In this document: positions 1 to 64,000 of the stretch, piece after piece
How the letters are laid out: each line of letters starts with the position of its first letter
Numbering within the stretch: the first letter of the stretch is position 1
Translations under genes and position numbers: made by a program
Source of the DNA: an uncultured Thiothrix sp.
GTDB taxonomy: Bacteria; Pseudomonadota; Gammaproteobacteria; Thiotrichales; Thiotrichaceae
Length of the DNA stretch: 64,000 bases
Reading direction: 5' to 3'
NCBI GenBank assembly: GCA_964420315.1
Contig: CAYQTB010000001.1
Coordinates: 24,310 to 88,309, forward strand
The notes under the pieces: model-generated
The model's input: the letters and a program-made list of their open reading frames with translations, nothing else
Databases searched by the model: none
What the model was told of the DNA's origin: nothing

Positions 1-338
1 CGTATTTGCACGGGGTGGTGTTGGACGCCTTATCGCGCAGTGGCAGTTTCCAGTCGGTTTCCAGCCAAATGGTGGGTAAGCATGACAATTACCGTCTGGT
101 ATTGCGCGTGTCTGCGTTTCAAGCCGAATACCCACTAGGTGGCAAGGGCAGTGCATCAGTGGATGTGGTGATGGATGCATTGTTGGTACGGGTAAGCGAT
201 CAGCGTTTGCTGGGGCAGCACCGTTACGCCATCCGCAAGGACAATGTGCCTGTCAGCACGGGTAAAATTGTGGCAGCACTTGAACAGGCGTTGGGCGAGG
301 GGATTACGGCGATGGTGGTGGATTTACACGGCGGGTGA
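1..338 (+). CDS. ABC-transport auxiliary lipoprotein (DUF330 / PqiC-YmbA-like), C-terminal part; 5' end outside window
   Basis: The ORF is open to the left window edge. The layout (..DNYRLVLRVSAFQAEY.. then ..VDVVMDALLVRVSDQRLL..) resembles the C-terminal half of DUF330 lipoproteins. Recognised from memory only. Confidence 0.4.
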   Translation, partial: YLHGVVLDALSRSGSFQSVSSQMVGKHDNYRLVLRVSAFQAEYPLGGKGSASVDVVMDALLVRVSDQRLLGQHRYAIRKDNVPVSTGKIVAALEQALGEGITAMVVDLHGG

Positions 339-422
339 CTATACGGTTGTCGTGAAAACTTCGCTTGATGAATTCTAGATGAGCAGGTTTACAATTAATT
401 AACCATCTGCAATACTTGAGCC

Positions 423-743
423 ATGCCAAAAAAGAAAAGCCAAGCCGTTGCCAGTTTCACCAGAATTATTGATGAACGCTATACCATCCCTAAGCGGAAA
501 GGTGGCGGTTCTATCAAAATTGAAGCGTGGACAAATACGACTGGCGATATAGTGAAATACAACATTGCCTACATCAACCATGCACTCTTTATGGGCGACA
601 ATGGCAGGGTTATCGGCTACGACAACGCCCATGATTACCACCACAAACACCATTTCGGCGATATTTTTCCGGTAGAAGACTTCACCACCTACGAAGAAAT
701 CGTCGAGCGGTTTGAACGCGACATCGCGGAGTACCTGACATGA
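423..743 (+). CDS. TumE-like toxin candidate (DUF6516 family)
   Basis: 106 aa. The His-rich motif GYDNAHDYHHKHHFGD matches the YDNAPHH..HHKH signature I associate with DUF6516/TumE. It shares a 4-nt ATGA overlap (740-743) with the downstream wHTH gene. Confidence 0.5.
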   Translation: MPKKKSQAVASFTRIIDERYTIPKRKGGGSIKIEAWTNTTGDIVKYNIAYINHALFMGDNGRVIGYDNAHDYHHKHHFGDIFPVEDFTTYEEIVERFERDIAEYLT

Positions 744-1114
744 GCATTGAAATCAAATCCGGCACACTGAGTGACTTTTTTACATCTGCCAAGGAAACTG
801 CGCGTCAAATTGACCGTGGCGAAACCATCACACCTAAACATACTATCTGGATGGATACCCACGATCTGATGCAACTCCTCAAGCCAGAACGGACAGCGTT
901 GGTCAAATACCTTCGTCAGGAAAAACGGGTAGCGTTTGCCGAGTTACTGACCGCAATGAATCGTACTCCCGTCAGCCTTAACAATGACCTGAATATTTTA
1001 GCCAAATACAATTTGGTCAAAATTTTTAAGGAAACTAACCCCGGTCACGGGATGCGCAAAATGGTTGAACCGGGGTTTGGTAACGAAATGCTGGAATTTC
1101 GGGTTTGCTTGTAA
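740..1114 (+). CDS. TumA-like antitoxin / HVO_A0114-type winged-helix DNA-binding protein
   Basis: 124 aa. The layout is an N-terminal linker, then a wHTH ([44 protein letters not shown]), then a short beta tail. It is translationally coupled to the upstream DUF6516-like ORF. Confidence 0.5.
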
Positions 1115-1238
1115 AGCACTTCTCGCATTGCTTGCTCCGTCACTGGATACTTCAGCACGGTATGGATTGGGAACAATTCCAGCAATTTATCCACATACTG
1201 CGCTTCGTTCGGAATTCTTGCAACACACTGAAAACAAC

Positions 1239-2462
1239 ATGGCAAACAATCACCTTATTCCACGCCACCGCACCGTTCCTGTGAAGGTTGGCAATGTCAC
1301 CGTTGGTGGCGATTACCCTGTCGTGGTGCAATCCATGACCAACACCGACACGGCGGATGCAGTGCGTACAGCAGCGCAATGCGCTGAACTGTTTCATGCT
1401 GGCTCCGAACTGGTACGCATCACCGTCAATTCCCTAGAAGCCGCGCAAGCCGTGCCGGAAGTGCGCGAACGCCTCGACAACATGGGCTGTCATGTGCCGC
1501 TGATCGGTGATTTCCATTTCAACGGACACAAGTTGCTGACCGCTGTTCCCGAATGTGCGCAAGCCCTCGCCAAATACCGCATCAACCCCGGCAATGTCGG
1601 GCGCGGCAAAAAGCGTGATGAGCAATTCGCGCAAATGATCGAATTCGCCTGCCGCTACGACAAGCCGGTGCGCATCGGCGTGAACTGGGGTTCGCTGGAT
1701 CAGGAGTTGCTGGCGAAAAAGCTTGACGAAAATAACCGACGTGCGCAACCGCTGGAACTTTACGACGTGATGCACGCCGCGCTGATCGAATCCGCGCTGA
1801 CCAGTGCTGCCAAAGCCGAAGAATACGGCTTGCCGCACGATCACATTATTTTGTCGTGCAAACTCAGCGAAGTGCAGGGCTTGGTGCGGGCTTACCGCGA
1901 TCTGGCGAGCCGTTGCGATTACCCCTTGCACCTTGGTTTGACCGAAGCGGGCATGGGCAGCAAAGGCATTGTGTATTCCACCGCAGCACTGGCGGTATTG
2001 CTGCAAGAAGGCATCGGTGACACCATCCGCATTTCCCTCACCCCCGAACCGCACGCCAAACGTGAGAAAGAAGTCATCGTTGGGCAGGAAATCTTGCAAG
2101 CATTAGGGTTGCGCTCGTTCACGCCGCAAGTGGTGGCTTGCCCCGGTTGTGGGCGCACGTCCAGCGATTATTTCCAACGCCTCGCCGAAGACATTCAAAA
2201 CTGGCTGCGCGAACAAATGCCGGTGTGGAAAAACCAATACGCAGGCGTGGAAAGCATGTCGGTCGCGGTCATGGGCTGTGTGGTTAATGGGCCGGGCGAA
2301 AGCAAACACGCTAATATCGGTATCAGTTTACCGGGTAGCGGCGAAGTGCCGGTTGCGCCGGTTTACGAAGACGGGCAGAAAACCGTCACGCTGAAAGGCG
2401 ATAATATTGCACAAGAGTTTCAGGCGTTGGTCGAGGCTTACGTGCGAAAAACTTACGGATAA
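1239..2462 (+). CDS. ispG: 4-hydroxy-3-methylbut-2-en-1-yl diphosphate synthase (flavodoxin)
   Basis: Motifs [28 protein letters not shown] and [10 protein letters not shown] (Fe-S ligands). I chose the ATG at 1239 (MANNHLIPR..) rather than the ORF-track start at 1065, which overlaps the upstream gene. Confidence 0.93.
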
Positions 2463-2479
2463 CCCCAAGGGAGTACAAC

Positions 2480-3259
2480 ATGAAAAAACTGTCAATGCTG
2501 GCAATCGCCGGTTTGTCGCTATTAGCCAGCAACGTCATGGCGGCTGTGAAAAGCGAAGCGGTGGAATACGAACTTGATGGCACAAAATTCGTCGGTCAGA
2601 TGTATTACGACGATGCCGTGACAGAAAAACGCCCCGGTGTCTTAGTCGTCCACGAATGGTGGGGTTTGAACGACCACGCGAAAAACCGAGCTGAAGAATT
2701 GGCGAAAATGGGCTACGTCGCATTCGCGGCGGATATGTACGGCGAAGGCAAATTCACCGATAAGCCCGAACAAGCCAAAGCATGGATGACGGAAATCACT
2801 TCCGACGTTGACGCATGGCGAGCAACAGCGAATGCCGGTCTGGAACAGCTCAAGAAAAGCGATAAAGTAGACGCGGAAAAACTCGCAGCGATTGGTTATT
2901 GCTTTGGCGGCGGCACGATGATGCAAATGGCTTACGGTGGTACGGACATTGACGGCGTGGTGAGTTTCCACGGCTCCTTGCCTTCCGCACCGGATGGCAC
3001 CGAAATCAAGACCAAAATCCTTGCGTTCCACGGCAATGCCGACGGCATGGTTCCACCCGCAACAGTGAACAAGTTTACCGAGCAGATGGAAAAAACCGGT
3101 GCGGATTGGCAGTTTGTCGCGTATGGTGGCGATGTGCGTCACGGTTTCACCAACCCGAATGCGGGCAAATACGGCATTGAAAACCTTAAATACGATGAAA
3201 AAGCCGATCAGCGTTCTTGGGCGGGCATGAAAGCGTTTTTCGATGAAATCTTCAAATAA
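2480..3259 (+). CDS. dienelactone hydrolase family protein, secreted
   Basis: Signal peptide MKKLSMLAIAGLSLLASNVMA; VLVVHEWWGL; nucleophile elbow GYCFGG; late HGF. A GGGAG Shine-Dalgarno lies 8 nt upstream. Confidence 0.8.
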   Translation: MKKLSMLAIAGLSLLASNVMAAVKSEAVEYELDGTKFVGQMYYDDAVTEKRPGVLVVHEWWGLNDHAKNRAEELAKMGYVAFAADMYGEGKFTDKPEQAKAWMTEITSDVDAWRATANAGLEQLKKSDKVDAEKLAAIGYCFGGGTMMQMAYGGTDIDGVVSFHGSLPSAPDGTEIKTKILAFHGNADGMVPPATVNKFTEQMEKTGADWQFVAYGGDVRHGFTNPNAGKYGIENLKYDEKADQRSWAGMKAFFDEIFK

Positions 3260-3262
3260 GCC

Positions 3263-3997
3263 TCAAAGCGAACGTGCGACACGGAAGCCACGGAAGACCT
3301 GGCGACCGCTGGCATAATCCTTAACCCGATAGGCGGCGCGTAAATAGCGCGGTCTGTCGTTCCACGAACCGCCACGTAGCACGCGCTCGTGGTAGTTCCC
3401 TGCCGTTTCCCACGCTTGTGCGTTCAGCGGTGCGCCGTGATAAGAGTCGTGCCAACAATCCTGCACCCATTCCCACACATTCCCACACAAGTCGTGTAAA
3501 CCAAACGCATTGGCGGGGTATGTGCCGACGGGCGTGGTCATGCCGTGCTGCATGTGGTGGTTGGCGTGTGCGCTGGTGATTTGCATTCCCCACGGGTAGG
3601 CGGCGCTGCTGCCGCTGCGGGTGGCGTATTCCCATTCGGCTTCGGAGGGCAGGCGATACGTCACGCCGTTCATGGCACTGAGCCAGTGACAATAGGCTTG
3701 CGCGTCGTCCCAACTGACGTTGATGACCGGGCGGTTGCCGCGTCCCCAGCCGTTGTCGTCGGGTAATAGCAAGCCGTTGGCGTCGCAAAACGCATCGTAT
3801 TCGTCGAAAGTCACGGGGTATTTACCGAGTGCAAACGCGGCAATGTAGACGTAGCGTGGGGGGCGTTCGTTGGCAGTGCAACCGCCTTCCACATCGTCGC
3901 GCCCCTCTATACCGCCCATGAGGAAGCGCCCCGGTGGTAGGTGAATCATGCGGGGCAAGGGCAGGGCGGTGCTGTGGTCGGGTAGTGTTGCGTACAT
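3263..3997 (-). CDS. formylglycine-generating enzyme (FGE-sulfatase domain) family protein
   Basis: Motifs YRLPSEAEWEYA, GNVWEWVQD and RVLRGGSWN are typical of the SUMF1/FGE fold. No signal peptide and no sulfatase gene nearby. Confidence 0.8.
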   Translation of the reverse strand: MYATLPDHSTALPLPRMIHLPPGRFLMGGIEGRDDVEGGCTANERPPRYVYIAAFALGKYPVTFDEYDAFCDANGLLLPDDNGWGRGNRPVINVSWDDAQAYCHWLSAMNGVTYRLPSEAEWEYATRSGSSAAYPWGMQITSAHANHHMQHGMTTPVGTYPANAFGLHDLCGNVWEWVQDCWHDSYHGAPLNAQAWETAGNYHERVLRGGSWNDRPRYLRAAYRVKDYASGRQVFRGFRVARSL

Positions 3998-4092
3998 GCG
4001 TTTATCCTAAAGCAACGCGGTCGCGCTTTCCTGTTTGGCTGACAAGCTGTCTGTGATAACTTGGCGGCTTTCATTGTTCAGGAAGCAGGGTT

Positions 4093-4809
4093 ATGCGCTG
4101 TCGGGTAAAAGTGTGCGGAATCACCTCAGTCACGGATGCGGCAATGGTCAGCGCGGCGGGGGTGGATGCGATTGGGTTGGTGTTTTACCCCAAGAGCAAG
4201 CGCAATCTGAGCATCGCGCAAGCGGCGGAAATTTGCGCGGTGATACCACCGTTTGTCACCACCGTGGGCTTGTTTTTGGATGCGGAGGCGGATGTGGTGC
4301 GCGAAGTGCTGGCAGCCGTGCCGCTGGATATTTTGCAGTTCCACGGCTCGGAAACGCCGGAGTATTGCCGCCAATTTTCACGCCCCTATTTAAAAGCGGT
4401 GGGCATGAAAGGCTTGGCGGAATCGGGTGGCTTTGCGGCGTATGCAGCGCGTTTCCCCGATGCGCAAGGCTTTTTGGTGGATAGCCACGCACCGGGCGCG
4501 GCGGGTGGCACGGGCGAAACCTTTGATTGGACGCAAGTGCCGCAGGATTACCCCAAGCCGATTATTTTGGCGGGTGGTTTAACAGCAGACAATGTAGCGG
4601 AAGCGATTCGCACCAGCCGTGTGTACGCGGTGGATGTGAGCAGCGGCGTGGAATCCGCGCCTGGTGTGAAGGATGTGGCGAAGGTGCAGGCGTTTATGGA
4701 AGGTGTCGCACGGCAGCAGGCAACGGATAGAATGTTGGCAATGGCAGAACGTTCAGTGGCGGATAGTGAAGGTCGTCGTTGGACGCGGGATGAGTTGTAT
4801 GATCGGTAA
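4093..4809 (+). CDS. trpF: phosphoribosylanthranilate isomerase
   Basis: Motifs VKVCGIT, LQFHGSE, ILAGGL and AVDVSSGVE. It carries a C-terminal tail of about 30 aa beyond the usual TrpF end. Confidence 0.85.
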   Translation: MRCRVKVCGITSVTDAAMVSAAGVDAIGLVFYPKSKRNLSIAQAAEICAVIPPFVTTVGLFLDAEADVVREVLAAVPLDILQFHGSETPEYCRQFSRPYLKAVGMKGLAESGGFAAYAARFPDAQGFLVDSHAPGAAGGTGETFDWTQVPQDYPKPIILAGGLTADNVAEAIRTSRVYAVDVSSGVESAPGVKDVAKVQAFMEGVARQQATDRMLAMAERSVADSEGRRWTRDELYDR

Positions 4810-5015
4810 GTATGCCCCCATTGTTTAAGGAATCCCTTAAAAATGCGGGTTACTGCATGGAACACCAATAGACCCGCAAAAGTTACCGCGCCCTGAAAAA
4901 TTACTTCCAGTTTAGGATGCTCTGAATCGCTGGAATGTTAGGGGAATGTTGGCAGATAAGTGACTTGTCATCGGTTTTCTGCTACAACTGACCAATTTTC
5001 CTTGAGGCTACACCG

Positions 5016-5354
5016 TTGAGCAGCGACCGCAGCATTTACCGCATTTCTTTCGTTAACCAAGACAAGATTTACGAAATTTTTGCTAAACAAGTTTATGAAT
5101 CCGATTTGTACGGCTTTGTCGTGGTCGAGGAAATCGTTTTCGGTACGCAAAGTACGCTGGTCATTGACCCCGGTGAGGAACGCCTCAAGACCGAGTTTGA
5201 AGCGGTTAAACGTAGCTTCGTTCCTATCCATTCTGTGATTCGCATCGACGAGGTGGAACACACGGGTGTCAGTAAAATTCATACGCTTGAATCCGGCAGT
5301 GTGACGGGCAATGTCAGCCCGTTCGCACGTCCGGCAGGCAAGAAAAAAGACTAA
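5016..5354 (+). CDS. DUF1820 family protein
   Basis: 112 aa; IYRISFVNQDKIYEIFAKQVYESDLYGFV is typical of DUF1820. TTG start, exact start uncertain. Confidence 0.6.
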   Translation: MSSDRSIYRISFVNQDKIYEIFAKQVYESDLYGFVVVEEIVFGTQSTLVIDPGEERLKTEFEAVKRSFVPIHSVIRIDEVEHTGVSKIHTLESGSVTGNVSPFARPAGKKKD

Positions 5355-5432
5355 AGTTTGTTATTCATCCAACCTTTCCGAATATCTCTGCTATCATACG
5401 GCGATGATTTTTCGAGTGCATGGAACGGCTGA

Positions 5433-6665
5433 ATGAACCGGAAGTGGTTACATGGGTTGCCGGTAGTGTTATTGCTTGTTGTGCTGTTGTTCGGGTATGG
5501 TACTAGGACTGACAGTGCGTTTGATGCATGGAAGCAGCAATTTCGTCAGGTCGCCCTTAATGAAGGCATCCACGCGGACAACGTGGATAAGGCTTTGCGT
5601 GGCTTGTCGCCCGATAAAAAAGTCCTGCGTCTGGAAGCTCATCAGCCGGAATTTACCAAAAGTGTTTGGGAGTACCTCGAAACTGCCGTGTCTCCCGAAC
5701 GTATCGCCAAAGGGCAAGCCTTTTTACACGATTACGCGCCGCTATTAAGCCGTATCCACGCGCAATACGGCGTACAACCCGAATACCTGTTGGCGGTCTG
5801 GGGGCTGGAAAGCAATTTTGGTAACCATACCGGGCGTTATAGCATTGTGCGTTCACTGGCAACGTTGGCGTATGCAGGGGAACCAACCCGCCGTGAATTC
5901 TGGCAGGCACAACTCATTTCAGCCTTACGCATTGTGCAAAATGGCGATATGCCGCCCATTTCCATGCAGGGTTCATGGGCAGGTGCTATCGGACACACGC
6001 AATTTATCCCCACGACGTTTGAAGCCTACGCAGTGGATTTTGACGGCGATGGCAAACGCGATTTGGTGAATAGCATTCCCGACGCCTTGGCGTCCACCGC
6101 GAATTATTTGGCAAATTCTGGTTGGGAACGTGATCAGCCGTGGGGCTTTGAAGTGCGTTTGCCAGCGAGTTTCGACTGGTCGCAAGCGGATATGGATTTC
6201 TGGTTGCCGCTGAATATCTGGGGAAAAATTGCGGGCGTGAGGGCTGTTCATGGGCAGGTATTGGATAGCAGCACTAGCAATGCCTTTGTGTTGTTACCTG
6301 CTGGGCATCGAGGTCCGGCGTTTTTGGCGTTACGCAATTTCGATGCCATTCTTAAGTACAACAATGCGCAGAATTACGCACTCGCCGTCGGTTATTTGGG
6401 GGATCGTATTCAAGGCAAGCCGCCATTATCGGCAACTTGGCCGACCGAAGAATTACCATTGAGCCATGCTCAGAAATCCGAATTGCAGTCCTTGCTGACG
6501 GTGGCGGGTTATAGCACCGAGGGGGTAGATGGAAAATTGGGGCCAAACACCCGTTCCGCGTTACGGCGCTGGCAACAAGAGGCGGGGTTTCCAGCGGATG
6601 GTTATGCTACCTTGCAACAGTTAAAGGCGTTACGCCAGCGCGTTACTGCCTCAACTCCCCGCTAA
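5433..6665 (+). CDS. lytic murein transglycosylase (MltB-like) with C-terminal peptidoglycan-binding domain
   Basis: N-terminal TM/signal segment; catalytic region WGLESNFG, GHTQFIP and YNNAQNYALAVGYL. The C-terminal PG_binding_1-like repeat is GVDGKLGPNTRSALRRWQQEAGFPADG. Confidence 0.85.
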   Translation: MNRKWLHGLPVVLLLVVLLFGYGTRTDSAFDAWKQQFRQVALNEGIHADNVDKALRGLSPDKKVLRLEAHQPEFTKSVWEYLETAVSPERIAKGQAFLHDYAPLLSRIHAQYGVQPEYLLAVWGLESNFGNHTGRYSIVRSLATLAYAGEPTRREFWQAQLISALRIVQNGDMPPISMQGSWAGAIGHTQFIPTTFEAYAVDFDGDGKRDLVNSIPDALASTANYLANSGWERDQPWGFEVRLPASFDWSQADMDFWLPLNIWGKIAGVRAVHGQVLDSSTSNAFVLLPAGHRGPAFLALRNFDAILKYNNAQNYALAVGYLGDRIQGKPPLSATWPTEELPLSHAQKSELQSLLTVAGYSTEGVDGKLGPNTRSALRRWQQEAGFPADGYATLQQLKALRQRVTASTPR

Positions 6666-6742
6666 CCGTACCGCCCACATGATACGCACCAGATTGGCGG
6701 TGGTGAAAATGGGATTAGCGTTGCATACTGGTGAATGGCGTT

Positions 6743-6774
6743 GTAGAGGCGCAAAATGTTGCGCCTCTACCTTT
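6743..6774. terminator. bidirectional rho-independent terminator hairpin between convergent genes
   Basis: Perfect 12-bp stem gtagaggcgcaa (6743-6754) / ttgcgcctctac (6759-6770), 4-nt loop, followed by cttt. It lies between the stop at 6665 (+) and the stop at 6783 (-). Confidence 0.6.
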
Positions 6775-6782
6775 GGGGTCGG

Positions 6783-7973
6783 TTACTGGGATTGCTGCGC
6801 GAACGCTTGTTTCGCCGCTTTAACCGCGACGCCACTGTTAATCTGCGCATTCATGCCGGATAACACCGCATCTAACGCGCCCAAGCAGTTCAGCACGTTC
6901 TTCTCATTGCTGGCAAAGCCCATCAAGCCAATGCGCCAGATCTTGCCTGCTAATGCACCCAAACCTGCGCCGATTTCGAGGCTGTAATCGTTGAGCAATG
7001 CGCTACGTACTGCCGCTTCATCCACACCTTTAGGCAGGGTGATGGAGTTCAGTTGTGGCAAGCGATGGGCTTCATCGACGACGAAACGCAATCCCATTGC
7101 TTCGATACCGGCTTTCAATGCTTGGTGGTTACGCGCATGACGCGCCCATGAGTTTTCCAAGCCTTCCTCTTGCAACATCACCAGTGATTCGTGCAACGCA
7201 TACAGCGTGTTGACCGCAGCGGTGTGGTGGTAGGCACGTTTGCCCGCACCGCCCCAGTACGCCATAACCAGACTCAAATCCATGAACCAGCTTTGTACCG
7301 GGGTTTTGCGGGTTTTAATGCGTTCTACGGCACGTTCGCTGAAGCTTACGGGGGAAATGCCGGGGACGCACGACAAGCATTTTTGCGTACCGGAATAAAT
7401 CGCGTCGATTTCCCATTCATCCACTTTCAGTGGCGTACCTGCCAGTGAAGTGACCGCATCCACAATGGTCAAGCAACCGTAATCGTGCGCCAGCTTCACC
7501 AGCGTTTGCGCGTCGGATTGCGCACCCGTGGAGGTTTCAGCGTGGACAAACGCCACCACTTTGGTATCAGGATTGGCTTTCAGCGCGGCTTCGACTTTGT
7601 TTGGATCAACCGGCTTGCCCCAGTCATCCATCACCATAATCGCGGTTGCGCCGCACCGTTCGACGTTTTCCTTCATGCGTCCGCCGAACACACCGTTTTG
7701 GCAAACGATTACCTTGTCACCCGGCTCGACCAGATTCACAAAGCAGGTTTCCATGCCCGCCGAACCGGGGGCAGACACTGCCATTGTTAGCGCGTTTTTG
7801 GTTTGGAAAGCGTATTGCAGCATCGCTTTCACTTCGTCCATCATGCCGACGAATAGGGGGTCAAGATGCCCCAACGTCGGGCGAGCCATTGCGCCCAAGA
7901 CGCGCGGGCTAACGTCAGAAGGACCAGGTCCCATGAGGGTGCGAACGGGCGGGTGGAAAGATTTCACTGTCAT
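6783..7973 (-). CDS. class V aminotransferase (serine-pyruvate / alanine-glyoxylate aminotransferase family)
   Basis: 396 aa. PLP-lysine context IYSGTQKCLS, plus GPGPSDV and the general AGXT layout. Confidence 0.85.
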   Translation of the reverse strand: MTVKSFHPPVRTLMGPGPSDVSPRVLGAMARPTLGHLDPLFVGMMDEVKAMLQYAFQTKNALTMAVSAPGSAGMETCFVNLVEPGDKVIVCQNGVFGGRMKENVERCGATAIMVMDDWGKPVDPNKVEAALKANPDTKVVAFVHAETSTGAQSDAQTLVKLAHDYGCLTIVDAVTSLAGTPLKVDEWEIDAIYSGTQKCLSCVPGISPVSFSERAVERIKTRKTPVQSWFMDLSLVMAYWGGAGKRAYHHTAAVNTLYALHESLVMLQEEGLENSWARHARNHQALKAGIEAMGLRFVVDEAHRLPQLNSITLPKGVDEAAVRSALLNDYSLEIGAGLGALAGKIWRIGLMGFASNEKNVLNCLGALDAVLSGMNAQINSGVAVKAAKQAFAQQSQ

Positions 7974-8014
7974 GCCTCAACATTCTCTACTAAAAAGGGT
8001 CGGATAAAACCGTG

Positions 8015-8042
8015 ATCATACTATGGAATAATAACAGGGCAA
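8015..8042 (-). promoter_or_regulatory. candidate sigma70 promoter for the aminotransferase gene
   Basis: The minus strand reads TTGCCC-N16-TATGAT, ending about 40 nt upstream of the ATG at 7973. Pattern match only. Confidence 0.3.
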
Positions 8043-8219
8043 ATGTAGGGTAATCGCTTAATCGTTCGGGTACGGGGGTAACGGCGAAGCCGCAGAAGAA
8101 GAGCATCAGGTGGAAATAGGAGTAGGGTGCATCAGCATGTTGATTTATGACATAAACTATCCTGCGGTCTTGGCGATTACCAAGAGCTCGCAGGATTGGC
8201 TAAAACCTAAAAGGCTTAA

Positions 8220-8675
8220 TTACAAACCGAAATCGTCTGTTGGAATACCCAAATCACGGCAAATTTCGCGCACGACTTGTTTTTCCTTGTCATCAAATGA
8301 GCCATCAGCGCTGCCGATTGCCATGCAAACCCGTACCATTAAACGAGCAGCTTCGGGTTTGCTACGCAGCTTACCGATCATTTTCAGAGCTTCGGCTTTA
8401 CCGATTTCATTGTCAAATTCAAAGTTTTCGGTCACTTTGTTGAAAACGGCAATCACGTCTTTGGTGTCAAAGACTTTCAACTCATCCGATTGCTGGATGA
8501 ATTTCATCATCTTTTGTTTTTCGGATGAATCAATACTGCCATCCGCCGCTGCGACTAAACCGCAACCAGCAACACAGGCTTCCATGAATTCACGGTTTTT
8601 AAATTTACCGACTTCAGTCGCCAATTTAGCACGAGCTTCCCCGGCTTTTTGTTTCAATGTATCAAAAAATGACAT
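8220..8675 (-). CDS. terB: tellurite resistance protein TerB
   Basis: 151 aa. Two TerB repeats: AAADGSIDSSEKQKM and GSADGSFDDKEKQVV. Confidence 0.85.
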   Translation of the reverse strand: MSFFDTLKQKAGEARAKLATEVGKFKNREFMEACVAGCGLVAAADGSIDSSEKQKMMKFIQQSDELKVFDTKDVIAVFNKVTENFEFDNEIGKAEALKMIGKLRSKPEAARLMVRVCMAIGSADGSFDDKEKQVVREICRDLGIPTDDFGL

Positions 8676-8826
8676 AGATAATCTCCTTAATAATTATAGC
8701 ATTATGCCAATAATTTCTTTTTGTGATTCAACGAAGAAATAATCGAAAGCCCAATAAAGGCAACGCCGATCAAACCTGTAATAATTTCTGGGGTATGGAA
8801 TTGAATACTAAAAAGGACATACGAAA

Positions 8827-8853
8827 ACAGGCACCTTAAACCAAGATGCCTGT
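8827..8853 (-). terminator. weak hairpin (possible attenuator) between the distal terD gene and terB
   Basis: 7-bp stem acaggca / tgcctgt with a 13-nt loop. On the minus strand it is followed by TTTCGT. It sits in the 217-bp gap between the stop at 8893 and the terB start at 8675. Confidence 0.3.
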
Positions 8854-8892
8854 CGACACATGTATATATGTGGTCACCACATAACACGGAAT

Positions 8893-9471
8893 TTAGCCAA
8901 GATTAACGCCCATTGATGCCGCCATCGGGCCTAAACCACCGGCAAAACCTTGACCCACTGCCTTAAATTTCCAGTCAGCATTATGGCGATACACTTCACC
9001 AAACAGCATGGCGGTTTCCACGCTGGCATCTTCCGACAGGTCATAACGCGCAATTTCAGTATTATCTGCCGCATTCACCAAACGGATATAGGCATTGCTG
9101 ACTTGCCCAAAGTTTTGACCGCGTGCTTCAGCATCGTGAATAGTCACGGCGAATACCAATTTCTTGACGTTTTCGCCCATGCCTGCAAGGTTCAATTTCA
9201 CCTGTTCATCATCACCAGCACCTTCGCCGGTTTTGTTATCGCCCAGATGTTCGACATTGCCGCACACGGATTTTTTGTTATTGTAAAAAATGAACGCGTC
9301 ATCCGATAATACTTTGCCGTTTTCGCCCAACATAAACGCAGAGGCATCCAAATCAAAGCCGGCGCCATCAGTTGCACGGGTATCCCAACCTAAACCCACG
9401 ATAACATTAGTTAAACCCGGTGCTTCTTTGGTTAAAGAAACGTTGCCACCTTTTTGTAAACTAACAGCCAT
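8893..9471 (-). CDS. terD: TerD-family stress protein (TerD/TerE paralog)
   Basis: 192 aa; [13 protein letters not shown] start; Ca-binding signature [13 protein letters not shown]; [14 protein letters not shown] tail. Confidence 0.9.
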
Positions 9472-9508
9472 TGTAAAACTCCATTATCTTAATCGTTGAG
9501 TAAAAATC

Positions 9509-10087
9509 TTAACCAATTTGAATGCCAAATTGATCACACATTGCTTTTAAACCACCCGCATAACCTTGCCCAACCGCACGGAATTTCCATTCCTCGTTAT
9601 GGCGGTACAGTTCACCGAAAATCATTGCCGTTTCGGTGGAATAATCTTCTGCCAAGTCGTAACGCACGATTTCTGTGCCCGTAACATCATTAACCACACG
9701 AATGAAAGCATTCGCCACTTGTCCAAAATTCTGCCGACGTGCATCCGCATCATGAATGGTGACAGTAAACGCAATTTTTGTAATCTCAGCAGGAACCTTG
9801 CTTAAATCCACTTTCATTGCCTCATCGTCACCATCGCCTTGCCCGGTACGGTTATCACCGGTGTGTTCGACGGAACCGTCAGTGGATTTCAATTGGTTGT
9901 AGAAAATGAAATCCGCATCACCACGTACTTTGCCACTCGCGGTCAACAAAAACGCACTGGCATCCAAATCAAACGCGGAACCATCGGTACTGCGCTCATC
10001 CCAACCCAAACCGACTAAGATTTTGGTCAAACTGGGGTCAGTTTTGCTTAAGGAAAGGTTACCACCTTTTTGTAAACTCAATGCCAT
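9509..10087 (-). CDS. terD: TerD-family stress protein (TerD/TerE paralog)
   Basis: 192 aa; [13 protein letters not shown]; [13 protein letters not shown]; [14 protein letters not shown]. Tandem paralog of 8893-9471. Confidence 0.9.
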
Positions 10088-10131
10088 GACTTGTCCTCCT
10101 TGATGAATATTTTTAATATAATGTTAATACA

Positions 10132-11343
10132 CTATTTAGAACCAGCCTGCCAATTCAGACCCCAGTGGTAGGCTTGATCCATTTCTTTATGCCCACGGAA
10201 ATAACGTACTTCACGGTTGACTTGCAACGCGCCATTGATGTTTTCCAGCAAGACTACCGCACACATACCCAGTGAATTGCTGCCTTCGGTTAAACGAATT
10301 TCTAACGGCGGTTCATTCGGCACGTAAATCGTGACCACACCATCGGTTCGTGCCCAGTTGGGCGCACCTTCGTAGATAAAGGCATACACCAGAATACGCT
10401 TGAAGGTTTGCCATTGTTGCCCGTTAATGTACAGCCATTCGCCTTCTGAAATTGCGCCCGTGCGGTCATCGCCTTTGAGTTCGATATACGGGTCGCTGCG
10501 GAATGCACCAAAGCGATTGCCGAGGGCTTGAATCGCACTGATGGTGCCGTCACGCTGTTCGTACAAACAGCCAACATCCAGATCCACTTGCCCCTTGCTG
10601 CCACCACCGAACAAGCCACCCAGTAAACCACCACTTTTGGCAGCCGGTGCTTGATCACGATTCCAGTTCAGGTTGATACGGATTTCGCCGAAGCCCTCGG
10701 TTTTCTTTTCCAGACTGACTCGCGGCTTGGTTTTATCCAGCGTCACTTTGCTCAGGGAAATCGGCTTTTTCGCGGGTGCAGGTGGCGGCGGCGGTGCTGC
10801 CGCTGGTGTCGGGTCACTGATTTCCACCCCGAAATGTTCTGCCAGCGGTTTTAAACCACCCGCAAACCCTTGCCCAACCGCACGGAATTTCCACTGCCCT
10901 TGGCGCAGGTATAATTCACCCAGAATCAGCGCCGATTCAATCATGCCCTTGGCAGGCAAGGTAGCTTGCAACACCGCCTGCCCCGCCGCGTTTTTTACAG
11001 TGATTTGCAAGCTGGTGAATGCGCCGAAATTGGTGCGGTTTTCGTGAATCGTGGCGGTGAACGCGACTTTTTCGGTGTCGGCTAACAGATTCGGCAAGTC
11101 AACACTGAATTCGGCACGACCAGCACTGTTGCCGACAAACACGACGCTGCCATTACCGGGGCGCGGTTGCCCGTAAAATACCATGTCATCATCGCCGCGT
11201 ACTTTGCCGTTAGCCGTCAGGGCGAATGCAGAAATATCCACCTCTGCCCCACTGACTTGCACAGGCGATAGCAGGACTTCAACGTGCAGTTTTTCACGCG
11301 GTACGGGGCAATTTGCTCCTGCCACCAGTTGAGTCACCGACAT
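10132..11343 (-). CDS. terA: TerA-like protein (two TerD-like domains joined by a Pro-rich linker)
   Basis: 403 aa. The first TerD-like domain ends in [15 protein letters not shown] linker PTPAAAPPPPPAPAKKP follows, then a second domain (IRINLNWN..VDLDVGCLY). Confidence 0.8.
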   Translation of the reverse strand: MSVTQLVAGANCPVPREKLHVEVLLSPVQVSGAEVDISAFALTANGKVRGDDDMVFYGQPRPGNGSVVFVGNSAGRAEFSVDLPNLLADTEKVAFTATIHENRTNFGAFTSLQITVKNAAGQAVLQATLPAKGMIESALILGELYLRQGQWKFRAVGQGFAGGLKPLAEHFGVEISDPTPAAAPPPPPAPAKKPISLSKVTLDKTKPRVSLEKKTEGFGEIRINLNWNRDQAPAAKSGGLLGGLFGGGSKGQVDLDVGCLYEQRDGTISAIQALGNRFGAFRSDPYIELKGDDRTGAISEGEWLYINGQQWQTFKRILVYAFIYEGAPNWARTDGVVTIYVPNEPPLEIRLTEGSNSLGMCAVVLLENINGALQVNREVRYFRGHKEMDQAYHWGLNWQAGSK

Positions 11344-11353
11344 CGCGTTACTC

Positions 11354-11953
11354 CTAGAGTGCCGCCAATACCGCAGGCATCATATCGTTGGCGACTGCGC
11401 CCGCTGTGGGCGTGCCGACCGCTTTCATCTCCCAGCCGGCACCGTTACGGCTCACAATCGCCATGACCACACCCGTGTGTGCGCCTTTGTCGGACAGGTT
11501 GAATTTCGCCATTTCGGTATTGTTGCTGTCATCGACCAAACGGCAGAATGCACCGCCGACTTCGTTGAAGGTTTGACCACGGAATGAGCAGACGGTGAAG
11601 GCTAGGTGCGCGACATTGCTGGGCAAACGGGTCAAATCGACGAAAATGACTTCATCATCGCCCGAACCTTCCCCAGTCAGATTGTCACCGGAGTGGCGAA
11701 TTGAACCGTCGCGGCTTTCCAGTTGACGAAACCATACTACGTCAAGCAGGTTTTTTTGCGCATCCAGCAACAAGCAGGAAGCGTCCAAGTCGATGTCTGC
11801 CGCTGCACCACCACCGAACATGCTGCCGAAGAAACCGCTTTTTTTCGGTGCTTCTGCCGGATCCCAGCCCAAGCCCATACGCACTTTACTCAAACCACCG
11901 CCGTCGCTCTTTTCCAGCGAAATGCGTTGACCTTTGCTTAAACTTACAGCCAT
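11354..11953 (-). CDS. terZ: TerZ-like TerD-domain protein
   Basis: MAVSLSKGQRISL; GDNLTGEGSGDDE. I chose the ATG at 11953, which has GGAGA 5 nt upstream, rather than 11965. The stop lies 10 nt before the terA ATG. Confidence 0.8.
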   Translation of the reverse strand: MAVSLSKGQRISLEKSDGGGLSKVRMGLGWDPAEAPKKSGFFGSMFGGGAAADIDLDASCLLLDAQKNLLDVVWFRQLESRDGSIRHSGDNLTGEGSGDDEVIFVDLTRLPSNVAHLAFTVCSFRGQTFNEVGGAFCRLVDDSNNTEMAKFNLSDKGAHTGVVMAIVSRNGAGWEMKAVGTPTAGAVANDMMPAVLAAL

Positions 11954-11989
11954 GAGAATCTCCATCTTTCTGTATTGTTGACTCGTTAC

Positions 11990-12018
11990 ATCTTAGGGAG
12001 TCACCTGAAGACAGGCAA
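11990..12018 (-). promoter_or_regulatory. candidate sigma70 promoter for terZ-terA-terD-terD-terB
   Basis: The minus strand reads TTGCCT (12018-12013)-N17-TAAGAT (11995-11990), about 35 nt upstream of the terZ ATG, within the 104-bp gap after the AAA+ ATPase gene. Confidence 0.4.
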
Positions 12019-12069
12019 CACTCACCCAGAATTGTCAGGTTATTTCAGCTTAACGGTTGCAATGGCATG

Positions 12070-13260
12070 TCAATACAGCATTCCAAACAACCACAACGGA
12101 ATACGCTTGCCGTCACCCATCACCACATCATCCACCGCCACATACCCGTGCGGGTTGCCCTCCAACTGTTTGAGCGTCTTGTTTGCCCCACCAATCTCAA
12201 ACACCCACAGGTCATCCACCCGAAAATCGCCTTTGTCGTGGTAATGCACCTGATGCTGATACGCCAGTTGCGACACAAAAAAACTTTCACGGATCGAGCC
12301 GATATTCGGCGCAGCACATAAAGCGTAAAACAGGTTGGTATTATCCAGCAGCAGCTTGTCCGGTTTATTCACTGTACGCATCCCGCTGCCACCCCGCACA
12401 AGATGCACCAAACTCCCCGCACTCATGCGCTCCAGATATTTGGACAGCGTAGCCCACGACGCCCCCACCGCCGCACTCAGTTTGGATACATTCATCTCCA
12501 CCGGATCCGTGCTACACAGCATGTACAACACCTTTTTCAGCTTATCGAGCTTGAGCGGGTCGATGTTATACAGCCCGCACAAATCCGCGTCGATGGTCAA
12601 ATTAACCACTTCCAACAGCTTGCGGGTGTAATTGTCCAGCGACTCGCGGTAGAACGGGTATGCACCGTATTGCAGGTACTTTTTGAACTGCTCAATCGGG
12701 CGCAACGCCTGCATCACCTCCGCCGCAATAGCCACATGCCCCGCGAGGAGTTCCGCCAACGGATACGCCGCAAACATCTGTCCCGTTTCAATTTCCATAA
12801 ACTCACGCAAGGACAACACCGGCAAATCATACACCACCGCCCGCCGCGACAAATCCCCCAACTCATGCTCAATCCGCAGCGCCGACGAACCGGAAAAAAT
12901 CACCCGCAATTCAAACGTATCGCGGATGACTTTCAAATGCGCTGCAAAACCGCGTACTTTGTGGATTTCATCCAGCAGCAGCAATTGCCCACCTTCCTGA
13001 TAGAAGGTTTGCGCCAATTCATACAGGCTTACATCCACCATTGCCGGGTGATCACACGCCACATACAGAATGCGCCCTGCCTCCACCCCGCTGCTTTGCG
13101 CATATTGCAGTAGCAAGGTGGTTTTGCCACAGCCGCGTGCGCCTTTGATGCCGATAAGCTGTTCGCCGAAGTCAATTTTCTGGTGCAAAAAACGCCGGTA
13201 TTCCGGCTGCTTACGCGCCAAGATGAAGGCAGATGTTTGCCGCAAGATCGGGGAAATCAT
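12070..13260 (-). CDS. AAA+ ATPase with C-terminal DUF4143 (COG1373 type)
   Basis: 396 aa; Walker A GARGCGKTT; Walker B LLLLDEIH; C-terminal region ending IPLWLFGMLY, as in AAA_14/DUF4143 proteins. Confidence 0.8.
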   Translation of the reverse strand: MISPILRQTSAFILARKQPEYRRFLHQKIDFGEQLIGIKGARGCGKTTLLLQYAQSSGVEAGRILYVACDHPAMVDVSLYELAQTFYQEGGQLLLLDEIHKVRGFAAHLKVIRDTFELRVIFSGSSALRIEHELGDLSRRAVVYDLPVLSLREFMEIETGQMFAAYPLAELLAGHVAIAAEVMQALRPIEQFKKYLQYGAYPFYRESLDNYTRKLLEVVNLTIDADLCGLYNIDPLKLDKLKKVLYMLCSTDPVEMNVSKLSAAVGASWATLSKYLERMSAGSLVHLVRGGSGMRTVNKPDKLLLDNTNLFYALCAAPNIGSIRESFFVSQLAYQHQVHYHDKGDFRVDDLWVFEIGGANKTLKQLEGNPHGYVAVDDVVMGDGKRIPLWLFGMLY

Positions 13261-13293
13261 TTACTATAAAATCCATATTGGATAAAAACCGAT

Positions 13294-14364
13294 TTACTCT
13301 AGCCTAGAGTTTAGGCTATTAGCCCAATGACATGAAACCGTTTTCACACCTTGCAATACCACCGGCGTACTCACCTCACTCACCCGCAAACCGTAACGAA
13401 TGGGAGCAATGCTCAGGGGTTCCCCTCGCAAGCTTTGCAGGAAAACCTCTGCCAGATTGACCCCCGCCAGACACGCCATGCCAAAACCACCGGAAGGACG
13501 CGGATTAATTTCCAGCAAACGCGGATTACCTGCCGCATTCGCCTTGAACTGGATATTGAATAAACCATTCAAGCCATAATGTGCGGTCAAACGTTCGACC
13601 ATGCCTTGAATGTCGGTGTTATTGTCGATTGCCTGCCCATACCCTGCTTGCGGATGCTTTTTGCGCTGGATCGCGCACAGCAATTGCCCGTCACGCCCCG
13701 CACAATCCACGCTCCATTCGTCACCGGGCAAATGTTCCATCACCAGCAATTCGGGGAATGTCGGCGTATTTTCCATCCCTGCACGTAATTCTGCCAGCGG
13801 GATTTCGTATTCCACGCCCTCCAGCAAATGCGTGATGCTGTCGCGTTGCGTGTCCAGAATGCGGAATCCTAAGCCAAATACCGACTCAGCGGGTTTCACG
13901 CACAAAGCTGCGTGCTGGCGTGAAAGTTCCGCCACCGCCTGATCAAATCCGTTGCTGTCCGTCACCGCGATACACGCCATCGTGGATGCCACACTGGGCG
14001 GCAACGTGCGGTAAAACTCGCCTTTATGGTGTAATAACTTCAGTGTTTCCGGGGATGCCACCGCAATCAACTGCGTTCCCACTTGCGCAAAATCGGCTTG
14101 GTGACGCACCAGCAAGACCGCTTCTTTTGCAGGCCAGAAATAATCAATGTGATGCCGTTGGCAAAAGCTCAAACACCAATCCAGATAAGCTGCCCCGACC
14201 AAACCGGGCGATTCATGCATCGCTTCGTTTGCTGCTAATAAGGCAACTGCCGCAGGATTCGTATGGGTGGCGATGACGGTGACACCCTGACCCACACGGG
14301 CTTGGCGAAGGTTGTTAAATACCGAGGTAATGCTGGAAAATGTCTTATTGAACCAAATGCGCAT
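13294..14364 (-). CDS. ATP-grasp domain protein (Ter-linked biosynthetic cluster)
   Basis: 356 aa; CVKPAESVFGLGF; LLVMEHLPGDEWSVDC; LLEINPRPSGG, typical of the ATP-grasp C-terminal lobe. Confidence 0.8.
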   Translation of the reverse strand: MRIWFNKTFSSITSVFNNLRQARVGQGVTVIATHTNPAAVALLAANEAMHESPGLVGAAYLDWCLSFCQRHHIDYFWPAKEAVLLVRHQADFAQVGTQLIAVASPETLKLLHHKGEFYRTLPPSVASTMACIAVTDSNGFDQAVAELSRQHAALCVKPAESVFGLGFRILDTQRDSITHLLEGVEYEIPLAELRAGMENTPTFPELLVMEHLPGDEWSVDCAGRDGQLLCAIQRKKHPQAGYGQAIDNNTDIQGMVERLTAHYGLNGLFNIQFKANAAGNPRLLEINPRPSGGFGMACLAGVNLAEVFLQSLRGEPLSIAPIRYGLRVSEVSTPVVLQGVKTVSCHWANSLNSRLE

Positions 14365-14499
14365 GGTATGTCCTGCTTGGAATTGTAGTGATGATGACCT
14401 GCGCTAGTATGCCCGATTTGCCGCAATAATTTCAGGCATTTTCACCCCAATTCTTGCTATCATATTTGTGTGTAACCATGCAGCTCGGTAACAATAATT

Positions 14500-14973
14500 A
14501 TGATGAATTTACCTCTGGGGGCAAACCTGCCACTGACCGGCAACCGCTGGACAGTCCATCTACAACCACTCCCGTTCCGCAACAGCGGTGTCGGTTTGGC
14601 ACAAAGCATTACCACGCTGGGTTATCCGTTAGCGGGTTTGATGGGCAGCGGCATTCAAGTCACGCAAGGCGTTATCTCCGGCTTGTTTGGGGCGCACAAC
14701 GACATTCGCCTCTTGCAATTCACCGCACCGATCCAACCCGGTTCCAGCGGCAGTCCCTTGCTGGATGAAACGGGCGCAGTGTTAGGCGTGGTGTCGTCCA
14801 CGTTTACCCACGCGCAGAACATGAATTTTGCCATCCGTCACAGCTTGGCGATTGCATTAATGGAAGCGGCTAATATCCAATACAACCTACAAAGCAGTGC
14901 GCAAACGCTGTCAGTCGCGCAAATGGTGACGCAAACCCAAAACGCCATCTGGCGTGTAGAATGCGCCAGCTAA
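14500..14973 (+). pseudogene. truncated trypsin-like (S1) serine protease: C-terminal barrel only
   Basis: It contains LGYP..GVISG..IQPGSSGSPLLD (the Ser195-equivalent barrel). No His/Asp-bearing N-terminal barrel is present. The in-frame upstream sequence hits a stop at 14473-14475. Confidence 0.5.
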
Positions 14974-14994
14974 CTAACTACCAATGGATTTTTC

Positions 14995-16092
14995 ATGCAA
15001 ATCACTGTCGCTCTCGACCAAGGCACACTCAACCTGACCATCGAATCCGGCACGCATTCGCCGGATGAGCTCTTCGGCTTTGCGCAACGCCGCAACCCGA
15101 AACGCGCTTTCCTGTTTGTCTCCAACGTGTTGGGCAGGCACATTCCGGTATCGCCAGCGGTTATGCGCAACGCCACCGATACCCTTGCGGCGCAGATCCC
15201 TGCTGACTTGCCGGGACCGGTCGTGGTTATCGGCATGGCAGAAACTGCGATTGCGTTAGGTGCTGGGGTGCAACAAGCCCTCAGCCGTAACCGTGACGAC
15301 ACGCTGTACCTGTGCACCACGCGCCACCCGTTGGACTTGCCGATCTTGGTCGAATTCCGCGAAGAACATAGTCACGCCACCCAACAAGTGCTACACCTGC
15401 CGCAACACGCCGCCGATGTTGAATTGCTACGCACGGCACGTACTTTAGTGTTGGTGGATGACGAAGCATCCACCGGCAAAACCTTCGCCAATTTGTTGGA
15501 AGCCTTGCAACGCGTCGGACTGGATCAGTTTGAACGCATCGTTGCCGCGACCCTCACCGATTGGTCAGGCGGTGCTGCCGCCTCACGGTTGGGTGAACGT
15601 GCCACTGCGGTTTCACTGCTGGCTGGGCATTGGGATTGGCAAGCCAACGACGCGCCCCCGCCGGAAATGCCGCAAGTCGATGTATTGGGCACTGGCGAAT
15701 GGTGCGCCAACCCCGCGAATGATTGGGGACGGTTGGGCGTGCGGGAACATCGCGTAAGAAGAACCTCACCCCCCGCCTCCGGCGAACGCATCCTCGTCCT
15801 TGGTACGGGCGAATTCGTCTGGCCGCCGTTTTTGCTCGCGGAATACCTGGAACAGCAAGGCGCAACCGTGCATTTCAGCGCCACCACCCGTTCGCCGATT
15901 GCCCTAGGTCACAGCATCCAGCACCGCTATTGCTTGCACGACAATTACGGGCAAGGTATCCCTAACTTCCTCTACAACGTCGTGCCTGAAAATTACGACC
16001 GCATTCTATTGTGCTGCGAACCACCCGCGCATTTGCTGGATAAAACACTGATCACCGCCTTAAACCCCACCTGTGTGGAGTTTTACCCGTGA
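14995..16092 (+). CDS. phosphoribosyltransferase-domain protein with C-terminal TRSP domain (Ter-linked)
   Basis: PRPP-binding loop LVLVDDEASTGKTF; C-terminal literal TRSP motif (HFSATTRSPIALG). GTGA overlap with the next gene at 16089-16092. Confidence 0.75.
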   Translation: MQITVALDQGTLNLTIESGTHSPDELFGFAQRRNPKRAFLFVSNVLGRHIPVSPAVMRNATDTLAAQIPADLPGPVVVIGMAETAIALGAGVQQALSRNRDDTLYLCTTRHPLDLPILVEFREEHSHATQQVLHLPQHAADVELLRTARTLVLVDDEASTGKTFANLLEALQRVGLDQFERIVAATLTDWSGGAAASRLGERATAVSLLAGHWDWQANDAPPPEMPQVDVLGTGEWCANPANDWGRLGVREHRVRRTSPPASGERILVLGTGEFVWPPFLLAEYLEQQGATVHFSATTRSPIALGHSIQHRYCLHDNYGQGIPNFLYNVVPENYDRILLCCEPPAHLLDKTLITALNPTCVEFYP

Positions 16093-16823
16093 AGCCCTTA
16101 TTACTCACCGATTTGGATGACACGCTGTTCCAGACGGCGCGAAAGATGCCAGTGGATGCGGATAAAATCCCCGCAGCGCAAGGCAAAACCAGTGACAGCG
16201 GGAGCTTTATGTACCCTTGGCAACACGATTTCATCCACTGGGCGTTGGGTTGTATGACCGTGATTCCAGTGACGGCGCGGGGAATTGAGTCCTTCAGGCG
16301 TGTTCATCTGCCTTTTAAGCACGGCGCGGTGTGTGTGCACGGTGCTGCGCTTCTCACTCCCGACGGTCAGGTGGATGCAGCTTGGCATTCGCACATCCAG
16401 CCGCAACTGGCCGCCTATCAGGAACGCTTACCAGAAATGTTGGCAACCGCGCTGCAAATCGGTGAAACGCTGGGGTTATCTTTACGTGGCTGGCTGGAAT
16501 CGGTAGAAGACACCGCAGCGTATCTGGTGATCAAAAGCAATACCGCCAGCACCGCAGACCTCCAGCAACTGCTGCACAGCTTACGTGACACCCTTAACTT
16601 GCAAGGCTTCTACACCCACATGAATGGCAACAACCTCGCCCTGCTGCCCGATTTCGTCAATAAACGTGCCGCAGCGGCAGAAATATTGCGGCGGCATACG
16701 GCTGAACACGGGCGTACCCCGGTATTCGGTATGGGTGATAGCGTGTCGGATTTAGGCTTCATGCGCTTGTGTGATTTCGCCGCGTTTCCGCCCAACACGC
16801 AAATTTGCAGGCAATTACCATGA
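16089..16823 (+). CDS. HAD-superfamily hydrolase (Ter-linked)
   Basis: N-terminal HAD motif I LLLTDLDDTLF; VIPVTARG (motif II); GMGDSVSDL (motif IV). Confidence 0.75.
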   Translation: MKPLLLTDLDDTLFQTARKMPVDADKIPAAQGKTSDSGSFMYPWQHDFIHWALGCMTVIPVTARGIESFRRVHLPFKHGAVCVHGAALLTPDGQVDAAWHSHIQPQLAAYQERLPEMLATALQIGETLGLSLRGWLESVEDTAAYLVIKSNTASTADLQQLLHSLRDTLNLQGFYTHMNGNNLALLPDFVNKRAAAAEILRRHTAEHGRTPVFGMGDSVSDLGFMRLCDFAAFPPNTQICRQLP

Positions 16824-17893
16824 GCGCAACCCACGGTTTTCACGGCTCGTATGCTGCCAGCGATGTCACGTTTTTGTTGCGGCAAATCGTGATGGAAACC
16901 ACGCCAGTAGAGGAAAAAGAACGCCTGATTCAAAGCGGACAACGCCATTACTCCGAAATGCTGACGCTGGAATCGCCGCCTTCCGCCGCGCATCAAGCAT
17001 TGTTCGAGCAAGCACTGGATGATGGGCTGGAACGCCTTGCCTGCGAGGTGCAAGCCTTGGCACTGGCCTTGCAGCACCGTCGCCCGAATCGCCCGATGGT
17101 GCTGGTGAGTTTCGTGCGGGCAGGTGTACCGTTGGGTGTATTGCTGCAACGTGCCTTGCGCGAATTGGGGGTGGAAAGTGCGCATTACGGCATCAGCATT
17201 GTGCGGGATAAGGGCATCGACCAAGCAGCGGTGGACTGGATTGAGCAACGCCATGCGTTCGCTGACATTGTGTGGGTGGATGGCTGGGTCGGCAAAGGGG
17301 CGATTCACGGCGAATTGCAACGCTCGTTAGGCAAGCGTTACCCTGATAGCGAGATTCCTTTGGTGGTGTTGGCTGACCCGACCGGCAAAGCATGGCTGGC
17401 AGCATCCGGCGAAGATTGGTTGATTCCGTTTGGCATTTTAGGCTCGACCGTTTCCGGCTTGGTGTCACGCTCGATTTTACGCGAGGATGGCGGCTGGCAC
17501 GCGTGCGTCAATTACGCGCATTTGGCGGCACACGATGTTAGCCAGTGGTTTGTCGATACCGTGGATGCTTGCCGCCGCTCTCAGCAAGGGGTTACGACGG
17601 TAGATTGGGCAGATGCGTTACGCCATACGCTGCTGGCACAATCACAAGCCACCCTTGCGCAACTGGTTGAAACTTATGATATTACCAACCTTAACCGCTT
17701 GAAACCGGGGATTGCGGAAGCCACCCGGGCAGTCATGCGGCGCGTGCCAGAACACATTCTGGTGCAGCGTCTCGATGACCCGAATACCCGCTTATTACGC
17801 CATCTTGCCGATTCGCGGGGCATTCCCCTGCAAGCGGTTGGGGATGGGCTTGCGCCATACCGTGCGATAACCATCATCAAGAAGACCACATGA
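16820..17893 (+). CDS. StiP-like protein (PELOTA-like N-domain plus PRTase-like domain; Ter-linked)
   Basis: N-terminus HGSYAASDVTFLL and the central motif VWVDGWVGKGAI match what I recall of the StiP family annotated in ter islands. The ATG at 16820 forms an ATGA overlap with the HAD stop. Confidence 0.65.
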   Translation: MSATHGFHGSYAASDVTFLLRQIVMETTPVEEKERLIQSGQRHYSEMLTLESPPSAAHQALFEQALDDGLERLACEVQALALALQHRRPNRPMVLVSFVRAGVPLGVLLQRALRELGVESAHYGISIVRDKGIDQAAVDWIEQRHAFADIVWVDGWVGKGAIHGELQRSLGKRYPDSEIPLVVLADPTGKAWLAASGEDWLIPFGILGSTVSGLVSRSILREDGGWHACVNYAHLAAHDVSQWFVDTVDACRRSQQGVTTVDWADALRHTLLAQSQATLAQLVETYDITNLNRLKPGIAEATRAVMRRVPEHILVQRLDDPNTRLLRHLADSRGIPLQAVGDGLAPYRAITIIKKTT

Positions 17894-18843
17894 CCACACG
17901 CATTTCCCCTTATCAGTTAGGCGCAACCTTGTACATGCCAGCAACACGCCCCGATTTGCTGGAGGTGATTTTACGGCAAAAAATCCCTGACCTACGTTCG
18001 ATGGTGATTTGCCTCGAAGACGCGGTGCGTGAGGATGAAGTCGCCACCAGCTTAAGTAATCTGCAACACTGTTTGCGCGAACTGCGCGGGCAAGAACGCG
18101 GCGTACCGCTGGTGTTTATTCGCCCTCGCCACCCGCAAATGGCGCATCAATTATTGACGATGCAAGGCATTGAGTGTATTGACGGTTTTGTACTGCCCAA
18201 GTTTGATAACCAGTCGTTTGCGGCGTGGTATGCGGTGGTGCAAGCCGCCCCCACACACTTGCTGTTTATGCCCACGCTGGAAACGGCGCAAGTATTGGAT
18301 GCGCTGGCCGTGCGCGAATTGTGTGAACGCTTGCAAGATAGCGGGATTAAATCACGCATATTGGCGTTGCGGATTGGTGGTAACGATTTGCTGTCGTGCT
18401 TGCGCTTGCGGACGCACCATGCGCATACCTTGTACGATGGCCCGTTGGGGTATGTGGTGGCGATGCTGGTGACGCATTTTGTTCCAGCAGGTTTTCATCT
18501 GACTGCGCCCGTGTTTGAATATTTTCAGGATCACACTATCTTGCAAGCCGAATTTCAGCGCGATTTGCTGCACGGCTTGGTGGGTAAAACCGTGATTCAC
18601 CCCAGCCAGATTGCGGTGATCCATCAAGCATTGAAAGTGGATAGCCGGGATTACGAAGCGGCGTTGCGGATTCTGGATGATGCCATGCCTGCGGTGTTCC
18701 AATTTGAAGGGGCGATGTGCGAACCGGCAACGCATCACCATTGGGCGGTGCAGGTGATGGAACGTGCCAAGCATTTTGGCTGCCATTTGCACGCGGTGGC
18801 GGTGGATGAGGGGATGGAGAAAGAGTGTGCGGCATTGTATTAG
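17890..18843 (+). CDS. HpcH/HpaI aldolase / citrate lyase beta (CitE)-like C-C lyase (Ter-linked)
   Basis: 317 aa; LYMPATRPD, ICLEDAV, RIGGNDL and VIHPSQI are CitE-like TIM-barrel motifs. ATGA overlap at 17890-17893. Confidence 0.8.
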   Translation: MTTRISPYQLGATLYMPATRPDLLEVILRQKIPDLRSMVICLEDAVREDEVATSLSNLQHCLRELRGQERGVPLVFIRPRHPQMAHQLLTMQGIECIDGFVLPKFDNQSFAAWYAVVQAAPTHLLFMPTLETAQVLDALAVRELCERLQDSGIKSRILALRIGGNDLLSCLRLRTHHAHTLYDGPLGYVVAMLVTHFVPAGFHLTAPVFEYFQDHTILQAEFQRDLLHGLVGKTVIHPSQIAVIHQALKVDSRDYEAALRILDDAMPAVFQFEGAMCEPATHHHWAVQVMERAKHFGCHLHAVAVDEGMEKECAALY

Positions 18844-18951
18844 AGCTGCCATCGTCAATATGCATAGCGATTAAGCGTAGGTTCGGTTGATACATCATGA
18901 AAATTTTTCGGTTACAATCGCCATTATTATTGTGTAACCTGATGTTGCCTC

Positions 18952-21900
18952 ATGCCTGTTAACAAAACCGCTGATACCCGACCTGCTGAATCCCTCGATT
19001 TGACTGCGCCAGTAGCACCGCCTACGCCACCTAAGCAGCAAGGTCTCAACTTGCCGGGTAAAGCCGCTGCCAAACCTGCGGTCAAGCCTGCCGCCAGCGA
19101 TGAAACCCCGATCATTTCCTACCGCCACGGCGAAACCCGCAAAAACAACCCCGAAGTGGGCATGGTCAACGATGCCAATGACCCCGCACAGCCCCAGACT
19201 GAATGGGCGCATAATCCGCACCTTGCCCCCGAATTGCAGTTTGATTCCAGCCGGGCGGCGGTGGAGCAATTGATTGATGGGGCGCTGGCGAGTGGTGATG
19301 CGGCGGTGATGCGCGAGGCGTTGGCGGAATTGAAGCGGATGCAGTCGCCGTTTTTGAATTGGGCGGGGAAGGCGGAACGTACCAGCTTTGCGGTGGATAC
19401 GGTGAGCTTGCATGTGCATGAGCGGATTGACCCGTTGAGTATTTTGTCGGCGTTGCAGAAGGGGATGAAGAAGAACCCCCCATCCCCAGCCCTTCCCCCG
19501 CAAGGGGTGAAGGGAGCGAAGAGGGCGGGTTCGTTTCAGTTGGGGTTGTTTAATGCGCCGTTTGAGAATTTGCCGTTGCGGGATGCGGTGGATTTTTACC
19601 ATCACGATAAGGGGTGGTCGAATCGTTTGGTGGCGGGGGATTCGTTGCTGGTGATGAATTCCTTGTTACAGAAGGAAAGCATGGCGGGGCAGGTGCAGAT
19701 GATCTACCTTGATCCGCCGTATGGGATTAAGTATGGCTCGAATTTCCAGCCGTTTGTGAACAAGCGCGATGTCAAAGACCGCAAGGATGAGGATTTGACG
19801 CAAGAGCCGGAAATGATCAAGGCGTTTCGGGATACGTGGGAACTGGGCATCCACTCGTATTTGACCTACTTGCGTGACCGCTTGCTGTTGGCACGCGACC
19901 TGCTTGCTGACAGCGGCTCAATCTTCGTCCAAATCTCCGACGAAAACTTGCACCACGTCCGCGAACTCCTCGACGAAATTTTCGGTGTCGAAAACTTTGT
20001 CGCCATTGTTACTGTTACAAAAACAACAGGAGCAGGTAGTCCAGAAATAGGTACGACAACTATTGCTTCAATTTGTGATTATATTGTTTGGTATTCAAAG
20101 AAAAAAATAGATATGAAATATAATCAGCTATTTAAGGCGAAGGTCGCAGGTGACGAAGGTGGTTCTCGATACAAATTAATGAATCAGCATGACGGTCGTT
20201 ATGCAACCACATCAGATATAAGATCGCAAAGCGGTGGAGAAACAACTTCTTTTCCAATCAATTTTTGTGGAAGAGTTTTTAAGCCGTCACCAATGTTTTG
20301 GAAAACGAATTTATCAGGATCAAATAGCCTTAAGCTATCTGGACGATTAGTTATCGAAGGCAATACTCTCAGGTTTTTGCGATTTTTAGATGATTTTCCT
20401 GTTTCACCGCTGAATAATATTTGGACAGATGTTGGTGGCATACAGAGTCGCACTGATTCTAAAATTTATGTCGTTCAAAGTGCGGTAAAATTGATTGAGC
20501 GGTGTATGTTGATGACGACGGAGCCGGGGGATTTGGTGTTTGACCCGACGTGCGGCAGCGGCACAACTGCTTTCGTGGCGGAGAAGTGGGGGCGACGCTG
20601 GATTACCTGCGATACCTCACGGGTAGCCGTAACGCTGGCAAAACAACGTTTGATGACCGCCAGCTTTGACTACTTCGACCTCAAATACCCGCAAGAAGGC
20701 TTGAAAGGCGGCTTTATCTACAAAACCGTCCCGCACGTCACGCTCAAATCCATCGCCAATAATCCCGAAATCGACATGATTTACGAGAAGATGCACCCGG
20801 CGGTGGAGCAAGCATTGGCGGAGTTGAATGCTGCGCTTGCCCTCACCCTAATCCTCCCCCGCAAGGGGGGCGGGAACAAGAACCTCTCCGAAACACCTTC
20901 TTCGCTCCCTTCACCCCTTGCGGGGGAAGGGTTGGGGATGGGGGGGATTGCCGAATGGGATGTGCCGTTCGCTTTTCCCGCCGATTGGCCAGAAGCCGCA
21001 CGCGCCCCATTCGAGGCATTCCACACCGCCCGCCAAGCCATGCAACGCCGCATGGACGACAGCATCGCCGCCAACGCCGGACAAGAAACCCTCTACGACC
21101 AGCCACAAATCGCCAAAGACAAACTGCGCATCACCGGCCCGTTTTCACTCGAAGCCGTGCCATTCCCCACCGTGCTATCCCTCAACGACGCGGCACAACC
21201 CGCCCAAGCCGACAACAGCATCGCCCGCAGCGGTGAAACCTCCCGCCAAACCCAATGGCGCGATGAGTTGATGAAAACCGGCATCCGTGGCAAAAACAAA
21301 CAGATGCTCAAATTCGCCGAACTCGAAACCCTGCCCGGCACGCGCTACCTGCACAGCGGCGGCACTCTCGACACCGGTGAGCGCGTGGTGGTCAGCTTCG
21401 GCCCTGAACACGCCGCCCTCGAACAACGCCAAGTCGAAAACGCCCTGCGCGAAGCCGGTGAGTTGTTCCCGCTGCCGAAAATGATCGTGTTCTGCGCCTT
21501 CACCTTCGACCCCGAAGCCGCCAAGGACATCGACGCGACCAAAGGCATCACTGCCCTGAAAGCGCAAATGAACACCGACCTGCTCACCGAAGACCTGAAA
21601 AAACAACGCGCCAACAACCAAAGTTTCTGGCTGATGGGGCAACCCGACGTGGAAGTGCGCAAACGCAAAGACGGTCTTTACGAAGTCGAAGTCCACGGTT
21701 TCGACTACTTCGACACCACCAAGGGCGAGTTGCAATCCGGCGGCAAAAACCGCATCGCCGTGTGGTCGCTGGATACGGATTACGACAACCGTTCCCTGTT
21801 CCCTGCACAAGTTTTCTTCCCGATGGCTGGCAAACAAGACGGCTGGTATAAACTCAAGAAAGACATCCGTGCTGAACTCGACGAAACGCGGCTGGATGCG

Positions 21901-22011
21901 TTCCACGGCACAGTTTCCTTGCCGTTTGTCGCAGGCGACCACAAGCGCATTGCCGTCAAAATCGTGGATGACCGTGGGATAGAATCGCTGAAAGTGATGG
22001 AGTTGGAGTAA
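18952..22011 (+). CDS. mod: site-specific DNA methyltransferase, beta-class N6/N4 (type III Mod-like), 1019 aa
   Basis: Motif IV IYLDPPYG (DPPY codons 19711-19722) precedes motif I FDPTCGSGTT (about 20539-20568). This is the beta permutation, with the TRD between the two motifs. The C-terminal tail ..RIAVKIVDDRGIE is typical of this long Mod family. Confidence 0.9.
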   Translation: MPVNKTADTRPAESLDLTAPVAPPTPPKQQGLNLPGKAAAKPAVKPAASDETPIISYRHGETRKNNPEVGMVNDANDPAQPQTEWAHNPHLAPELQFDSSRAAVEQLIDGALASGDAAVMREALAELKRMQSPFLNWAGKAERTSFAVDTVSLHVHERIDPLSILSALQKGMKKNPPSPALPPQGVKGAKRAGSFQLGLFNAPFENLPLRDAVDFYHHDKGWSNRLVAGDSLLVMNSLLQKESMAGQVQMIYLDPPYGIKYGSNFQPFVNKRDVKDRKDEDLTQEPEMIKAFRDTWELGIHSYLTYLRDRLLLARDLLADSGSIFVQISDENLHHVRELLDEIFGVENFVAIVTVTKTTGAGSPEIGTTTIASICDYIVWYSKKKIDMKYNQLFKAKVAGDEGGSRYKLMNQHDGRYATTSDIRSQSGGETTSFPINFCGRVFKPSPMFWKTNLSGSNSLKLSGRLVIEGNTLRFLRFLDDFPVSPLNNIWTDVGGIQSRTDSKIYVVQSAVKLIERCMLMTTEPGDLVFDPTCGSGTTAFVAEKWGRRWITCDTSRVAVTLAKQRLMTASFDYFDLKYPQEGLKGGFIYKTVPHVTLKSIANNPEIDMIYEKMHPAVEQALAELNAALALTLILPRKGGGNKNLSETPSSLPSPLAGEGLGMGGIAEWDVPFAFPADWPEAARAPFEAFHTARQAMQRRMDDSIAANAGQETLYDQPQIAKDKLRITGPFSLEAVPFPTVLSLNDAAQPAQADNSIARSGETSRQTQWRDELMKTGIRGKNKQMLKFAELETLPGTRYLHSGGTLDTGERVVVSFGPEHAALEQRQVENALREAGELFPLPKMIVFCAFTFDPEAAKDIDATKGITALKAQMNTDLLTEDLKKQRANNQSFWLMGQPDVEVRKRKDGLYEVEVHGFDYFDTTKGELQSGGKNRIAVWSLDTDYDNRSLFPAQVFFPMAGKQDGWYKLKKDIRAELDETRLDAFHGTVSLPFVAGDHKRIAVKIVDDRGIESLKVMELE
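19476..19523. repeat. GC-rich palindromic (REP/MITE-like) unit inserted in frame within mod
   Basis: Sequence: ccccccatccccagcccttcccccgcaaggggtgaagggagcgaagag. It holds an internal hairpin (cccttcccc-gcaa-ggggtgaaggg) and translates as NPPSPALPPQGVKGAKR. Its reverse complement matches 20900-20945. Confidence 0.8.
20000..20510 (+). other. low-GC segment of mod corresponding to the target recognition domain
   Basis: Hand counts give 40/120 GC (20041-20160) and 45/120 GC (20161-20280), against 68/120 in a res sample (24001-24120). The segment lies between the DPPY and FxGxG motifs. Confidence 0.7.
20838..20946. repeat. composite GC-rich palindromic repeat (two hairpin modules) inserted in frame within mod
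   Basis: Module 1 is tcctcccccgcaaggggggcggga (about 20853-20876). Module 2 (20900-20945) matches the reverse complement of 19476-19521 at 45 of 46 positions (hand alignment). It translates as LILPRKGGGNKNLSETPSSLPSPLAGEGLGMGG. Confidence 0.8.
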
Positions 22012-22015
22012 GTAA

Positions 22016-23167
22016 ATGTTCATAACCCGTATCAAACTGAAAAACTGGAAAAACTTTCGGGAGGTGGATGTTCCGCTGTTTCCGCAAACCTACCTGATCG
22101 GCCCGAATGCCTCCGGCAAATCCAACTTTCTGGACGTGTTCCGTTTTTTGCGTGACGTAGCAAAACCTTCGGGTGGTGGCCTGCAAAAAGCCGTAGAAGA
22201 CCGGGGGGGCATCGGCAAATTACGCTGCCTGCACGCCCGCAAGGATACCGAAGTCAAAATTGAAATTGATCTGGCTTTGTCGCTGGATGCAGAACCTGTC
22301 TGGAAATATGTATTGGGTTTTAAAGCCGAAGGTGTAGGTCGCCAACGTACCCAAGTCACTCAGGAATTGGTTATCAAAGATGGCAAGGTTATCCTTAGCC
22401 GCCCAGACCATGATGATGGCAGTGACCGTGAACGTCTGACCCAAACCTACTTGGAGCAAATCAGTTCCAATAAGGCATTCCGTGAGATCGTGGAGTTTTT
22501 TGCTGTCACTACTTACTTGCATATCGTGCCGCAACTGTTGAAATATGGCGACAAAATTGGCGGCAACCCGTTGGAAGAAGACCCATTGGGGCAGAAGTTT
22601 CTGGAGAGGATAGCCGATACCACCGAAAGGACACGCAAGGCACGGCTGGATAAAATTGAAGAGGCACTGAAAGTTGCTGTCCCCCGTTTTGAGGCGATCC
22701 GCTTCGTACGTGACGAGAAAAATGGTCATCCACATCTGGAAGCCTTATACGGACATCATCGCCCCAATGCAGGTTGGCAACGTGAAGACCAGTTTTCTGA
22801 CGGTACACTACGCCTGTTGGGGTTGTTGTGGATGTTGATGGAAGGTGACTCGCTACTCCTGATGGAAGAACCAGAACTGTCACTTAACAATGCCATTGTC
22901 GAACGTATCCCCGAACTGATTTACCGCATCCAGCGCAAGACCAAGTACAAGCGGCAAGTATTGATCAGCACCCACAGCGCAGCCCTGCTCAGTAATCCGG
23001 GCATCGACAGCCGCGCAGTGTTGATGTTGGAACCGGGTTCAGAGGGAACGCACATCCGCCCACCCAATACAGAAGAGTTGACCACGGTTAATGCTGGTTT
23101 TTCTGCTGCTGAAGTGTTGCTACCCAAAATAAGACCACAAAATATTGAGCAACTGGGACTATTCTGA
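22016..23167 (+). CDS. ABC-type (AAA_15/AAA_21-like) ATPase, OLD/AbiL/PARIS-like ATPase component
   Basis: 383 aa; N-terminus FITRIKLKNWKNF; Walker A GPNASGKSNFLD; signature-like FSDGTLRLLGL; Walker B LLLMEEPELSL; H-loop ISTHS. Confidence 0.8.
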   Translation: MFITRIKLKNWKNFREVDVPLFPQTYLIGPNASGKSNFLDVFRFLRDVAKPSGGGLQKAVEDRGGIGKLRCLHARKDTEVKIEIDLALSLDAEPVWKYVLGFKAEGVGRQRTQVTQELVIKDGKVILSRPDHDDGSDRERLTQTYLEQISSNKAFREIVEFFAVTTYLHIVPQLLKYGDKIGGNPLEEDPLGQKFLERIADTTERTRKARLDKIEEALKVAVPRFEAIRFVRDEKNGHPHLEALYGHHRPNAGWQREDQFSDGTLRLLGLLWMLMEGDSLLLMEEPELSLNNAIVERIPELIYRIQRKTKYKRQVLISTHSAALLSNPGIDSRAVLMLEPGSEGTHIRPPNTEELTTVNAGFSAAEVLLPKIRPQNIEQLGLF

Positions 23168-23766
23168 TGATCCATATTTGTCTGGCAACAGAGGATGCCC
23201 TGTCGGCAGCGGTGGCTGAAAAACTGCTGGCAGTTTCAGGCAAACCCTTCCAGATCACTCAGCGGCTGGGTAACAGCGGGTTTGGCTACCTGAAAAAACG
23301 GTTGCCTAATTTCAACCAAATAGCTGTCAATGTCATGCCGGTTTTGCTGCTGACAGACCTTGACAGGACGGATTGTGTCTTAGGTTTCATTGAAGATTGG
23401 ACAAAGGGGATGTCTGTATCAGAACGCCTGCTATTCCGTGTTGTGGTGCGTGAAATTGAAGCATGGTTGTTGGCAGACCAACAAGCCTTTGCGGACTTGT
23501 TGGGAATTGATTCAACCCTGTTACCCAATGAACCAGAAAATCTCCTAGACCCCAAACAGGCATTGCTGAATTTGGTCAGGCGCTCCAAGCAACGCAAGCT
23601 GAAAGACATGATCCTACCCGGAAAAAACACCAACAATACAGTTGGTCTAGGCTACAACACTGAGCTTGTTCGCTATGTGAGGGAATACTGGAATCCACTT
23701 ACCGCAGCCGAGTCTGCTCCAAGCCTTGCGCGTACTTTGAAAAGAATTAATGAGCTTGCTTCATGA
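23167..23766 (+). CDS. small Toprim-like protein (DUF4276-like), putative nuclease partner of the ATPase
   Basis: 199 aa. Strand-Glu start IHICLATEDALS, acidic DxD-type motif LLLTDLDRTDC, then REIEAWLLAD. This layout resembles Toprim/DUF4276. 1-nt overlap (TGATG) with the ATPase gene. Family call from memory only. Confidence 0.5.
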   Translation: MIHICLATEDALSAAVAEKLLAVSGKPFQITQRLGNSGFGYLKKRLPNFNQIAVNVMPVLLLTDLDRTDCVLGFIEDWTKGMSVSERLLFRVVVREIEAWLLADQQAFADLLGIDSTLLPNEPENLLDPKQALLNLVRRSKQRKLKDMILPGKNTNNTVGLGYNTELVRYVREYWNPLTAAESAPSLARTLKRINELAS

Positions 23767-26576
23767 CCGCCCCCCAATCCCTGATCATCAACAGCCCCTA
23801 CGCCTGCCCGCAACGGCATTGGCGCAAGGCAACGCAAAACAGTTCCACTACGCCCAAATTAGAGCAGGTAGTCGGTCGCCGCCCCGCCAGTTACGAAATC
23901 TTTGACACCCGCAACAACACCAGCCGCGAAGTCGAATTGCCGCTGGTTAACCAAATCCGTGAACGGGTGGACGCATGGCGCACCGCAGGCTACCCCGGCA
24001 TCAGCTCCATCACCCGCAGCTTGCTGGAGCATTGGCATGACAGCACTGCCCGCGATTACCCATTCTATTTCTGCCAACTGGAAGCCATCGAAACCCTGAT
24101 CTGGTGGGTGGAAGCCCTGCCTGATTACAAGCAAGGCATTGCGATTGAAGGCGACGGCGGTGCGTGGGAACGTTTGTGCAGCAAAATGGCGACAGGTACA
24201 GGCAAAACTACCGTGATGGCGATGCTGATTACCTGGCAGGTACTCAACGCTCTTGCATTTCCTAAGCGTCACAAGGAATTTTCCAGCACTATCCTGATCA
24301 TTGCACCGGGTTTGACCGTCAAGGAACGCTTGCAGGTATTGCAGCCGGGGGCAGCCGCCAACTATTACGATGCGTTCAGCCTTTGCCCCAACGCCTCACT
24401 ACGCCACAAACTCAACCAGATGGAACTGTTGATTGAGAACTGGCACACCTTAATGCCGTTAACAGAACCGGAACGTTCGGTACAGAAAAAAGGTGCAGAA
24501 AACGATGAAGCCTTTACCCGTCGGGTATTGGGCAAGCTGGCAAACAAGCGCGGTCTGCTGGTGATCAACGACGAAGCCCACCACGCTTACCGCAAACCCG
24601 CTGAACTCAAGATCAGCAAGGCACAAGCCGCCGAACAGGGCATTGATCTGGATGAAGCGACCCGCTGGATTGAGGGGCTAGACCGCATCCACAAAACCCG
24701 CCGCATTGCCCGCTGTTTTGACCTGTCCGCTACCCCGTTTGCGCCCACGGGTAAGCGCAACACCGAGTCGGCACTGTTCCCGTGGGTCATTTCTGATTTT
24801 GGCTTGTACGATGCGATTGAAGCCGGGCTGGTGAAAACCCCGCGTGTGGTGGTGCGCGATGATGCGTTACCGAATGCCAAAACCTACCGCCCCAAGCTCT
24901 ACCACTTATATGCCGAAGCCGATGTCGCCGAGGATTTGAACCGCAAAGGCGCACAAGCCACCGAACCCTTGCCGGAATTGGTGCAAACCGCCTACACCTT
25001 GCTGGGGGCGGATTGGCGTGCCGCATTACACCGTTGGCAAGCGGCAGGGCACACTTCACCGCCCGTCATGTTGACAGTATGCAACCGCACCGAAACCGCC
25101 GCGCGGGTGGAGCATTATTTTCGGGCAGGTGATGCGCATTGGGCAGAATTGCAAGCCCCCGAACGCACCTTGCGCGTCGATTCCAGAGTGCTGGAGAAAG
25201 CCGAAGTGGGGGAAACCGCAACGGCTGACAAAGGCTACGAAGCCCAGCTTCAGGCCATTATCCACGCTGCCAATATCCCCGTGACCCGCAAACAGGAACT
25301 GCAAGCCCTGAAGAAAGAGGAGTTGCTGCGCGAGATCATTGATAACGTCGGCAAACGCGGCACGGCTGGGCAGGATTTGCAAAACGTGATTTCCGTTGCG
25401 ATGCTCTCGGAAGGTTGGGATGCCAAAAACGTCACCCACATCATGGGTTTACGCGCCTTTTCCAGCCAATTGTTGTGTGAGCAGGTAATCGGGCGCGGTT
25501 TGCGGCGCGTGTCCTACGACCGGGACGAAAACGGCCTGTTCATCCCCGAATACGTGAACGTGTTTGGTGTGCCGCTGTCCATTTTTCAGGATGTGGGGGA
25601 TGGTGGCGAACCACCCCCGCCGCCCAAACCCAGCACCCAGATCAAATCACTGCCAGAACGCCACGCGCTGGCAATCCGCTGGCCTAATGTGTTGCGTATT
25701 GACACCGTAGTCTGCCCGGAATTGCATATCGACTGGTCACAGGTAGAAACACTCACGCTTGACCCGGCATTAACGCCAGTTTCCGCTGATCTAGCACCGG
25801 CCTTGGGGGGCGCAACGGCACTGGATCAGGTACACGGCATCGACCTTGCGTTATTGCCAGAAGGTTTCCGCCTGCAACGGCTGGTGTTCCGTGCTGCCCA
25901 AAAAGCCTTCGACCAATTACAGGCCGCTTTTAAAGGCAACCGTGAATACCTGTTGCTGCAACTGATTCGTTTGGTGGAGCAATTTATTGGTTCTGAGGTG
26001 CTGCGCATCCCGTCCGATTACCACCAAGAACCGTTACGCAAACGCATTCTGATTGGGTTGAATATCGACATCATCGTCCAGCACCTGTTGCGCTTTGTGA
26101 CCGAACAGAACAGCGAACGGCTGGAGCCGGTTTTTGATACGGATAAGCCGCAATCCTCCACTGCCGATATGCCCGTCTGGTACAGCACCAAGCCCTGTTT
26201 TGAAACCACTAAGTCGCCCATTTCCCATGTCGTCGATGACAGTACGTGGGAGCATTACGTCGCGGGTGTGCTGGAAAAATCGGAATTGGTACGCAGCTAT
26301 GCCAAGAACGATCACTTGGGCTTTCAGGTGTTGTACCTGTGGCGCGGTTCCAAACGGCGTTATGTGCCCGATTTCCTGATCCGTTTGGCAAACGGTAAAA
26401 CACTGGTGCTGGAAATCAAGGGCAAACACTCTGAACAGGCCACCGCCAAACGTGCTGCGCTGGATACATGGGTAGCCGCCATCAACAGCAGCGGCGGCTT
26501 TGGGGAATGGTGTGCCGCTGTGATTTTCGAGCCTGCTAAGATTTACGACACGCTGGCACAGCACGGGGAAGCCTAA
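23763..26576 (+). CDS. res: type III restriction enzyme Res subunit (SF2 helicase plus PD-(D/E)XK nuclease)
   Basis: 937 aa; Walker A KMATGTGKTT; DEAH box VINDEAHHAY; motif VI QVIGRGLRR; C-terminal nuclease motif YVPDFLIRL..LVLEIKG. ATGA overlap at 23763-23766. Confidence 0.9.
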   Translation: MTAPQSLIINSPYACPQRHWRKATQNSSTTPKLEQVVGRRPASYEIFDTRNNTSREVELPLVNQIRERVDAWRTAGYPGISSITRSLLEHWHDSTARDYPFYFCQLEAIETLIWWVEALPDYKQGIAIEGDGGAWERLCSKMATGTGKTTVMAMLITWQVLNALAFPKRHKEFSSTILIIAPGLTVKERLQVLQPGAAANYYDAFSLCPNASLRHKLNQMELLIENWHTLMPLTEPERSVQKKGAENDEAFTRRVLGKLANKRGLLVINDEAHHAYRKPAELKISKAQAAEQGIDLDEATRWIEGLDRIHKTRRIARCFDLSATPFAPTGKRNTESALFPWVISDFGLYDAIEAGLVKTPRVVVRDDALPNAKTYRPKLYHLYAEADVAEDLNRKGAQATEPLPELVQTAYTLLGADWRAALHRWQAAGHTSPPVMLTVCNRTETAARVEHYFRAGDAHWAELQAPERTLRVDSRVLEKAEVGETATADKGYEAQLQAIIHAANIPVTRKQELQALKKEELLREIIDNVGKRGTAGQDLQNVISVAMLSEGWDAKNVTHIMGLRAFSSQLLCEQVIGRGLRRVSYDRDENGLFIPEYVNVFGVPLSIFQDVGDGGEPPPPPKPSTQIKSLPERHALAIRWPNVLRIDTVVCPELHIDWSQVETLTLDPALTPVSADLAPALGGATALDQVHGIDLALLPEGFRLQRLVFRAAQKAFDQLQAAFKGNREYLLLQLIRLVEQFIGSEVLRIPSDYHQEPLRKRILIGLNIDIIVQHLLRFVTEQNSERLEPVFDTDKPQSSTADMPVWYSTKPCFETTKSPISHVVDDSTWEHYVAGVLEKSELVRSYAKNDHLGFQVLYLWRGSKRRYVPDFLIRLANGKTLVLEIKGKHSEQATAKRAALDTWVAAINSSGGFGEWCAAVIFEPAKIYDTLAQHGEA

Positions 26577-26579
26577 ATC

Positions 26580-29500
26580 ATGCAAACACTCCATGCCCAA
26601 AGCGTTCCCCTCGTTGGCACAAATCTGATCGAAGCCAGCGCAGGCACGGGTAAAACTTGGACGATTTCATGGCTCTACCTGCGCCTAATCGCCGTCTACG
26701 GTCTCAAAGTCGACAAAATTCTGGTTGTCACCTACACCGAAGCTGCCACCGCCGAATTACGTGACCGCATCCGCAAACGCCTTGCCGATGCCTTAGCGTA
26801 TTTGGAAGGACGTCCACACGCGGAAACTTACGAATCATTACCCCTCGAAGCGCCAATTCACGACTGCATCCAACGCCTGCAACTGGCATTGGTCAGTTTC
26901 GACGAAGCGGCAGTTTTCACCATTCACGGTTTCTGCAAGCGTGTGTTATCCGAAAACGCCTTTGAAGCGCGGATGCCGTTTGAAACCGAGTTGGTGACAA
27001 ATGAAGACAATCTGCTCACCGAATTGACCGACAAATTTTGGTATCAGCACTTTCTCAAACCCGATGCGCTGCATTTGCGCTTGTTGCAAAAACGCGGGCT
27101 GACCCCGGATGGTTTGCTGGCAACCGTGCGCCATTTCATTGGTAAACCCTATTTGCACGCCGAGATTCTGCCTGTCACCACCGAGGCATTTGCGCAACGG
27201 CAAAGCGTTTTTGACGCTGCTTTGCAAGCTTGCCAGCAAAGTTGGGCGAGTGAACGTGAGGTGATTATCGGTTTATTGCTGGGGGACGCACTCAACGGCA
27301 GCACCTACAGCAAGCGCTATGTGCCGAATTGGGCGGGCAAACTCGATGCGTATTTCGCCACCCCGCTGGAATTGCCCATTGAGATTGCTGAGCGCTTTAC
27401 GACGACTGCGCTGACCGAGAAAACCAAGCCCGGTAAGGTGACGCCGCAACACGCTTTTTTCACGCAAGTGGATAACTTACTCGCCGCCCATGATGCGCTC
27501 TCTGAAGGTGAACAAGCTGCACTGGAATACTTGCGCCTGCAATTGCTGCACCAGTTACGCGCCGAATTACCGGTGCGTAAACAGCAACTCGGCATTCTCA
27601 CCTTTGATGATTTGCTGCTGCATTTGCGGGATGCCTTGGCACAGCACCCCGATTTCCCGCCGCGTTTGGCGCTGAAATACCAAGCAGCGCTGATTGATGA
27701 GTTTCAGGACACTGACCCGATTCAGTATGAAATTTTCGAGCGCATCTACCACGATAAACCCGAACAGCCGGTGTTTTACGTGGGCGACCCCAAACAAGCG
27801 ATTTACGGGTTTCGAGGGGCGGATATTTACACCTACCTCAAAGCCGCGCACAGCACCTCAGCGCATTACACGCTGCAACACAACTTTCGTTCACACCCTG
27901 ATTTGCTGCAAGCGCTTAACCACCTGTTCGCGCAATCTGATCAGCCGTTCCGCAGCGACATCCGCTACGAAGCGGTCAGCGCCGGTAAACCGCAGGCAGA
28001 TTTACGCATCGAGCCACCGCTTCCTCCCATCCGCCTCTGGGATTGGAACGCTCTTGACGAAGGCTACAACAGCGCTGCCGTGCAAGAATGCATTGCCGAA
28101 GCCGTTGCCAATGACATTGCCCGCTTATTAAACGCCGGTCGCGAAGGTATTGCCCTGATTGGTGAACGCCCCGTAGAAAGCCGTGACATTGCGGTACTGG
28201 TGCGCGAAAACCAACAGGGCGAACAAATCAAACGTGCTTTGCTGGCACGCGGCATTGCCAGCGTCCAAAAATCGCGAGACAGCATTTTTTGTACCCGCGA
28301 AGCCAGCGATTTCCGTGCAGTATTGCGAGCAATTGCCGAACCGGGCAATGAAGCGGCGCTTAAACAAGCCCTTGTCACCGAACTGTTTGGTTTCACGGCT
28401 CAGGATTTGTTTGCGCTGGATGAGAACCCGCAGCGATTGGAAGCCGAACTCGAAGCGTTTCACCGTTGGCATAAAACTTGGCATTCGCAAGGCTTTATGC
28501 CGATGTTTCGCCAGTGGCTGTTACAACGCCAACGCTACGCGTACTTATTAGCCTTGGTGGATGGCGAACGTCGCCTCACCAATTTGTTACATCTGGCGGA
28601 ACTGATCCATACCGAAAGCCGCTTGCAAGGGCATGGGATGCACGCGCTGATTCGCTGGTTGCAGCAAAAAGCCGAAGCGGGTGAACAAGACGAAGCACAC
28701 GAACTGCGTTTGGAAAGCGATGAGAACTTGGTACAAATTACCACCATCCACAAAAGCAAGGGGCTGGAATACGGCATTGTGTATTGCCCGTATTTGTGGG
28801 CAGAACGTGATGCCAAAGCCGGGGCGTGGTTCAGTTGGTATGACCGTGAGTCAGATGCGGGCATTTCGCGCCTGCAAGCTGAAGCGTTTGCTAGTGATGC
28901 GGCGCTTAAGTGTTTTCGCGAAGCCGAACAAGCGGAAAGTTTGCGTTTGCTGTACGTCGCGCTCACCCGTGCCAAATACCATTGCACCATTGCACTGGTC
29001 AGCGGGCGCATTAATAAATTCGACTACTATTCGGCACTCGGTTGGCTGCTATTCGGCAAGTTACCGCAGGGCAGAGAGATTCTCGGCAAATTGCGCAAAG
29101 ACGGGATGCAACCCGACGAACGCCAACGTTTGATGCACACGCAATTAACCCACTTGGTGGAACAGTCCGCTGGCGGTATCAGCCATGAAGTGTTGCCGGT
29201 TGAAGAAACACCTGTGCGTTACCAAGCAGACAGCGGGCAATGGCAACCCAGCATCCGCCGTTACCAGCCACGTTATGCGCCGGTTCCCAAAGTCGGCAGT
29301 TTCAGCGGTTTGGCATCAGGCAAGGAAGATGAACGCCCGGACTATGACACGCTGGTTGTTACCTCGGTCGCTGAGCGAAGTCGCAGCGATGCATTTCCAC
29401 GCGGTGCAACAGCCGGCAGTTGCTTGCACAAAATGCTGGAGGAACTCGACTTCACCCAAGCACTTGCCACCCAACACGAGAGCGTATTGCTACCGGCATT

Positions 29501-30107
29501 GAAACGCCACGGCTTGCCCGAACGCTGGCTACCCGCTGGTGTGCAACTGCTGGAAAATGCTCTCAATACGCCGTTGCCTGCCGTTAATTTGCGTTTGTGC
29601 GACCTTTCCAAAACACAACGCCTTGACGAACTCGAATTTTATTTCCCAGTAGAGCGCTTGCGTCTGAAACCGTTGCAAACCTTGTTGCACCAGCACTTGC
29701 CCACCGAATGGGAAGCCATTCACACCGCTATCGATAAGCTGAAGTTCAATGACTTAACCGGTTATATGAAAGGCTACATTGATTTGGTGTTTACGGCTGA
29801 TGGGCAGTATTTTGTGGTGGATTACAAGTCGAATGATCTGGGCGCAACGCCTGCCGATTATGGTTTTGAGGCGATGCAAGAGGCGATGGCGGAACACCAT
29901 TACTACCTGCAATACCTGATCTATTGTTTAGCCTTGCATCGCTATTTGCAGCAGCGCTTGCCGGGGTATGCTTGGGAACGGCATATGGGGGGGGCTTTGT
30001 ATTTATTTTTGCGTGGCATGGTACCGGAACAAGCAGGTTCCGGCGTATTCTTTCATAAGCCAACGTTTACTTTGATTGAGGCGTTGGAGCACGCAATGGG
30101 TCAGTAA
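26580..30107 (+). CDS. recB: RecB-family helicase-nuclease (exodeoxyribonuclease V beta-like), 1175 aa
   Basis: LIEASAGTGKTWTI, LIDEFQDTDPIQ, VGDPKQAIYGFRGADI, TIHKSKGLEY and the nuclease motif GYIDLVF..VVDYKSN..QYLIYCLALHRYL. The ATG lies 3 nt after the res stop. Confidence 0.85.
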   Translation: MQTLHAQSVPLVGTNLIEASAGTGKTWTISWLYLRLIAVYGLKVDKILVVTYTEAATAELRDRIRKRLADALAYLEGRPHAETYESLPLEAPIHDCIQRLQLALVSFDEAAVFTIHGFCKRVLSENAFEARMPFETELVTNEDNLLTELTDKFWYQHFLKPDALHLRLLQKRGLTPDGLLATVRHFIGKPYLHAEILPVTTEAFAQRQSVFDAALQACQQSWASEREVIIGLLLGDALNGSTYSKRYVPNWAGKLDAYFATPLELPIEIAERFTTTALTEKTKPGKVTPQHAFFTQVDNLLAAHDALSEGEQAALEYLRLQLLHQLRAELPVRKQQLGILTFDDLLLHLRDALAQHPDFPPRLALKYQAALIDEFQDTDPIQYEIFERIYHDKPEQPVFYVGDPKQAIYGFRGADIYTYLKAAHSTSAHYTLQHNFRSHPDLLQALNHLFAQSDQPFRSDIRYEAVSAGKPQADLRIEPPLPPIRLWDWNALDEGYNSAAVQECIAEAVANDIARLLNAGREGIALIGERPVESRDIAVLVRENQQGEQIKRALLARGIASVQKSRDSIFCTREASDFRAVLRAIAEPGNEAALKQALVTELFGFTAQDLFALDENPQRLEAELEAFHRWHKTWHSQGFMPMFRQWLLQRQRYAYLLALVDGERRLTNLLHLAELIHTESRLQGHGMHALIRWLQQKAEAGEQDEAHELRLESDENLVQITTIHKSKGLEYGIVYCPYLWAERDAKAGAWFSWYDRESDAGISRLQAEAFASDAALKCFREAEQAESLRLLYVALTRAKYHCTIALVSGRINKFDYYSALGWLLFGKLPQGREILGKLRKDGMQPDERQRLMHTQLTHLVEQSAGGISHEVLPVEETPVRYQADSGQWQPSIRRYQPRYAPVPKVGSFSGLASGKEDERPDYDTLVVTSVAERSRSDAFPRGATAGSCLHKMLEELDFTQALATQHESVLLPALKRHGLPERWLPAGVQLLENALNTPLPAVNLRLCDLSKTQRLDELEFYFPVERLRLKPLQTLLHQHLPTEWEAIHTAIDKLKFNDLTGYMKGYIDLVFTADGQYFVVDYKSNDLGATPADYGFEAMQEAMAEHHYYLQYLIYCLALHRYLQQRLPGYAWERHMGGALYLFLRGMVPEQAGSGVFFHKPTFTLIEALEHAMGQ

Positions 30108-30803
30108 TCAATGGGGTAAATCACGGGCGTATTCGAGCAAGACCGTTTCCAAGCGTGCAAAGGCTTCGGGTTTGGGGCTAGACCCCGGAAAACTTTGGTA
30201 GATCAGTTGTTTTTCTTTGCCGTCCAGCATGATGTCAAGGGTTTGGCGGTAATGGCGTTGCCCCGCTTTCGCACCACCAAAAGTATCGCGTTTGAGGGTG
30301 AGTGCGCCACTTTCTTTGATCACGGCATACAGATTGTCGAGATCTTCGGGGCGCAAGGCGAGGCTGATGGTTTTGAGATCCTCCTCTTGCCAGCAAGGGG
30401 TGCTTTTTACCCATTGGGCGCAACGCCCGGCGGTATCTTCAAAATAGGTGTAGCTGAGGATGCCGTTTGCCAGTGTGATTTCGGTGTAGAAGCTTTCACC
30501 TGTAGCGAGAAAGCGTAGCGAGAACTCGTTGCCCGGTAGCGTTTGCTGGGCAAGGTTAGGGATTTTCAGGGTATTGGATTTTTCGGGAGGCGTGGGCATG
30601 GTTTCCGGCTCCGGTGTAACGATGGCAGTGGCATCAGCAGGTTGCAGTCGGTCAGCGTCGGGGATAATGACGGGTTCTGCTATTGATTCGACGGGGGGAG
30701 CAGGCGGTGGCGGGGCTGGTTCACGTTGTTCACAGCCACTCAAGGGCAGCAATGTTAGCCAGAGCAGGTAGTAAGCAGAGGGGATGACGTTAGCTTGTTT
30801 CAT
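30108..30803 (-). CDS. hypothetical lipoprotein with Pro-rich linker
   Basis: Lipobox LLPLSGC; linker PAPPPPAPP..TPEPETMPTPPE; no family recognised. Its start lies 14 nt after the suhB stop. Its stop codon directly abuts the recB stop. Confidence 0.6.
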   Translation of the reverse strand: MKQANVIPSAYYLLWLTLLPLSGCEQREPAPPPPAPPVESIAEPVIIPDADRLQPADATAIVTPEPETMPTPPEKSNTLKIPNLAQQTLPGNEFSLRFLATGESFYTEITLANGILSYTYFEDTAGRCAQWVKSTPCWQEEDLKTISLALRPEDLDNLYAVIKESGALTLKRDTFGGAKAGQRHYRQTLDIMLDGKEKQLIYQSFPGSSPKPEAFARLETVLLEYARDLPH

Positions 30804-30817
30804 CCCCTGATTTTAGT

Positions 30818-31606
30818 TTATTTCGCTATGACCGGATGCAGGCGTTTGATCATTTCCTTGAAGACTTTCGGGTTAGCCGCGACTACATCGCCGGTTTTCA
30901 AGAATGTGCTGTCGCCTTTCATGTCACCGATTAAGCCACCGGCTTCCTGCACCAGCAGCACACCTGCTGCGATGTCCCATTCATTCAGACCGAACTCCCA
31001 GAAACCATCAAAGCGACCACTGGCAACATAAGCCAGATCCAGCGCGGCTGAACCGGGGCGGCGCACGCCAGCGGTATCCGGCAGCAGGGCTTTCATGGTT
31101 TGCAGGTACAGATCGAGATTCTGATTGGCGCGAAAGGGGACACCCGTACCCAGCAACGCATTGTGCATGGTGCTGCGTTCAGACACGCGGATGCGTCGAC
31201 CGTTCAACGTAGCACCTTCGCCACGCGCGGCGGCAAAGGTTTCATCACGCAATGGGTCATACACCACGCCGACCATTAAACGTCCTTTGTGTTTCATGGC
31301 GATGGAAACCGAATAGTGGGGGATGCCGTACAGGAAATTGGTAGTGCCATCCAGCGGGTCAATGATCCATTCATAATCGCTGTCAACGCCTTGCTTACCA
31401 CTCTCTTCGCCCATGAATGCATGGTCAGGGTAGGCGCGTTGCAGCAAACGCACAATACCTTGCTCGGCTTGGCGGTCAACCTCGCTGACAAAATCATTGT
31501 GTGCTTTGTTTTCGACATTCAGCTTATGCACTTTGTTGGCGTAGTGGCGAATGCCTTCGCCAGCTTCGCGTGCGGCTTCTATTGCTTTTCTGAGCATTGG
31601 GTGCAT
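30818..31606 (-). CDS. suhB: inositol-1-monophosphatase
   Basis: WIIDPLDGTTNF, HYSVSIA and WDIAAG motifs. I chose the ATG at 31606 (MHPMLRKAIEAAREAG), which has GGAG upstream. Confidence 0.9.
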   Translation of the reverse strand: MHPMLRKAIEAAREAGEGIRHYANKVHKLNVENKAHNDFVSEVDRQAEQGIVRLLQRAYPDHAFMGEESGKQGVDSDYEWIIDPLDGTTNFLYGIPHYSVSIAMKHKGRLMVGVVYDPLRDETFAAARGEGATLNGRRIRVSERSTMHNALLGTGVPFRANQNLDLYLQTMKALLPDTAGVRRPGSAALDLAYVASGRFDGFWEFGLNEWDIAAGVLLVQEAGGLIGDMKGDSTFLKTGDVVAANPKVFKEMIKRLHPVIAK

Positions 31607-31822
31607 CAGCAAACTCCGGTACAGGGGATATTACGGGGCGTCAGGATAGCACAAGCAGGCGGGTTTCTGCACGGTGTTGCGGAAAGGAAAGAAAGTTCCA
31701 ACAATTTTTTTATTTAAGTCAGAAAAAAAATCGAATTGTGTTTTTTTCGCGGGAAACTAATCTTAATGCGAGTTCTTTATTAAAAATCATCTAATCATAA
31801 ATAGAGTAAGCAGGTCTATAAA

Positions 31823-32191
31823 ATGGCAACTATGAAAGTTCGTAAAGGGTTATCGGTAGTGTCGCTTGTTTTTTTATCATTAATGGCGATACAGGTTAAT
31901 AGCGCTCCAATACAGGCATTAGCAGGTGCTGATGCGCCTAAGTCCAAAGTATTGTTAATGGCTACGTTGAATAATGGGCCAGCGATGCAACCCGTAACGT
32001 GGACAGTTTATCGCCTAGAGAATGGTCAGGCGATCTATAATCAATCAGTGAAGCTCCATTCCGCGAATATTGAATTGGAGCCGGGGTTTTACCGTGCTGA
32101 TGTCAAGCTCGATAATGAAGGCATTAGTCGATCCCGCGTTTTTGATTTAACTAATGTCAGTAGCAGTAATGTTATTGTGGCAATGGACTGA
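31823..32191 (+). CDS. small secreted hypothetical protein
   Basis: 122 aa; signal peptide ..VVSLVFLSLMAIQVNSAP; sits in an AT-rich islet; no family recognised. Confidence 0.45.
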   Translation: MATMKVRKGLSVVSLVFLSLMAIQVNSAPIQALAGADAPKSKVLLMATLNNGPAMQPVTWTVYRLENGQAIYNQSVKLHSANIELEPGFYRADVKLDNEGISRSRVFDLTNVSSSNVIVAMD

Positions 32192-32215
32192 GAATAACCA
32201 TGCAGCAGGCACTTT

Positions 32216-32250
32216 AAGTGGGCGTATCGGAGATTTTAATACGCCCACTT
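32216..32250. terminator. bidirectional terminator hairpin between convergent genes
   Basis: 11-bp perfect stem aagtgggcgta (32216-32226) / tacgcccactt (32240-32250) with a 13-nt loop. T-rich on the + side (tcgttt). Confidence 0.55.
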
Positions 32251-32254
32251 TCGT

Positions 32255-32710
32255 TTAGTGCGTTACCCTAGCTTTACCGTCTTGACTGGTTAATAGCTTA
32301 ACTGGATCGCCGATTGAAAAACGTTCATCCGCTAATTGTGCAATTGCCACGGTGCGGTTATCTTCTAAGCGCACGGTAATTTCAATACCCGGTTTGGCTT
32401 GAATGCTGCGGTCGAGTGCAATGCCTACTGTGCCACCGATTACTGCTCCGGCGACGCTGCCAATCACTTGCCCTCTGCCTTGCCCAATGTCACTGCCTGC
32501 TACCCCACCAATCACGCCGCCCGCTACTTTGCCCGTTTCGGCATTGTCTTCGCGGATCATGACATTGCGCAAACCAATGACTGTGCCGAATTTTACTTCT
32601 TGCAGTGTACCCGCCTGAGCGGTGGTGTAAGTATTGCTGGATGGCATAATAGAGCATCCCCCCAATACCAGCGGGAGCAGTAAGATGCCCGCGTAAAAGC
32701 CCGATTTCAT
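32255..32710 (-). CDS. glycine-zipper outer-membrane lipoprotein (SlyB / 17-kDa antigen-like)
   Basis: Lipobox LVLGGC; glycine zipper GGVIGGVAGSDIGQGRGQVIGSVAGAVIGGTVG. Confidence 0.75.
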   Translation of the reverse strand: MKSGFYAGILLLPLVLGGCSIMPSSNTYTTAQAGTLQEVKFGTVIGLRNVMIREDNAETGKVAGGVIGGVAGSDIGQGRGQVIGSVAGAVIGGTVGIALDRSIQAKPGIEITVRLEDNRTVAIAQLADERFSIGDPVKLLTSQDGKARVTH

Positions 32711-32720
32711 GTGTTTTACC

Positions 32721-33140
32721 TCATTGTTTCTTTAAGCATTCAAGATAGGCGGCTTCATCCGGCATGGTTCGGTGGCGTTGTGCTAGCCAGATGCTTTCTG
32801 CCAGACAATCCATCATGCGGTGTTCCGCCCCGTTACTGCCGTATTTGATCACCAATTGCCGGTAAAGTTCGCGAATTCCAGTCGGGCGGTCAGTGGCAAC
32901 TTGTTCACGAATCCCAAGGTGTAAGCCCATGTGTAAAAATGGGTTGGTTTCGCCATTGTCAGGCAGGTAGTCGCGTTGTATCGCGCTGTCGGCGGCGGCG
33001 AGGATGTGATGGTATTCGGGGTGTTCCGCAATCACGCTGGCAATCTGGGTTTCTAACGCATCTAGCGGTTGTTTTTGTTGAAACTTCTGCCAGCATTGCG
33101 CGTAATAGCGGCGCATGGCATCGCGGTCATTGCCAAACAT
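32721..33140 (-). CDS. DUF1841 family protein
   Basis: 139 aa; RRYYAQCWQKFQQKQPLDALE..HPEYHHIL..NPFLHMGLHL is typical of DUF1841. Confidence 0.7.
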   Translation of the reverse strand: MFGNDRDAMRRYYAQCWQKFQQKQPLDALETQIASVIAEHPEYHHILAAADSAIQRDYLPDNGETNPFLHMGLHLGIREQVATDRPTGIRELYRQLVIKYGSNGAEHRMMDCLAESIWLAQRHRTMPDEAAYLECLKKQ

Positions 33141-33772
33141 TAGACGGTTTTCTCCTTGAAATCACACAGGTCGACAATCAGGCATTGCCCGCATTGAGGG
33201 GTACGTGCTAGGCAAGTATAACGCCCGTGCAGAATTAGCCAATGGTGCGCATCCAATAAATATTCCTTAGGAATGTGTTTGAGCAGACCTTTTTCCACAG
33301 CCAGCACGTTTTTACCGGGGGCAATACCGGTGCGGTTGGCGACGCGGAAAATGTGCGTATCCACTGCCATAGTCGGTTGATGAAACGCGGTATTTAACAC
33401 CACATTGGCGGTTTTACGCCCAACACCGGGTAATGCTTCCAACGCAGTGCGGTCTTGCGGCACTTGTGAATTATGTTTTTCCACAAGGATACGGCAGGTT
33501 TCGATAATATGGTTAGCTTTGCTATTAAATAAACCAATGGTTTTAATGTAAGCCTTTAAACCGTCCACGCCGAGCGCAACAATGGCTTCTGGGGTATTGG
33601 CAGCGGGGAATAAATGCGCCGTGGCTTTATTCACGCCTTTATCGGTGGCTTGTGCGGAAAGAATCACGGCAATCAGCAATTCAAAGGTGCTGTTATAAAC
33701 CAATTCAGTCGTCGGGTTTGGGTTCGCCTCGCGCAGGCGGCGGAAGATCTCTTCCCGCTTGGCTTTATTCAC
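33140..33772 (-). CDS. nth: endonuclease III
   Basis: HhH motif LPGVGRKTANVVL; catalytic VDTH; Fe-S cluster loop CLARTPQCGQCLIVDLC. It follows rnfE, as in the E. coli rsx-nth operon. Confidence 0.93.
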   Translation of the reverse strand: MNKAKREEIFRRLREANPNPTTELVYNSTFELLIAVILSAQATDKGVNKATAHLFPAANTPEAIVALGVDGLKAYIKTIGLFNSKANHIIETCRILVEKHNSQVPQDRTALEALPGVGRKTANVVLNTAFHQPTMAVDTHIFRVANRTGIAPGKNVLAVEKGLLKHIPKEYLLDAHHWLILHGRYTCLARTPQCGQCLIVDLCDFKEKTV

Positions 33773-34461
33773 GCCGTTTCGCCAAGGTTATTAATGGGCA
33801 CGGTTTTAGCAGATTTAGCCGTTTGAGCCATGCGTTTGTCGATGTAATTTTTTAGCGCTACTAAAAAACCTAAGCCGATAAATGCACCAGGAGGTAGGGC
33901 TGCGAGTAATAAACCCTTGAAATCGTCACTCAAGGTCAGGGTTAAACCGCGTGCGGCTTCGCCAAACATGAGGTGAGCTTGCGCAAATAATGTTCCATTG
34001 GCAAGCAATTCACGCATCCCGCCTAAAACAACCAGCACTAATAAGAAACCAACCCCCATCATTAAACTGTCGTATCCCGCATGGAGTGGCGGATTTTTGG
34101 AGGCATAGGCTTCCGAGCGCCCAATCACAATGCAGTTAGTGACAATTAATGGGATAAAAATACCGAGAATATTGTACAGGTCGTGAAAATACGCCCGCAT
34201 CAGCATTTCGATCAGTGTGACATTGCCCGCAATAATCAACACGAAAGCGGGGATGCGGATTTCGGGGCGAATGTAATCCCGCACGGTGGCAATGGCGAGA
34301 TTCGATGCCACCAGTGCCAGTAACGTGGCTAAGCCCAGCCCCAAGCCGTTGACGAAATTGGTCGTGACCGCCATCAGCGGACATAAACCCAACAGTTGCA
34401 CCAAGCCGGGGTTATTGTGCCACAAGCCTGCGACGGTCAGTTCACGGTAAGTTGCATTCAT
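33769..34461 (-). CDS. rnfE: electron transport complex subunit RnfE
   Basis: LWHNNPGLVQLLGLCPLMAVT. The ATG at 34461 forms an ATGA overlap with the rnfG stop; the longer ORF-track start was rejected. Confidence 0.9.
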   Translation of the reverse strand: MNATYRELTVAGLWHNNPGLVQLLGLCPLMAVTTNFVNGLGLGLATLLALVASNLAIATVRDYIRPEIRIPAFVLIIAGNVTLIEMLMRAYFHDLYNILGIFIPLIVTNCIVIGRSEAYASKNPPLHAGYDSLMMGVGFLLVLVVLGGMRELLANGTLFAQAHLMFGEAARGLTLTLSDDFKGLLLAALPPGAFIGLGFLVALKNYIDKRMAQTAKSAKTVPINNLGETA

Positions 34462-35105
34462 GGCTGTGTTCCTTGTGCAGGCGCTTTGAGGGTAAACAGA
34501 CTGGAAAAGTGGTGTTGCGACCATTCTAGGGTGCGTTTGACTGCACCGACAACGGCTCGTGGGGTAATGGTTGCGCCGGTAAACTGATCAAATTCGCCGC
34601 CATCTTTGCGTACTGCCCATAATGGTGGCGCAGGGTTCTGCAAAGATTTTTCGGCAAAGCTCAAAATCCACGGGTGCTTGTCAGCTTCAATTTTATCGCC
34701 CAACCCCGGTGTTTCTTTGTGCGCCAATACCCGCACACCTGCCAGCGTTTGATCCGCACGGATACCAACGGCAAGGCGAATTTTGCCACTGTAGCCATCT
34801 GCCGCACTGACGATGAAAAGTGCAGCGACAGGCACACCTTGTTTACTAGCACGGTACACGGTTACGTCTTCAGCGCTACCGAAATCCGCAGCGGGTAACA
34901 CCTGTTTGCTGGCGAGTAAATCGTTATCGTAGGTCTGCTTATCCACCAGCAAGTTCAGTTGCTTTAAGGTGGCGGCACGTTCATTGGCTTCGACTGTGGG
35001 TAAGGTCAGGTCATACACCGATGCCAAGGCTAACGTACCAAGTAAAGCAAATCCGGCAAGGAATGCGCCGGGTTTGATAATTTGTTTAAGCAGCGGCTCA
35101 GTCAT
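34458..35105 (-). CDS. rnfG: electron transport complex subunit RnfG
   Basis: 215 aa; N-terminal TM; FMN-attachment context ETPGLG; FDQFTGATITPRAV. Confidence 0.88.
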   Translation of the reverse strand: MTEPLLKQIIKPGAFLAGFALLGTLALASVYDLTLPTVEANERAATLKQLNLLVDKQTYDNDLLASKQVLPAADFGSAEDVTVYRASKQGVPVAALFIVSAADGYSGKIRLAVGIRADQTLAGVRVLAHKETPGLGDKIEADKHPWILSFAEKSLQNPAPPLWAVRKDGGEFDQFTGATITPRAVVGAVKRTLEWSQHHFSSLFTLKAPAQGTQP

Positions 35106-36136
35106 TCCTGTAATCCCCGTTTAGTGCCGTACACACGCGGCTGGGTGTAGTAATCCAGCAAGGGCACTGCCATATTCATAATGATGACGGAAAACGCAAT
35201 CGCATCTGGGTAGCCGCCCCATGTGCGGATAATATAGGTGAACAACCCAATGCCCGCTGCGTAAAGCAATTTACCGACCGGCGTGGTACTGGCGGATACC
35301 GGGTCAGTAGCAATGAAAAATGCGCCCAACATCGCCGCCCCGCTAAACAAATGGAACAGCGGTGATGCATACGCTTGCGGATCAATTAGCCAAAATACAC
35401 TCGCCATCAGCGCCAAGGTTCCCAGCAACGCGCCAGGAATTTGCCAACTGATAATGCGTTGCCACAGCAACCATAAGCCGCCGAGGAGCCATGCCAGACT
35501 GACCCACTCCCACGCTCGCCCCGCCAATAGACCAAATTGCCCCGTGGCGTAAATGTCGCTCAAAGGTTTATTCAAACTCAGGCTGACTTTGACCGCATCG
35601 AGCGGGGTAGCGGCACTCAGCGCATCCCAACCTTGGGTGCTACCGGCAAACACATGCTGCAAGGTTTGCCATAAACCAATCTGCGCAAAGCTGAAGTCCA
35701 CAGGCGCTGGCCAAAGCGTCATTTGCACCGGATAAGACACCAACACGGCAGCATAACCCACCATTGCCGGATTGAACGGGTTATACCCCAAGCCACCATA
35801 CAAATGCTTAGCAATCACAATCGCAAAAATCATCGCAATCGCAATCAACCACCAAGGCGAAAACGCAGGCATCGCCACTGCTAACAACCACGCCGTGACC
35901 ACCGCGCTGTAATCGCTCAGAAACGGGCGCACCGGACGTTGGCGCAATGTCAACATGCCCCATTCCAGTAATTCCGCCAAGACAATAGCCAGCACCAAAT
36001 TACTGAGCATTCCCCAGCCAAAGTACCAGATCAGCACGGCAGTACCCGGCATCAGGGCGTACAGCACTTGGCGCATCATGCTGCTGACATCCTGTTTGCC
36101 GCTCACGTAAGGGGACGTGTGTTTGCTGAAAATCAT
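35102..36136 (-). CDS. rnfD: electron transport complex subunit RnfD
   Basis: 344 aa polytopic membrane protein; ..FFIATDPVSASTT.. is typical of RnfD/NqrB. Positioned between rnfC and rnfG. Confidence 0.9.
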   Translation of the reverse strand: MIFSKHTSPYVSGKQDVSSMMRQVLYALMPGTAVLIWYFGWGMLSNLVLAIVLAELLEWGMLTLRQRPVRPFLSDYSAVVTAWLLAVAMPAFSPWWLIAIAMIFAIVIAKHLYGGLGYNPFNPAMVGYAAVLVSYPVQMTLWPAPVDFSFAQIGLWQTLQHVFAGSTQGWDALSAATPLDAVKVSLSLNKPLSDIYATGQFGLLAGRAWEWVSLAWLLGGLWLLWQRIISWQIPGALLGTLALMASVFWLIDPQAYASPLFHLFSGAAMLGAFFIATDPVSASTTPVGKLLYAAGIGLFTYIIRTWGGYPDAIAFSVIIMNMAVPLLDYYTQPRVYGTKRGLQE

Positions 36137-37698
36137 GCCGTGGTTTCCCCGGTAGTGGTTTGGGCTGCGGCTTCCGCCTTTTTGGCTTTGGCGCGTTCCA
36201 GTGCAGCTTGAATCGCGGCTTTTTTGCCGTCATCGGTGTTGGCACGCGCTTGTTCTTTGTGCTTTGCCAGCTTTTCGGCTTTTTCACGTTTAGCGCGTTC
36301 GAGGCGTTCTTGATGGAAATCGTGGCGTTCGCGGGCAATGTTGGCTTTGGTTTTGGCGTCGCGTTGGGTGCGAATTTCAGCCTTGGCGAAACGGTAGTAA
36401 TCCACCAAGCGAATGTGGCTGGGGCAGACATAAGCGCAGCAGCCGCATTCGATGCAATCAAACAAATGGTATTGCTCGGCTTTGTCGAACTCGCGAGCGC
36501 GGCTGTGCCAATAAAGCTGTTGCGGTAGCAAGGTGATGGGGCAGACTTCGGCACACCGTCCGCAGCGGATACAGGGCATGGCTTGCGGTTCGTTGTCAGG
36601 GCTATCGCTGACGAGGATGCAGTTGGTGGCTTTAACGACGGGGATTTGGTCGCTGTGCAGGGAAATGCCCATCATCGGCCCGCCCATGGCCAAACGTTTT
36701 GCCACTGGGGTGTAGCCGCCGCTGTGTGCAATCAGGTGTTGAATCGGTGTACCTAGTGGGACTTCGACATTGCACGGTTGCGCCACACCCTTGCCGGTGA
36801 TGGTAAGGTAGCGATCAATCAGCGGTTCACCGAGTACCACTGCGCGGTAAATGGCACGAGCGGTGGCGGGATTGTGGCATACAATGCCAATCGTGGCGGG
36901 TCTGCCCCCACTAGGAACTTCCTTGCCGGTAAGGATTTTGATGAGTTGCTTTTCGCTACCGCTAGGGTAAAGCGTGGGGATGGGGATAATCGCGATGCGT
37001 TGCTCACCGAGTTCCTCACGCGCGGCTTGCATGGCAGCAATCGCTTCCGGTTTGTTGTCTTCAATCCCGATCAGGCAGCGTTGGGTGGCAATAATGTGCA
37101 TCATGATTTGCACCCCGCGCAAGATTTCCACGGGCTTTTCGCGCATCAGGCGGTCGTCACAGGTAATGTACGGTTCGCATTCTGCACCATTGATGACTAG
37201 GGCTTCGATGGGAATATTGTCGTGCACATTGAGTTTGATGGCAGCAGGGAATACCGCGCCGCCCATGCCAACAATACCCGCTGCACAAATGCGTTGGCGC
37301 AAGATTTCACCATCCACTTGGCTGGGTTCTGGGTAGACGGGCATCCGGGCATTGCCCCAGTCGTCTTTGCCGTCGGGTTTGAGGATGATGCACACATCAC
37401 TCAAACCGGAAGGGTGGGGAATCGGGCGCTCTTCAATCGCGGTAATCGTGCCGGAGGTGCTGGCGTGTACCGGCACTTTCATAAAGCCGGTGTGCGAGGC
37501 AAGTTCTTGTCCTTTGTAAACGTAGTCGCCTGCTTTGATCGTGAGCGTCGGTTTGTAACCGCTGTGTTGTTGCAGAGGAATGATTAATTCCTCAGCCATA
37601 GGCAGGTGCTTAGTAGGGGCTGCGTTGGAATCTTCCTTGTGGTAATCCAGATGCAATCCGCCGTGATTACGCCAGAGCTTGTGTAAGGTTTGTATCAT
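36133..37698 (-). CDS. rnfC: electron transport complex subunit RnfC
   Basis: [11 protein letters not shown]; two 4Fe-4S motifs [12 protein letters not shown] and [12 protein letters not shown]; K/A/E-rich tail. The ATG at 37698 forms an ATGA overlap with the rnfB stop. Confidence 0.9.
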
Positions 37699-38294
37699 GA
37701 CGCCACCTTTGGTGCTTGCGCGTTGGCATCGTTGGAAGGCGAAGATTGTTGCACCAGCGTGTAAACCGGGTACGGCCATTTCCAAGTCGCGGGTTCAACC
37801 TTGACGGGAACCATCGCGATGCAATCCACCGGACACGGCGGCAGGCACAGTTTGCAGCCGGTGCATTCGCTTTCAATAATGGTGTGCATGTGTTTGGCTG
37901 CGCCGACGATGGCATCCACAGGGCAGGCTTGGATGCACAGGGTGCAGCCGATGCAGGTATTTTCGTCAATGACGGCGACCAGTGGCACGCTGGAATGTTC
38001 GCCGTTTTCATCGTTGAGCGGTTTGGCTTCCACGCCCAGCAATTCGGCGAGGGCTTTAATCGTCGCTTCACCACCGGGCGGGCAATGGTTGATGTCGGCT
38101 TCCCCTTTGGCGATGGCTTCGGCGTAAGGGCGGCAACCGGGGAAACCGCATTGCCCGCATTGGGTTTGCGGCAGAATCGCATCCACTTTGTCCGCTATCG
38201 GGTCGCCTTCGACTTTGTAACGAATCGCGGCGTAACCCAGCAGCAACCCGAAAACGGCAGCCAGCCCGCTAATGATAAGAATGGCTGCCAACAT
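37695..38294 (-). CDS. rnfB: electron transport complex subunit RnfB
   Basis: N-terminal TM; [15 protein letters not shown]; ferredoxin motifs [12 protein letters not shown] and [12 protein letters not shown]. Confidence 0.9.
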
Positions 38295-38875
38295 CAGTGT
38301 TTCACCAACCCAGAAAAGCCCATGAATGCCAGCGCCATTAGCCCGGCGGTAATCAAGCCAATGGCGTTGCCTTGGAAGGTTTCCGGCACATCCGCCACCG
38401 CGAGGCGTTCGCGAATACCCGCAAACAGCACCAAAACCAAGGTGAAACCCAGTGCCGCGCCCATGCCGTAGAGGGCAGATTCAATGAAGTCATGGGTTTC
38501 TTGCACATTCAATAATGCCACTCCCAGCACGGCACAATTGGTGGTAATCAACGGTAGATAGATACCTAACACGTTGTACAATACCGGGCTGCTTTTGCGA
38601 ATGACCATTTCGGTAAAGCCCACAATCGCAGCAATCACTAAAATAAAGCTGATGGTGCGCAAATATTCCAAGTGAAACGGTTCTAGTAGGTAGTTATTCA
38701 CCAGATAACTGGCAACCGATGAGAGCGTCAGCACAAACGTGGTGGCTAAACCCATGCCCATCGCTGTTTCCAACTTTCTGGAAACGCCCATGAACGGGCA
38801 TAAACCCAAGAAATGTGACAGGACAAAGTTATTGACCCACACCGTACCAACAATAATAAGTAAGTAATCCGTCAT
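38294..38875 (-). CDS. rnfA: electron transport complex subunit RnfA
   Basis: 193 aa; six-TM RnfA/NqrE-like protein ([18 protein letters not shown]); first gene of the operon. Confidence 0.9.
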
Positions 38876-39035
38876 AAATTAGGCTTTGGGAATGGTTTCC
38901 AGTGAATAACTGAGCGGCGCATCTTGCCATATTAGCGAGTTATAACCTACAGCAAAGCGGCTGCCTATGATAATTGTCAGAAAGATCGTAGCGCTATTTT
39001 CATGATAACATCGACACACTGCATACCGTGAGGAT

Positions 39036-40310
39036 TTGGATTTGGACACTAACACGACGATTACGACTTACATGCAAGGCGTTGGTCAGCAAGCAAAGCA
39101 GGCTGCTCATACCCTTGCGAATATCGAGACTAGCACTAAAAACAATGCACTGCTGCGTATTGCAGATGTGATGTTGGAACGTGCGGACTGGCTGAAAGCC
39201 GAAAATGCCAAAGATTTGGCGGCTGGGCGCGACAAAGGCTTGGATGCGGCGATGCTGGATCGCTTGACGCTGAGCGATAAAACCATTGCAGGCATGGCGG
39301 AAGGCGTGCGCCAAGTGGCAACCTTGGCTGACCCGATTGGCACGATTACCGATCTAAGCTACCGCCCGTCGGGGATTCAGGTGGGTAAGATGCGTGTACC
39401 CTTGGGAGTGGTCGGCATTATTTACGAATCGCGCCCGAATGTGACGGTGGACGCGGCAGCGCTGTGTTTGAAATCTGGCAATGCCACGATTTTACGCGGT
39501 GGCTCGGAGGCGATTCACTCCAATCAGGCGATTGCGGCGTGTGTGCGGGCAGGCTTGGAAGCGGTGGGTTTGCCGTCGGCGTGTGTGCAAGTGGTGGAAA
39601 CCACGGATCGGGCGGCGGTGGGCGAATTGTTACGCATGGCGCAATACGTCGATGTAATAGTGCCGCGAGGGGGCAAAGGTTTGATCGAACGGGTCAGCGC
39701 GGAATCACGCATTCCGGTAATCAAGCACTTGGACGGAATTTGTCATGTGTACATTGATGATCAAGCCGATCTGGAGAAGGCGGTTAAAGTCGCCGTGAAT
39801 GCCAAAACGCACCGTTACGGGGTGTGCAATGCGATGGAAACGTTGCTGGTGGCAGAAGGTGTGGCGGCGCAAGTATTGCCGGTGTTGGCGGAAGAGTACG
39901 TGGCGAAAGGTGTGGAATTGCGCGGTTGTGAGCGGACGTGTGCGCTGTTGCCTGCGTGTGTGGCGGCGACCGAAGAAGATTGGGGTACGGAATACCTTGC
40001 ACCGATTTTGTCCATCAAAGTGGTAATGGGTATGGCTGAGGCAATTACGCACATTAATACCTATGGGTCGCAACATACCGATGCGATTATTACCGAGAAT
40101 TACACGCGGGCGCGGGCATTCTTGCGGCAGGTGGATTCGAGTTCGGTGATGGTGAATGCATCGACACGCTTTGCCGACGGCTTTGAGTATGGGCTGGGGG
40201 CGGAGATTGGCATTAGTACCGATAAGATTCATGCGCGGGGACCGGTGGGTTTGGAGGGCTTAACGTCGCAGAAGTATGTGGTGTTGGGGGATGGGCATAT
40301 TCGGGTGTGA
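39036..40310 (+). CDS. proA: glutamate-5-semialdehyde dehydrogenase
   Basis: [27 protein letters not shown] and [23 protein letters not shown]. Start uncertain: TTG at 39036/39042, or the ATG at 39072, which aligns best with E. coli ProA. Confidence 0.9.
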
Positions 40311-40377
40311 GTGGGGGAATGCCTTCGTTGCGGGGAGCAAAGGCGTTATTGATAATATCCCGTTTGGATATGTGTAA

Positions 40378-40998
40378 ATGATCGGTATCCTCGGCGGCAC
40401 CTTCGACCCCATCCATCACGCGCATTTACGCACTGCGCTCGAAGTCGCGGAACACTTCGGCATTAGCGATATGCGTTTAATTCCGGGCAAGCAGCCGCCG
40501 CACCGCCCGCAACCTATTGCCACGCCAGCGCAACGGCTGGCAATGCTGCAAGCCGCGATTGTCACGGAACCGCGTTTGCAAGCCGATGACCGCGAATTAC
40601 GCCGCGATGGGCATTCCTACAGTTTCGACACGCTGCAAACCTTTCGCGCGGAAGTTGGGAGCGAACGCCCACTGCTGTTCACGCTGGGCTTCGATGCCTT
40701 TCTGCATTTTCAGCGTTGGCACCGTTGGGATGAAATTTTAGCACTCGCGCATCTGGTCGTGGTGCACCGTCCAAGGTATAGTCTGCCCCCTAACGGTTGG
40801 CATGAACCTTTCCTCAGCACAAACCCCGATGATTTACGCGCCACACCCGCAGGCAGGATTTACTTTTTAAGCGTTACTGCTCTCGATATCTCTGCCACCC
40901 ATCTGCGTATGCTATTGAAACAGGGTAAAAGTCCCCGATATTTACTGCCAGATAGCGTTCTGGACTATATTCAACGACATCAACTTTACTGTGAATAA
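40378..40998 (+). CDS. nadD: nicotinate-nucleotide adenylyltransferase
   Basis: GILGGTFDPIHHAHL (HxGH motif) and ISATHLR. Confidence 0.9.
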   Translation: MIGILGGTFDPIHHAHLRTALEVAEHFGISDMRLIPGKQPPHRPQPIATPAQRLAMLQAAIVTEPRLQADDRELRRDGHSYSFDTLQTFRAEVGSERPLLFTLGFDAFLHFQRWHRWDEILALAHLVVVHRPRYSLPPNGWHEPFLSTNPDDLRATPAGRIYFLSVTALDISATHLRMLLKQGKSPRYLLPDSVLDYIQRHQLYCE

Positions 40999-41001
40999 TT
41001 A

Positions 41002-41370
41002 ATGGAACTCGAAACACTTAAGCAATTAGTGGTTAAAACACTGGATGACATGAAAGGTCAAAACATCAAGACGATTGATGTGCGCGGCAAATCCTCCATC
41101 ACCGATATGATGGTAATCGTGACCGGTAACTCCAACCGCCACGTTAAATCTTTGGCGGATGCGGTTGAACTGGCGGTGAAAGAAGCCGGTGTGCAGCCAT
41201 TGGGTATCGAAGGTGACGCGCAATCCGACTGGGTATTGCTCGACCTAAATGACATTATTTTGCACGTCATGCTGGCCAGTACCCGCGACTACTATAATTT
41301 GGAAAAGCTCTGGGAAGTCGGCGAAGGTTTGCCCCAATCGCGCCCTGGTATGCTGGGGACGCCGGACTAA
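41002..41370 (+). CDS. rsfS: ribosome silencing factor
   Basis: 122 aa; DMKGQNIKTIDV..TDMMVIVTGNSNRHV..DWVLLDLNDIILHVM; conserved nadD-rsfS-rlmH order. Confidence 0.88.
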   Translation: MELETLKQLVVKTLDDMKGQNIKTIDVRGKSSITDMMVIVTGNSNRHVKSLADAVELAVKEAGVQPLGIEGDAQSDWVLLDLNDIILHVMLASTRDYYNLEKLWEVGEGLPQSRPGMLGTPD

Positions 41371-41844
41371 GTGCGTATTCACTTATTAGCCATCGGCACG
41401 AAAATGCCGGGCTGGGTCAACGCGGGGACGGAGGAATATGCTGGACGTATGCCGCCGCAATGCCAGTTGTTGATTCGCGAGATTGCTGCCGAGAAACGCA
41501 CCAAAAACAGTGACTTGAACCGTATTCGGCAGAGTGAGGGTGAAAAGTTGCTGGCAGCGATTCCCGACGGCAATCTCGTGATCACGCTCGATGTAAAAGG
41601 CAAACCTTGGTCAACCGAACAGCTTGCGCAGCAACTCGATAGTTGGATGATGTCCGGTCGCGATGTCAGCTTGCTGGTTGGCGGTCCTGAAGGTTTGTCG
41701 CCTGCGTGTTTGCAACGCGCCGAGCAAAGTTGGTCGTTGTCGCCGTTAACGTTCCCGCATCCGTTAGTGCGGATTGTGGTGGCGGAACAATTGTTTCGTG
41801 CCTGGAGTATATTGACTAACCACCCTTACCATCGCGGGGATTAA
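41371..41844 (+). CDS. rlmH: 23S rRNA (pseudouridine1915-N3)-methyltransferase
   Basis: 157 aa SPOUT protein; [40 protein letters not shown] start directly after the rsfS stop. Confidence 0.88.
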
Positions 41845-42465
41845 ATGCACGCACCACAGCTTATTCTCGCGTCAGCTTCACCCCGTCGCCGCGAATTGCT
41901 GGCACAAATTGGCATTCGGTTTGTGGTACAAACGGCTGACGTGGACGAAACACCGTTATTGGGAGAAACACCCGCAGCGTTGGTGGAGCGTCTGGCTACC
42001 CTCAAAGCAGAAACCGTTTGGAATGTTGTAGGAGCCAGCCCTGCTGGCGATGCTGCGGAAGCTCGCCTGTATGGCAAGCGCCTACCTGTTTTAGGTTCGG
42101 ACACGCTAGGCATTCTCAACGGTGAATTGTTGGTAAAGCCCCGCGATTTCCCCCACGCGCAACAAATGCTGCGGCAAATGTCGGGTCAGGCACACGAAAT
42201 TCTCACCGCAGTGGCTTTGACTGCTGCAACAGGCACACAGGTGAGGTTAAGCCGCAGTGTGGTTAAGTTCCGTACCATCACTGATTCCGAAATTCTGGCA
42301 TACTGGGCGAGTGGTGAGCCACATGACAAAGCTGGTGCGTATGCGATTCAGGGACTTGGCGCAGTTTTTATCGAAAAACTTGAGGGGTCTTACTCTGGGG
42401 TCATGGGTTTGCCGCTGTTTGAAACGGCGCAACTGCTGGCAACCGCAGGCATTAATACCTTATAA
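41845..42465 (+). CDS. maf: Maf-like nucleoside triphosphate pyrophosphatase
   Basis: LILASASPRRRELL; DKAGAYAIQG; GLPL. Confidence 0.88.
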   Translation: MHAPQLILASASPRRRELLAQIGIRFVVQTADVDETPLLGETPAALVERLATLKAETVWNVVGASPAGDAAEARLYGKRLPVLGSDTLGILNGELLVKPRDFPHAQQMLRQMSGQAHEILTAVALTAATGTQVRLSRSVVKFRTITDSEILAYWASGEPHDKAGAYAIQGLGAVFIEKLEGSYSGVMGLPLFETAQLLATAGINTL

Positions 42466-42492
42466 AAAACTATCACCACCAAAGGCAGACTC

Positions 42493-43971
42493 ATGAGCGC
42501 AGAACTGTTAATCAATGTTACCCCGCAAGAATCACGGGTTGCCTTACTCGAAAATGGCTGTTTGCAAGAAGTGCTGATCGAACGCACCTCCCGCAAGGGC
42601 ATTGTCGGCAATATTTACAAAGGCAAAGTGAGCCGCGTACTACCGGGAATGGAAGCGGCTTTTATCGACATTGGTTTGGAAAAATCGGCATTTTTACACG
42701 CCTCTGACCTTACGCATCCTTCGTTGGAAGAATTTCAGGGTAGTACCATTACGCGCCCGACGTTACCAATCAGTGAATTGCTCTATGAAGGCAAAAAGTT
42801 GTTGGTGCAGGTCATCAAAGATCCGCTCGGTACAAAAGGGGCGCGTTTGACCACGCATGTCACCATTCCTTCACGCTTTTTGGTGCTAATGCCGGATAAT
42901 AATAGTGTGGGGGTATCCGGCAAAATTGAAGAAGGCGCGGAACGTGAACGCCTTCGGGTGATTATTGAACAGTTGCGTCTTGAGTTTGGCAGTGAGCACG
43001 GTTATATCGTGCGTACCGCTGCCGAAGGTATCAGCGAAGATGATTTGCGCCGTGATATGAAATTTCTGTGCAAACTCTGGGACAGTATTGCCAAATCATC
43101 GGTCGAGTTGCCAGCCCCTACCTTGGTGTATTCTGATTTACCCTTGGTGTTGCGGGTCTTGCGCGATATGGTGGGTGAGAAAATCAGCAAAGTGCAGATT
43201 GACTCCCGCGAAACCGCCACTAAGGTCATGGATTTCAGCCAGAAATATATCCCCGACTTAGCCGGTGTCATTGATCACTACCCCGGTGAACGCCCAATTT
43301 TTGATTTGCACGGTGTGGAAGAGGAAATCCAGAAAGCCTTGCAGCGCAAAGTGCCGCTCAAGTCTGGTGGTTACTTGATTATTGATCAAACCGAAGCAAT
43401 GACCACGATTGATGTGAATACCGGCGGATTTGTCGGTAGCCGCAATCTGGAGGAAACCATTTTCCGCACCAATCTGGAAGCGGCGCAAACCATTGCTCGC
43501 CAGCTACGCCTGCGCAATCTAGGCGGCATTATCATTATCGACTTCATCGACATGTTGCAACATGACCACCGCCAGCAGGTATTGAAGTTATTGGAGAAAT
43601 CGCTGGAACGCGATTACGCCAAAACCTATGTGTGCGATGTTTCCCCGCTGGGCTTGGTGGAAATGACCCGCAAACGTACTCGCGAAAGTTTGGAACATGT
43701 GCTGTGCCAGCCTTGTCCATGTTGTAATGGCAATGGTTTTATCAAAAGTGCGGAAACGGTGTGTTACGAAATATTCCGTGAAATCTTGCGGGCAGTGCGC
43801 CAATTTGATGCCCGTGAATTGCTGGTGTTGGCTTCGCAGGAAGTGGTAGATTTACTGCTTGATGAAGAATCCGACAGTTTGGCAGAATTGCAGCAATTCG
43901 TGGGGATTCCGATTCGTTTACAGGTAGAAGCACTTTACACGCAGGAGCATTTCGACGTTGTACTTCTCTAG
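42493..43971 (+). CDS. rng: ribonuclease G
   Basis: S1 domain GNIYKGKVSRVLPGMEAAFIDIG; TIDVNTG; IIIDFIDM; Zn-link CPCCNGNG. Confidence 0.92.
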   Translation: MSAELLINVTPQESRVALLENGCLQEVLIERTSRKGIVGNIYKGKVSRVLPGMEAAFIDIGLEKSAFLHASDLTHPSLEEFQGSTITRPTLPISELLYEGKKLLVQVIKDPLGTKGARLTTHVTIPSRFLVLMPDNNSVGVSGKIEEGAERERLRVIIEQLRLEFGSEHGYIVRTAAEGISEDDLRRDMKFLCKLWDSIAKSSVELPAPTLVYSDLPLVLRVLRDMVGEKISKVQIDSRETATKVMDFSQKYIPDLAGVIDHYPGERPIFDLHGVEEEIQKALQRKVPLKSGGYLIIDQTEAMTTIDVNTGGFVGSRNLEETIFRTNLEAAQTIARQLRLRNLGGIIIIDFIDMLQHDHRQQVLKLLEKSLERDYAKTYVCDVSPLGLVEMTRKRTRESLEHVLCQPCPCCNGNGFIKSAETVCYEIFREILRAVRQFDARELLVLASQEVVDLLLDEESDSLAELQQFVGIPIRLQVEALYTQEHFDVVLL

Positions 43972-46900
43972 GAGGCAGGGCGGTTTTGTATTACGCCTCA
44001 CCTACCTGCTACTCACTTTTTTGTTTCATTGGGCTGTTGTTCTGATTGCGCTGCTGGGGCTGGCGCACTTGTGGTTGCCGATGGTTGACAACTATAAAGG
44101 CATACTGGAACACGAATTATCACGCTTTGTCGGCAATTCGATCAGTATCGGGCAAATTCGTGTCGACCATGACAGCGATGAGTTGCGTTGGGTGTTGGAT
44201 AATTTGCAACTCACCGACGATACTTCTGGGCAATCTCCCATTCAAATCCGCCAACTGAGCCTCTCAGTAGACTGGCGCGAAAGCTTGCGCACCTTGCGTT
44301 TGCAACCGGCGGATATTGTGTTGGAAGGCGTGGAGTTTGTGCTGCGTCAAGAAGCCAATGCGCTACCAGAAGTACAAGGGTTGCGCTTTCCCTTGCCGGG
44401 GCAAAAAAACACGGCGCTGAATATTGAGCGCCAGTCACCGATTCGCATCAGTATCAATAGCGGCTTTGTGCATTGGATGGATGTTACCAACCGCCGTGCG
44501 TTAACCTTGAGTGATTTGCAGTTCATGGGCGAGATTTTGCCGAATGAAATTACGTTGCAAGCCGATGCCTTATTCCCCCCAACGATTGGGGAAACGTTGG
44601 GTGTGGACGCGGTATTGCAGCAAGTGACCAATGCCGAAGGCAAAGCGCAATGGGACGGGACGCTACACACTCGCACTCGGATTTTTAATCTCGCTGCCTT
44701 GCCGTCACCCTTGCTGAAACACTACGGGGTGAATGCGGGCGGTTTGAAGCTGGATGCCACCATTAAAGCAGCGGCAGGCAAGCCTTTGCACATCAGTGGC
44801 ACGGGTGAAATTCAGCATTTGGGCTGGACAGGTAATGCCCAGACCCCAGCGCTGCAAGGTGTCAATGCTTCGTTTACGGCGGCTAATGAAGGCGGTAGCG
44901 TCAAGGTTAAGCTCAACGATAGCCCGTTAAGTTACCCGCAGTGGTTTGAAAAAACCTTGCGGGTGGATAGCTTAGCTGCGGACTTGAACTGGCAGGTCAA
45001 AGCCGATGGTTGGCATTGGCAACTCCGTCACTTAAGCGCAGAAAACCCTGATCTTACTCTGCAAGGTATCGGAACATTGACAGTGCCGATGCAACAAGTA
45101 CCAGCTATTGACCTGAATATGACGTTTGCCACGCGCCGTACTGTGGATAATGTGCGTGATTACATCCCCGCGATTATTCCCGATAACACCGAAAAATGGT
45201 TAAAAACGGCGATTGTGAAAGGTTACGTGCCCAAGGGTGAGTTTATATTGCGCGGAAACCCGGCAGATTTTCCCTTTACACGTCAGTCGGGTGTATTCGA
45301 CATTCGTTTCGCTATTGAGAATGGGGTGTTGGCGTATCTACCTGAATGGCCCACCGCCCATGAGGTGAACGGTGAACTGCATTTTCACAATGCGGATATG
45401 AATGCCACCGTACACAGCGCTCGGATCATGGATTTGGCAGTGACTGGCGGCACGGTGGCGATTCCCGGTATGCACGGTCACGATACGCACTTGTTACTCG
45501 ATTTGAACACGCAAGGGGATTTGCAAGCGCACATGAATTATTTGCGTGACGCACCGATTGGGCGCAGTTTGCGGGATTTCATGCCGGTGGCTAGATTTTC
45601 TGGCGAGTCGGCGTTGCATTTGAAGCTGGATGTGCCGTTGCGACATGCCACGCTGGAACAACAAGGTGTGGCAGTGGATGGCGTGGTGAGCTTGCAGGGC
45701 AACCGCTTCGCGATTCCAGCGTATGACCAGGATTTTACCAAGTTGCAGGGGCAGGTACATTTTGATCAGCACGGTGTGGATGTCAGTGAGGTAAGCGGGC
45801 AATACCGACAACAGCCCCTCAAGCTATCAGCGCGTACCGATAAAGCCAAGGGCATTATCAGCATTGACTTACAGCAACAGCAGCAACCAGCCGTATTTTT
45901 GCCGGAAAGCCTTGCCAACTTGCGGCAATACCTGAGCGGCACAGCGCTAGTGAATACTCGGCTGGAATTGCCTGCCTTTAATGCGAATACTGCCACAGGT
46001 CAGGCACCGACAAGTTTGAAGGTGTTGGCGCGTAGCCAATTGCAGGGCGTGGGAATTGCGTTACCGCCACCGTTTGGCAAGGCGGCAGCGGAGGCGCGTG
46101 AGTTACAGGTGGCGGTTGAATTGCCGTTTGATTCGGCGCAGCCTTGGCAAGCATTGGTGGGGTTAGGTAAGCACTTGCAGGTACAGGCACGTTTGCCGCA
46201 TAAGGGTGAGCAAGCGCCCGCCATTGGTATTGCAGTGGGCGGCAAGCCGGTTAATTTACCTGCCAGTGGCATCCAATTAGGCGGGGAATTGGCGGAACTC
46301 GACTTACTGAAATGGCAAGCGCTGGGGATACTCAGCGGCGCAGGGGCGGCATCCTCGGATATGTCTAATGCGTTGCGCGCCGATCTGAAGATTGGCAAGC
46401 TGACGGCGGGCAAACAAGCGTTTGGTGAGGCAGCATTGCGTGTTCGTGGTGGCGATATTCTCAAGGCGCATGTACAGGCAGATCACTTGCAAGCCACTAT
46501 GCACTTACCCGTCAAAGCACCGGCAAGTGGGCGTGTGAATATTGATGCGCAACACCTTGATCTTGATCAACTTGGCGAACAGTTATCGAAGGGCAGAGCG
46601 GCAGTGGGTAAGGGCTTATCGCCGGTAAAGTTCCCCTCCATGCGTTTCACTTGCACGGATTGCCGCAAGGGCGAGTTCCCGCTTCAGTCGCTTCACCTCA
46701 GCTTGAATAAATCCCGCGATGCTTTATTGATTGAACAGTTGGACATTCGTCACCCCCTGATGGTGTTATCCGCGTCTAAAGGGCGCTGGTATACGGCAGC
46801 GGATGGTTCATCCCACACCGAACTTACTGCCAAGGCAACGGTGACTGAACCAGGAAAACTGCTGGCAAAGCCGGGTAAGGCAGCCGCTTTGCAAGGTGGG

Positions 46901-47485
46901 GAGCTAACCGCGAATGCACAATTACACTGGCAAGGCGCACCGTTCAGCGTTGCCTTGGCGAATGTGAATGGTACGATTCAAGCCGAGCTTGGCAAAGGCA
47001 GTCTGACGGATGTTGACCCCGGTTTAGGGCGTTTATTGGGTTTGCTGGATGCGCAACGCTTACCGAATCGGCTAGCGCTGGATTTCCGCGATATGACGGT
47101 GAAAGGGGTGGCGTTTGATGCGATCACTGGCAGTTTCCGCTTGGAGCATGGTGTGCTGAACACCCACGATACCCTCATCGACGCGGCGGCAATGGTGGCG
47201 GGGATTGAGGGCAGTCTCGACCTTAGCCGCGCAACCTTGGATCATACCGTGACGGTCGTGCCAAACCTGCGTTCAACCTTGCCGGTGGTGGGGGCTGCGG
47301 TGGGCGGTATCGGCGGTGGTGCGGCGATGTTACTGTTGAATTCATTGACGGAAAAACCGGCTGCCCATCAAGTGCAAACCGGGGGGGGATTGCGTTACCG
47401 CGTGACTGGCTCGTGGGAAACACCGGAAATTGTCGAATTAAAACCACCATTAAAAAAGACGACTGTTGATGTTTTAACGCATTGA
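43958..47485 (+). CDS. yhdP: YhdP family (AsmA-like, DUF3971) large envelope protein
   Basis: About 1175 aa, with an N-terminal TM. It takes the conserved position after rng and has a C-terminal ..YRVTGSWETPEI motif. The TTG start is uncertain. Confidence 0.8.
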   Translation: MYFSRRQGGFVLRLTYLLLTFLFHWAVVLIALLGLAHLWLPMVDNYKGILEHELSRFVGNSISIGQIRVDHDSDELRWVLDNLQLTDDTSGQSPIQIRQLSLSVDWRESLRTLRLQPADIVLEGVEFVLRQEANALPEVQGLRFPLPGQKNTALNIERQSPIRISINSGFVHWMDVTNRRALTLSDLQFMGEILPNEITLQADALFPPTIGETLGVDAVLQQVTNAEGKAQWDGTLHTRTRIFNLAALPSPLLKHYGVNAGGLKLDATIKAAAGKPLHISGTGEIQHLGWTGNAQTPALQGVNASFTAANEGGSVKVKLNDSPLSYPQWFEKTLRVDSLAADLNWQVKADGWHWQLRHLSAENPDLTLQGIGTLTVPMQQVPAIDLNMTFATRRTVDNVRDYIPAIIPDNTEKWLKTAIVKGYVPKGEFILRGNPADFPFTRQSGVFDIRFAIENGVLAYLPEWPTAHEVNGELHFHNADMNATVHSARIMDLAVTGGTVAIPGMHGHDTHLLLDLNTQGDLQAHMNYLRDAPIGRSLRDFMPVARFSGESALHLKLDVPLRHATLEQQGVAVDGVVSLQGNRFAIPAYDQDFTKLQGQVHFDQHGVDVSEVSGQYRQQPLKLSARTDKAKGIISIDLQQQQQPAVFLPESLANLRQYLSGTALVNTRLELPAFNANTATGQAPTSLKVLARSQLQGVGIALPPPFGKAAAEARELQVAVELPFDSAQPWQALVGLGKHLQVQARLPHKGEQAPAIGIAVGGKPVNLPASGIQLGGELAELDLLKWQALGILSGAGAASSDMSNALRADLKIGKLTAGKQAFGEAALRVRGGDILKAHVQADHLQATMHLPVKAPASGRVNIDAQHLDLDQLGEQLSKGRAAVGKGLSPVKFPSMRFTCTDCRKGEFPLQSLHLSLNKSRDALLIEQLDIRHPLMVLSASKGRWYTAADGSSHTELTAKATVTEPGKLLAKPGKAAALQGGELTANAQLHWQGAPFSVALANVNGTIQAELGKGSLTDVDPGLGRLLGLLDAQRLPNRLALDFRDMTVKGVAFDAITGSFRLEHGVLNTHDTLIDAAAMVAGIEGSLDLSRATLDHTVTVVPNLRSTLPVVGAAVGGIGGGAAMLLLNSLTEKPAAHQVQTGGGLRYRVTGSWETPEIVELKPPLKKTTVDVLTH

Positions 47486-47525
47486 ACCGACAATGAGACC
47501 AAGCATACAGCAAGGGGAAATCAGC

Positions 47526-48350
47526 ATGGCGTTAATCGCAGCACTACAAATGGCAGCAGGCTCACAGGTTCAGGCGAATCTGATGGAAGCCGGGCGATTG
47601 ATTAAAGAAGCAGCAGCACGCGGCGCAGGCATGGTGGTGCTTCCTGAAACCTTTGCCGTGATGGGTGCGCACGATGCCGATAAAGTGAAAGTAGCAGAAA
47701 CCTTCGGTGAAGGGCCGATTCAGACCTTTATCAGTCAGCAAGCTCGTAAGTACGGCGTGTGGATTGTGGCAGGTACGATTCCGATTCGCTCTGACGATCC
47801 GGCGCGTTCTTATGCTGCCTCGCTGATGTACGATGCTAAAGGCAATGTGGTGGCGCGTTACGACAAAATTCACCTCTTTGATGTCATGCTCAGTGAAAAT
47901 CAGGAAGTGTATACCGAAAGCGATACGACCGTGCCGGGCAAAGCGCCTGTCGTGGTGGACACGCCGTTTGGCAAGGTTGGGATGTCGGTGTGTTACGACT
48001 TGCGGTTCCCTGAATTGTACCGGCGCTTATCCGAGCAAGGGGCGCAAATTTTAGTGGTTCCCGCAGCGTTTACCGAATTGACAGGTAAGGCGCATTGGGA
48101 GGTGTTATTGCGGGCGCGGGCGATTGAAAACCTGTGCTACGCGGTTGCTCCTGGACAGGGCGGCTACCATGTTAGCGGGCGTACTACTTACGGTCACAGC
48201 ATGATTGTGGATTATTGGGGGCGGGTACGCGGGGTGCGCGAAAAAGGTGCTGGTGTGGTGCTGGCTGACATTGATCTTGAAGCTTTGGAGCAAACCCGCA
48301 AGACTTTCCCGGTACTTTCCCATCGCTGCCCCAAAGAAAATATAAATTAA
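47526..48350 (+). CDS. carbon-nitrogen hydrolase (nitrilase superfamily) protein
   Basis: VVLPETF (Glu), HLFD..(Lys region), VCYDLRFPE (Cys nucleophile). I chose the ATG at 47526. Confidence 0.85.
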   Translation: MALIAALQMAAGSQVQANLMEAGRLIKEAAARGAGMVVLPETFAVMGAHDADKVKVAETFGEGPIQTFISQQARKYGVWIVAGTIPIRSDDPARSYAASLMYDAKGNVVARYDKIHLFDVMLSENQEVYTESDTTVPGKAPVVVDTPFGKVGMSVCYDLRFPELYRRLSEQGAQILVVPAAFTELTGKAHWEVLLRARAIENLCYAVAPGQGGYHVSGRTTYGHSMIVDYWGRVRGVREKGAGVVLADIDLEALEQTRKTFPVLSHRCPKENIN

Positions 48351-48358
48351 GGACTATC

Positions 48359-49807
48359 ATGAAACAGGCATACGATTTTGCCCGTGAGGCATTTTTTGCT
48401 CCGACGGATTTGAGTGAGGCGCATCTGGAACAGGTTTTCAGCCAGCTTTTAACCAAAGATACCACGCTGGCAGATTTGTATTTTCAGTCTACCCGCTATG
48501 AATCCTGGGGATTGGAAGAGGGCATTATCAAAAGCGGCAGTTACAGTATCGAGCAAGGCGTCGGCGTGCGCTCGGTATGCGGTGAGCAAACCGGCTTTGC
48601 CTACAGCGGTGAAATTACCTTGCCTGCCTTGCTGGAATCCGCCAAAGCTGCCCGTGCGATTAGCCGCGCTGGGCAATCGGGTGCGGTGAATGCGTGGACA
48701 GTGCGTACCCCACAGCGTCCGCTTTACGGGATGGATGACCCGCTGAACTCGTTGTCAGAAGACGATAAGATCAGTTTCTTACGCCAGATCGACAGCATTG
48801 CACGTGCCGCCAGCCCTTACGTGCAGCAAGTGATGGCGAATATGGTAGCGGTGCATGAAATCATTTTGGTGGTGGATGAAACCGGACGCATGACGGCTGA
48901 TATTCGCCCGCTGGTGCGCACTAATGTGTCAGTCATTGTGGAACGTAACGGGCAAACTGAAAGTGCGACAGCAGGTGGTGGCGGACGTTTTAGCCTCGAT
49001 TTCTTCGTGAGCGGCAATAAGGCGCAAGAATACGCCGAAGAAGCAGTACGCAAAGCCTTGATTAATCTGGATGCGGAAGCCGCCCCAGCGGGCAGTATGA
49101 CGGTGGTGTTGGGTAATGGTTGGCCGGGTGTCTTGTTGCATGAAGCGATTGGGCACGGTTTGGAAGGCGATTTCAACCGCAAAGGCACGTCGGCGTTTGC
49201 GGGGCGAATTGGTGAACAAGTGGCTGCCAAAGGCATTACCGTGGTGGATGATGGCACGCTGGAACAACGCCGTGGTTCGCTCAGTGTGGATGATGAAGGC
49301 ACGCAAACCCAATGCACTACCCTGATTGAAGATGGGATTCTCAAAGGGTATTTATTTGACCGTCAGAATGCAGCATTGATGGGAACACAATCCACGGGCA
49401 ACGGTCGGCGTCAGTCTTACGCCAATTTGCCGATGCCGCGCATGACCAATACCTACATGCGGGCGGGCGACTATGACCCGGTGGAAATCATTGCATCGGT
49501 GGAGAAGGGTATTTATGCGGTGAATTTCTCTGGTGGGCAAGTGGATATTACGTCGGGTAAATTCGTGTTTTCCGCCTCGGAAGCGTATCAAATTGAAAAT
49601 GGTAAGCTCGGCAAGCCGTTGAAAAATGCCACGCTAATCGGCAATGGCCCGGATGTTTTAACCCGCGTCAGCATGGTTGGCAATGATTTGCAATTGGATA
49701 CCGGCATTGGTGTATGCGGTAAAGACGGGCAAAGCGTACCCGTGGGCGTGGGTCAACCAACACTTCGGGTTGACGGTTTGACCGTTGGCGGTACAGCGAC
49801 AGCATAA
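48359..49807 (+). CDS. tldD: metalloprotease TldD
   Basis: 482 aa; HEAIGHGLEGD metal-binding motif; followed by pmbA. Confidence 0.9.
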   Translation: MKQAYDFAREAFFAPTDLSEAHLEQVFSQLLTKDTTLADLYFQSTRYESWGLEEGIIKSGSYSIEQGVGVRSVCGEQTGFAYSGEITLPALLESAKAARAISRAGQSGAVNAWTVRTPQRPLYGMDDPLNSLSEDDKISFLRQIDSIARAASPYVQQVMANMVAVHEIILVVDETGRMTADIRPLVRTNVSVIVERNGQTESATAGGGGRFSLDFFVSGNKAQEYAEEAVRKALINLDAEAAPAGSMTVVLGNGWPGVLLHEAIGHGLEGDFNRKGTSAFAGRIGEQVAAKGITVVDDGTLEQRRGSLSVDDEGTQTQCTTLIEDGILKGYLFDRQNAALMGTQSTGNGRRQSYANLPMPRMTNTYMRAGDYDPVEIIASVEKGIYAVNFSGGQVDITSGKFVFSASEAYQIENGKLGKPLKNATLIGNGPDVLTRVSMVGNDLQLDTGIGVCGKDGQSVPVGVGQPTLRVDGLTVGGTATA

Positions 49808-49818
49808 GGACAATAACC

Positions 49819-51162
49819 ATGATTGAACTCGACAACCGTTTCGACCTTGCAACCGAATGTCAAGCGATGGCGGAGCATGTGCTGGCGGCAGCCAAAGCCA
49901 AAGGTGCGACGGCGGCTGAACTCGACATCGACAAAAGCATGGGGCTTTCCGTCGAAGTGCGCATGGGGCAGGTGGATAAGCTGCAATACCACCGTGATCA
50001 GGGCATTAACTTGACGGTTTTTTTCGGGCATCGCAAAGGTTATGCCTCCACGGGTGATTTTTCGCCGCAAGCCTTGGCGGATACCTTGGAAGCGGCGTGC
50101 CGGATTGCGCGTTATACCTCAGAAGATGCTTTCAACGGTTTGGCGGATGCGGAACGCATGGCGACGGCATTTCCGAAGCTGGATTTGTATCACCCGTGGG
50201 CGTTGAATGCGGATATGGCAATTGACATGGCGCTGCAAACCGAAGCGGTGGCGCGTGAGCATGATGCCCGTATTACCAATAGCGAAGGCGCGGGCGTGGA
50301 CAGCTACGCGGGTATGAGCTTGTATGCGAATTCGCACGGTTTCATGGGGGTTAGTCACAGTACGCGCCATTCCTTGAGCTGTTCGGTAGTGGCGCAAGAT
50401 GGCGACTCCATGCAACGTGATTACTGGTATAGCGTGTCGCGCGTACCGGGATTGCTGGAATCGGCGGATAGCGTGGGGGCGGAAGCGGCGCAACGCACGG
50501 TGCGACGTTTGAATGCGCGTTCCTTATCTACCCGTGAAGCCCCGGTATTGTTTGTGCCGCAAATGGCAAGGGGTTTGATTGGGCAATTGGTATCAGCGAT
50601 CAGCGGTGGTTCGCAATATCGCAAGGCCAGCTTTTTGCTGAATTCTATCGGGCAACAAGCCTTCCCCGATTTTGTACATTTGCGTGAAGACCCGTTGATT
50701 CGTCAAGCTCTGGGTAGCCGTTCTTACGATGCCGAAGGCGTGGCAACGCAAGCGCGGGATATTGTTAAAGAGGGCATTATCCAAGGCTATTTCCTTGGTA
50801 GCTACAGTGGTCGTAAGTTGGGAATGCCGAGCACGGGCAGTGCGAGTGGCGTGACTAATTTATTATTGGCGGATACGGGTACCAGTTTCCCTGACTTATT
50901 GGCGCAAATGGGAACCGGCTTGATGGTAACGGAATTGATCGGTAACGGTGTCAATGGCATTACCGGCGACTATTCGCGGGGTGCGGTGGGTTACTGGGTC
51001 GAAAATGGCATGATTGTGCATCCGGTGGAAGAGGTGACGATTGCCGGAAACTTGAAGGCTATGTTCAAAGGCATCGTCGCGATTGGGGATGATGTGGATG
51101 AACGTGGTAGTATCCGTACCGGATCGATTTTGATTGATAAAATGACCATTGCCGGTCAATGA
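49819..51162 (+). CDS. pmbA: metalloprotease PmbA (TldE)
   Basis: 447 aa TldD/PmbA-fold protein (GITGDYSRGAVGYWVENG) lacking HExxxH, as expected for PmbA. Confidence 0.88.
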   Translation: MIELDNRFDLATECQAMAEHVLAAAKAKGATAAELDIDKSMGLSVEVRMGQVDKLQYHRDQGINLTVFFGHRKGYASTGDFSPQALADTLEAACRIARYTSEDAFNGLADAERMATAFPKLDLYHPWALNADMAIDMALQTEAVAREHDARITNSEGAGVDSYAGMSLYANSHGFMGVSHSTRHSLSCSVVAQDGDSMQRDYWYSVSRVPGLLESADSVGAEAAQRTVRRLNARSLSTREAPVLFVPQMARGLIGQLVSAISGGSQYRKASFLLNSIGQQAFPDFVHLREDPLIRQALGSRSYDAEGVATQARDIVKEGIIQGYFLGSYSGRKLGMPSTGSASGVTNLLLADTGTSFPDLLAQMGTGLMVTELIGNGVNGITGDYSRGAVGYWVENGMIVHPVEEVTIAGNLKAMFKGIVAIGDDVDERGSIRTGSILIDKMTIAGQ

Positions 51163-51185
51163 GTTAGGTGATGTAAAGGAAGTGT

Positions 51186-51497
51186 ATGAGTCAGTTTGAA
51201 AATGTTAGCGTGACTAAAACCGCGAATGTGTATTTTGGGGGTAAGTGTGTCAGCCACACCGTAACGCTGGCGGATGGTACTCGCAAGAGCGTGGGGGTGA
51301 TTTTACCGTCTACCCTAACGTTTAATACGGGTGCGCCGGAAATTATGGAATTGCTGCAAGGTCGCTGCCGCGTGCGGTTAGCGGGCAGCGATGCTTGGTT
51401 GGATTATGCTGGCGGGCAAGCGTTTGAGGTGGGTGCAAATTCTTCCTTCGACATTGAGACGTTGGAAGATTTGCACTACGTGTGCCATTTCGGTTGA
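51186..51497 (+). CDS. ppnP: pyrimidine/purine nucleoside phosphorylase (DUF1255)
   Basis: 103 aa; [21 protein letters not shown] are typical PpnP motifs. Confidence 0.8.
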
Positions 51498-52160
51498 TTA
51501 GTTGAGGTGCTGGGCGGGGCGGGTTAAGGCTTTTCCGTCCAGCATTGCTTGATTGCTTTCCAGTTTTAACCTGCCTTCCAGAAACCATTGGATCGCACGC
51601 GGGTAGATAATATGTTCCTGTTCTTGCACCCGTTGCGCAAGGCTTTGTTCTGTATCGCTGGGTAACACCGGCACTTTGGCCTGAATAATTACCGGACCAC
51701 CATCCAATTCTGGGGTCACGAAATGTACGCTGACACCGTGTTCATGCCCGCCATCTTCCAATACGCGCCGATGGGTGTGAAGACCTTTGTACAGCGGCAA
51801 TAGGGAAGGGTGGATATTGAGCATTCGCCCCGCGTAATGGCGCACAAAGTCTGGCGTGAGGATGCGCATAAATCCCGCCAGCACTACTAAATCCGGCTCG
51901 AAACCGTCAATCTGCGTTTGCAAGGCTTGATCGAACGCAGCACGGCTGTCAAAGCGGGTGTGATCCAGCGTGACGGTTGGGATTCCCGCATCAGCAGCGC
52001 GTTGCAAGCCCAATACGTCGGCGCGATTGCTGATGGCTGCTGCAATCCGCGCACTCAGGCGACCAGCTTTAATCGCGTTGATAATGGCTTGCAAGTTGCT
52101 GCCGTTGCCTGAAATCAGCACCACCAATGCAGGCAGTGCTGTATGTTTGTCAATCGACAT
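51498..52160 (-). CDS. purN: phosphoribosylglycinamide formyltransferase
   Basis: [14 protein letters not shown]; [16 protein letters not shown]; [13 protein letters not shown] chose the ATG at 52160, which overlaps the purM 3' end by 11 nt. Confidence 0.9.
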
Positions 52161-53220
52161 ATTGGACGAATGGGGTATCAGTGTCAGACGTATCCATCGT
52201 GCCAATTTGCCAAGCCTTGATGTTTTCCAAGCGGCAAGTACTAATGATTTCTTCGGATTTGTCGGCGGGAACGACCAGAATCATGCCGATGCCGCAGTTG
52301 AAAGTGCGCAGCATTTCATCATCTGCCACGCCGCCTTTTTCCTGTAACCAATGGAAGATTGCCGGGCGTTGCCAGCTACTCAGGCTGATTTTAGCCTTGG
52401 TGCGGGCAGGTAAAACACGCGGTAAATTTTCGGTTATACCACCGCCGGTGATGTGTGCGACCGCGTGTAAATGATAACGGCGCATTAAACCGAGAATCGC
52501 TTTGACGTAAATCTTGGTGGGTTCCAGTAATGTCCGCCCTAAGGTGCTGTCACCGAAGGGTTCATCCAGTGATGCGCCACTGACTTCAAGAATTTTGCGG
52601 ATCAGGGAATAGCCGTTGGAATGCGGGCCGCTGGAAGCCAGCCCAATTAGCACGTCATTCCGGTGTACGCGGGAATTATCGAGAATATTGTCACGTTCTA
52701 CCACGCCGACGCAGAAGCCTGCGAGGTCGAAATCGTCACCGTGGTACATGCCGGGCATCTCTGCCGTTTCGCCGCCAGCGAGTGCAGCACCGGCTTGGGA
52801 ACAGCCTTCAGCGATACCGGCGATGACCTTTTCGGCAATATCCACGTCAAGTTTGCCGGTAGCAAAGTAGTCGAGGAAAAATAACGGTTCTGCGCCGCTA
52901 ACAATAATGTCATTGACGCACATGGCGACCAGATCAATGCCGATGGTGTCGTAAATGCCTGTGTCGATAGCAAGGCGAAGTTTGGTGCCTACGCCATCCG
53001 TACCGGATACCAGCACGGGGTGTTTATAATGCGAAGGAATCGACATGAGTGCGCCGAAACCACCCAACCCGCCTAACATTTCAGGGCGTTTGGTGCGTTG
53101 GGCGTGGGGTTTGATGCGTTCTACCAGCGTATTGCCTGCGTCAATATCAACGCCAGCGCCACGGTAGGTTAGGGAGGGTTTGCTTGAATCCATTAAGCCT
53201 GTCTCGGTTAGGGCAGTCAT
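52150..53220 (-). CDS. purM: phosphoribosylformylglycinamidine cyclo-ligase
   Basis: [12 protein letters not shown]; [10 protein letters not shown]; GGETAEMPG. The start may instead be the ATG at 53193. Confidence 0.92.
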
Positions 53221-53331
53221 AAAGAGCGGATTCTAACATAGCCATCCCACGGCTGACAGACAGAAAACCCAACCTTTGCTTGAAAAAGCACTGGAAATGG
53301 CAGGGCGTTTTGCGTATCATATTTATCCTTC

Positions 53332-53419
53332 GGAGAGCTGGTCGAGTGGTCGAAGGCGGCGGTCTTGAAAACCGTTGAGGGTTAAACCTCCGGGGGTTCG
53401 AATCCCTCGCTCTCCGCCA
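53332..53419 (+). tRNA. tRNA-Ser (anticodon UGA), type II with long variable arm, encoded CCA
   Basis: Acceptor stem GGAGAGC / GCTCTCC; anticodon loop CT-TGA-AA; long variable arm; T-loop GGTTCGAATCC; 3' GCCA. Confidence 0.9.
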
Positions 53420-53447
53420 TATTTTTGTACGGTGATAGCCGACAAAG

Positions 53448-54789
<1,342 letters not shown>

Positions 54790-54814
54790 TATATCAGGAA
54801 AATACGGCACGAAC

Positions 54815-54828
54815 TTGATTCTGCGCAA
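54815..54828 (+). promoter_or_regulatory. partial FNR/FixK-type box upstream of ccoG
   Basis: TTGATTCTGCGCAA matches TTGA-N6-TCAA at 7 of 8 positions. It lies 76 nt upstream of the ccoG ATG. Pattern match only. Confidence 0.3.
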
Positions 54829-54903
54829 TGTAAGCAGCGCAGGGTCGGGTATGATGCAGGCTTTTCACCCTGTCCGGCACAGCCAACGATTGGATATTGC
54901 AAC

Positions 54904-56307
54904 ATGAGTAGTATTGAACAAGCCATCCAGCCCAAAGCCTCTCTCCAGCCTCGCTCGGTAGCAGGGCGTTTTCGTAACATGAAAACCGGCATTTTGTTGC
55001 TAGGCTATGCGGTGTTTTTCTTGTTGCCTTGGGTTCGCTGGGAACGCGCTGTGGGCCCGGATCAGGCAATCTTGTTTGATATTCCAGGGCGACGTTACTA
55101 CATGTTCGACTTGGTGATGTACGCGCAGGATATTTTCTGGCTGACGGCGTTGCTATTCCTCGCGGCGGTATTGTTGTTCTTTGTGACCACGTTGTTTGGG
55201 CGGGTGTTCTGCGGGTATTTTTGTTTCCAAACTTTGTGGACGGATGCATTCCGCTGGATTGAGCGTTGGGTGCAAGGCGATCGTGTCGCCCGCTTGCGTT
55301 TGGATAAACAGCCGTGGAATGCTGAAAAGATTCGTAAAGTGGGTTTGACCCACGCTTTGTGGCTGCTGTTAGCGATGTGGACAGGCTTGAGTTTCGGTCT
55401 GTACTGGGGGGACGCGTTTGAGCTGACTGCCAGATTCTTCACCGGAACAGCCCCCGCCGCATTATACGGCACGGTCATTATTTTAACACTTACCACTTAT
55501 TTGGCAGCCGGTTGGGCGAAGGAATACGTGTGTTTGCACATGTGCCCTTACTCCCGTTTCCAAAGCGTTATGTTTGACCAAGATACCATGATCGTGTCGT
55601 ATGACACGAAGCGCGGTGAAGGTACTACCGGGCGTGTCAAGCCGGTGAAAGCGTTGCGTGATCAAGCTTTCCGTCAGGAACAAGGTCACGGCGATTGTGT
55701 GGATTGTGGCTTGTGTGTGCAAGTTTGCCCGACGGGTATTGACATCCGTGACGGCTTGCAAATTGGCTGCATTCACTGTGCGCTGTGTATTGATGCCTGC
55801 GATGGCATTATGGATAAACAGGGGTGGAAACGCGGCTTGATCCGTTACACCTCTGAACATGCGTTGGAAGGCAAAAAGACCAAAATCATCAAGTTGCGCA
55901 CCGTGGGTTATGGCTTGGCTACCTTGTTGGCAACGGTTTATTTGGTGTGGAGCATTGCCAGTAGCAAGCAACTGGAGGTGACTGCCGTGCAGATTCGCAG
56001 CCCCTTGTACGTCACACTTTCTGATGGGCGTATCCAGAACAGCTACGAAATCAAAATCAATAACAAAACGATGGAGGCAGCGCGTTATACCCTAGCCATT
56101 GAGGGTTTGCCTAATGCTGAAATGGATTTGCAGATCAATGATTTGAGCGCGAAACCGGATTCAACACTGCGTGTCTTGGCAAAAGTCCGCTATACTATGC
56201 AACCCGGTGAGGCAGGTAAAAACCATGACTTCCAGTTCAGGCTCACGCCAGTGGAAGGTAAGGTGATAGCACCTGTCATCGTTCCTTCACACTTCATGAC
56301 TCCGTAA
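54904..56307 (+). CDS. ccoG: cytochrome c oxidase accessory protein CcoG/FixG
   Basis: Membrane N-terminal region; ferredoxin motifs CVDCGLCVQVCP and CIHCALCIDAC. Confidence 0.9.
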   Translation: MSSIEQAIQPKASLQPRSVAGRFRNMKTGILLLGYAVFFLLPWVRWERAVGPDQAILFDIPGRRYYMFDLVMYAQDIFWLTALLFLAAVLLFFVTTLFGRVFCGYFCFQTLWTDAFRWIERWVQGDRVARLRLDKQPWNAEKIRKVGLTHALWLLLAMWTGLSFGLYWGDAFELTARFFTGTAPAALYGTVIILTLTTYLAAGWAKEYVCLHMCPYSRFQSVMFDQDTMIVSYDTKRGEGTTGRVKPVKALRDQAFRQEQGHGDCVDCGLCVQVCPTGIDIRDGLQIGCIHCALCIDACDGIMDKQGWKRGLIRYTSEHALEGKKTKIIKLRTVGYGLATLLATVYLVWSIASSKQLEVTAVQIRSPLYVTLSDGRIQNSYEIKINNKTMEAARYTLAIEGLPNAEMDLQINDLSAKPDSTLRVLAKVRYTMQPGEAGKNHDFQFRLTPVEGKVIAPVIVPSHFMTP

Positions 56308-56313
56308 GGTCGC

Positions 56314-57135
56314 ATGGAAAATCAAAATATAGCGTTCACATTAGGGGTAGGCGTACTGGTTTCGCTTGCCCTGTTTGTCTTGTTTTACAAAGTCCTGAAA
56401 CGCCCCGGTAAGCTGGCGTCATTACTGACATTTTTGGTCGTGTTGGCGATTTATGTACCCTTGGCAGTATTGTATTGGGCAGGTCTGGATGTATTCGCCA
56501 TCCACTTTGCCTTTTTCACGATGGCAGCGGTGTTGCCGGGGATTATTGTCGGCAACCGACTTGGCTCAGATACTGATAGTGGCAGGTTGCATTGGGGACC
56601 GGGGATTATTATCGGCTTTTTCATGATACTCGTGATTGTGGACTCCACTATTATTACTTTGGCAAACAGTGGTGCGAGCGCTGATTTTATCCGTCATTTC
56701 TTGCCAGAACCACGCCGTGAAAGCGCACAAAATGTTACCTCTGCTTTCCCTGGTACGGTTTCCAATGACTACCAGAAAAAATATGACCTGTATAATAACT
56801 ACATTGGTCAATTGAAAACCCAGCAGGAACGTGGTTGGCAGGTCGCCGATGGTTGGTTGGAAAAGCCACAGCCGAATAAGGCGAGCATGTTCCGTATCCA
56901 CGTGACCGATAAAGCGGGTCAAGCCGTCATGGGCGGGAATGTGAAGGTTTCTTTTTTACGCCCTTCTAATAAAGCAATGGATGTCACTTTGGAGTTGCCG
57001 GAAGCTGCCCCCGGTTTTTATGGGCAACCCATTGCTTTGCCTGCACCGGGGGCATGGGATATGGTGATGACGGTTAAGCGTGGGGATGAAGTCCACGAAG
57101 TGAAAGGTGAAACTTGGGTTGGTGAGAAACCTTAA
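56314..57135 (+). CDS. FixH-domain protein with extended N-terminal membrane region
   Basis: 273 aa, with about four predicted TM helices. A FixH-like beta domain follows (MFRIHVTDKAGQAV..VKVSFLRPS..). Positioned between ccoG and ccoI. Confidence 0.7.
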   Translation: MENQNIAFTLGVGVLVSLALFVLFYKVLKRPGKLASLLTFLVVLAIYVPLAVLYWAGLDVFAIHFAFFTMAAVLPGIIVGNRLGSDTDSGRLHWGPGIIIGFFMILVIVDSTIITLANSGASADFIRHFLPEPRRESAQNVTSAFPGTVSNDYQKKYDLYNNYIGQLKTQQERGWQVADGWLEKPQPNKASMFRIHVTDKAGQAVMGGNVKVSFLRPSNKAMDVTLELPEAAPGFYGQPIALPAPGAWDMVMTVKRGDEVHEVKGETWVGEKP

Positions 57136-57141
57136 GCCATT

Positions 57142-59574
57142 ATGAGCGACACTTCTTTACACTTGGTTTCCGGTAATTGTTTTCATTGCGGTCAGCCCAT
57201 TCCGCCTGGTACGCATTATGGTGTTGATATTGATGGCGAATCGCGTGACATGTGTTGTACGGGTTGTCACGCGGTGGCGACGGCAATTGTCGACAATAAC
57301 CTCACCGATTATTACCGCTTCCGTACCAAAATCAGCGATAAGCCCGATGATTTAGTGCCAGAGGCATTACGACAATTACAGGTTTACGATTCACCGGATT
57401 TGCAGAAATCGTTTGTGCGCGAAACTGGCGCAACTATCCGGGAAGCGTCGCTGATTTTGGAAGGCATTGTGTGTGCTGCGTGCGTTTGGCTCAACGAGCA
57501 TCACGTCAGGCAACTCGACGGGGTGCTGGATTTCCGTATTAACTATTCTACCCACCGCGCTACCTTGAAATGGGATAACGAACGCTTACATTTGAGCCAA
57601 GTGTTGCAGGCTATTTCCGAAATCGGCTATCACGCCCACCCCTTTGATCCGCGTCGGCTTGAGTCTTTGCAAAAAAAGGAAAAATCCGCTGCCTTGCGCC
57701 GTATTGCCATCGCGGGTTTGGGCATGATGCAAGTGATGATGATTGCAATCGCCATGTACATCGGCGCGGTGTCGGATATGGATACCGGAATGCGCGATTT
57801 TTTGCGCTGGATTAGTCTGGTGATGACCATACCCGTCGTGTTTTATTCCGCCCGCGTGTTTTTTAGTTCGGCATGGCGGGATTTACGGCGTGGACGTTTT
57901 GGCATGGATGTGCCAGTGTCGTTGGGAATCGGGATTGCGTTTACTGCCAGTGTTTGGGCAACGTTTACCGGTGGCGGCGAAGTCTATTTTGATTCAGTCA
58001 CGATGTTCACCTTTTTTCTGCTGACAGGGCGCTATTTGGAAATGGCGGCACGGCATAAGTCCGGTCAGGTAGCAGAGGAATTGGTACGCTTAATGCCAGC
58101 CACGGCGACCCGTTTACGAGACGGTGAACAGGAAGTGATTCCGGTCAGCCAACTTGAATTGGGTGATCATGTGTTAATCAAACCGGGCGAAGTAGTACCG
58201 GCTGATGGTGTCGTCACCGATGGCACGAGTAGCACCAATGAATCGCTGTTGACAGGTGAAAGCCTGCCCTGCCACAAGCAGCCTGGCGATGCTTTGGTCG
58301 GTGGTACGGTAAATATGGAAAGCCCGTTGACGATGCGGGTCGACAAGGTTGGCGATAGTACGGTATTGGCTGCCATTATTCGTTTGCTGGAACGGGCGCA
58401 AGCCGAAAAGCCGGAATTGGCGCGTTTGGCAGAAAAAGTGGCGTCACGCTTTGTGCCGCTGATTTTACTGACGGCAGCGGCAGTGTTTGCTTGGTGGTAT
58501 CAACACCAGCCTTCGGAAGCATTCTGGATTGCACTATCGGTATTGGTTATTACCTGCCCGTGTGCATTTTCCTTGGCGACCCCCACCGCCCTGACCGCAG
58601 CGACAGGTTTACTCACCTCTAAAGGTGTGCTGACGACCCGTGGTCATGCGTTGGAAACCTTGGCACGGGTCAATCACATTATTTTCGATAAAACTGGCAC
58701 GCTCTCGCACGGTCATTTGGAGGTGGTTGACGTGCAAACTTTGGGTGCTGAACCTGTGCAGGTTTGTCAGCAAATCGCTGCCGGGCTGGAAATGGCGTCG
58801 GAACACCCGGTTGCCCACGCGATTGTACGTCTCAGTGATAATCTAGCCGATGTTAGCGACCTGAGAGCAGAATCTGGACGGGGTGTGGAAGGTGTGTGTG
58901 CTGGTAAGCATTACCGACTTGGTACGCACACCTTTGTGGAAGAATTGATCGGATACTCCTTGCCTAAAAAGGTGTCAGCCGCTGGCGACCGCTCACAAGT
59001 TTTCCTAGGCTCAACGGATGGCTGGTTAGCCGTGTTTAGTCTCGCGGATCAGTTACGTGCGGAAGCCGCACAGATGGTGGAAGAGCTGCAAGCCCAAGGG
59101 GTCACCGTGACCTTGCTCAGCGGTGATTCCCCTCATGTTGTCGCAGCCGTTGCGCAGCAATTGGGTATTAGCCATGCGCAAGGTGGTCAATTGCCCGCTG
59201 ATAAGTTAGCGTATATGCATCATCTACAAGCTCAGGGTGCGATAGTGGCAATGGTCGGCGACGGAGTGAATGATGCACCGGTGCTGGCGGGTGCGCCAGT
59301 GTCAATTGCGATGGGTAGCGGTTCGCAATTGGCACAAGCCAGTGCGGATATGGTGTTATTGTCTGAAAATTTACGGCAGCTACCCTTGGCGGTGCGTACT
59401 TCACGGCGGATGCAAACCATTATTAAACAGAACTTTTTATGGACGATTGCCTATAATCTGTTAGCTATCCCGTTGGCAGCGACAGGCATGATCGCGCCTT
59501 GGATGGCAGCGATTGGCATGTCTGCCAGTTCTTTGGTGGTGGTGCTTAATTCGTTGCGTCTGAAAAATGAGTAA
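57142..59574 (+). CDS. ccoI: heavy-metal (Cu) translocating P1B-type ATPase CcoI/FixI
   Basis: N-terminus CFHCG..CCTGCHAV; membrane CPC motif ITCPCAF; phosphorylation site FDKTGTL; GDGVNDAP. Confidence 0.92.
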   Translation: MSDTSLHLVSGNCFHCGQPIPPGTHYGVDIDGESRDMCCTGCHAVATAIVDNNLTDYYRFRTKISDKPDDLVPEALRQLQVYDSPDLQKSFVRETGATIREASLILEGIVCAACVWLNEHHVRQLDGVLDFRINYSTHRATLKWDNERLHLSQVLQAISEIGYHAHPFDPRRLESLQKKEKSAALRRIAIAGLGMMQVMMIAIAMYIGAVSDMDTGMRDFLRWISLVMTIPVVFYSARVFFSSAWRDLRRGRFGMDVPVSLGIGIAFTASVWATFTGGGEVYFDSVTMFTFFLLTGRYLEMAARHKSGQVAEELVRLMPATATRLRDGEQEVIPVSQLELGDHVLIKPGEVVPADGVVTDGTSSTNESLLTGESLPCHKQPGDALVGGTVNMESPLTMRVDKVGDSTVLAAIIRLLERAQAEKPELARLAEKVASRFVPLILLTAAAVFAWWYQHQPSEAFWIALSVLVITCPCAFSLATPTALTAATGLLTSKGVLTTRGHALETLARVNHIIFDKTGTLSHGHLEVVDVQTLGAEPVQVCQQIAAGLEMASEHPVAHAIVRLSDNLADVSDLRAESGRGVEGVCAGKHYRLGTHTFVEELIGYSLPKKVSAAGDRSQVFLGSTDGWLAVFSLADQLRAEAAQMVEELQAQGVTVTLLSGDSPHVVAAVAQQLGISHAQGGQLPADKLAYMHHLQAQGAIVAMVGDGVNDAPVLAGAPVSIAMGSGSQLAQASADMVLLSENLRQLPLAVRTSRRMQTIIKQNFLWTIAYNLLAIPLAATGMIAPWMAAIGMSASSLVVVLNSLRLKNE

Positions 59575-59614
59575 TTATAGTCTATAATGTTAAGTTTGGT
59601 TGGGATATAACGCC

Positions 59615-59827
59615 ATGGATGCCCTGTACTTGCTGATTCCGATAGCACTCGGCGTGATGATTGTCGTGGTGATAGCCTTTATCTACACCGTCAAAAGTGG
59701 GCAGTACGATGACTTGGAGGGACCCGCACATCGCATTTTGATGGATGATGATGACCCGCGTATTCCGGGCAAGCAGCCTGAGTCACCTGCAAACGCCGTG
59801 GAAGAAGGAAAAGGGAAAAATGTGTAG
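59615..59827 (+). CDS. ccoS: cbb3-type cytochrome oxidase assembly protein CcoS/FixS
   Basis: [34 protein letters not shown] is typical of CcoS. I chose the ATG at 59615. Confidence 0.85.
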
Positions 59828-60099
59828 TGTGATAGCTTAAATAGCTGTGCCGTTTATCGCCACTTATCACCGGTATATCATTTTATTCATAAAGCTGAAT
59901 ATATCATTAACCATAATGCGAAAATTGTTCTATGCTATCTATAACAAATTCCTCTGGTGACAACGGTTGGGATTTTCGATAGGTTTTTTAAACATTGATC
60001 AGTAGTAAATATCCGGTAGTGGATAACCGGAACAGGGATGGCACGGATGGATTCCCTGTGGGGTTTGCTGGGACTGGTAATAGGAGAATAGGTAATCAT

Positions 60100-61008
60100 A
60101 TGGCTGATAGAAGATTACAGGTCTTTCATGCGGTGGCTCGCTTGTTGAGTTTTACCAAAGCAGCAGAAGTGTTGCACATGACGCAACCGGCGGTGACATT
60201 CCAGATTCGTCAGTTGGAAGATCAGTTTGATACCCGTCTGTTTGACCGGACGCATAACCGCGTCTCCCTCACAGAAGCCGGGAGAATCGCGTTCGAGTAT
60301 TCCGAGCGTATTTTCGAGCAATACAGCGAAATGGAAAATGCCATTCGTGAAATGACGAATGACATCAGTGGTTCGTTGACCATTGGCGCGAGCACGACCA
60401 TTTCCGAATACATGCTGCCGTCATTGCTGGGCGAGTTCAACTCCAAGAATCCCGATGTCAGATTGCGTTTGCGTGTTTCCAATACCGAAGGCATTGTGTC
60501 AATGGTGGAAAACAACGTGATTGATCTTGGCGTTGTCGAGGGCGTGGTCAACAACAAAAATTTGCTGGTGGAAGTCTGCCGTCAGGATGATTTGGTGCTG
60601 ATTGTTCCGCCGACACACGCACTGGCGAGCAAAACGGCGGTGAAGCTGAAAGACGTGCTGGAATACCCCTTCATTTGCCGTGAAGAGGGGTCAGGCACAC
60701 GTGAAGTGGTTCTCGACTACCTGTATGCATTAGGCATGGACAAGCACGCGATGCACGCTTGCTTGGAACTGGGTAGCCCCGAAGCCGTGAAAGGTGCTGT
60801 GGAAGCCGGTATGGGCGTTTCCATTGTTTCCAGCGCCAGTATTGGCAAAGAATTGCGTCTGGGTTCATTGGTTGCTATACCGCTTGACCCACCATTGACA
60901 CGCGACTTTTCTTTCGTGCGCCAGCGCCAGAAATTCAAAGTCCGTGCGATGGAAGAGCTGTTGGAGTTTGCCCGCAGTTATTGCGAAAACCTCAAAAAGC
61001 AGAAGTAA
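60100..61008 (+). CDS. LysR-family transcriptional regulator
   Basis: HTH LQVFHAVARLLSFTKAAEVLHMTQPAVTFQIRQLE plus a LysR substrate-binding domain. The ATG at 60100 has AGGAGA 13 nt upstream. Confidence 0.88.
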   Translation: MADRRLQVFHAVARLLSFTKAAEVLHMTQPAVTFQIRQLEDQFDTRLFDRTHNRVSLTEAGRIAFEYSERIFEQYSEMENAIREMTNDISGSLTIGASTTISEYMLPSLLGEFNSKNPDVRLRLRVSNTEGIVSMVENNVIDLGVVEGVVNNKNLLVEVCRQDDLVLIVPPTHALASKTAVKLKDVLEYPFICREEGSGTREVVLDYLYALGMDKHAMHACLELGSPEAVKGAVEAGMGVSIVSSASIGKELRLGSLVAIPLDPPLTRDFSFVRQRQKFKVRAMEELLEFARSYCENLKKQK

Positions 61009-61017
61009 GTCCTTGTT

Positions 61018-61042
61018 GGGTACAGCGTATTTTGCTGTACCC
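61018..61042 (+). terminator. hairpin after the LysR gene (possible terminator)
   Basis: Perfect 9-bp stem gggtacagc / gctgtaccc with 7-nt loop gtatttt. The downstream T-tract is weak. Confidence 0.4.
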
Positions 61043-61071
61043 CGGATTATTTGTATCACACAGGAAACCCC

Positions 61072-61524
61072 ATGTTACCCGGTATGCCACCATCAGTCGG
61101 CTCTGCTGAAGAAAAGCGTCTTCGCAAGCTATACCGCAACATGAGTTCAAACGATCAGGCAACCTTAATGCGGTTTGCCGAATTTCTCGCAGGCTCACCC
61201 ACGCCTGACCTTGAACCCATGACCGAATTCCCTTCACCAGAAAGTATTCAGCGCCCTGAACAGGAAAGCGTGGTGAAGGCGATTAAGCGCCTGACGGCTA
61301 CCTATCCAATGATTCCGCGTGAACGTTTATTGAATGAAACCTCCAGCTTGATGGCGGCACATGTGATTCATGGCAAATCAGCAACGGTGGTGATTGACGA
61401 GTTGGAAGTCATGTTTGCGCAGCATTACACCACACTGAAAACCGAATTCGAGGGGAAAGAAACTGCCGCTTCACTCCAGGCCGAACACGCGCGCGCGGAT
61501 GTGGGCAACCTGATCTCGGACTGA
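61072..61524 (+). CDS. hypothetical protein
   Basis: 150 aa from the ATG at 61072 (AGGAAA upstream); no family recognised. Its 3' end overlaps the convergent uvrB 3' end by 54 nt. Confidence 0.45.
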
Positions 61525-63495
61525 TGCGGCTTGTTCAAACTCCAGATTTTTGGCGTGCTGGAACATCTTTTCTTCCAGCTTTTTGATCTGCTTAATTGCC
61601 TGATCGGGTGTTAAGCTGCGGTATTCAGCCGCGTCTTCGGCGACTTGCTTTTCCCCGCGTGTTTTGCCTTTGCCCTTGGTGGCATTGGCGTAAGCGCCTT
61701 CCATCACGTCGGCGATGCGCTTGCGGATGGTTTGTGGGGTAATGCCGAGTGTTTCATTGTGCGCGAGTTGTTTAGCACGGCGACGGCTGGTTTCATCCAT
61801 TGCTTTGCGCATGGAATCGGTGATTTTGTCGGCGTAGAGAATCGCCTTGCCTTCGGCATTACGGGCGGCGCGTCCGATGGTTTGGATCAGGGAGCGTTCG
61901 GAACGCAGGAAACCTTCTTTGTCCGCATCCAGAATCGCTACTAATGAAACTTCTGGTATATCAAGACCTTCTCGCAACAAGTTAATGCCAACTAGTGCGT
62001 CGAATTCACCTTTACGTAAGTCACGGATGATTTCGACGCGTTCCACGGTGTCAATGTCAGAGTGTAGGTAACGCACTTTGATGCCGTGTTCCATCAGGTA
62101 ATCGGTGAGGTCTTCTGCCATGCGTTTGGTTAGGGTTGTGACCAGCACACGCTCGTTGCGGCGGGCGCGTTCGCTGATTTCCGACATGACGTTATCGACT
62201 TGTGAAATGATGGGGCGAACTTCCACTTCAGGGTCGACGAGTCCGGTGGGGCGTACCACTTGTTCGGCAATATTGTCGGAGTGTTCCAGCTCATACGTGC
62301 CGGGGGTGGCGGAAACGTGGATGGCTTGCGGAATCAGTTTCTCGAATTCATCAAAGCGCAGTGGGCGGTTATCAAGTGCAGAGGGCAGGCGGAAGCCATA
62401 ATCCACCAGCGTGCTTTTGCGGGAATAGTCGCCTTTGTACATGCCGCCGAATTGCGGGATGGTGACGTGGGCTTCGTCGATGAATACGATGGCATTGCGT
62501 GGTAAATAGTCGAACAGGCACGGCGGCGGTTCACCCGCAGGGCGTTTCGATAGGTAGCGTGAATAGTTTTCGATGCCGGAACAGTAGCCGGTTTCGACGA
62601 TCATTTCGATGTCGTATTGCGTGCGCTGTTCAAGGCGTTGCGCTTCCACTAAGCGGTCGTTGTCGCGTAATACTTTCAGGCGTTCTTGGAGTTCAGCTTT
62701 GATGTAGTCAATGGCTGCCAGCAGCACTTCACGCGGAGTGACGTAGTGCGTTTTGGGGTAAACCGTGAGGCGTGGCACGCGGCGCAGCACTTCGCCAGTC
62801 AGGGGGTCGAAATAGCTAAGGTTTTCGATTTCGTTGTCGAAAAGTTCGATGCGGATGGCTTCTTTGTCGGATTCGGCGGGATGCACGTCGATGACTTCGC
62901 CGCGTACCCGAAACGTGCCGCGTTGCAAGTCGAGATCGTTGCGGCTGTATTGCATTTCGGCGAGGCGGCGCAAGATAGTGCGTTGGTCGATGCGGTCGCC
63001 GCGCACCAGAATCAGCAGCATTTTTAAGTACGATTCAGGGTCGCCCAAGCCGTAAATGGATGAGACGGTGGCGATAATGATGACATCTTTGCGCTCGAAC
63101 AGGTTACGGGTGGCGGAAAGCCGCATTTGTTCGATGTGGTCATTGATGGCGGAATCTTTTTCGATATACACGTCTTTGGACGGTACATAGGCTTCTGGCT
63201 GATAGTAGTCGAAGTACGAAACGAAGTATTCCACCGCATTATTCGGGAAGAACTCCTTCATTTCGCCGTAAAGCTGGGCTGCTAACGTTTTATTGTGTAC
63301 CAGAATAATCGCAGGGCGTTGGGTTTGCTGGATGATGTTTGCCATCGTGAAGGTTTTGCCCGAACCCGTCACGCCCAACAAGGTTTGGTGCAGCAAGCCG
63401 TCGTTTAAGCCGTTGACTAGCGAGCGGATGGCTTCTGGCTGGTCGCCAGCGGGCTGGTAAGAAGTGTGAATCTGGAAAGTCTGCGCTTCAGTCAT
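61471..63495 (-). CDS. uvrB: excinuclease ABC subunit B
   Basis: Walker [10 protein letters not shown]; [11 protein letters not shown]; helicase motifs; C-terminal UVR domain [12 protein letters not shown] chose the ATG at 63495 (MTEAQTFQI..). Confidence 0.93.
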
Positions 63496-63569
63496 GGAGA
63501 ATGCCTGTACGGATGGTTTGCAGGGAGCAGAGAGCCTAGTCAACCTTCTGATAAATAGTAATTAACCAA

Positions 63570-64000
63570 TCATAGTTCCCGATTTAACACTCGCTTAAGG
63601 GCGTCGGCATCAAATTCCGCCGTCACGACGGATTCGCCCAATGATTTCATCAGAATGAGGCGCAAGGAGCCATCCAGCACTTTTTTATCCACGGACATGT
63701 AACGGGTGAAGTCGTCGCCGGTCATTTGTGCTGGCGGGTCTACCGGAAGCTTGGCACGTTGCAGGATGTGGCGGGTGTAAGCTACGTCCTCCGCTGAGAG
63801 CCAGCCCATTTGCTGCGACAGTTCCGCTGCCATCACCATGCCAGTGGCGACTGCTTCGCCGTGCAGCCAGTTGCCGTAACCCATTGCCGCTTCAATGGCG
63901 TGTCCAAAGGTATGCCCCAGATTTAGCAAGGCGCGTTGCCCGGATTCGCGTTCATCTGCCGCTACCACTTCCGCTTTGTGTTCACAGGAACGGAAAATCG
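63570..64000 (-). CDS. aroB: 3-dehydroquinate synthase, C-terminal part (5' end beyond the window)
   Basis: [28 protein letters not shown] metal-binding motifs. The ORF is open to the right window edge. Confidence 0.88.

Follow-up and report, generated by a model that had tools for sequence, protein, structure and literature searches.

A Ter-associated module, predicted to make a nucleoside-like metabolite, beside a damaged ter locus in Thiothrix

Introduction

What does a set of five enzymes encoded next to ter genes make, and for what use? The window analyzed here, a 64-kb stretch of a Thiothrix chromosome, contains such a set. It is the Thiothrix copy of a known kind of system, a Ter-associated biosynthetic module reportedly first predicted by Anantharaman, Iyer and Aravind in 2012. 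Two later papers present its product as a prediction: a nucleoside-like metabolite, or nucleoside or nucleotide derivatives put forward as signals of an incoming threat (PMC8115787; PMC7824862). A literature search found no paper identifying the product, in keeping with an initial annotation of this DNA, and no measured product, substrate or phenotype for any core member; papers from 2021 and 2025 still cite the 2012 prediction only.

Gene content of the locus

The locus comprises the following features:

8220..8675, minus strand: TerB, 151 aa (Pfam TerB PF05099, 4.4e-25)
8696..8815, minus strand: terC 3' remnant (blastn against T. subterranea and Ca. T. anitrata; junction sequences)
8893..9471, minus strand: TerE-like TerD paralogue, 192 aa (Pfam TerD, 9.1e-84)
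9509..10087, minus strand: TerD, 192 aa (Pfam TerD, 1e-89)
10132..11343, minus strand: TerA-like TerD-domain protein, 403 aa (Pfam TerD, 1.8e-39; dN/dS 0.06)
11354..11965, minus strand: TerZ-like TerD-domain protein, 203 aa (Pfam TerD, 1.6e-48)
12064..13350, minus strand: 1.3-kb insertion with an AAA_14 ATPase gene at 12070-13260 (Pfam AAA_14, 4.6e-24; PADLOC PDC-S01, 1e-24)
13294..14364, minus strand: ATP-grasp ligase, 356 aa, divergent from the core (Pfam PF15632, 1.6e-41, residues 202-333)
14365..14499, no strand: intergenic region between the ATP-grasp gene and the plus-strand operon, presumed promoter region
14500..14973, plus strand: TerD-domain/trypsin-like peptidase remnant, 157 aa (Trypsin_2 match to profile positions 66-144 only)
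14995..16092, plus strand: PRTase_2 + TRSP protein, 365 aa (Pfam PF15609, 3.5e-60; PF12500, 1.7e-20)
16089..16823, plus strand: HAD-superfamily phosphatase, 244 aa, DxDxT motif DLDDT (PDB sequence search, 7e-62 to 6cj0/6d3v)
16820..17893, plus strand: StiP-type divergent PRTase with a C-terminal PELOTA_1 (L7Ae-like) domain, 357 aa (PF11202, 1.7e-89; PF15608, 5.4e-25)
17890..18843, plus strand: CitE/HpcH-type TIM-barrel C-C lyase, 317 aa (Pfam PF15617, 9.8e-103)

The five enzyme genes are real and intact: all five ORFs of the initial annotation are present, and the five motifs it quoted occur in the translations (LVLVDDEASTGKT, TDLDDTLF, LRIGGNDL, VIHPSQ and LEINPRPSGG). The divergent layout it described, with the ATP-grasp gene on the minus strand and four genes on the plus strand, stands, but a sixth plus-strand ORF at 14500-14973 had been omitted. 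Also missed were the terC deletion, the identity of this ORF as a peptidase remnant, the AAA_14 insertion and the crystallised HAD ortholog. The three 4-nt overlaps are read directly from the sequence (GTGA at 16089-16092, ATGA at 16820-16823 and at 17890-17893); they suggest translational coupling of the plus-strand genes, so that the stoichiometric co-expression earlier deduced from them is overstated. By a heuristic measure, overlapping or very short junctions are common across the family. For StiP, the mechanical ORF starts at TTG 16805; the ATG at 16820, assumed earlier, fits a 100%-identical 357-aa database protein (P0001).

Pfam families built for the Ter-associated module are matched by the ATP-grasp (ATPgrasp_Ter), the two PRTase-type proteins (PRTase_2+TRSP, StiP+PELOTA_1) and the CitE-like lyase (C-C_Bond_Lyase), which together with the HAD bears out the earlier assignment to the 'nucleoside-like metabolite' module. 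The claimed ter linkage is equally clear, the module adjoining four TerD-domain genes and TerB.

Enzymes of the module

The PRTase_2 gene is the first of a conserved four-gene core. Its product carries a canonical PRPP loop (VLVDDEASTGKT), and residues D155, D156, T160, G161 and T163 are invariant across 26 homologues. Foldseek matches of the TRSP domain model (pLDDT 79) are weak and to PRTase-fold proteins (E 0.01-0.07). The AlphaFold model of StiP (pLDDT 92), a protein 95% identical to its T. subterranea counterpart, finds HGPRT-type PRTases as its best PDB folds (probability 1.0, TM ~0.5 on the target), with no protease fold among its PDB matches. The StiP PRPP-loop variant VDGWVGKG is invariant; because it has one acidic residue only, StiP may bind rather than transfer. 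Its PELOTA_1 domain has weak sequence similarity to L7Ae/Snu13 proteins.

Between these two genes lies the HAD, a sugar-phosphate-type phosphatase and an ortholog of a P. aeruginosa enzyme named 'trehalose-6-phosphate phosphatase' (PDB 6CJ0/6D3V). The match spans residues 2-241; the 6cj0 sequence shares 42% identity with the window HAD and 92.5% with the product of the gene that separates PRTase from StiP on plasmid pRBL16. The HAD has no significant Pfam match, and the Trehalose_PPase family gives none even at E=1. Among solved structures, those closest to the Mg-dependent lyase are two P. aeruginosa acyl-CoA lyase beta chains, 9nzb and 8khl (1.6e-8). LEDAV, lpK, ETA/ESA and IHPSQ are aligned and conserved between them, whereas the G..DL motif (RIGGNDL in the lyase, FGSLDL in the relatives) has only G and DL in common.

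The ATP-grasp is co-oriented with the ter genes, contains the EINPRPSGG motif and has an N-terminal domain resembling that of PylC-like amide ligases. The divergent region at 14365-14499 has conserved counterparts over most of its length in T. subterranea and Ca. T. anitrata; consensus promoter matches across 8000-19200 are not above chance, and Rfam gives no match in the locus.

Local damage to the ter locus

About 0.94-1.0 kb of terC is deleted, start included, and tblastn recovers TerC residues 288-344 only. The peptidase remnant sits between the ATP-grasp and PRTase genes. Direct comparison of the translations shows that residues ~20-239 were lost by an in-frame deletion with its junction at the microhomology CAGTC, which takes out the putative catalytic His and Asp, as read from the motifs TNAHV and TNDLALL; T. 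subterranea has a full-length 377-aa gene. With terC deleted and the peptidase gutted, the locus lacks its membrane arm and keeps its enzyme arm. The neighboring Ter genes are well preserved, the TerZ-like protein (dN/dS 0.02) and TerB being 98% and 95% identical to their T. subterranea orthologs.

The AAA_14 insertion, flanked by a 7-bp direct repeat (TTGCAAT), lies between terZ and the ATP-grasp gene and encodes the last ~18 residues of the ATP-grasp; DNA homology to T. subterranea, whose ortholog has 337 aa, ends at 13351. The ancestral module did not include it: the exact insertion point is empty in T. subterranea and Ca. T. anitrata, and the element occurs in none of 80 other loci.

Conservation and selection

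Genomic neighborhood analysis of 80 related loci, spread over many bacterial orders, reveals the order PRTase_2>HAD>StiP>lyase in 69 of them, which places the four-gene assignment far beyond chance. The ATP-grasp, present in 47 loci, is accessory to this core, and a TerD-domain/trypsin-like peptidase stands between the ATP-grasp and PRTase genes in 27. Within 10 kb of the module a TerD gene occurs in 66/80 loci and TerC in 46/80 (absent in 34); the module travels more faithfully with TerD genes than with TerC or any nuclease. Between the Thiothrix strain and T. subterranea the five enzyme genes are under strong purifying selection (dN/dS 0.03-0.11). The PRTase_2 and HAD genes of Ca. T. anitrata are split, so the module can decay. 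Since terZ-F alone confers tellurite resistance in E. coli (PMC8115787), the module is dispensable for the name-giving phenotype.

Proposed function and alternative explanations

The cluster probably makes a ribose-containing small molecule. The explanation that best accounts for the locus as a whole, with a probability of about 70%, is a Thiothrix version of the Ter-associated small-molecule module, whose product would be PRPP-derived, nucleoside-like and used with TerD proteins. One or both PRTases would use PRPP to attach 5-phosphoribose to an acceptor from central metabolism, either base-like or a carboxylate or amine. The HAD would take off the sugar phosphate, rendering the pathway irreversible and the compound nucleoside-like rather than nucleotide-like; the CitE-like enzyme may add or remove a two- or three-carbon unit derived from a keto acid or acyl-CoA, and the ATP-grasp, where present, could join an amino or carboxyl group through an amide bond. 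The product would most likely be a ligand or signal acting together with soluble TerD-family proteins. We infer both the sequence of these steps and a function of the product as TerD ligand. The scheme is supported by the module-specific family matches and motifs, the PRTase fold of StiP at high model confidence, the CitE motifs kept in the lyase, the orthology of the HAD to a solved enzyme named as a sugar-phosphate phosphatase, the conserved gene order and short junctions, and the low dN/dS of the five enzymes. Counting against it, the sole biochemical datum on the HAD is trehalose-6-phosphate activity, with no obvious place in a PRPP pathway. According to Cross et al. 2018, the two enzymes of P. 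aeruginosa reportedly both hydrolysed trehalose-6-phosphate in vitro. That study is referenced in PMC7549927 and PMC6838324.

Foremost among the alternatives, though unlikely, is that the enzymes modify a macromolecule rather than build a free metabolite, either by phosphoribosylating RNA, recognized through the L7Ae-like domain fused to StiP, or by modifying and ligating a peptide. The peptide version draws on the peptidase found between the genes in 27/80 loci, which could release a peptide, and on the PylC-like N-terminal domain of the ATP-grasp, which could act as the peptide ligase. However, in many loci the four-gene core stands without peptidase and ATP-grasp, and in the Thiothrix strain the peptidase is destroyed while the core is intact. 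The HAD and CitE-like lyase, moreover, come from small-molecule families, and the search for RNA elements in the locus was negative.

Next in probability, and also improbable, comes a decaying relic whose ORFs remain open after useful function has gone. The terC and in-frame peptidase deletions, the AAA_14 insertion that altered the ATP-grasp tail and operon structure, and the split genes of Ca. T. anitrata fit this view, as does the central role reported for TerC in Klebsiella Ter phenotypes, phage resistance included (PMC12054061). Against it, all five enzyme genes and the five Ter genes have kept their full length, and their dN/dS relative to T. subterranea is 0.02-0.11. As TerC is absent within 10 kb in 34/80 loci, a linked terC is not strictly needed by the module, and a second copy may exist elsewhere in the genome, outside the window.

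The initial annotation had favored a role in DNA- or phage-related conflict from the position of the module upstream of a methyltransferase/restriction operon. A Type III mod / HEC-01 / res / UvrD-nuclease block does lie directly downstream, titles of papers by Whelan et al. tie Ter loci historically to phage inhibition, and TerC is reported as a phage-resistance determinant (PMC12054061). However, homologues of the four proteins queried (Mod, HEC-01A, the Res-like helicase and the UvrD-nuclease) occur in 0/80 related loci, and T. subterranea, Ca. T. anitrata and Thiofilum flexile, the three nearest relatives inspected, have no such block next to the module. This makes the adjacency a strain-specific feature, and the positional argument fails with it. 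Only 3 of 50,697 phage records contain StiP relatives, and the five enzyme domains all fall outside the families known to act on DNA, which makes a product serving the neighboring system, for example as a DNA base modification precursor, very improbable.

Just as remote is ordinary metabolism, whether trehalose-6-phosphate hydrolysis in sugar or compatible-solute metabolism, suggested by the PDB titles of 6cj0/6d3v/6d3w (trehalose phosphatase) and the Trehalose-6-phosphatase annotation of the pRBL16 gene, or purine/pyrimidine salvage with citrate lyase, suggested by weak similarity of the lyase to RipC/Ccl and the beta subunit of citrate lyase. Against these readings, the HAD keeps its place between two PRTase genes in 69/80 loci and is unmatched by Trehalose_PPase, the NCBIfam equivalogs for salvage and lyase functions reach 19-68 bits where their cut-offs lie at 218-1027, and the locus ORFs scanned against Pfam include no trehalose-6-phosphate synthase and no citrate lyase alpha, gamma (CitF, CitD) or ligase partner. 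The initial annotation had named salvage or citrate lyase families as the outcome that would overturn its assignment.

Comparison with known systems

The CitE-family acyl-CoA lyases (9nzb/8khl; RipC/Ccl citramalyl-CoA lyase) share with the window lyase a TIM barrel and common motifs round the metal/substrate site. The similarity is distant (38 bits against the 375-bit RipC_Ccl cut-off), and no itaconate-pathway or citrate lyase partner genes accompany the window lyase.

Enterobacterial ter loci on IncHI2 and IncFIB-HI1B plasmids (Klebsiella, Enterobacter, Salmonella, E. coli) encode the same five protein families, at ~37-57% identity to those of the window; the HAD is carried by 2560 plasmid records. 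In the Klebsiella locus L002, the order PRTase>HAD>StiP>lyase is that of the window, and the module adjoins terZ/A/…/D/E. In Klebsiella, however, the ATP-grasp heads the biosynthetic operon, whereas in the window it lies on the ter strand, and DUF4236, the TerY/TerX vWA proteins and the TerY-C/PP2C/kinase triad are additional, all of them absent from the window. The window further differs from enterobacterial loci in having terB after terE, terC deleted, a peptidase remnant and the AAA_14 insertion.

On the Pseudomonas IncP-2-type megaplasmid pRBL16, the module reads ATP-grasp > TerD-trypsin peptidase > PRTase > HAD > StiP > lyase, and ter genes come after it. Unlike in the window, all genes are co-directional, a second HAD follows the lyase, and terC and a full-length peptidase are present.

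The loci of T. subterranea, T. caldifontis and Ca. T. anitrata share the layout of the window (TerB<TerC<TerD<TerD<TerA<TerZ<ATP-grasp, then divergently peptidase>PRTase>HAD>StiP>lyase), with 91-98% protein identity and the same 4-nt overlaps in T. subterranea. All three keep terC and the 377-aa peptidase and lack both the AAA_14 insertion and the restriction-modification block next to the lyase. What is new in the Thiothrix copy is the local damage to its ter locus and the link to a solved enzyme structure, and little else.

Identity of the gene cluster

Family searches confirm the initial annotation of this region as a Ter-linked biosynthetic cluster. All five open reading frames were recovered at the same coordinates, with every quoted motif present in the translations:

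13294-14364, minus strand: ATP-grasp protein, divergent from the genes below
14995-16092, plus strand: PRTase_2-TRSP protein (first PRTase)
16089-16823, plus strand: HAD phosphatase
16820-17893, plus strand: StiP-PELOTA protein
17890-18843, plus strand: CitE-like C-C bond lyase

Four of the five proteins fall in Pfam families made for the Ter system. The first PRTase combines PRTase_2 (PF15609, 3.5e-60) and TRSP (PF12500, 1.7e-20), both over the Pfam cut-offs; the StiP protein combines StiP (PF11202, 1.7e-89) and PELOTA_1 (PF15608, 5.4e-25); the lyase, which shares its operon with the HAD phosphatase, belongs to C-C_Bond_Lyase (PF15617, 9.8e-103); and the ATP-grasp protein matches ATPgrasp_Ter (PF15632, 1.6e-41) over residues 202-333, a domain left undamaged by an insertion that changes the C-terminal tail. 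The plus-strand genes join through 4-nt overlaps (GTGA, ATGA and ATGA). Linkage to the TerD family is direct, with four TerD-domain genes and TerB at 8220-11965. Left of the ATP-grasp gene, all on the minus strand, lie:

AAA_14 ATPase
TerZ-like, TerA-like, TerD and TerE-like proteins
TerB

Ordinary salvage or citrate lyase genes were the alternative named in the initial annotation. NCBIfam similarities do exist, to carbamoyl-phosphate-synthase-like ATP-grasps, ribose-phosphate diphosphokinase and RipC/Ccl; all are sub-threshold, and the genes therefore belong to neither category. Family searches of the ORFs in 8-31 kb found no citrate lyase (CitDEF) alpha, gamma or holo-ACP synthesis genes. 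Trehalose synthesis was rejected alongside these two, the phosphatase giving no Trehalose_PPase match. None of the five enzymes is covered by a PADLOC model. The cluster is a further instance of a known, computationally predicted Ter biosynthetic module, one reportedly first predicted by Anantharaman and colleagues in 2012.

Catalytic features of the individual enzymes

The first PRTase carries the PRPP loop LVLVDDEASTGKT, which fits the type I PRTase pattern of four hydrophobic and two acidic residues followed by a small-residue/Thr-Gly loop, and its core residues are invariant in 26 homologues. Modelled alone (pLDDT 79), the TRSP domain matches PRTase-fold proteins; because these fold matches are weak, its reading as a third PRTase-like domain is kept as a hint. 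The StiP protein, named a cysteine protease in databases, yields a model (pLDDT 92) whose Foldseek matches are HGPRT-type PRTases, with no protease fold among them, which confirms a PRTase fold. Its PRPP-loop variant, IVWVDGWVGKG, has a single invariant Asp and no Thr, and a conserved His-x-Cys follows further on; the protein may either transfer phosphoribose or only bind it. The lyase aligns with solved acyl-CoA lyase beta chains at LEDAV, E-T/S-A, G..DL (where only the G and DL are shared) and IHPxQ, and scores far under the NCBIfam RipC_Ccl cut-off. These are the metal and substrate motifs conserved in the CitE/HpcH superfamily, in which the Glu and Asp serve as metal ligands.

The HAD phosphatase and trehalose-6-phosphate

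The HAD protein has no significant Pfam match and aligns at 7e-62 with PDB entries 6cj0/6d3v, structures of a P. aeruginosa “trehalose-6-phosphate phosphatase.” Its D8-L-D-D-T12 (DxDxT) and GMGDSVSD (GDxxxD) motifs line up with their counterparts in 6cj0. That P. aeruginosa enzyme is said to hydrolyse trehalose-6-phosphate in vitro, according to Cross and colleagues in 2018. No match to the Trehalose_PPase family appears even at E=1, and the neighbouring ORFs of the locus that were scanned include no trehalose-6-phosphate synthase or glycosyltransferase. The sequence of 6cj0 is 92.5% identical to a gene of the Pseudomonas megaplasmid pRBL16 located between its PRTase and StiP genes, and 42% identical to the HAD protein of the window. 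The P. aeruginosa ‘trehalose-6-phosphate phosphatases’ (Cross et al. 2018), which are cited in passages of PMC7549927 and PMC6838324, are therefore orthologs of the Ter-module phosphatase. Only two things tie the HAD protein to the trehalose pathway: the name, and the in vitro activity reported for its P. aeruginosa ortholog. Since no synthase for it was found among the scanned ORFs of the locus, trehalose-6-phosphate is probably a surrogate substrate, and the activity on it suggests a glycosylated sugar phosphate as the natural one.

Conservation across loci

A StiP alignment scanned against one genome per species returned 592 relatives, and 80 loci were kept, from Thiotrichales, Pseudomonas, Enterobacterales, Burkholderiales, Moraxellaceae, Sphingomonadales, Rhodobacterales, Rhizobium, Desulfovibrio and Melainabacteria. 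The locus proteins were mapped onto them by tblastn.

Table. Occurrence of module genes and neighbours among the 80 loci
PRT2>HAD>StiP>lyase order: 69
TerD-domain gene within 10 kb: 66
TerC within 10 kb: 46
ATP-grasp: 47 (30 co-directional and adjacent; 7 divergent as in Thiothrix)
Peptidase: 27
Homologue of the window methyltransferase, HEC-01A, Res-like helicase, UvrD-nuclease or AAA_14: 0

Four genes in fixed order form the minimal conserved unit; the ATP-grasp and peptidase genes are optional additions to it, and the module follows TerD, not TerC. Core junctions across the family are mostly overlapping or very short, an estimate that leans to short gaps because the heuristic selects whichever start codon lies closest to the upstream stop. 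When the 5.5-kb region was compared by megablast with plasmids and complete E. coli genomes, no match resulted, so protein-level searches were needed; an exact-protein look-up of the lyase returned only two 2-kb contigs. The HAD protein matches 2560 plasmid records, and in phages the module is rare (3 of 50,697 records).

Strain-specific changes in the Thiothrix locus

The locus is flanked by chromosomal housekeeping genes (ispG, trpF, a murein transglycosylase, suhB and proA), and its StiP protein shares 95% identity with the Thiothrix subterranea protein and 93% with the T. caldifontis one. T. subterranea and Ca. Thiothrix anitrata share the layout TerB<TerC<TerD<TerD<TerA<TerZ<ATP-grasp / TerD-trypsin peptidase (377 aa)>PRTase_2-TRSP>HAD>StiP-PELOTA>lyase. 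Aligned with these two loci at the DNA level, the window shows three strain-specific changes.

The first affects terC: compared with the two genomes, ∼0.94-1.0 kb is deleted, and the start codon has gone with it. A 3' remnant near 8696-8815 covers TerC residues ∼288-344, so that a complete terZABCDE operon, which requires the TerC membrane protein, is absent from the window. The deletion is clean: the hairpin-containing terE-terC spacer and the remnant are left (8696-8890), and downstream terB is intact and conserved. The second is an insertion of 1288 bp (12064-13350) placed exactly between terZ and the ATP-grasp gene, flanked by a 7-bp direct repeat (TTGCAAT), which swaps the last few ATP-grasp codons for ∼18 foreign ones. 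It contains a single gene, the AAA_14 ATPase, which matches the PADLOC candidate family PDC-S01, and no transposase. The third is an in-frame deletion at a CAGTC microhomology in the peptidase gene, removing residues ∼20-239 and leaving a 157-aa ORF (14500-14973); motif reading indicates that the catalytic His and Asp would be lost with them. The full-length peptidase (T. subterranea locus 7018-8151, and homologues), found at about one third of loci, shows a weak TerD-domain match (8.7e-5) before the trypsin-like domain.

The five enzyme genes are all full-length. They are under purifying selection, with dN/dS of 0.03-0.11 against T. subterranea, similar to the Ter genes and the flanking aminotransferase. 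This class V aminotransferase lies at the TerB end in the window (6783-7973) and ∼5 kb past the lyase end in T. subterranea (17378-18559 of that locus), so the two strains differ by a rearrangement of the ter locus or of its surroundings. In the complete genome of Ca. T. anitrata (CP072800; locus positions 8171-10004), the PRTase_2 gene is broken into two ORFs, as is the HAD gene, reflecting either decay or sequencing frameshifts, and StiP and the lyase are intact. Two ORFs of the window (210 and 231 aa) gave no family hit: 8110-8742 (plus), a probably spurious frame lying opposite TerB and overlapping it, and 30108-30803 (minus), located between the helicase-nuclease gene and suhB.

Adjoining restriction-modification block and regulatory elements

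Directly downstream of the lyase gene lies the following feature:

18952-30107, plus strand: composite defence block (methyltransferase, HEC-01 pair, ResIII helicase, UvrD/PD-(D/E)XK helicase-nuclease)

It begins with a Type III methyltransferase (1019 aa), continues with the HEC-01 pair (AAA_21 ATPase and DUF4276) nested before the ResIII helicase (937 aa), and ends with the helicase-nuclease (1175 aa). Against Type III restriction models, the Res-like protein gives only weak matches. From this neighbour a role of the enzymes in DNA-related conflict had been argued. The argument fails: the block is absent at the same position in T. subterranea, Ca. T. anitrata and Thiofilum flexile, and none of the 80 loci carries a homologue of its methyltransferase, HEC-01A, Res-like helicase or UvrD-nuclease, which makes the adjacency unique to the window strain.

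No riboswitch or other RNA emerged from Rfam searches of 7900-19100 with a permissive threshold, and scans for consensus promoters and terminators did not exceed shuffled expectation. Within the 64 kb there are just two copies of the 9-mer TGTGTAACC (14469-14477 and 18931-18939), each placed 20-30 nt ahead of the initial ATG of a plus-strand operon: the ter enzyme operon in one case, the methyltransferase operon in the other. Since neither T. subterranea nor Ca. T. anitrata conserves it, the 9-mer is rejected as an operator.

Proposed pathway and significance

Domain content, fixed gene order, tight junctions, TerD linkage and purifying selection are all established for the module. In the pathway we propose, an acceptor from central metabolism would be ribosylated in a PRPP-dependent manner and then dephosphorylated by the HAD enzyme; the CitE-like enzyme would catalyze a C2/C3 addition or cleavage, the ATP-grasp enzyme might optionally form an amide, and the product would be used together with TerD-family proteins. 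It is a long shot, with a probability of roughly one in eight, that the product of the four-gene core is a doubly ribosylated or other unusual PRPP-derived nucleoside serving as a dedicated small-molecule signal for TerD-family proteins. If true, the P. aeruginosa ‘trehalose-6-phosphate phosphatase’ would be the pathway phosphatase for a glycosyl-sugar-phosphate mimicked by trehalose-6-phosphate, and Ter would represent a stress or defence system signalled by a metabolite, a type without prior biochemical description.

The Ter system is present in thousands of clinical plasmids and has been connected with resistance to tellurite, zinc, colicin and phage as well as with fitness in the gut. The product of its enzyme module has been a standing question since 2012, one that the window sharpens experimentally without answering and that is still worthwhile as biochemistry. 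New here are a naturally terC-less locus whose enzymes are all intact despite the loss, the definition of the four-gene core, and the tie between its phosphatase and an existing crystal structure and assay; one module enzyme thus already has structures and an assay under another name, a starting point for substrate screening.

Literature searches for an experimental product or a phage-defence test of the enzyme module found nothing relevant, and the product is still treated as predicted only (PMC8115787, 2021; PMC7824862, 2021; PMC12054061, 2025). In E. coli, terZ-F alone gives tellurite resistance (PMC8115787), so the role of the module differs from the name-giving phenotype. The TerY-P triad (vWA TerY, TerY-C, PP2C phosphatase and Ser/Thr kinase) was absent from the 64-kb window in tblastn searches with the Klebsiella proteins. 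On Klebsiella plasmids and on the Pseudomonas megaplasmid the module is present too, accompanied there by other Ter accessories.

What the first reader, a model, noticed from the sequence alone, without database searches (positions are those of the whole stretch)
18952..30107. Five translationally coupled genes form one composite defence operon: Mod, ABC-ATPase, Toprim, Res, RecB
Seen in sequence:
- All five ORFs are on the + strand.
- mod to ATPase: TAA 22009-22011, then ATG at 22016 (4-nt gap).
- ATPase to Toprim: 1-nt overlap, TGATG at 23165-23169.
- Toprim to res: 4-nt overlap, ATGA at 23763-23766.
- res to recB: TAA 26574-26576, then ATG at 26580 (3-nt gap).
- I see no stem-loop terminator at any junction.

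Established knowledge:
- A type III R-M system needs only mod and res.
- OLD-family/Gabija systems pair an ABC-ATPase/Toprim nuclease with a UvrD-family SF1 helicase.
- RecB is an SF1 (UvrD-family) helicase fused to a PD-(D/E)XK nuclease.

Inference: this operon interleaves a type III R-M system with the parts list of a Gabija/PARIS-like system, using a full RecB in the helicase role. I do not recognise this five-gene arrangement as any named system. It could be a layered unit in which restriction, sensing of anti-restriction, and degradation of cut DNA are co-expressed.
Basis: partly seen in the sequence, partly recalled or inferred. Interest (0 to 1): 0.85.

Follow-up and report, generated by a model that had tools for sequence, protein, structure and literature searches.

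The report
Restriction cassette with embedded module beside recB
A horizontally acquired restriction-modification gene pair carrying a swappable two-gene candidate anti-phage module has landed just in front of a Thiothrix bacterium's ordinary recB repair gene, so the "five-gene defence system" is really a four-gene cassette plus a housekeeping neighbour.

Summary
Five + strand ORFs sit at the stated coordinates with junctions of 4-nt gap, 1-nt overlap, 4-nt overlap and 3-nt gap, and no terminator-like site lies at any junction.

- Genes 1 and 4 are a type III-like Mod/Res pair. Res belongs to the NCBIfam "BPTD_3080 family restriction endonuclease".
- Genes 2 and 3 are the already catalogued PADLOC candidate HEC-01: an ABC ATPase plus a DUF4276/Toprim protein.
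- Gene 5 is the vertically inherited housekeeping recB of a Thiothrix. It passes the TIGR00609 equivalog cut-off, its identity to homologues follows Thiothrix taxonomy, and its downstream synteny is conserved.

In 61 other loci of this R-M family with enough downstream DNA, recB never follows res. In three Thiothrix species without the cassette, a conserved element lies directly before the recB ATG. In the window that element lies upstream of mod. So a cassette of about 7.66 kb was inserted between the recB leader and its start codon.

About half of 68 mod-res loci carry other cargo in the same slot. Two related Thiothrix contigs keep the res-recB junction but carry PD-T4-4 in place of HEC-01.

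Verdict: a new instance of known defence-gene embedding. It is not a new five-gene system.

The parts
18854..18920 (+). Displaced recB-proximal upstream element, presumably the recB promoter or leader, now lying about 30 nt upstream of mod
   Evidence: It is 80-85% identical to the 55-65 nt immediately before the recB ATG in Ca. Thiothrix sulfatifontis (L083 9937-9991) and T. fructosivorans (L085). It also aligns with T. caldifontis (L084). No sigma-70 consensus was found in it, so promoter function is inferred.
18921..26578 (+). Inserted cassette of about 7.66 kb: mod, HEC-01A, HEC-01B, res
   Evidence: Homology to cassette-free Thiothrix genomes stops at about 18920 and resumes at 26579, 1 nt before the recB ATG. 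'AATC' occurs at both edges (18916-18919 and 26576-26579). This may be a duplication or microhomology, or chance.
18952..22011 (+). mod: type III-like N6-adenine DNA methyltransferase, 1019 aa
   Evidence: Pfam N6_N4_Mtase at 1.2e-31. PADLOC MTase_III PDLC03632 at 2.2e-164. The best solved relatives are type III Mods 6k0w and EcoP15I 4zcf. DPPY precedes FDPTCGSGTT, the beta-class motif order.
19476..19525 (.). Left copy of a 50-nt GC-rich palindromic repeat, in frame in a variable loop of Mod
   Evidence: It is 96% complementary to 20896-20945. It appears as an insert relative to Mod homologues. A copy about 80% identical lies in frame inside recB of L087.
20896..20945 (.). Right copy of the same repeat in inverted orientation, with a partial third copy at 20846-20868
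22016..23167 (+). HEC-01A: ABC-type ATPase, 383 aa
   Evidence: PADLOC HEC-01A PDLC04180 at 2.6e-150 over the full length. Pfam AAA_21 at 3.7e-38 and AAA_15. Walker A GPNASGKS, signature FSDGTLR, Walker B LLLMEEPE and H-loop STHS are all present.
23167..23766 (+). HEC-01B: DUF4276 Toprim-fold protein, predicted nuclease effector, 199 aa
   Evidence: PADLOC HEC-01B at 6.7e-58. Pfam DUF4276. E9, D64-x-D66 and E98 are invariant, and E96 nearly so (90% or more), in 26 homologues. The AF2 model has pLDDT 91. Its best PDB fold matches are the C-terminal Toprim regions of OLD nucleases 6nk8 and 6njx, with probability 0.85-0.99 but TM only 0.36-0.46.
22019..23762 (+). Exchangeable cargo segment, exactly the two HEC-01 ORFs
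   Evidence: DNA homology to Thiothrix contig L087 runs through the end of mod to 22018 (94%) and resumes at 23763, the res ATG (87%). In between, L087 and L086 carry PD-T4-4 A and B instead.
23763..26576 (+). res: BPTD_3080-family restriction endonuclease, an SF2 ATPase with a C-terminal PD-(D/E)XK-like motif, 937 aa
   Evidence: NCBIfam NF046055 at 1136 bits against a cut-off of 800. Pfam ResIII. G145/G147/K148/T149, D270-E-A-H273 and D870/E884/K886 are invariant. Homologues are at least 70% identical across several phyla.
26580..30107 (+). recB: housekeeping exodeoxyribonuclease V beta subunit. It is a neighbour of the cassette, not a component.
   Evidence: TIGR00609 at 928 bits against a cut-off of 696. 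Identity to homologues follows Thiothrix taxonomy. The downstream synteny (231-aa ORF, inositol monophosphatase, nth, rnf operon) is shared with L083-L085.

Best explanation
The window comes from a Thiothrix-like gammaproteobacterium.

A horizontally mobile type III-like restriction-modification cassette of about 7.66 kb was inserted between the promoter or leader of the chromosomal housekeeping recB gene and its start codon. The cassette consists of a Mod methyltransferase and a BPTD_3080-family Res.

Between mod and res the cassette carries an 'embedded' two-gene module, HEC-01. It consists of an ABC ATPase and a DUF4276 Toprim-fold protein.

Likely working, all inferred from family knowledge:
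- Mod methylates adenines in an asymmetric site.
- A Mod-Res complex uses the SF2 ATPase of Res and its C-terminal PD-(D/E)XK nuclease to cut unmodified incoming DNA.
- HEC-01 acts as a separate second layer. By analogy with PARIS and OLD, the ABC ATPase would hold or sense, and on a phage cue would license the Toprim nuclease.

The mod-res gap is a general cargo slot in this R-M family. The cargo is exchanged by recombination in the flanking mod and res sequence.

recB is an ordinary RecBCD subunit. As an accident of the insertion, it is now probably read through from the cassette.
For: Shown here:
1. Family assignments of all five proteins.
2. Mod and Res are always linked in 68 loci from bacteria and archaea. 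recB is not found within up to 10 kb downstream of res in any of these loci, 61 of which have at least 3.6 kb of downstream sequence.
3. RecB homologues rank by taxonomy: Ca. T. sulfatifontis 93%, T. caldifontis 82%, T. fructosivorans 76%, T. nivea 73%, Thiolinea 51%. By contrast, the nearest Res homologues outside Thiothrix are 70-74% identical in Desulfuromonadales, Nitrosomonadales and Rhodobacterales.
4. Three Thiothrix genomes have recB in the same downstream synteny but no cassette.
5. Their recB-proximal upstream element is found in the window at 18854-18920, upstream of mod.
6. 34 of 68 loci have at least 500 nt between mod and res. The cargo found there includes:
   - PD-T4-4
   - TIR/PDC-S35
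   - SoFic
   - HEC-09 and HEC-03/NsnB-like proteins
   - a Ppl-like ATPase with a Schlafen protein
   - an HTH-M78 protein with DUF4411/PIN
   - PDC-S03, PDC-S13 and PDC-M32
.
7. HEC-01 sits between mod and res in L004, L005, L007, L017, L022 and L090. It also occurs alone or in another island in L091 and L088.
8. L086 and L087 keep the same res-recB junction but carry PD-T4-4. The homology breakpoints fall exactly at the cargo edges.
9. The HEC-01B Toprim residues and fold are intact, as are the ATPase motifs.

From the literature:
- HEC-01 is a published Hma-embedded candidate, and defence embedding is a described phenomenon.
- DUF4276 is classed as Toprim.
Against: - No expression data exist, so co-transcription and the promoter role of 18854-18920 are inferred. 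The sigma-70 scan found no consensus promoter there.
- Res has no detectable sequence match to solved type III Res enzymes, and PADLOC REase_III models hit only a 46-residue stretch. 'Type III' is therefore by architecture, not by close homology.
- HEC-01 gave no protection against any phage tested in E. coli in the only published assay. Its defence role is unproven.
- The res-recB junction is shared by lineages whose RecB is only 76% identical, yet it is absent from a lineage at 93%. The history of the insertion is not a single simple event, and retention could reflect selection.
Confidence: 0.85

Rival explanations
1. All five genes form one composite defence system, in which a full RecB serves as the SF1 helicase-nuclease partner of the ATPase/Toprim pair (Gabija-like) and degrades DNA cut by the R-M enzyme.
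For: - Junctions are tight and there is no terminator at any of them.
- RecB shares the UvrD-like domains of GajB (PADLOC GajB hits at about 1e-29).
- The res-recB junction is kept in three Thiothrix lineages.
- RecBCD is known to degrade restricted DNA (established knowledge).
Against: - None of 61 other loci has recB downstream of res.
- HEC-01 pairs elsewhere have no UvrD-family neighbour.
- This RecB is the TIGR00609 equivalog, in conserved synteny and with a vertical identity pattern.
- Cassette-free relatives have the same recB at the same place.
- The GajB hits cover only generic helicase motifs.
Confidence: 0.04
2. The capture of recB is adaptive rather than accidental. Placing recB under read-through and translational coupling from res ties RecBCD supply to restriction activity. 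That could speed clearance of cut DNA, feed spacer acquisition, or protect the host chromosome from self-restriction breaks. The junction would then be maintained by selection.
For: - The stop, 3 nt, ATG junction is homologous in the window, in L087 (RecB 92%) and in L086 (RecB 76%, Res 95%), even though the cargo was swapped.
- The recB-proximal upstream element was separated from recB by the insertion.
- The 3' end of res supplies a GGGGA purine run 10-14 nt before the recB ATG.
Against: - The junction is confined to a few Thiothrix contigs.
- Closer relatives lack it.
- No other R-M locus of the family shows it.
- The region upstream of recB is simply variable in Thiothrix. It holds CHAT, AAA and FGE-sulfatase genes in L083 and L085 and nothing extra in L084.
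- Persistence could reflect only the difficulty of excising the cassette without harming recB.
Confidence: 0.12
3. HEC-01 is mechanistically tied to the host R-M system, as a PARIS-like guard that fires when a phage anti-restriction protein blocks Mod/Res. It would not be an independent hitch-hiker that merely uses the slot for co-regulation and mobility.
For: - HEC-01A matches AriA models (4.8e-35).
- PARIS is triggered by the anti-restriction protein Ocr (PMC11464382; Payne et al. discussion).
- The module is same-strand with overlapping start and stop codons.
- HEC-01 recurs in this same slot in six other loci.
Against: - The same slot takes many unrelated cargos.
- HEC-01 occurs without any R-M neighbour in L091 and next to other genes in L088.
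- HEC-01B is DUF4276, not the DUF4435 of AriB.
- No trigger is known, and no defence was seen in the published test.
Confidence: 0.3

Closest known systems
Defence systems embedded within other defence systems: Hma, BREX, DISARM and type I R-M hosts (Payne et al., bioRxiv 10.1101/2024.01.29.577857)
   Same: - Same-strand cargo lies between the core genes of a methylation-based system.
- The cargo is drawn from the same pool: HEC-01, HEC-03, HEC-09, PD-T4-4 and the PDC-S and PDC-M candidates.
- About half of the loci are occupied here (34 of 68), against 62.7% reported for Hma.
   Different: - The host is a two-gene type III-like Mod/Res pair of the BPTD_3080 family. The main text of that paper, as searched, treats only Hma, BREX, DISARM and type I R-M as hosts; I did not see its supplementary figures.
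- PADLOC's REase_III models barely recognise this Res.
- An allelic cargo swap (HEC-01 against PD-T4-4) is seen here at one fixed chromosomal site.
HEC-01 (PADLOC candidate: ABC ATPase plus Toprim)
   Same: Both proteins match HEC-01 models over their full length (2.6e-150 and 6.7e-58). Gene order is A then B with overlapping stop and start. The Toprim acidic residues are conserved.
   Different: Nothing structural separates it from HEC-01, so it is a member. Function remains unproven, because the published representative gave no protection in E. coli.
Type III R-M systems (EcoP15I, EcoP1I)
   Same: - The order is mod then res on one strand.
- Mod is a beta-class N6-adenine methyltransferase whose closest solved relatives are type III Mods.
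- Res has an N-terminal SF2 ATPase (ResIII) and a C-terminal PD-(D/E)XK-like motif.
   Different: - Mod is about 370 residues longer than EcoP15I Mod (1019 aa against 644).
- Res has no significant sequence match to any solved structure beyond a helicase motif.
- NCBI files Res under its own family, NF046055.
- No biochemical data exist.
PARIS (AriA/AriB) and Gabija (GajA/GajB), OLD-family ABC ATPase plus Toprim systems
   Same: All share an ABC ATPase of the AAA_15/AAA_21 type working with a Toprim nuclease. Hits to AriA, Old and GajA models confirm the relation. The best fold matches of HEC-01B are OLD Toprim regions.
   Different: - The effector is DUF4276, not the DUF4435 of AriB.
- ATPase and Toprim are separate proteins, unlike GajA and Old.
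- There is no conserved UvrD-family partner, unlike Gabija.
MADS mad3/mad4
   Same: MADS contains an AAA ATPase (Mad3) and a DUF4276 protein (Mad4) inside a methylation-associated system (PMC12065111). HEC-01A hits the mad3 model.
   Different: The score against NCBIfam antiphage_MADS3 is 82 bits, far below the cut-off of 420. None of the other mad genes is present.

Membership tests
Type III restriction-modification | mod immediately upstream of res on the same strand | tested here: met
   Met in the window and in 68 related loci, apart from the inserted cargo.
Type III restriction-modification | Mod is a beta-class N6-adenine methyltransferase (motif IV DPPY before motif I FxGxG) related to known type III Mods | tested here: met
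   DPPY lies near residue 253 and FDPTCGSGTT near residue 545. PADLOC MTase_III scores 2.2e-164. The best PDB hits are 6k0w Mod and EcoP15I Mod 4zcf.
Type III restriction-modification | Res combines an SF2 helicase-like ATPase with a C-terminal PD-(D/E)XK endonuclease | tested here: met
   Pfam ResIII covers residues 105-325. GTGKT, DEAH and D870/E884/K886 are invariant. A weak TnsA-like endonuclease hit covers 861-909. The nuclease fold itself was not modelled.
Type III restriction-modification | Res is detectably homologous to characterised type III Res enzymes | tested here: not met
   No PDB sequence hit at E <= 0.01. The profile search found only a RadD helicase motif. PADLOC REase_III hits one 46-residue stretch.
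Type III restriction-modification | ATP-dependent cleavage needing two inversely oriented unmethylated sites, with hemimethylation by Mod | not testable with these tools
   Needs methylome and cleavage assays.
NCBIfam NF046055, BPTD_3080 family restriction endonuclease | Full-length score above the curated cut-off | tested here: met
   1136.3 bits against a cut-off of 800, covering residues 5-934.
HEC-01 (PADLOC) | Adjacent HEC-01A ABC ATPase and HEC-01B Toprim-like protein on the same strand | tested here: met
   2.6e-150 and 6.7e-58, both full length, with a 1-nt overlap between the ORFs.
HEC-01 (PADLOC) | Anti-phage activity | not testable with these tools
   The published representative showed no protection against the phages tested.
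PARIS | AriB-type DUF4435/Toprim effector next to AriA | tested here: not met
   Protein 3 matches only DUF4276 and HEC-01B models. No AriB or DUF4435 hit appears.
Gabija | GajA, a fused ATPase-Toprim of about 580 aa, with a conserved adjacent GajB UvrD-like helicase | tested here: not met
   ATPase and Toprim are separate genes, and GajA models match only the first 41-47 residues. The UvrD-family neighbour is RecB (TIGR00609 equivalog), and it is not linked in other loci.
RecBCD subunit RecB (housekeeping) | Equivalog-level match, orthologous synteny and a vertical identity pattern | tested here: met
   TIGR00609 scores 928 bits against a cut-off of 696. Synteny with L083-L085 is conserved. 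Identity follows taxonomy. Whether a second recB exists elsewhere in the genome could not be checked.
Embedded defence cargo (guilt-by-embedding, Payne et al.) | Genes nested between the core genes of a defence system, in the same orientation, with variable content between homologous hosts | tested here: met
   34 of 68 loci carry cargo, most of it on the + strand and of many families.

The most novel reading that the evidence does not exclude
In one Thiothrix subclade the housekeeping recB has been captured into a restriction operon. The cassette split recB from its own upstream element, and recB is now read through from res and translationally coupled to it. The exact junction has been kept across lineages whose RecB has diverged to 76% identity, while the embedded cargo was swapped. 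That retention would mean selection for co-expression of restriction and RecBCD.

Separately, the BPTD_3080-type Mod/Res pair would be a major host of exchangeable defence cargo that I did not find reported.
Probability: 0.15. Interest if true: 0.55.

Novelty: new member of a known kind. Interest (0 to 1): 0.3.

Why it matters
This removes a tempting but wrong 'new five-gene system'. The RecB link is a local insertion accident, and the ATPase/Toprim pair is already catalogued.

What remains useful is modest.
- A widespread and very conserved type III-like R-M family carries exchangeable defence cargo between mod and res in about half of its loci. The family spans bacteria and archaea, and current defence-finder models recognise it poorly. 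The guilt-by-embedding approach could therefore be extended to it.
- The Thiothrix locus offers a natural pair of alleles, HEC-01 against PD-T4-4, in identical flanks. That pair is a clean setting for testing what HEC-01 does.
- It is also an example of an essential repair gene being placed under the transcriptional control of a mobile defence cassette.

Tried and rejected
- Sequence and profile searches of Res against solved structures gave nothing useful. Homology to EcoP15I Res could be neither shown nor excluded.
- The sigma-70 scan found no promoter in the conserved recB-upstream element or anywhere near mod. The promoter claim therefore stays an inference.
- A literature search for 'BPTD_3080' returned no paper.
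- Two family scans failed because my cargo coordinates were off by one. They were repeated correctly.
- The 50-nt inverted repeat inside mod was considered as an inversion ON/OFF switch for the methyltransferase core. I rate this unlikely, for two reasons. The arms are copies of a dispersed palindromic element also found in frame inside recB of L087. No recombinase gene is adjacent. It is not excluded.
- A blastn-short search for more copies of that element in the fetched loci found only the two in mod. The L087 copy is visible only with ordinary blastn.
- Membership of Hma, MADS, PARIS and Gabija was considered and rejected on HMM scores and gene content.
- The GC profile shows no clear compositional island apart from a dip at 19.5-20.5 kb inside mod, so composition did not help to delimit the insertion.

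Full report
**1. Observation**

The five + strand ORFs and their junctions are exactly as described:
- 18952-22011
- 22016-23167
- 23167-23766
- 23763-26576
- 26580-30107

The res-recB junction was read directly: GCC TAA, then ATC, then ATG. No terminator-like hairpin lies at a junction. The region has fewer such sites than shuffled sequence, 13 against 20.2 +/- 5.5.

**2. What the five proteins are**

Gene 1 is a beta-class N6-adenine methyltransferase.
- Pfam N6_N4_Mtase matches at 1.2e-31.
- PADLOC MTase_III matches at 2.2e-164.
- DPPY precedes FDPTCGSGTT.
- The closest solved relatives are the type III Mods 6k0w and EcoP15I.

Gene 4 scores 1136 bits against NCBIfam NF046055, 'BPTD_3080 family restriction endonuclease', whose cut-off is 800.
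- It has a ResIII SF2 ATPase region.
- GTGKT, DEAH and a C-terminal D...ExK are invariant.
- It has no sequence match to any solved restriction enzyme.
- I therefore call the pair type III-like by architecture.

Genes 2 and 3 match the PADLOC models HEC-01A (2.6e-150) and HEC-01B (6.7e-58) over their full lengths.
- The ATPase motifs are intact.
- HEC-01B keeps E9, D64-x-D66 and E98 as invariant residues in 26 homologues, and E96 in at least 90% of them.
- Its AlphaFold model (pLDDT 91) finds the Toprim regions of OLD nucleases as best PDB matches. The probability is 0.99 for the top hit, but the TM-score is only 0.45.

Gene 5 passes the TIGR00609 recB equivalog cut-off, 928 bits against 696.

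**3. Is recB part of the unit? No.**

I fetched 80 genomic loci encoding relatives of Res, from many bacterial and archaeal phyla. I then searched them with all five window proteins.
- Mod is upstream of Res in 68 loci where both ends are visible.
- RecB is never found, although 61 loci have at least 3.6 kb downstream of res.

RecB homologues rank strictly by taxonomy:

| Organism | Identity to window RecB |
|---|---|
| Ca. Thiothrix sulfatifontis | 93% |
| T. caldifontis | 82% |
| T. fructosivorans | 76% |
| T. nivea | 73% |
| T. lacustris | 71% |
| Thiolinea | about 51% |
| Thiofilum | about 45% |

Res behaves differently. Beyond its own genus, its nearest relatives are 70-74% identical proteins of Desulfuromonadales, Nitrosomonadales, Rhodobacterales and others. 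That pattern marks a horizontally moving, strongly constrained gene.

In Ca. T. sulfatifontis, T. caldifontis and T. fructosivorans, recB lies in the same downstream synteny as in the window. The order is a 230-aa ORF, inositol monophosphatase, nth, the rnf operon and an aldehyde dehydrogenase. None of the three has the cassette upstream.

**4. How the adjacency arose**

In those three genomes about 150 nt separate the upstream gene from recB. The last 55-65 nt before the ATG are conserved. The same element is found in the window at 18854-18920, about 30 nt upstream of the mod ATG. Homology to the relatives resumes at 26579, one base before the recB ATG.

So roughly 18921-26578 (7.66 kb) is an insertion between the recB leader and its start codon.
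- This explains the 3-nt junction.
- It makes read-through of recB from the cassette likely. That step is inferred, because no consensus promoter was detected.

The region upstream of recB is variable in Thiothrix in any case:
- L083 and L085 carry CHAT, AAA, 'Pepco' and FGE-sulfatase genes there.
- L084 carries nothing extra.
- The window carries a StiP, PRTase and C-C-lyase cluster further upstream.

**5. The mod-res gap is a cargo slot**

Of 68 loci:
- 31 have mod and res adjacent (less than 150 nt apart).
- 34 have at least 500 nt between them.
- 27 of those 34 have at least 1 kb.

The inserted ORFs are mostly on the same strand. They match known or candidate defence proteins:
- PD-T4-4 A and B
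- a CAP12/Pycsar-type TIR protein (PDC-S35)
- SoFic, PDC-S03, PDC-S13 and PDC-M32A
- HEC-09
- an NsnB/HEC-03-like ATPase
- a Ppl-like ATPase with a Schlafen/AlbA_2 protein
- an HTH plus M78 peptidase with a DUF4411/PIN protein
- an OLD/AriAB-like protein
- an E1-like protein

HEC-01 occupies the slot in L004, L005, L007, L017, L022 and L090. It also occurs with no R-M neighbour in L091 and in a different island in L088. It therefore behaves as an autonomous module.

Two Thiothrix contigs are the most telling. L086 has Res 95% and RecB 76% identical to the window. L087 has RecB 92% identical.
- Both keep the homologous junction of res stop, 3 nt, recB ATG.
- Both carry PD-T4-4 A and B instead of HEC-01.
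- DNA homology between the window and L087 runs to 22018, the start codon of the first cargo gene. It resumes at 23763, the res start codon.
- This is a clean cassette exchange inside constant flanks.

**6. Relation to what is known**

[quoted passage not shown] (bioRxiv 10.1101/2024.01.29.577857). In that work HEC-01 gave no protection against the phages tested.

DUF4276 is classed as a Toprim domain and equated with Mad4 of MADS (PMC12065111). It also appears in the AAA_15/21 defence tree of the PARIS paper (PMC11464382).

What I did not find reported is this type III-like family acting as a host, or the allelic swap at one chromosomal site. Both are incremental extensions.

Three candidate families fail their membership tests:
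- PARIS: no DUF4435 or AriB.
- Gabija: no fused GajA and no conserved UvrD partner.
- MADS: 82 bits against a cut-off of 420.

**7. Mechanism**

Shown: gene content, intact catalytic motifs, modular recurrence and the insertion history.

Inferred from family knowledge:
- Mod hemimethylates an asymmetric site.
- Mod-Res restricts unmodified DNA in an ATP-dependent way.
- HEC-01 is a second layer in which the ABC ATPase senses a phage cue and licenses the Toprim nuclease, by analogy with PARIS and OLD.

Whether HEC-01 guards the R-M system against anti-restriction proteins or merely shares its regulation and mobility is open. I put the guard model at about 0.3. recB supplies ordinary RecBCD function. 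Adaptive co-expression with res is possible but unsupported, at about 0.12.

**8. Verdict**

The thing is an R-M cassette with an embedded, already named candidate module, inserted next to a housekeeping gene. It is a new member of a known kind, of modest interest.

Noticed in passing
window 19476-19525 and 20896-20945 (partial copy at 20846-20868); L087 6642-6707: A 50-nt GC-rich palindromic element occurs twice in inverted orientation (96% complementary) inside the mod ORF, in frame, in two variable loops that flank the methyltransferase core. A copy about 80% identical is inserted in frame in recB of a related Thiothrix contig, adding 'LPSPLAGEGLGVRGIP'. It behaves like the Rickettsia palindromic elements, which also sit in frame inside genes (comparison from memory). 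Recombination between the two arms could in principle invert and switch off mod.
   Followed up: partly
window 13294-18843: A cluster lies directly upstream of the cassette and is absent from this position in L083-L085. It encodes an ATP-grasp enzyme, a small trypsin-like protein, PRTase_2+TRSP, an unknown 244-aa protein, StiP+PELOTA_1 and a TIM-barrel C-C bond lyase. From memory, it resembles the Ter-linked 'nucleoside-like metabolite' stress and defence clusters described by Anantharaman, Iyer and Aravind.
   Followed up: partly
L083 6662-9855; L085 6632-9847: In Ca. T. sulfatifontis and T. fructosivorans the slot upstream of recB holds a protein of about 630 aa (with a CHAT protease hit in L085 only), an AAA ATPase and a small 'Pepco' protein, plus FGE-sulfatase genes. 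T. caldifontis (L084) has none of these. The recB-upstream region therefore looks like a variable hotspot in Thiothrix, possibly for defence genes.
   Followed up: no
window 18916-18919 and 26576-26579: The tetranucleotide AATC occurs at both edges of the inserted cassette. It could be a target-site duplication or microhomology, but a 4-nt match may be chance.
   Followed up: no
L086 versus window and L083: The res-recB junction is shared by lineages whose RecB is only 76% identical, while Res is 95% identical. It is absent from a lineage with 93% RecB identity. This implies either repeated precise loss or spread of the cassette-bearing allele between Thiothrix species by homologous recombination.
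   Followed up: partly
window 23763-26576: Res of this family is unusually conserved: 70-74% identity between Gammaproteobacteria, Desulfuromonadales and Alphaproteobacteria, and 45-50% to archaeal copies. PADLOC's type III Res models nevertheless detect only a 46-residue stretch, so standard defence finders probably under-call this R-M family.
   Followed up: partly
L048, L067, L082, L026, L042 (mod-res gaps of 3.7-5.5 kb): Some loci carry two or three different modules stacked in the same mod-res slot. One example is a PD-T4-4-like ATPase pair, then an HTH-M78/DUF4411 pair, then an OLD-like protein.
   Followed up: partly

Follow-up and report, generated by a model that had tools for sequence, protein, structure and literature searches.

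An ABC-ATPase/Toprim-like candidate defence pair of the HEC-01 family in an exchange slot between mod and res of a Thiothrix restriction-modification operon

The closest described system, HEC-01 (Hma-embedded candidate 01), was reported in 2024 as an ABC ATPase accompanied by a TOPRIM protein whose metal site is conserved (bioRxiv 10.1101/2024.01.29.577857). The HEC-01 representative of that study gave no protection against the phage panel used (bioRxiv 10.1101/2024.01.29.577857), so that the evidence for defence by the family comes from a single further report, in which E. coli B carrying another representative was protected against at least 1 of T4, T5, and T7 (bioRxiv 10.1101/2024.09.26.614923). 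Several better-known systems are built along similar lines. PARIS, the mechanism of which has been set out in PMC11464382, is a two-gene operon coding for an ABC ATPase (AAA_15/21 group) and, split from it, a Toprim-superfamily nuclease, whereas in OLD and GajA the ATPase and the Toprim region are fused in one polypeptide. In MADS Mad3/Mad4, AbiL (AbiLi/AbiLii), and RloA/RloB, an AAA_21-type ATPase is joined by a DUF4276 protein (Mad4) or an RloB Toprim-like partner (PMC12065111, PMC11464382), and DUF4276 has been placed in the Toprim superfamily (PMC12065111). Finally, PrrC of EcoprrI is an ABC-ATPase-based nuclease system located inside a Type I restriction-modification (R-M) operon.

The window analysed here, a 64,000-nt stretch of a contig from an uncultured Thiothrix sp., carries a pair of genes with this kind of architecture between the mod and res genes of a Type III-like R-M operon:

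18952..22011, plus strand: mod, a Type III-like N6/N4 DNA methyltransferase of 1019 aa; the host gene that precedes the slot
22010..23761, plus strand: exchangeable cassette; sister Thiothrix genomes have no homologous sequence at this locus
22016..23167, plus strand: HEC-01A, an ABC-type ATPase of 383 aa (43.5 kDa); presumed sensor/regulator
23167..23766, plus strand: HEC-01B, a DUF4276 Toprim-like protein of 199 aa (22.3 kDa); presumed nuclease effector
23763..26576, plus strand: res, a BPTD_3080-family restriction endonuclease of 937 aa; the host gene that follows the slot
26580..30107, plus strand: recB, beginning 3 nt past res (TIGR00609, 928 bits); context, outside the system

The mod product matches Pfam N6_N4_Mtase (1.2e-31) and PADLOC MTase_III PDLC03632 (2.2e-164). 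The res product scores 1136 bits against NCBIfam NF046055 (cut-off 800), also matches Pfam ResIII, and is at least 90% identical at the amino acid level to the Res proteins of T. winogradskyi and T. subterranea. PADLOC returned only a few weak matches for res, with no Hma model among them, and a literature search for BPTD_3080 found no paper naming it. A sequence-only reading of the window had described the pair as wedged between mod and res by overlapping stop and start codons. The placement is correct, as are the overlaps at the 2 downstream junctions, namely 1 nt (TGATG) between the ATPase gene and the 199-aa ORF, where a stop codon separates the 2 frames, and 4 nt (ATGA) between the 199-aa ORF and res, whereas mod and the ATPase gene do not overlap and are separated by a 4-nt spacer (TAA GTAA ATG). 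The start of res, ATGAcc, contains the TGA that serves as the stop of the final gene of the cassette. A scan for consensus promoters and terminators inside the cassette detected fewer sites than in shuffled sequence, and does not discriminate between autonomous and shared expression. The close packing of the genes suits co-transcription of the pair with mod and res and translational coupling to them, and recB is possibly on the same transcript as res. The adjacency of res and recB recurs at other Thiothrix loci, whichever cassette is present.

The 383-aa protein matches the PADLOC HEC-01A model PDLC04180 over residues 1-382 (profile positions 1-380 of 382; 2.6e-150, 498.8 bits). It also matches Pfam AAA_21 (3.7e-38), and its N-terminus is similar to SMC/RecF-like profiles as well as to GajA and OLD sequences. 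Foldseek comparison of its AF2 model (pLDDT 81.9) with the PDB yielded PtuA and SMC heads as the best matches (~1e-13). The motifs quoted in the sequence-only reading are all present in both proteins and fall on family-invariant positions, rather than being chance strings; in the ATPase, with invariance assessed across 44 homologues, these and neighbouring motifs are as follows:

22100..22135, plus strand: Walker A/P-loop GPNASGKSNFLD, aa 29-40; G29, N31, A32, G34, K35, and S36 invariant
22793..22807, plus strand: ABC signature-like FSDGT, aa 260-264; F260, S261, D262, and G263 invariant
22853..22876, plus strand: Walker B LLLMEEPE, aa 280-287; L281, L282, E285, and P286 invariant
Following Walker B: D-loop SL; S289 and L290 invariant
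22967..22978, plus strand: H-loop STHS, aa 318-321; S318, H320, and S321 invariant

The 199-aa protein is matched by 2 HEC-01B models of PADLOC, PDLC04194 (6.7e-58; residues 2-198, profile positions 4-198 of 204) and PDLC04193 (3e-54). Residues 28-139 match Pfam DUF4276 with 30.5 bits, a borderline pass of the gathering threshold of 30.2, and a PF14103 match is precomputed for about half of the homologues listed. In its AF2 model (pLDDT 94.2, pTM 0.90), strands and helices follow the order beta-alpha-beta-alpha-beta-alpha-beta, and the top 5 Foldseek matches in the PDB are all C-terminal Toprim regions of OLD proteins, 6nk8, 6njw, 6njx, and 6njv among them. The match to 6nk8 has a probability of 1.0 and a TM-score of 0.47-0.51, with a marginal E-value of 2.5e-3, and identity to the OLD matches is 14-18%; the best viral match (BFVD) is an RloB-like protein. 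Searches with the protein and its 46-sequence profile against all PDB sequences gave no meaningful match, so that the Toprim assignment rests on the fold and on the placement of the motifs, which are conserved across 46 homologues:

23176..23196, plus strand: strand beta1 and Glu, ICLATED, aa 4-10; E9 and D10 invariant, at the C-terminal end of the first strand (E2-7) of the model
23350..23373, plus strand: DxD motif LTDLDRTD, aa 62-69; D64, L65, and D66 invariant, with D64/D66 straight after the third strand (E59-64)
23452..23478, plus strand: second acidic cluster EIEAWLLAD, aa 96-104; E98, W100, and D104 invariant, E96 nearly so, with E96/E98 after the fourth strand (E88-93)

Judging from the model, the 199-aa protein has a Toprim-like fold with a Glu / DxD / Glu set of predicted metal-binding residues. 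The likeness is greatest to OLD (P2 Old; B. pseudomallei OLD, PDB 6NK8), the Toprim catalytic region of which is the best structural match, and with which the model shares the Glu after strand 1 and the DxD after strand 3. The Toprim-like nature proposed from the letters alone is supported by structure prediction, through the OLD Toprim matches and the invariant acidic residues.

By its profile matches, the pair is assigned to the catalogued candidate anti-phage family HEC-01. Both proteins fit the family HMMs end to end, the same-strand order of an ATPase and then a small Toprim-like protein is that of HEC-01, and the pair is likewise embedded in a DNA-modification-based defence operon; the HEC-01 scores in PADLOC are far above those of the AriA, AbiLi, mad3, and Old models. 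The comparison with OLD, PARIS, and AbiL made in the sequence-only reading is sound as regards broad architecture, an ABC-type ATPase and then a Toprim-like protein, which MADS3-4 has as well (PMC12065111; PMC11464382). Its suggestion of a distinct, uncharacterised family does not stand, since the family is already catalogued as PADLOC HEC-01 (Payne et al., bioRxiv 10.1101/2024.01.29.577857) and DUF4276 has already been assigned to Toprim. The present pair differs from the described ones in its host, a Type III-like Mod/Res system (BPTD_3080) instead of the Hma, BREX, DISARM, and Type I systems surveyed by Payne et al., and in being swapped, in an allele-like manner, with PD-T4-4 and PDC-M56 between sister species at this locus. 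Unlike OLD and GajA, it is encoded by separate genes, and unlike PrrC, a single protein that is almost exclusively R-M-embedded (bioRxiv 10.1101/2024.01.29.577857), its HEC-01 relatives are mostly stand-alone. MADS was also considered as an identity and rejected: the NCBIfam MADS3 model NF047739 has a cut-off of 420 bits and gives 82.1, and the genes around the pair are mod, res, and recB alone, with no further MADS genes. The PADLOC mad4 and AbiLii models do not match the 199-aa protein. The pair itself is one further member of a catalogued, mechanistically unstudied family.

The comparison with sister genomes bears directly on how the pair came to lie in this operon. Homology (blastn) to the L083, L084, and L085 Thiothrix loci ends at 22007-22009 and restarts at 23762, that is, at the stop codon of mod and the ATG of res, and this break exactly at the cassette edges supports the earlier view that a cassette of different origin lies between mod and res. 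At these 3 loci, PD-T4-4 or PDC-M56 pairs fill the slot held here by HEC-01, and across the Thiothrix genomes with at least 90% identical Res, the slot contains HEC-01, PD-T4-4, PDC-M56, or 2 tandem pairs. In the wider R-M family, the slot is empty at 44 of the 72 loci (61%) and filled with varied PADLOC-recognised cassettes at the other 28. The mod-res junction is therefore an exchange slot for defence cassettes. PADLOC files one of its occupants, PD-T4-4, under named defence systems and not among the 'PDC' candidates.

Base composition had been the original argument for a foreign origin. The GC count of 58/120 reported for the 5' end of the pair (22016-22135) is exact, whereas the first 120 nt of res contain 72 G or C, not 68. 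At the gene level, the GC content of the pair is 49.3% (GC3 0.51-0.54) versus 53.9% for mod and 56.0% for res (GC3 0.63-0.65), which places the pair at about the 10th percentile among equal-sized windows. The dip is real but modest, and a foreign origin is far better supported by the sister-genome comparison than by base composition.

Beyond Thiothrix, the 2 genes are strictly adjacent: the ATPase gene lies directly upstream of the small-protein gene, on the same strand, at 79 of 80 related loci. The 2 proteins also co-diverge across homologues, their distance matrices being correlated (Mantel r = 0.73, a value reached in 0 of 999 permutations). By contrast, residence in an R-M operon is uncommon. 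Of the 80 closest homologous pairs, no more than 8 show the mod-A-B-res arrangement of this R-M type, with about 3 others located in or beside Hma or DISARM-like systems, so that ~85% of the close HEC-01 homologue pairs lie outside DNA-modification-based systems. The nearest ORFs on either side of 73-74 homologue loci, annotated with Pfam and PADLOC, belong mostly to housekeeping families, although these ORFs were called by a crude longest-ORF heuristic and single neighbours may be mis-called. A general enrichment of defence genes among these neighbours is thus rejected. Nor do the R-M-embedded pairs form one clade; they are scattered in a neighbour-joining tree, which carries no support values and is indicative only.

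We consider it probable that the locus carries a HEC-01 ATPase/Toprim candidate defence pair seated in an exchangeable mod-res slot, where the pair most likely acts on its own. By analogy with PARIS, OLD, and Gabija, an oligomer of the ATPase would hold or control the Toprim nuclease and sense a phage-derived cue, and ATP-dependent release or activation would then free the nuclease to cut host or phage nucleic acid. The nuclease might act on tRNA, as AriB does, or on DNA, as OLD and GajA do, and abortive infection or growth arrest would follow. From its position inside the R-M operon, the pair may gain shared expression, co-transfer, and layered defence without depending mechanistically on the R-M system. 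The locus amounts to a natural experiment, with near-identical restriction operons carrying HEC-01, PD-T4-4, PDC-M56, tandem pairs, or nothing at the same position. Because these operons differ in slot content, isogenic slot swaps could show whether such embedded pairs of ABC ATPase and nuclease function independently or jointly with R-M, and could also reveal the triggers of the pairs and why the junction is a hot spot. To the Hma, BREX, DISARM, and Type I systems known as hosts of embedded defence, the locus adds a Type III-like R-M family.

The role proposed in the sequence-only reading, that of a guard of the host R-M system, appears unlikely. In its PrrC-like form, the pair would be silenced by contact with Mod/Res and fire when an anti-restriction protein (Ocr, ArdA, or Stp-like) disables the complex. 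PrrC and the Ocr-triggered PARIS and Gabija provide precedents (bioRxiv 10.1101/2024.01.29.577857; PMC11464382), and several properties of the locus would fit: the mod-A-B-res order recurs in distant taxa (the 8 of 80 genome loci given above and, with HEC-01, 5 of 72 metagenome R-M loci), the 4-nt spacer and the 1-nt and 4-nt overlaps couple the genes tightly, and ABC-ATPase pairs fill most identifiable occupied slots of the R-M family. However, most close homologues lie outside any modification system, among mostly housekeeping neighbours, and an obligate R-M guard role is therefore not supported. The closest relative of the pair in the window, at locus L003 (ATPase 87% identical), is not embedded, and the embedded pairs are scattered across the tree. 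Furthermore, the slot is empty in 44/72 R-M loci and is shared with unrelated cassettes, including a RhuM-like PDC-S23 and a pAgo/SIR2-like gene, and intact cassettes occur beside damaged R-M genes, with an intact HEC-01 pair beside decayed mod/res at locus L073 and an intact PDC-M56 pair beside an internally deleted mod in T. winogradskyi. Thus, the distribution speaks against the guard role, and an anti-restriction protein is a possible trigger of the pair. We similarly doubt that the mod-res junction of BPTD_3080-type R-M systems is a dedicated plug-in site, the occupants of which are functionally wired to the restriction complex. If it were, HEC-01 and the other ABC-ATPase pairs would keep watch on the integrity of Mod/Res, or on DNA ends produced near RecB, and fire when a phage blocks restriction, the swapping of cassettes in Thiothrix would reflect an arms race with anti-restriction proteins, and a general PrrC-like second layer would exist for Type III-like R-M.

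Less likely still is a selfish module of the addiction or toxin-antitoxin kind, in which the nuclease would be a toxin and the ATPase its antidote; such a module would chiefly stabilise itself along with the R-M island and would not act primarily against phages. The stand-alone, patchy homologues, moving horizontally between housekeeping genes, would suit such a module, and Pfam labels AAA_21 a putative type IV toxin-antitoxin component. Addiction modules are, however, usually abundant on plasmids, and among 72,556 plasmid records the family was found on a single Ralstonia megaplasmid; the slot also hosts PD-T4-4, a defence system named as such in PADLOC. The 2 HEC-01 representatives point in opposite directions, one having no phage phenotype (bioRxiv 10.1101/2024.01.29.577857) and the other being protective (bioRxiv 10.1101/2024.09.26.614923).

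That the pair is PARIS (AriA/AriB), or a miniature form of it, is very improbable. Both are two-gene operons with the same ABC ATPase and Toprim arrangement (PMC11464382), and both would follow the likely logic of a sensor ATPase controlling a nuclease; moreover, the PADLOC AriA model matches the 383-aa protein at 4.8e-35, and the solved AriA sequence (PDB) was found with the ATPase at E ~1e-3. Yet the AriA match falls far below that of HEC-01A (2.6e-150) and, as it spans the same stretch as Pfam AAA_21 (27-326; profile 4-304 of 304), it looks like a match to a generic ATPase core, whereas the match to solved AriA is limited to aa 251-325. The nearest solved folds of this ATPase are PtuA and SMC, not AriA. 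The 199-aa protein has no AriB (PADLOC) or DUF4435 (Pfam) match at E <= 0.01, its effector domain being DUF4276 instead of DUF4435. As the sequence-only reading had remarked, both proteins are clearly smaller than AriA and AriB (43.5/22.3 kDa versus 55/35 kDa; PMC11464382). A close analogy is further weakened by the lack of any match to the ATPase family among 50,697 phage records, unlike PARIS; in the collections covered, the pair is carried by neither phages nor satellites.

Accessory subunits of the restriction enzyme, or a RecF/OLD-like repair factor tied to the downstream recB, can be given hardly any credence, since despite the tightly packed mod-A-B-res-recB string and the N-terminal SMC/RecF-like matches of the ATPase, 61% of the related R-M loci have no slot gene at all, unrelated cassettes replace the pair at 90% or higher Res identity, no recB homologue was found near any of the 80 homologous pairs, and the res-recB adjacency is Thiothrix synteny that is independent of the cassette.

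Variation at this locus also extends into mod. Outside a variable middle, the gene shares 91-93% nucleotide identity with Thiothrix mod genes and is identical up to the last 1-2 codons before the stop. The middle itself is the following segment:

20026..20463, plus strand: variable middle of mod, GC 0.39-0.43, with no nucleotide homology to the mod genes of T. subterranea (L084) or L085

Its flanks are 89-94% identical to L084 and L085, and the segment is a probable swapped target-recognition region.

Five open reading frames, from the Type III-like DNA methyltransferase gene (mod) through the BPTD_3080-family restriction endonuclease gene (res) to recB, are tightly packed in one orientation in the window:

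18952-22011, + strand, mod (1019 aa)
22016-23167, + strand, ATPase gene, HEC-01A (383 aa)
23167-23766, + strand, small-protein gene, HEC-01B (199 aa)
23763-26576, + strand, res (937 aa)
26580-30107, + strand, recB

Read directly, the mod/ATPase junction consists of a TAA stop, a 4-nt spacer and the ATG of the 383-aa ORF, whereas the ATPase and small-protein genes overlap by 1 nt (TGATG) and the latter overlaps res by 4 nt (ATGA); the overlapping stop/start codons described in the sequence-only reading are thus present on both sides of the small-protein gene but not at the mod end. The low GC content which that reading took as a sign of different origin was also recovered (49.3% in the pair versus 53.9% in mod and 56.0% in res; GC3 of ~0.52 versus ~0.63-0.65), but the dip is modest, at about the 10th percentile among equal-sized windows.

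The most informative result was the comparison of the mod-res junction, hereafter the slot, across Thiothrix. The locus belongs to a Thiothrix species: T. winogradskyi, T. subterranea, T. lacustris and Ca. T. sulfatifontis are members of the 90% clusters to which Res and RecB belong. Complete genomes of Thiothrix encode, at the corresponding chromosomal position (res-recB-...-suhB), endonucleases at least 90% identical to that of the window. Their DNA matches this locus at 87-94% identity along res, recB and the conserved segments of mod, but homology ends at window position 22007-22009 and restarts at 23762, with other cassettes in between.

Occupants of the slot at other Thiothrix loci
T. 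subterranea: 479 + 210 aa pair, PD-T4-4, a named PADLOC defence system (2.1e-100 and 1.7e-22)
T. winogradskyi and another MAG: 402/386 + 162 aa pair, PDC-M56, a PADLOC candidate system (3.1e-119 and 1.6e-33)
Further contigs: either PD-T4-4-like pairs or a tandem of two ATPase pairs

Both boundaries of the slot are extremely sharp: on the left, the mod sequence is identical until the last one or two codons before the stop, and on the right, the TGA inside the res start (ATGAcc) serves as the stop of the last gene of every cassette. Upstream of res in a metagenomic relative (JGI contigs L087-L090), the same slot holds two differing ATPase and small-protein pairs in tandem (465+174 and 385+162 aa).

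A metagenome scan with the Res alignment yielded 72 loci in which both gene ends could be placed. In 44 of these, mod and res abut (-3 to +110 nt), and the R-M system does not need a slot occupant; in the other 28 (39%), the two genes are separated by an insert. Five inserts are HEC-01 pairs of the subtype seen in the window, two are pairs of a second HEC-01 subtype and six are PDC-M56-like pairs; the rest are PDC-M30/M41, PDC-M24-like and PDC-S23/S05 cassettes, a 623-aa pAgo/SIR2-like gene and unclassified ones. The mod-res junction is therefore a hot spot at which cassettes of defence or candidate-defence type are exchanged. The novelty is incremental and lies in two points: the R-M system hosting the cassette is of the Type III-like BPTD_3080 family, which is outside those surveyed for embedded systems, and sister Thiothrix genomes show a clean polymorphism of cassettes. 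In one HEC-01 subtype, the A and B labels appear swapped: PADLOC-DB model PDLC04144, named HEC-01B (395 positions), matches a 398-aa ATPase at 4e-204, whereas the 187-aa small protein is hit at 3e-75 by PDLC04143, named HEC-01A (190 positions).

A genome scan identified 80 loci with homologous small proteins (37-71% identical) in many phyla, including archaea. The ATPase gene lies immediately upstream of the small-protein gene in 79 of them, the lone exception being cut off by a contig end, and the distances of the two proteins co-vary (Mantel r = 0.73, reached in 0 of 999 permutations); by these measures, they move and evolve together. None of 50,697 phage records contained the ATPase, and among 72,556 plasmids it occurs on a single Ralstonia megaplasmid. 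Enrichment of homologues near R-M or defence genes was not borne out: the same mod/res family flanks the pair at only 8 of the 80 loci (L009, L010, L013, L021, L036, L043, L050 and L073; in L009, the res-like gene is upstream of the pair), and single loci show embedding in Hma with AbiD (L011), embedding in a DISARM-like system (L014) or adjacency to a DUF1156 methylase (L007), whereas the nearest neighbours elsewhere are mostly housekeeping genes (KARI, AlaRS, RecQ, HemN, ABC-F, glutamine synthetase and others). The R-M-embedded pairs are scattered across the neighbour-joining tree, and the closest relative of the window pair (L003, ATPase 87% identical) is not embedded. L013 carries a second pair (398+188 aa) after HEC-01.

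The proposal that the pair guards its R-M system is attractive in view of PrrC and Ocr-triggered PARIS, and such a role is possible. However, an obligate relationship is disfavoured, because most relatives stand alone, the slot is empty at most BPTD_3080-family loci and intact cassettes survive next to decayed or deleted R-M genes. In L073, mod and res are fragmented and the HEC-01 pair is intact; in T. winogradskyi CP091244 (L083, 6883-8298), an internally deleted mod (471 aa), in which no methylase domain was matched, lies beside intact Res and an intact PDC-M56 pair.

All motifs named for the two proteins in the sequence-only reading are in place, together with an ABC signature:

aa 29-40 of the 383-aa protein, Walker A
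aa 260-264 of the 383-aa protein, ABC signature FSDGT
aa 280-287 of the 383-aa protein, Walker B
aa 318-321 of the 383-aa protein, H-loop
aa 4-10 of the 199-aa protein, ICLATED
aa 62-69 of the 199-aa protein, LTDLDRTD
aa 96-104 of the 199-aa protein, EIEAWLLAD

The 383-aa protein is an ABC-type ATPase (Pfam AAA_21, 3.7e-38), covered end to end by PADLOC HEC-01A PDLC04180 (2.6e-150), with the Walker A, signature, Walker B/D-loop and H-loop residues invariant among 44 homologues. The closest folds of its AlphaFold2 model (pLDDT 81.9) are PtuA of Septu and retron effectors, and SMC heads (E ~1e-13, TM ~0.5-0.58). The HEC-01B model spans the full 199-aa protein (6.7e-58), which barely passes Pfam DUF4276 (30.5 bits, cut-off 30.2); sequence searches, including one with a profile of 46 sequences, revealed no solved relative. 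Its predicted model is confident (pLDDT 94.2, pTM 0.90), and its first four strands alternate with helices. The invariant E9/D10 end strand 1, D64-x-D66 directly follow strand 3 and E96/E98 follow strand 4, a predicted placement corresponding to the canonical Toprim layout. In the PDB, the five closest folds are without exception Toprim catalytic regions at the C terminus of OLD nucleases (6nk8: prob 1.0, TM 0.47-0.51, E 2.5e-3), and an RloB-like protein is the top match among viral models. The model thus upholds the Toprim-like assignment.

Assignment to PARIS was rejected: the 199-aa protein matches no AriB or DUF4435 among Pfam and PADLOC models, only aa 251-325 of the ATPase align with the AriA of solved structure (E ~1e-3), and both proteins are smaller (43.5 and 22.3 kDa versus 55 kDa for AriA and 35 kDa for AriB; PMC11464382). 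The AriA (4.8e-35), AbiLi, mad3, Old and GajA models score far below HEC-01A on the ATPase, and the AriA match appears to reflect the generic ATPase core, because its coordinates are identical to those of AAA_21. The pair is therefore smaller than and distinct from PARIS, as anticipated, but belongs to an already catalogued family: it is a further member of the HEC-01 candidate family, neither PARIS nor new. The original observation stands, and its interpretation is supported in part. The identification of the two proteins agrees with the published definition of HEC-01, 'ABC ATPase + TOPRIM' and a metal site that is conserved (bioRxiv 10.1101/2024.01.29.577857), the placement of DUF4276 and RloB in the Toprim superfamily (PMC12065111) and the addition of AbiL and MADS3-4 to the ABC-ATPase/Toprim group of OLD, Gabija and PARIS (PMC11464382).

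By analogy with PARIS, OLD and Gabija, the ATPase would serve both as a sensor and as the keeper of the nuclease; together with ATP turnover, a phage cue would free or activate the latter, which would cut tRNA or DNA and halt the infected cell. The experimental record on HEC-01 is thin and conflicting, with one representative conferring no protection (bioRxiv 10.1101/2024.01.29.577857) and another protecting against one or more of T4, T5 and T7 (bioRxiv 10.1101/2024.09.26.614923).

Since recB starts after a 3-nt spacer past the res stop (26574-26582, read directly), it may share a transcript with the R-M operon. No recC or recD adjoins it. The res-recB adjacency is kept in several Thiothrix genomes (L083, L084, L085, L091 and L092), whatever cassette is embedded; in L087-L090, a HemN-like gene follows res in place of recB. 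L083-L085 carry a 254-aa TauE-family gene between recB and the next gene, which is absent from the window (30092-30112). On the left, synteny with the other Thiothrix genomes extends no further than 18854, 98 nt before the start codon of mod. The window carries there a four-gene overlapping cluster (within 14995-18854; 365, 244, 362 and 317 aa) with no NCBIfam match except a weak HpcH/RipC-like one, and other Thiothrix genomes have Pribosyltran-PNP_UDP-CptA at this position.

The middle of mod (20026-20463) is low in GC (0.39-0.43) and lacks nucleotide homology to the mod genes of sister Thiothrix, although both flanks are ~90% identical; it is probably a swapped target-recognition domain conferring a different methylation/restriction specificity. 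A 50-nt GC-rich palindromic (REP/MITE-like) element occurs twice inside mod (19476-19525 and 20896-20945), in opposite orientation, in frame and 96% complementary, translated as ...PSPALPPQGVKGAK... in the first copy and ...SPLAGEGLGMGG... in the second. Because the second copy (within 20835-20952) is absent from mod of three other Thiothrix loci, it appears to be a recent insertion that kept the reading frame.
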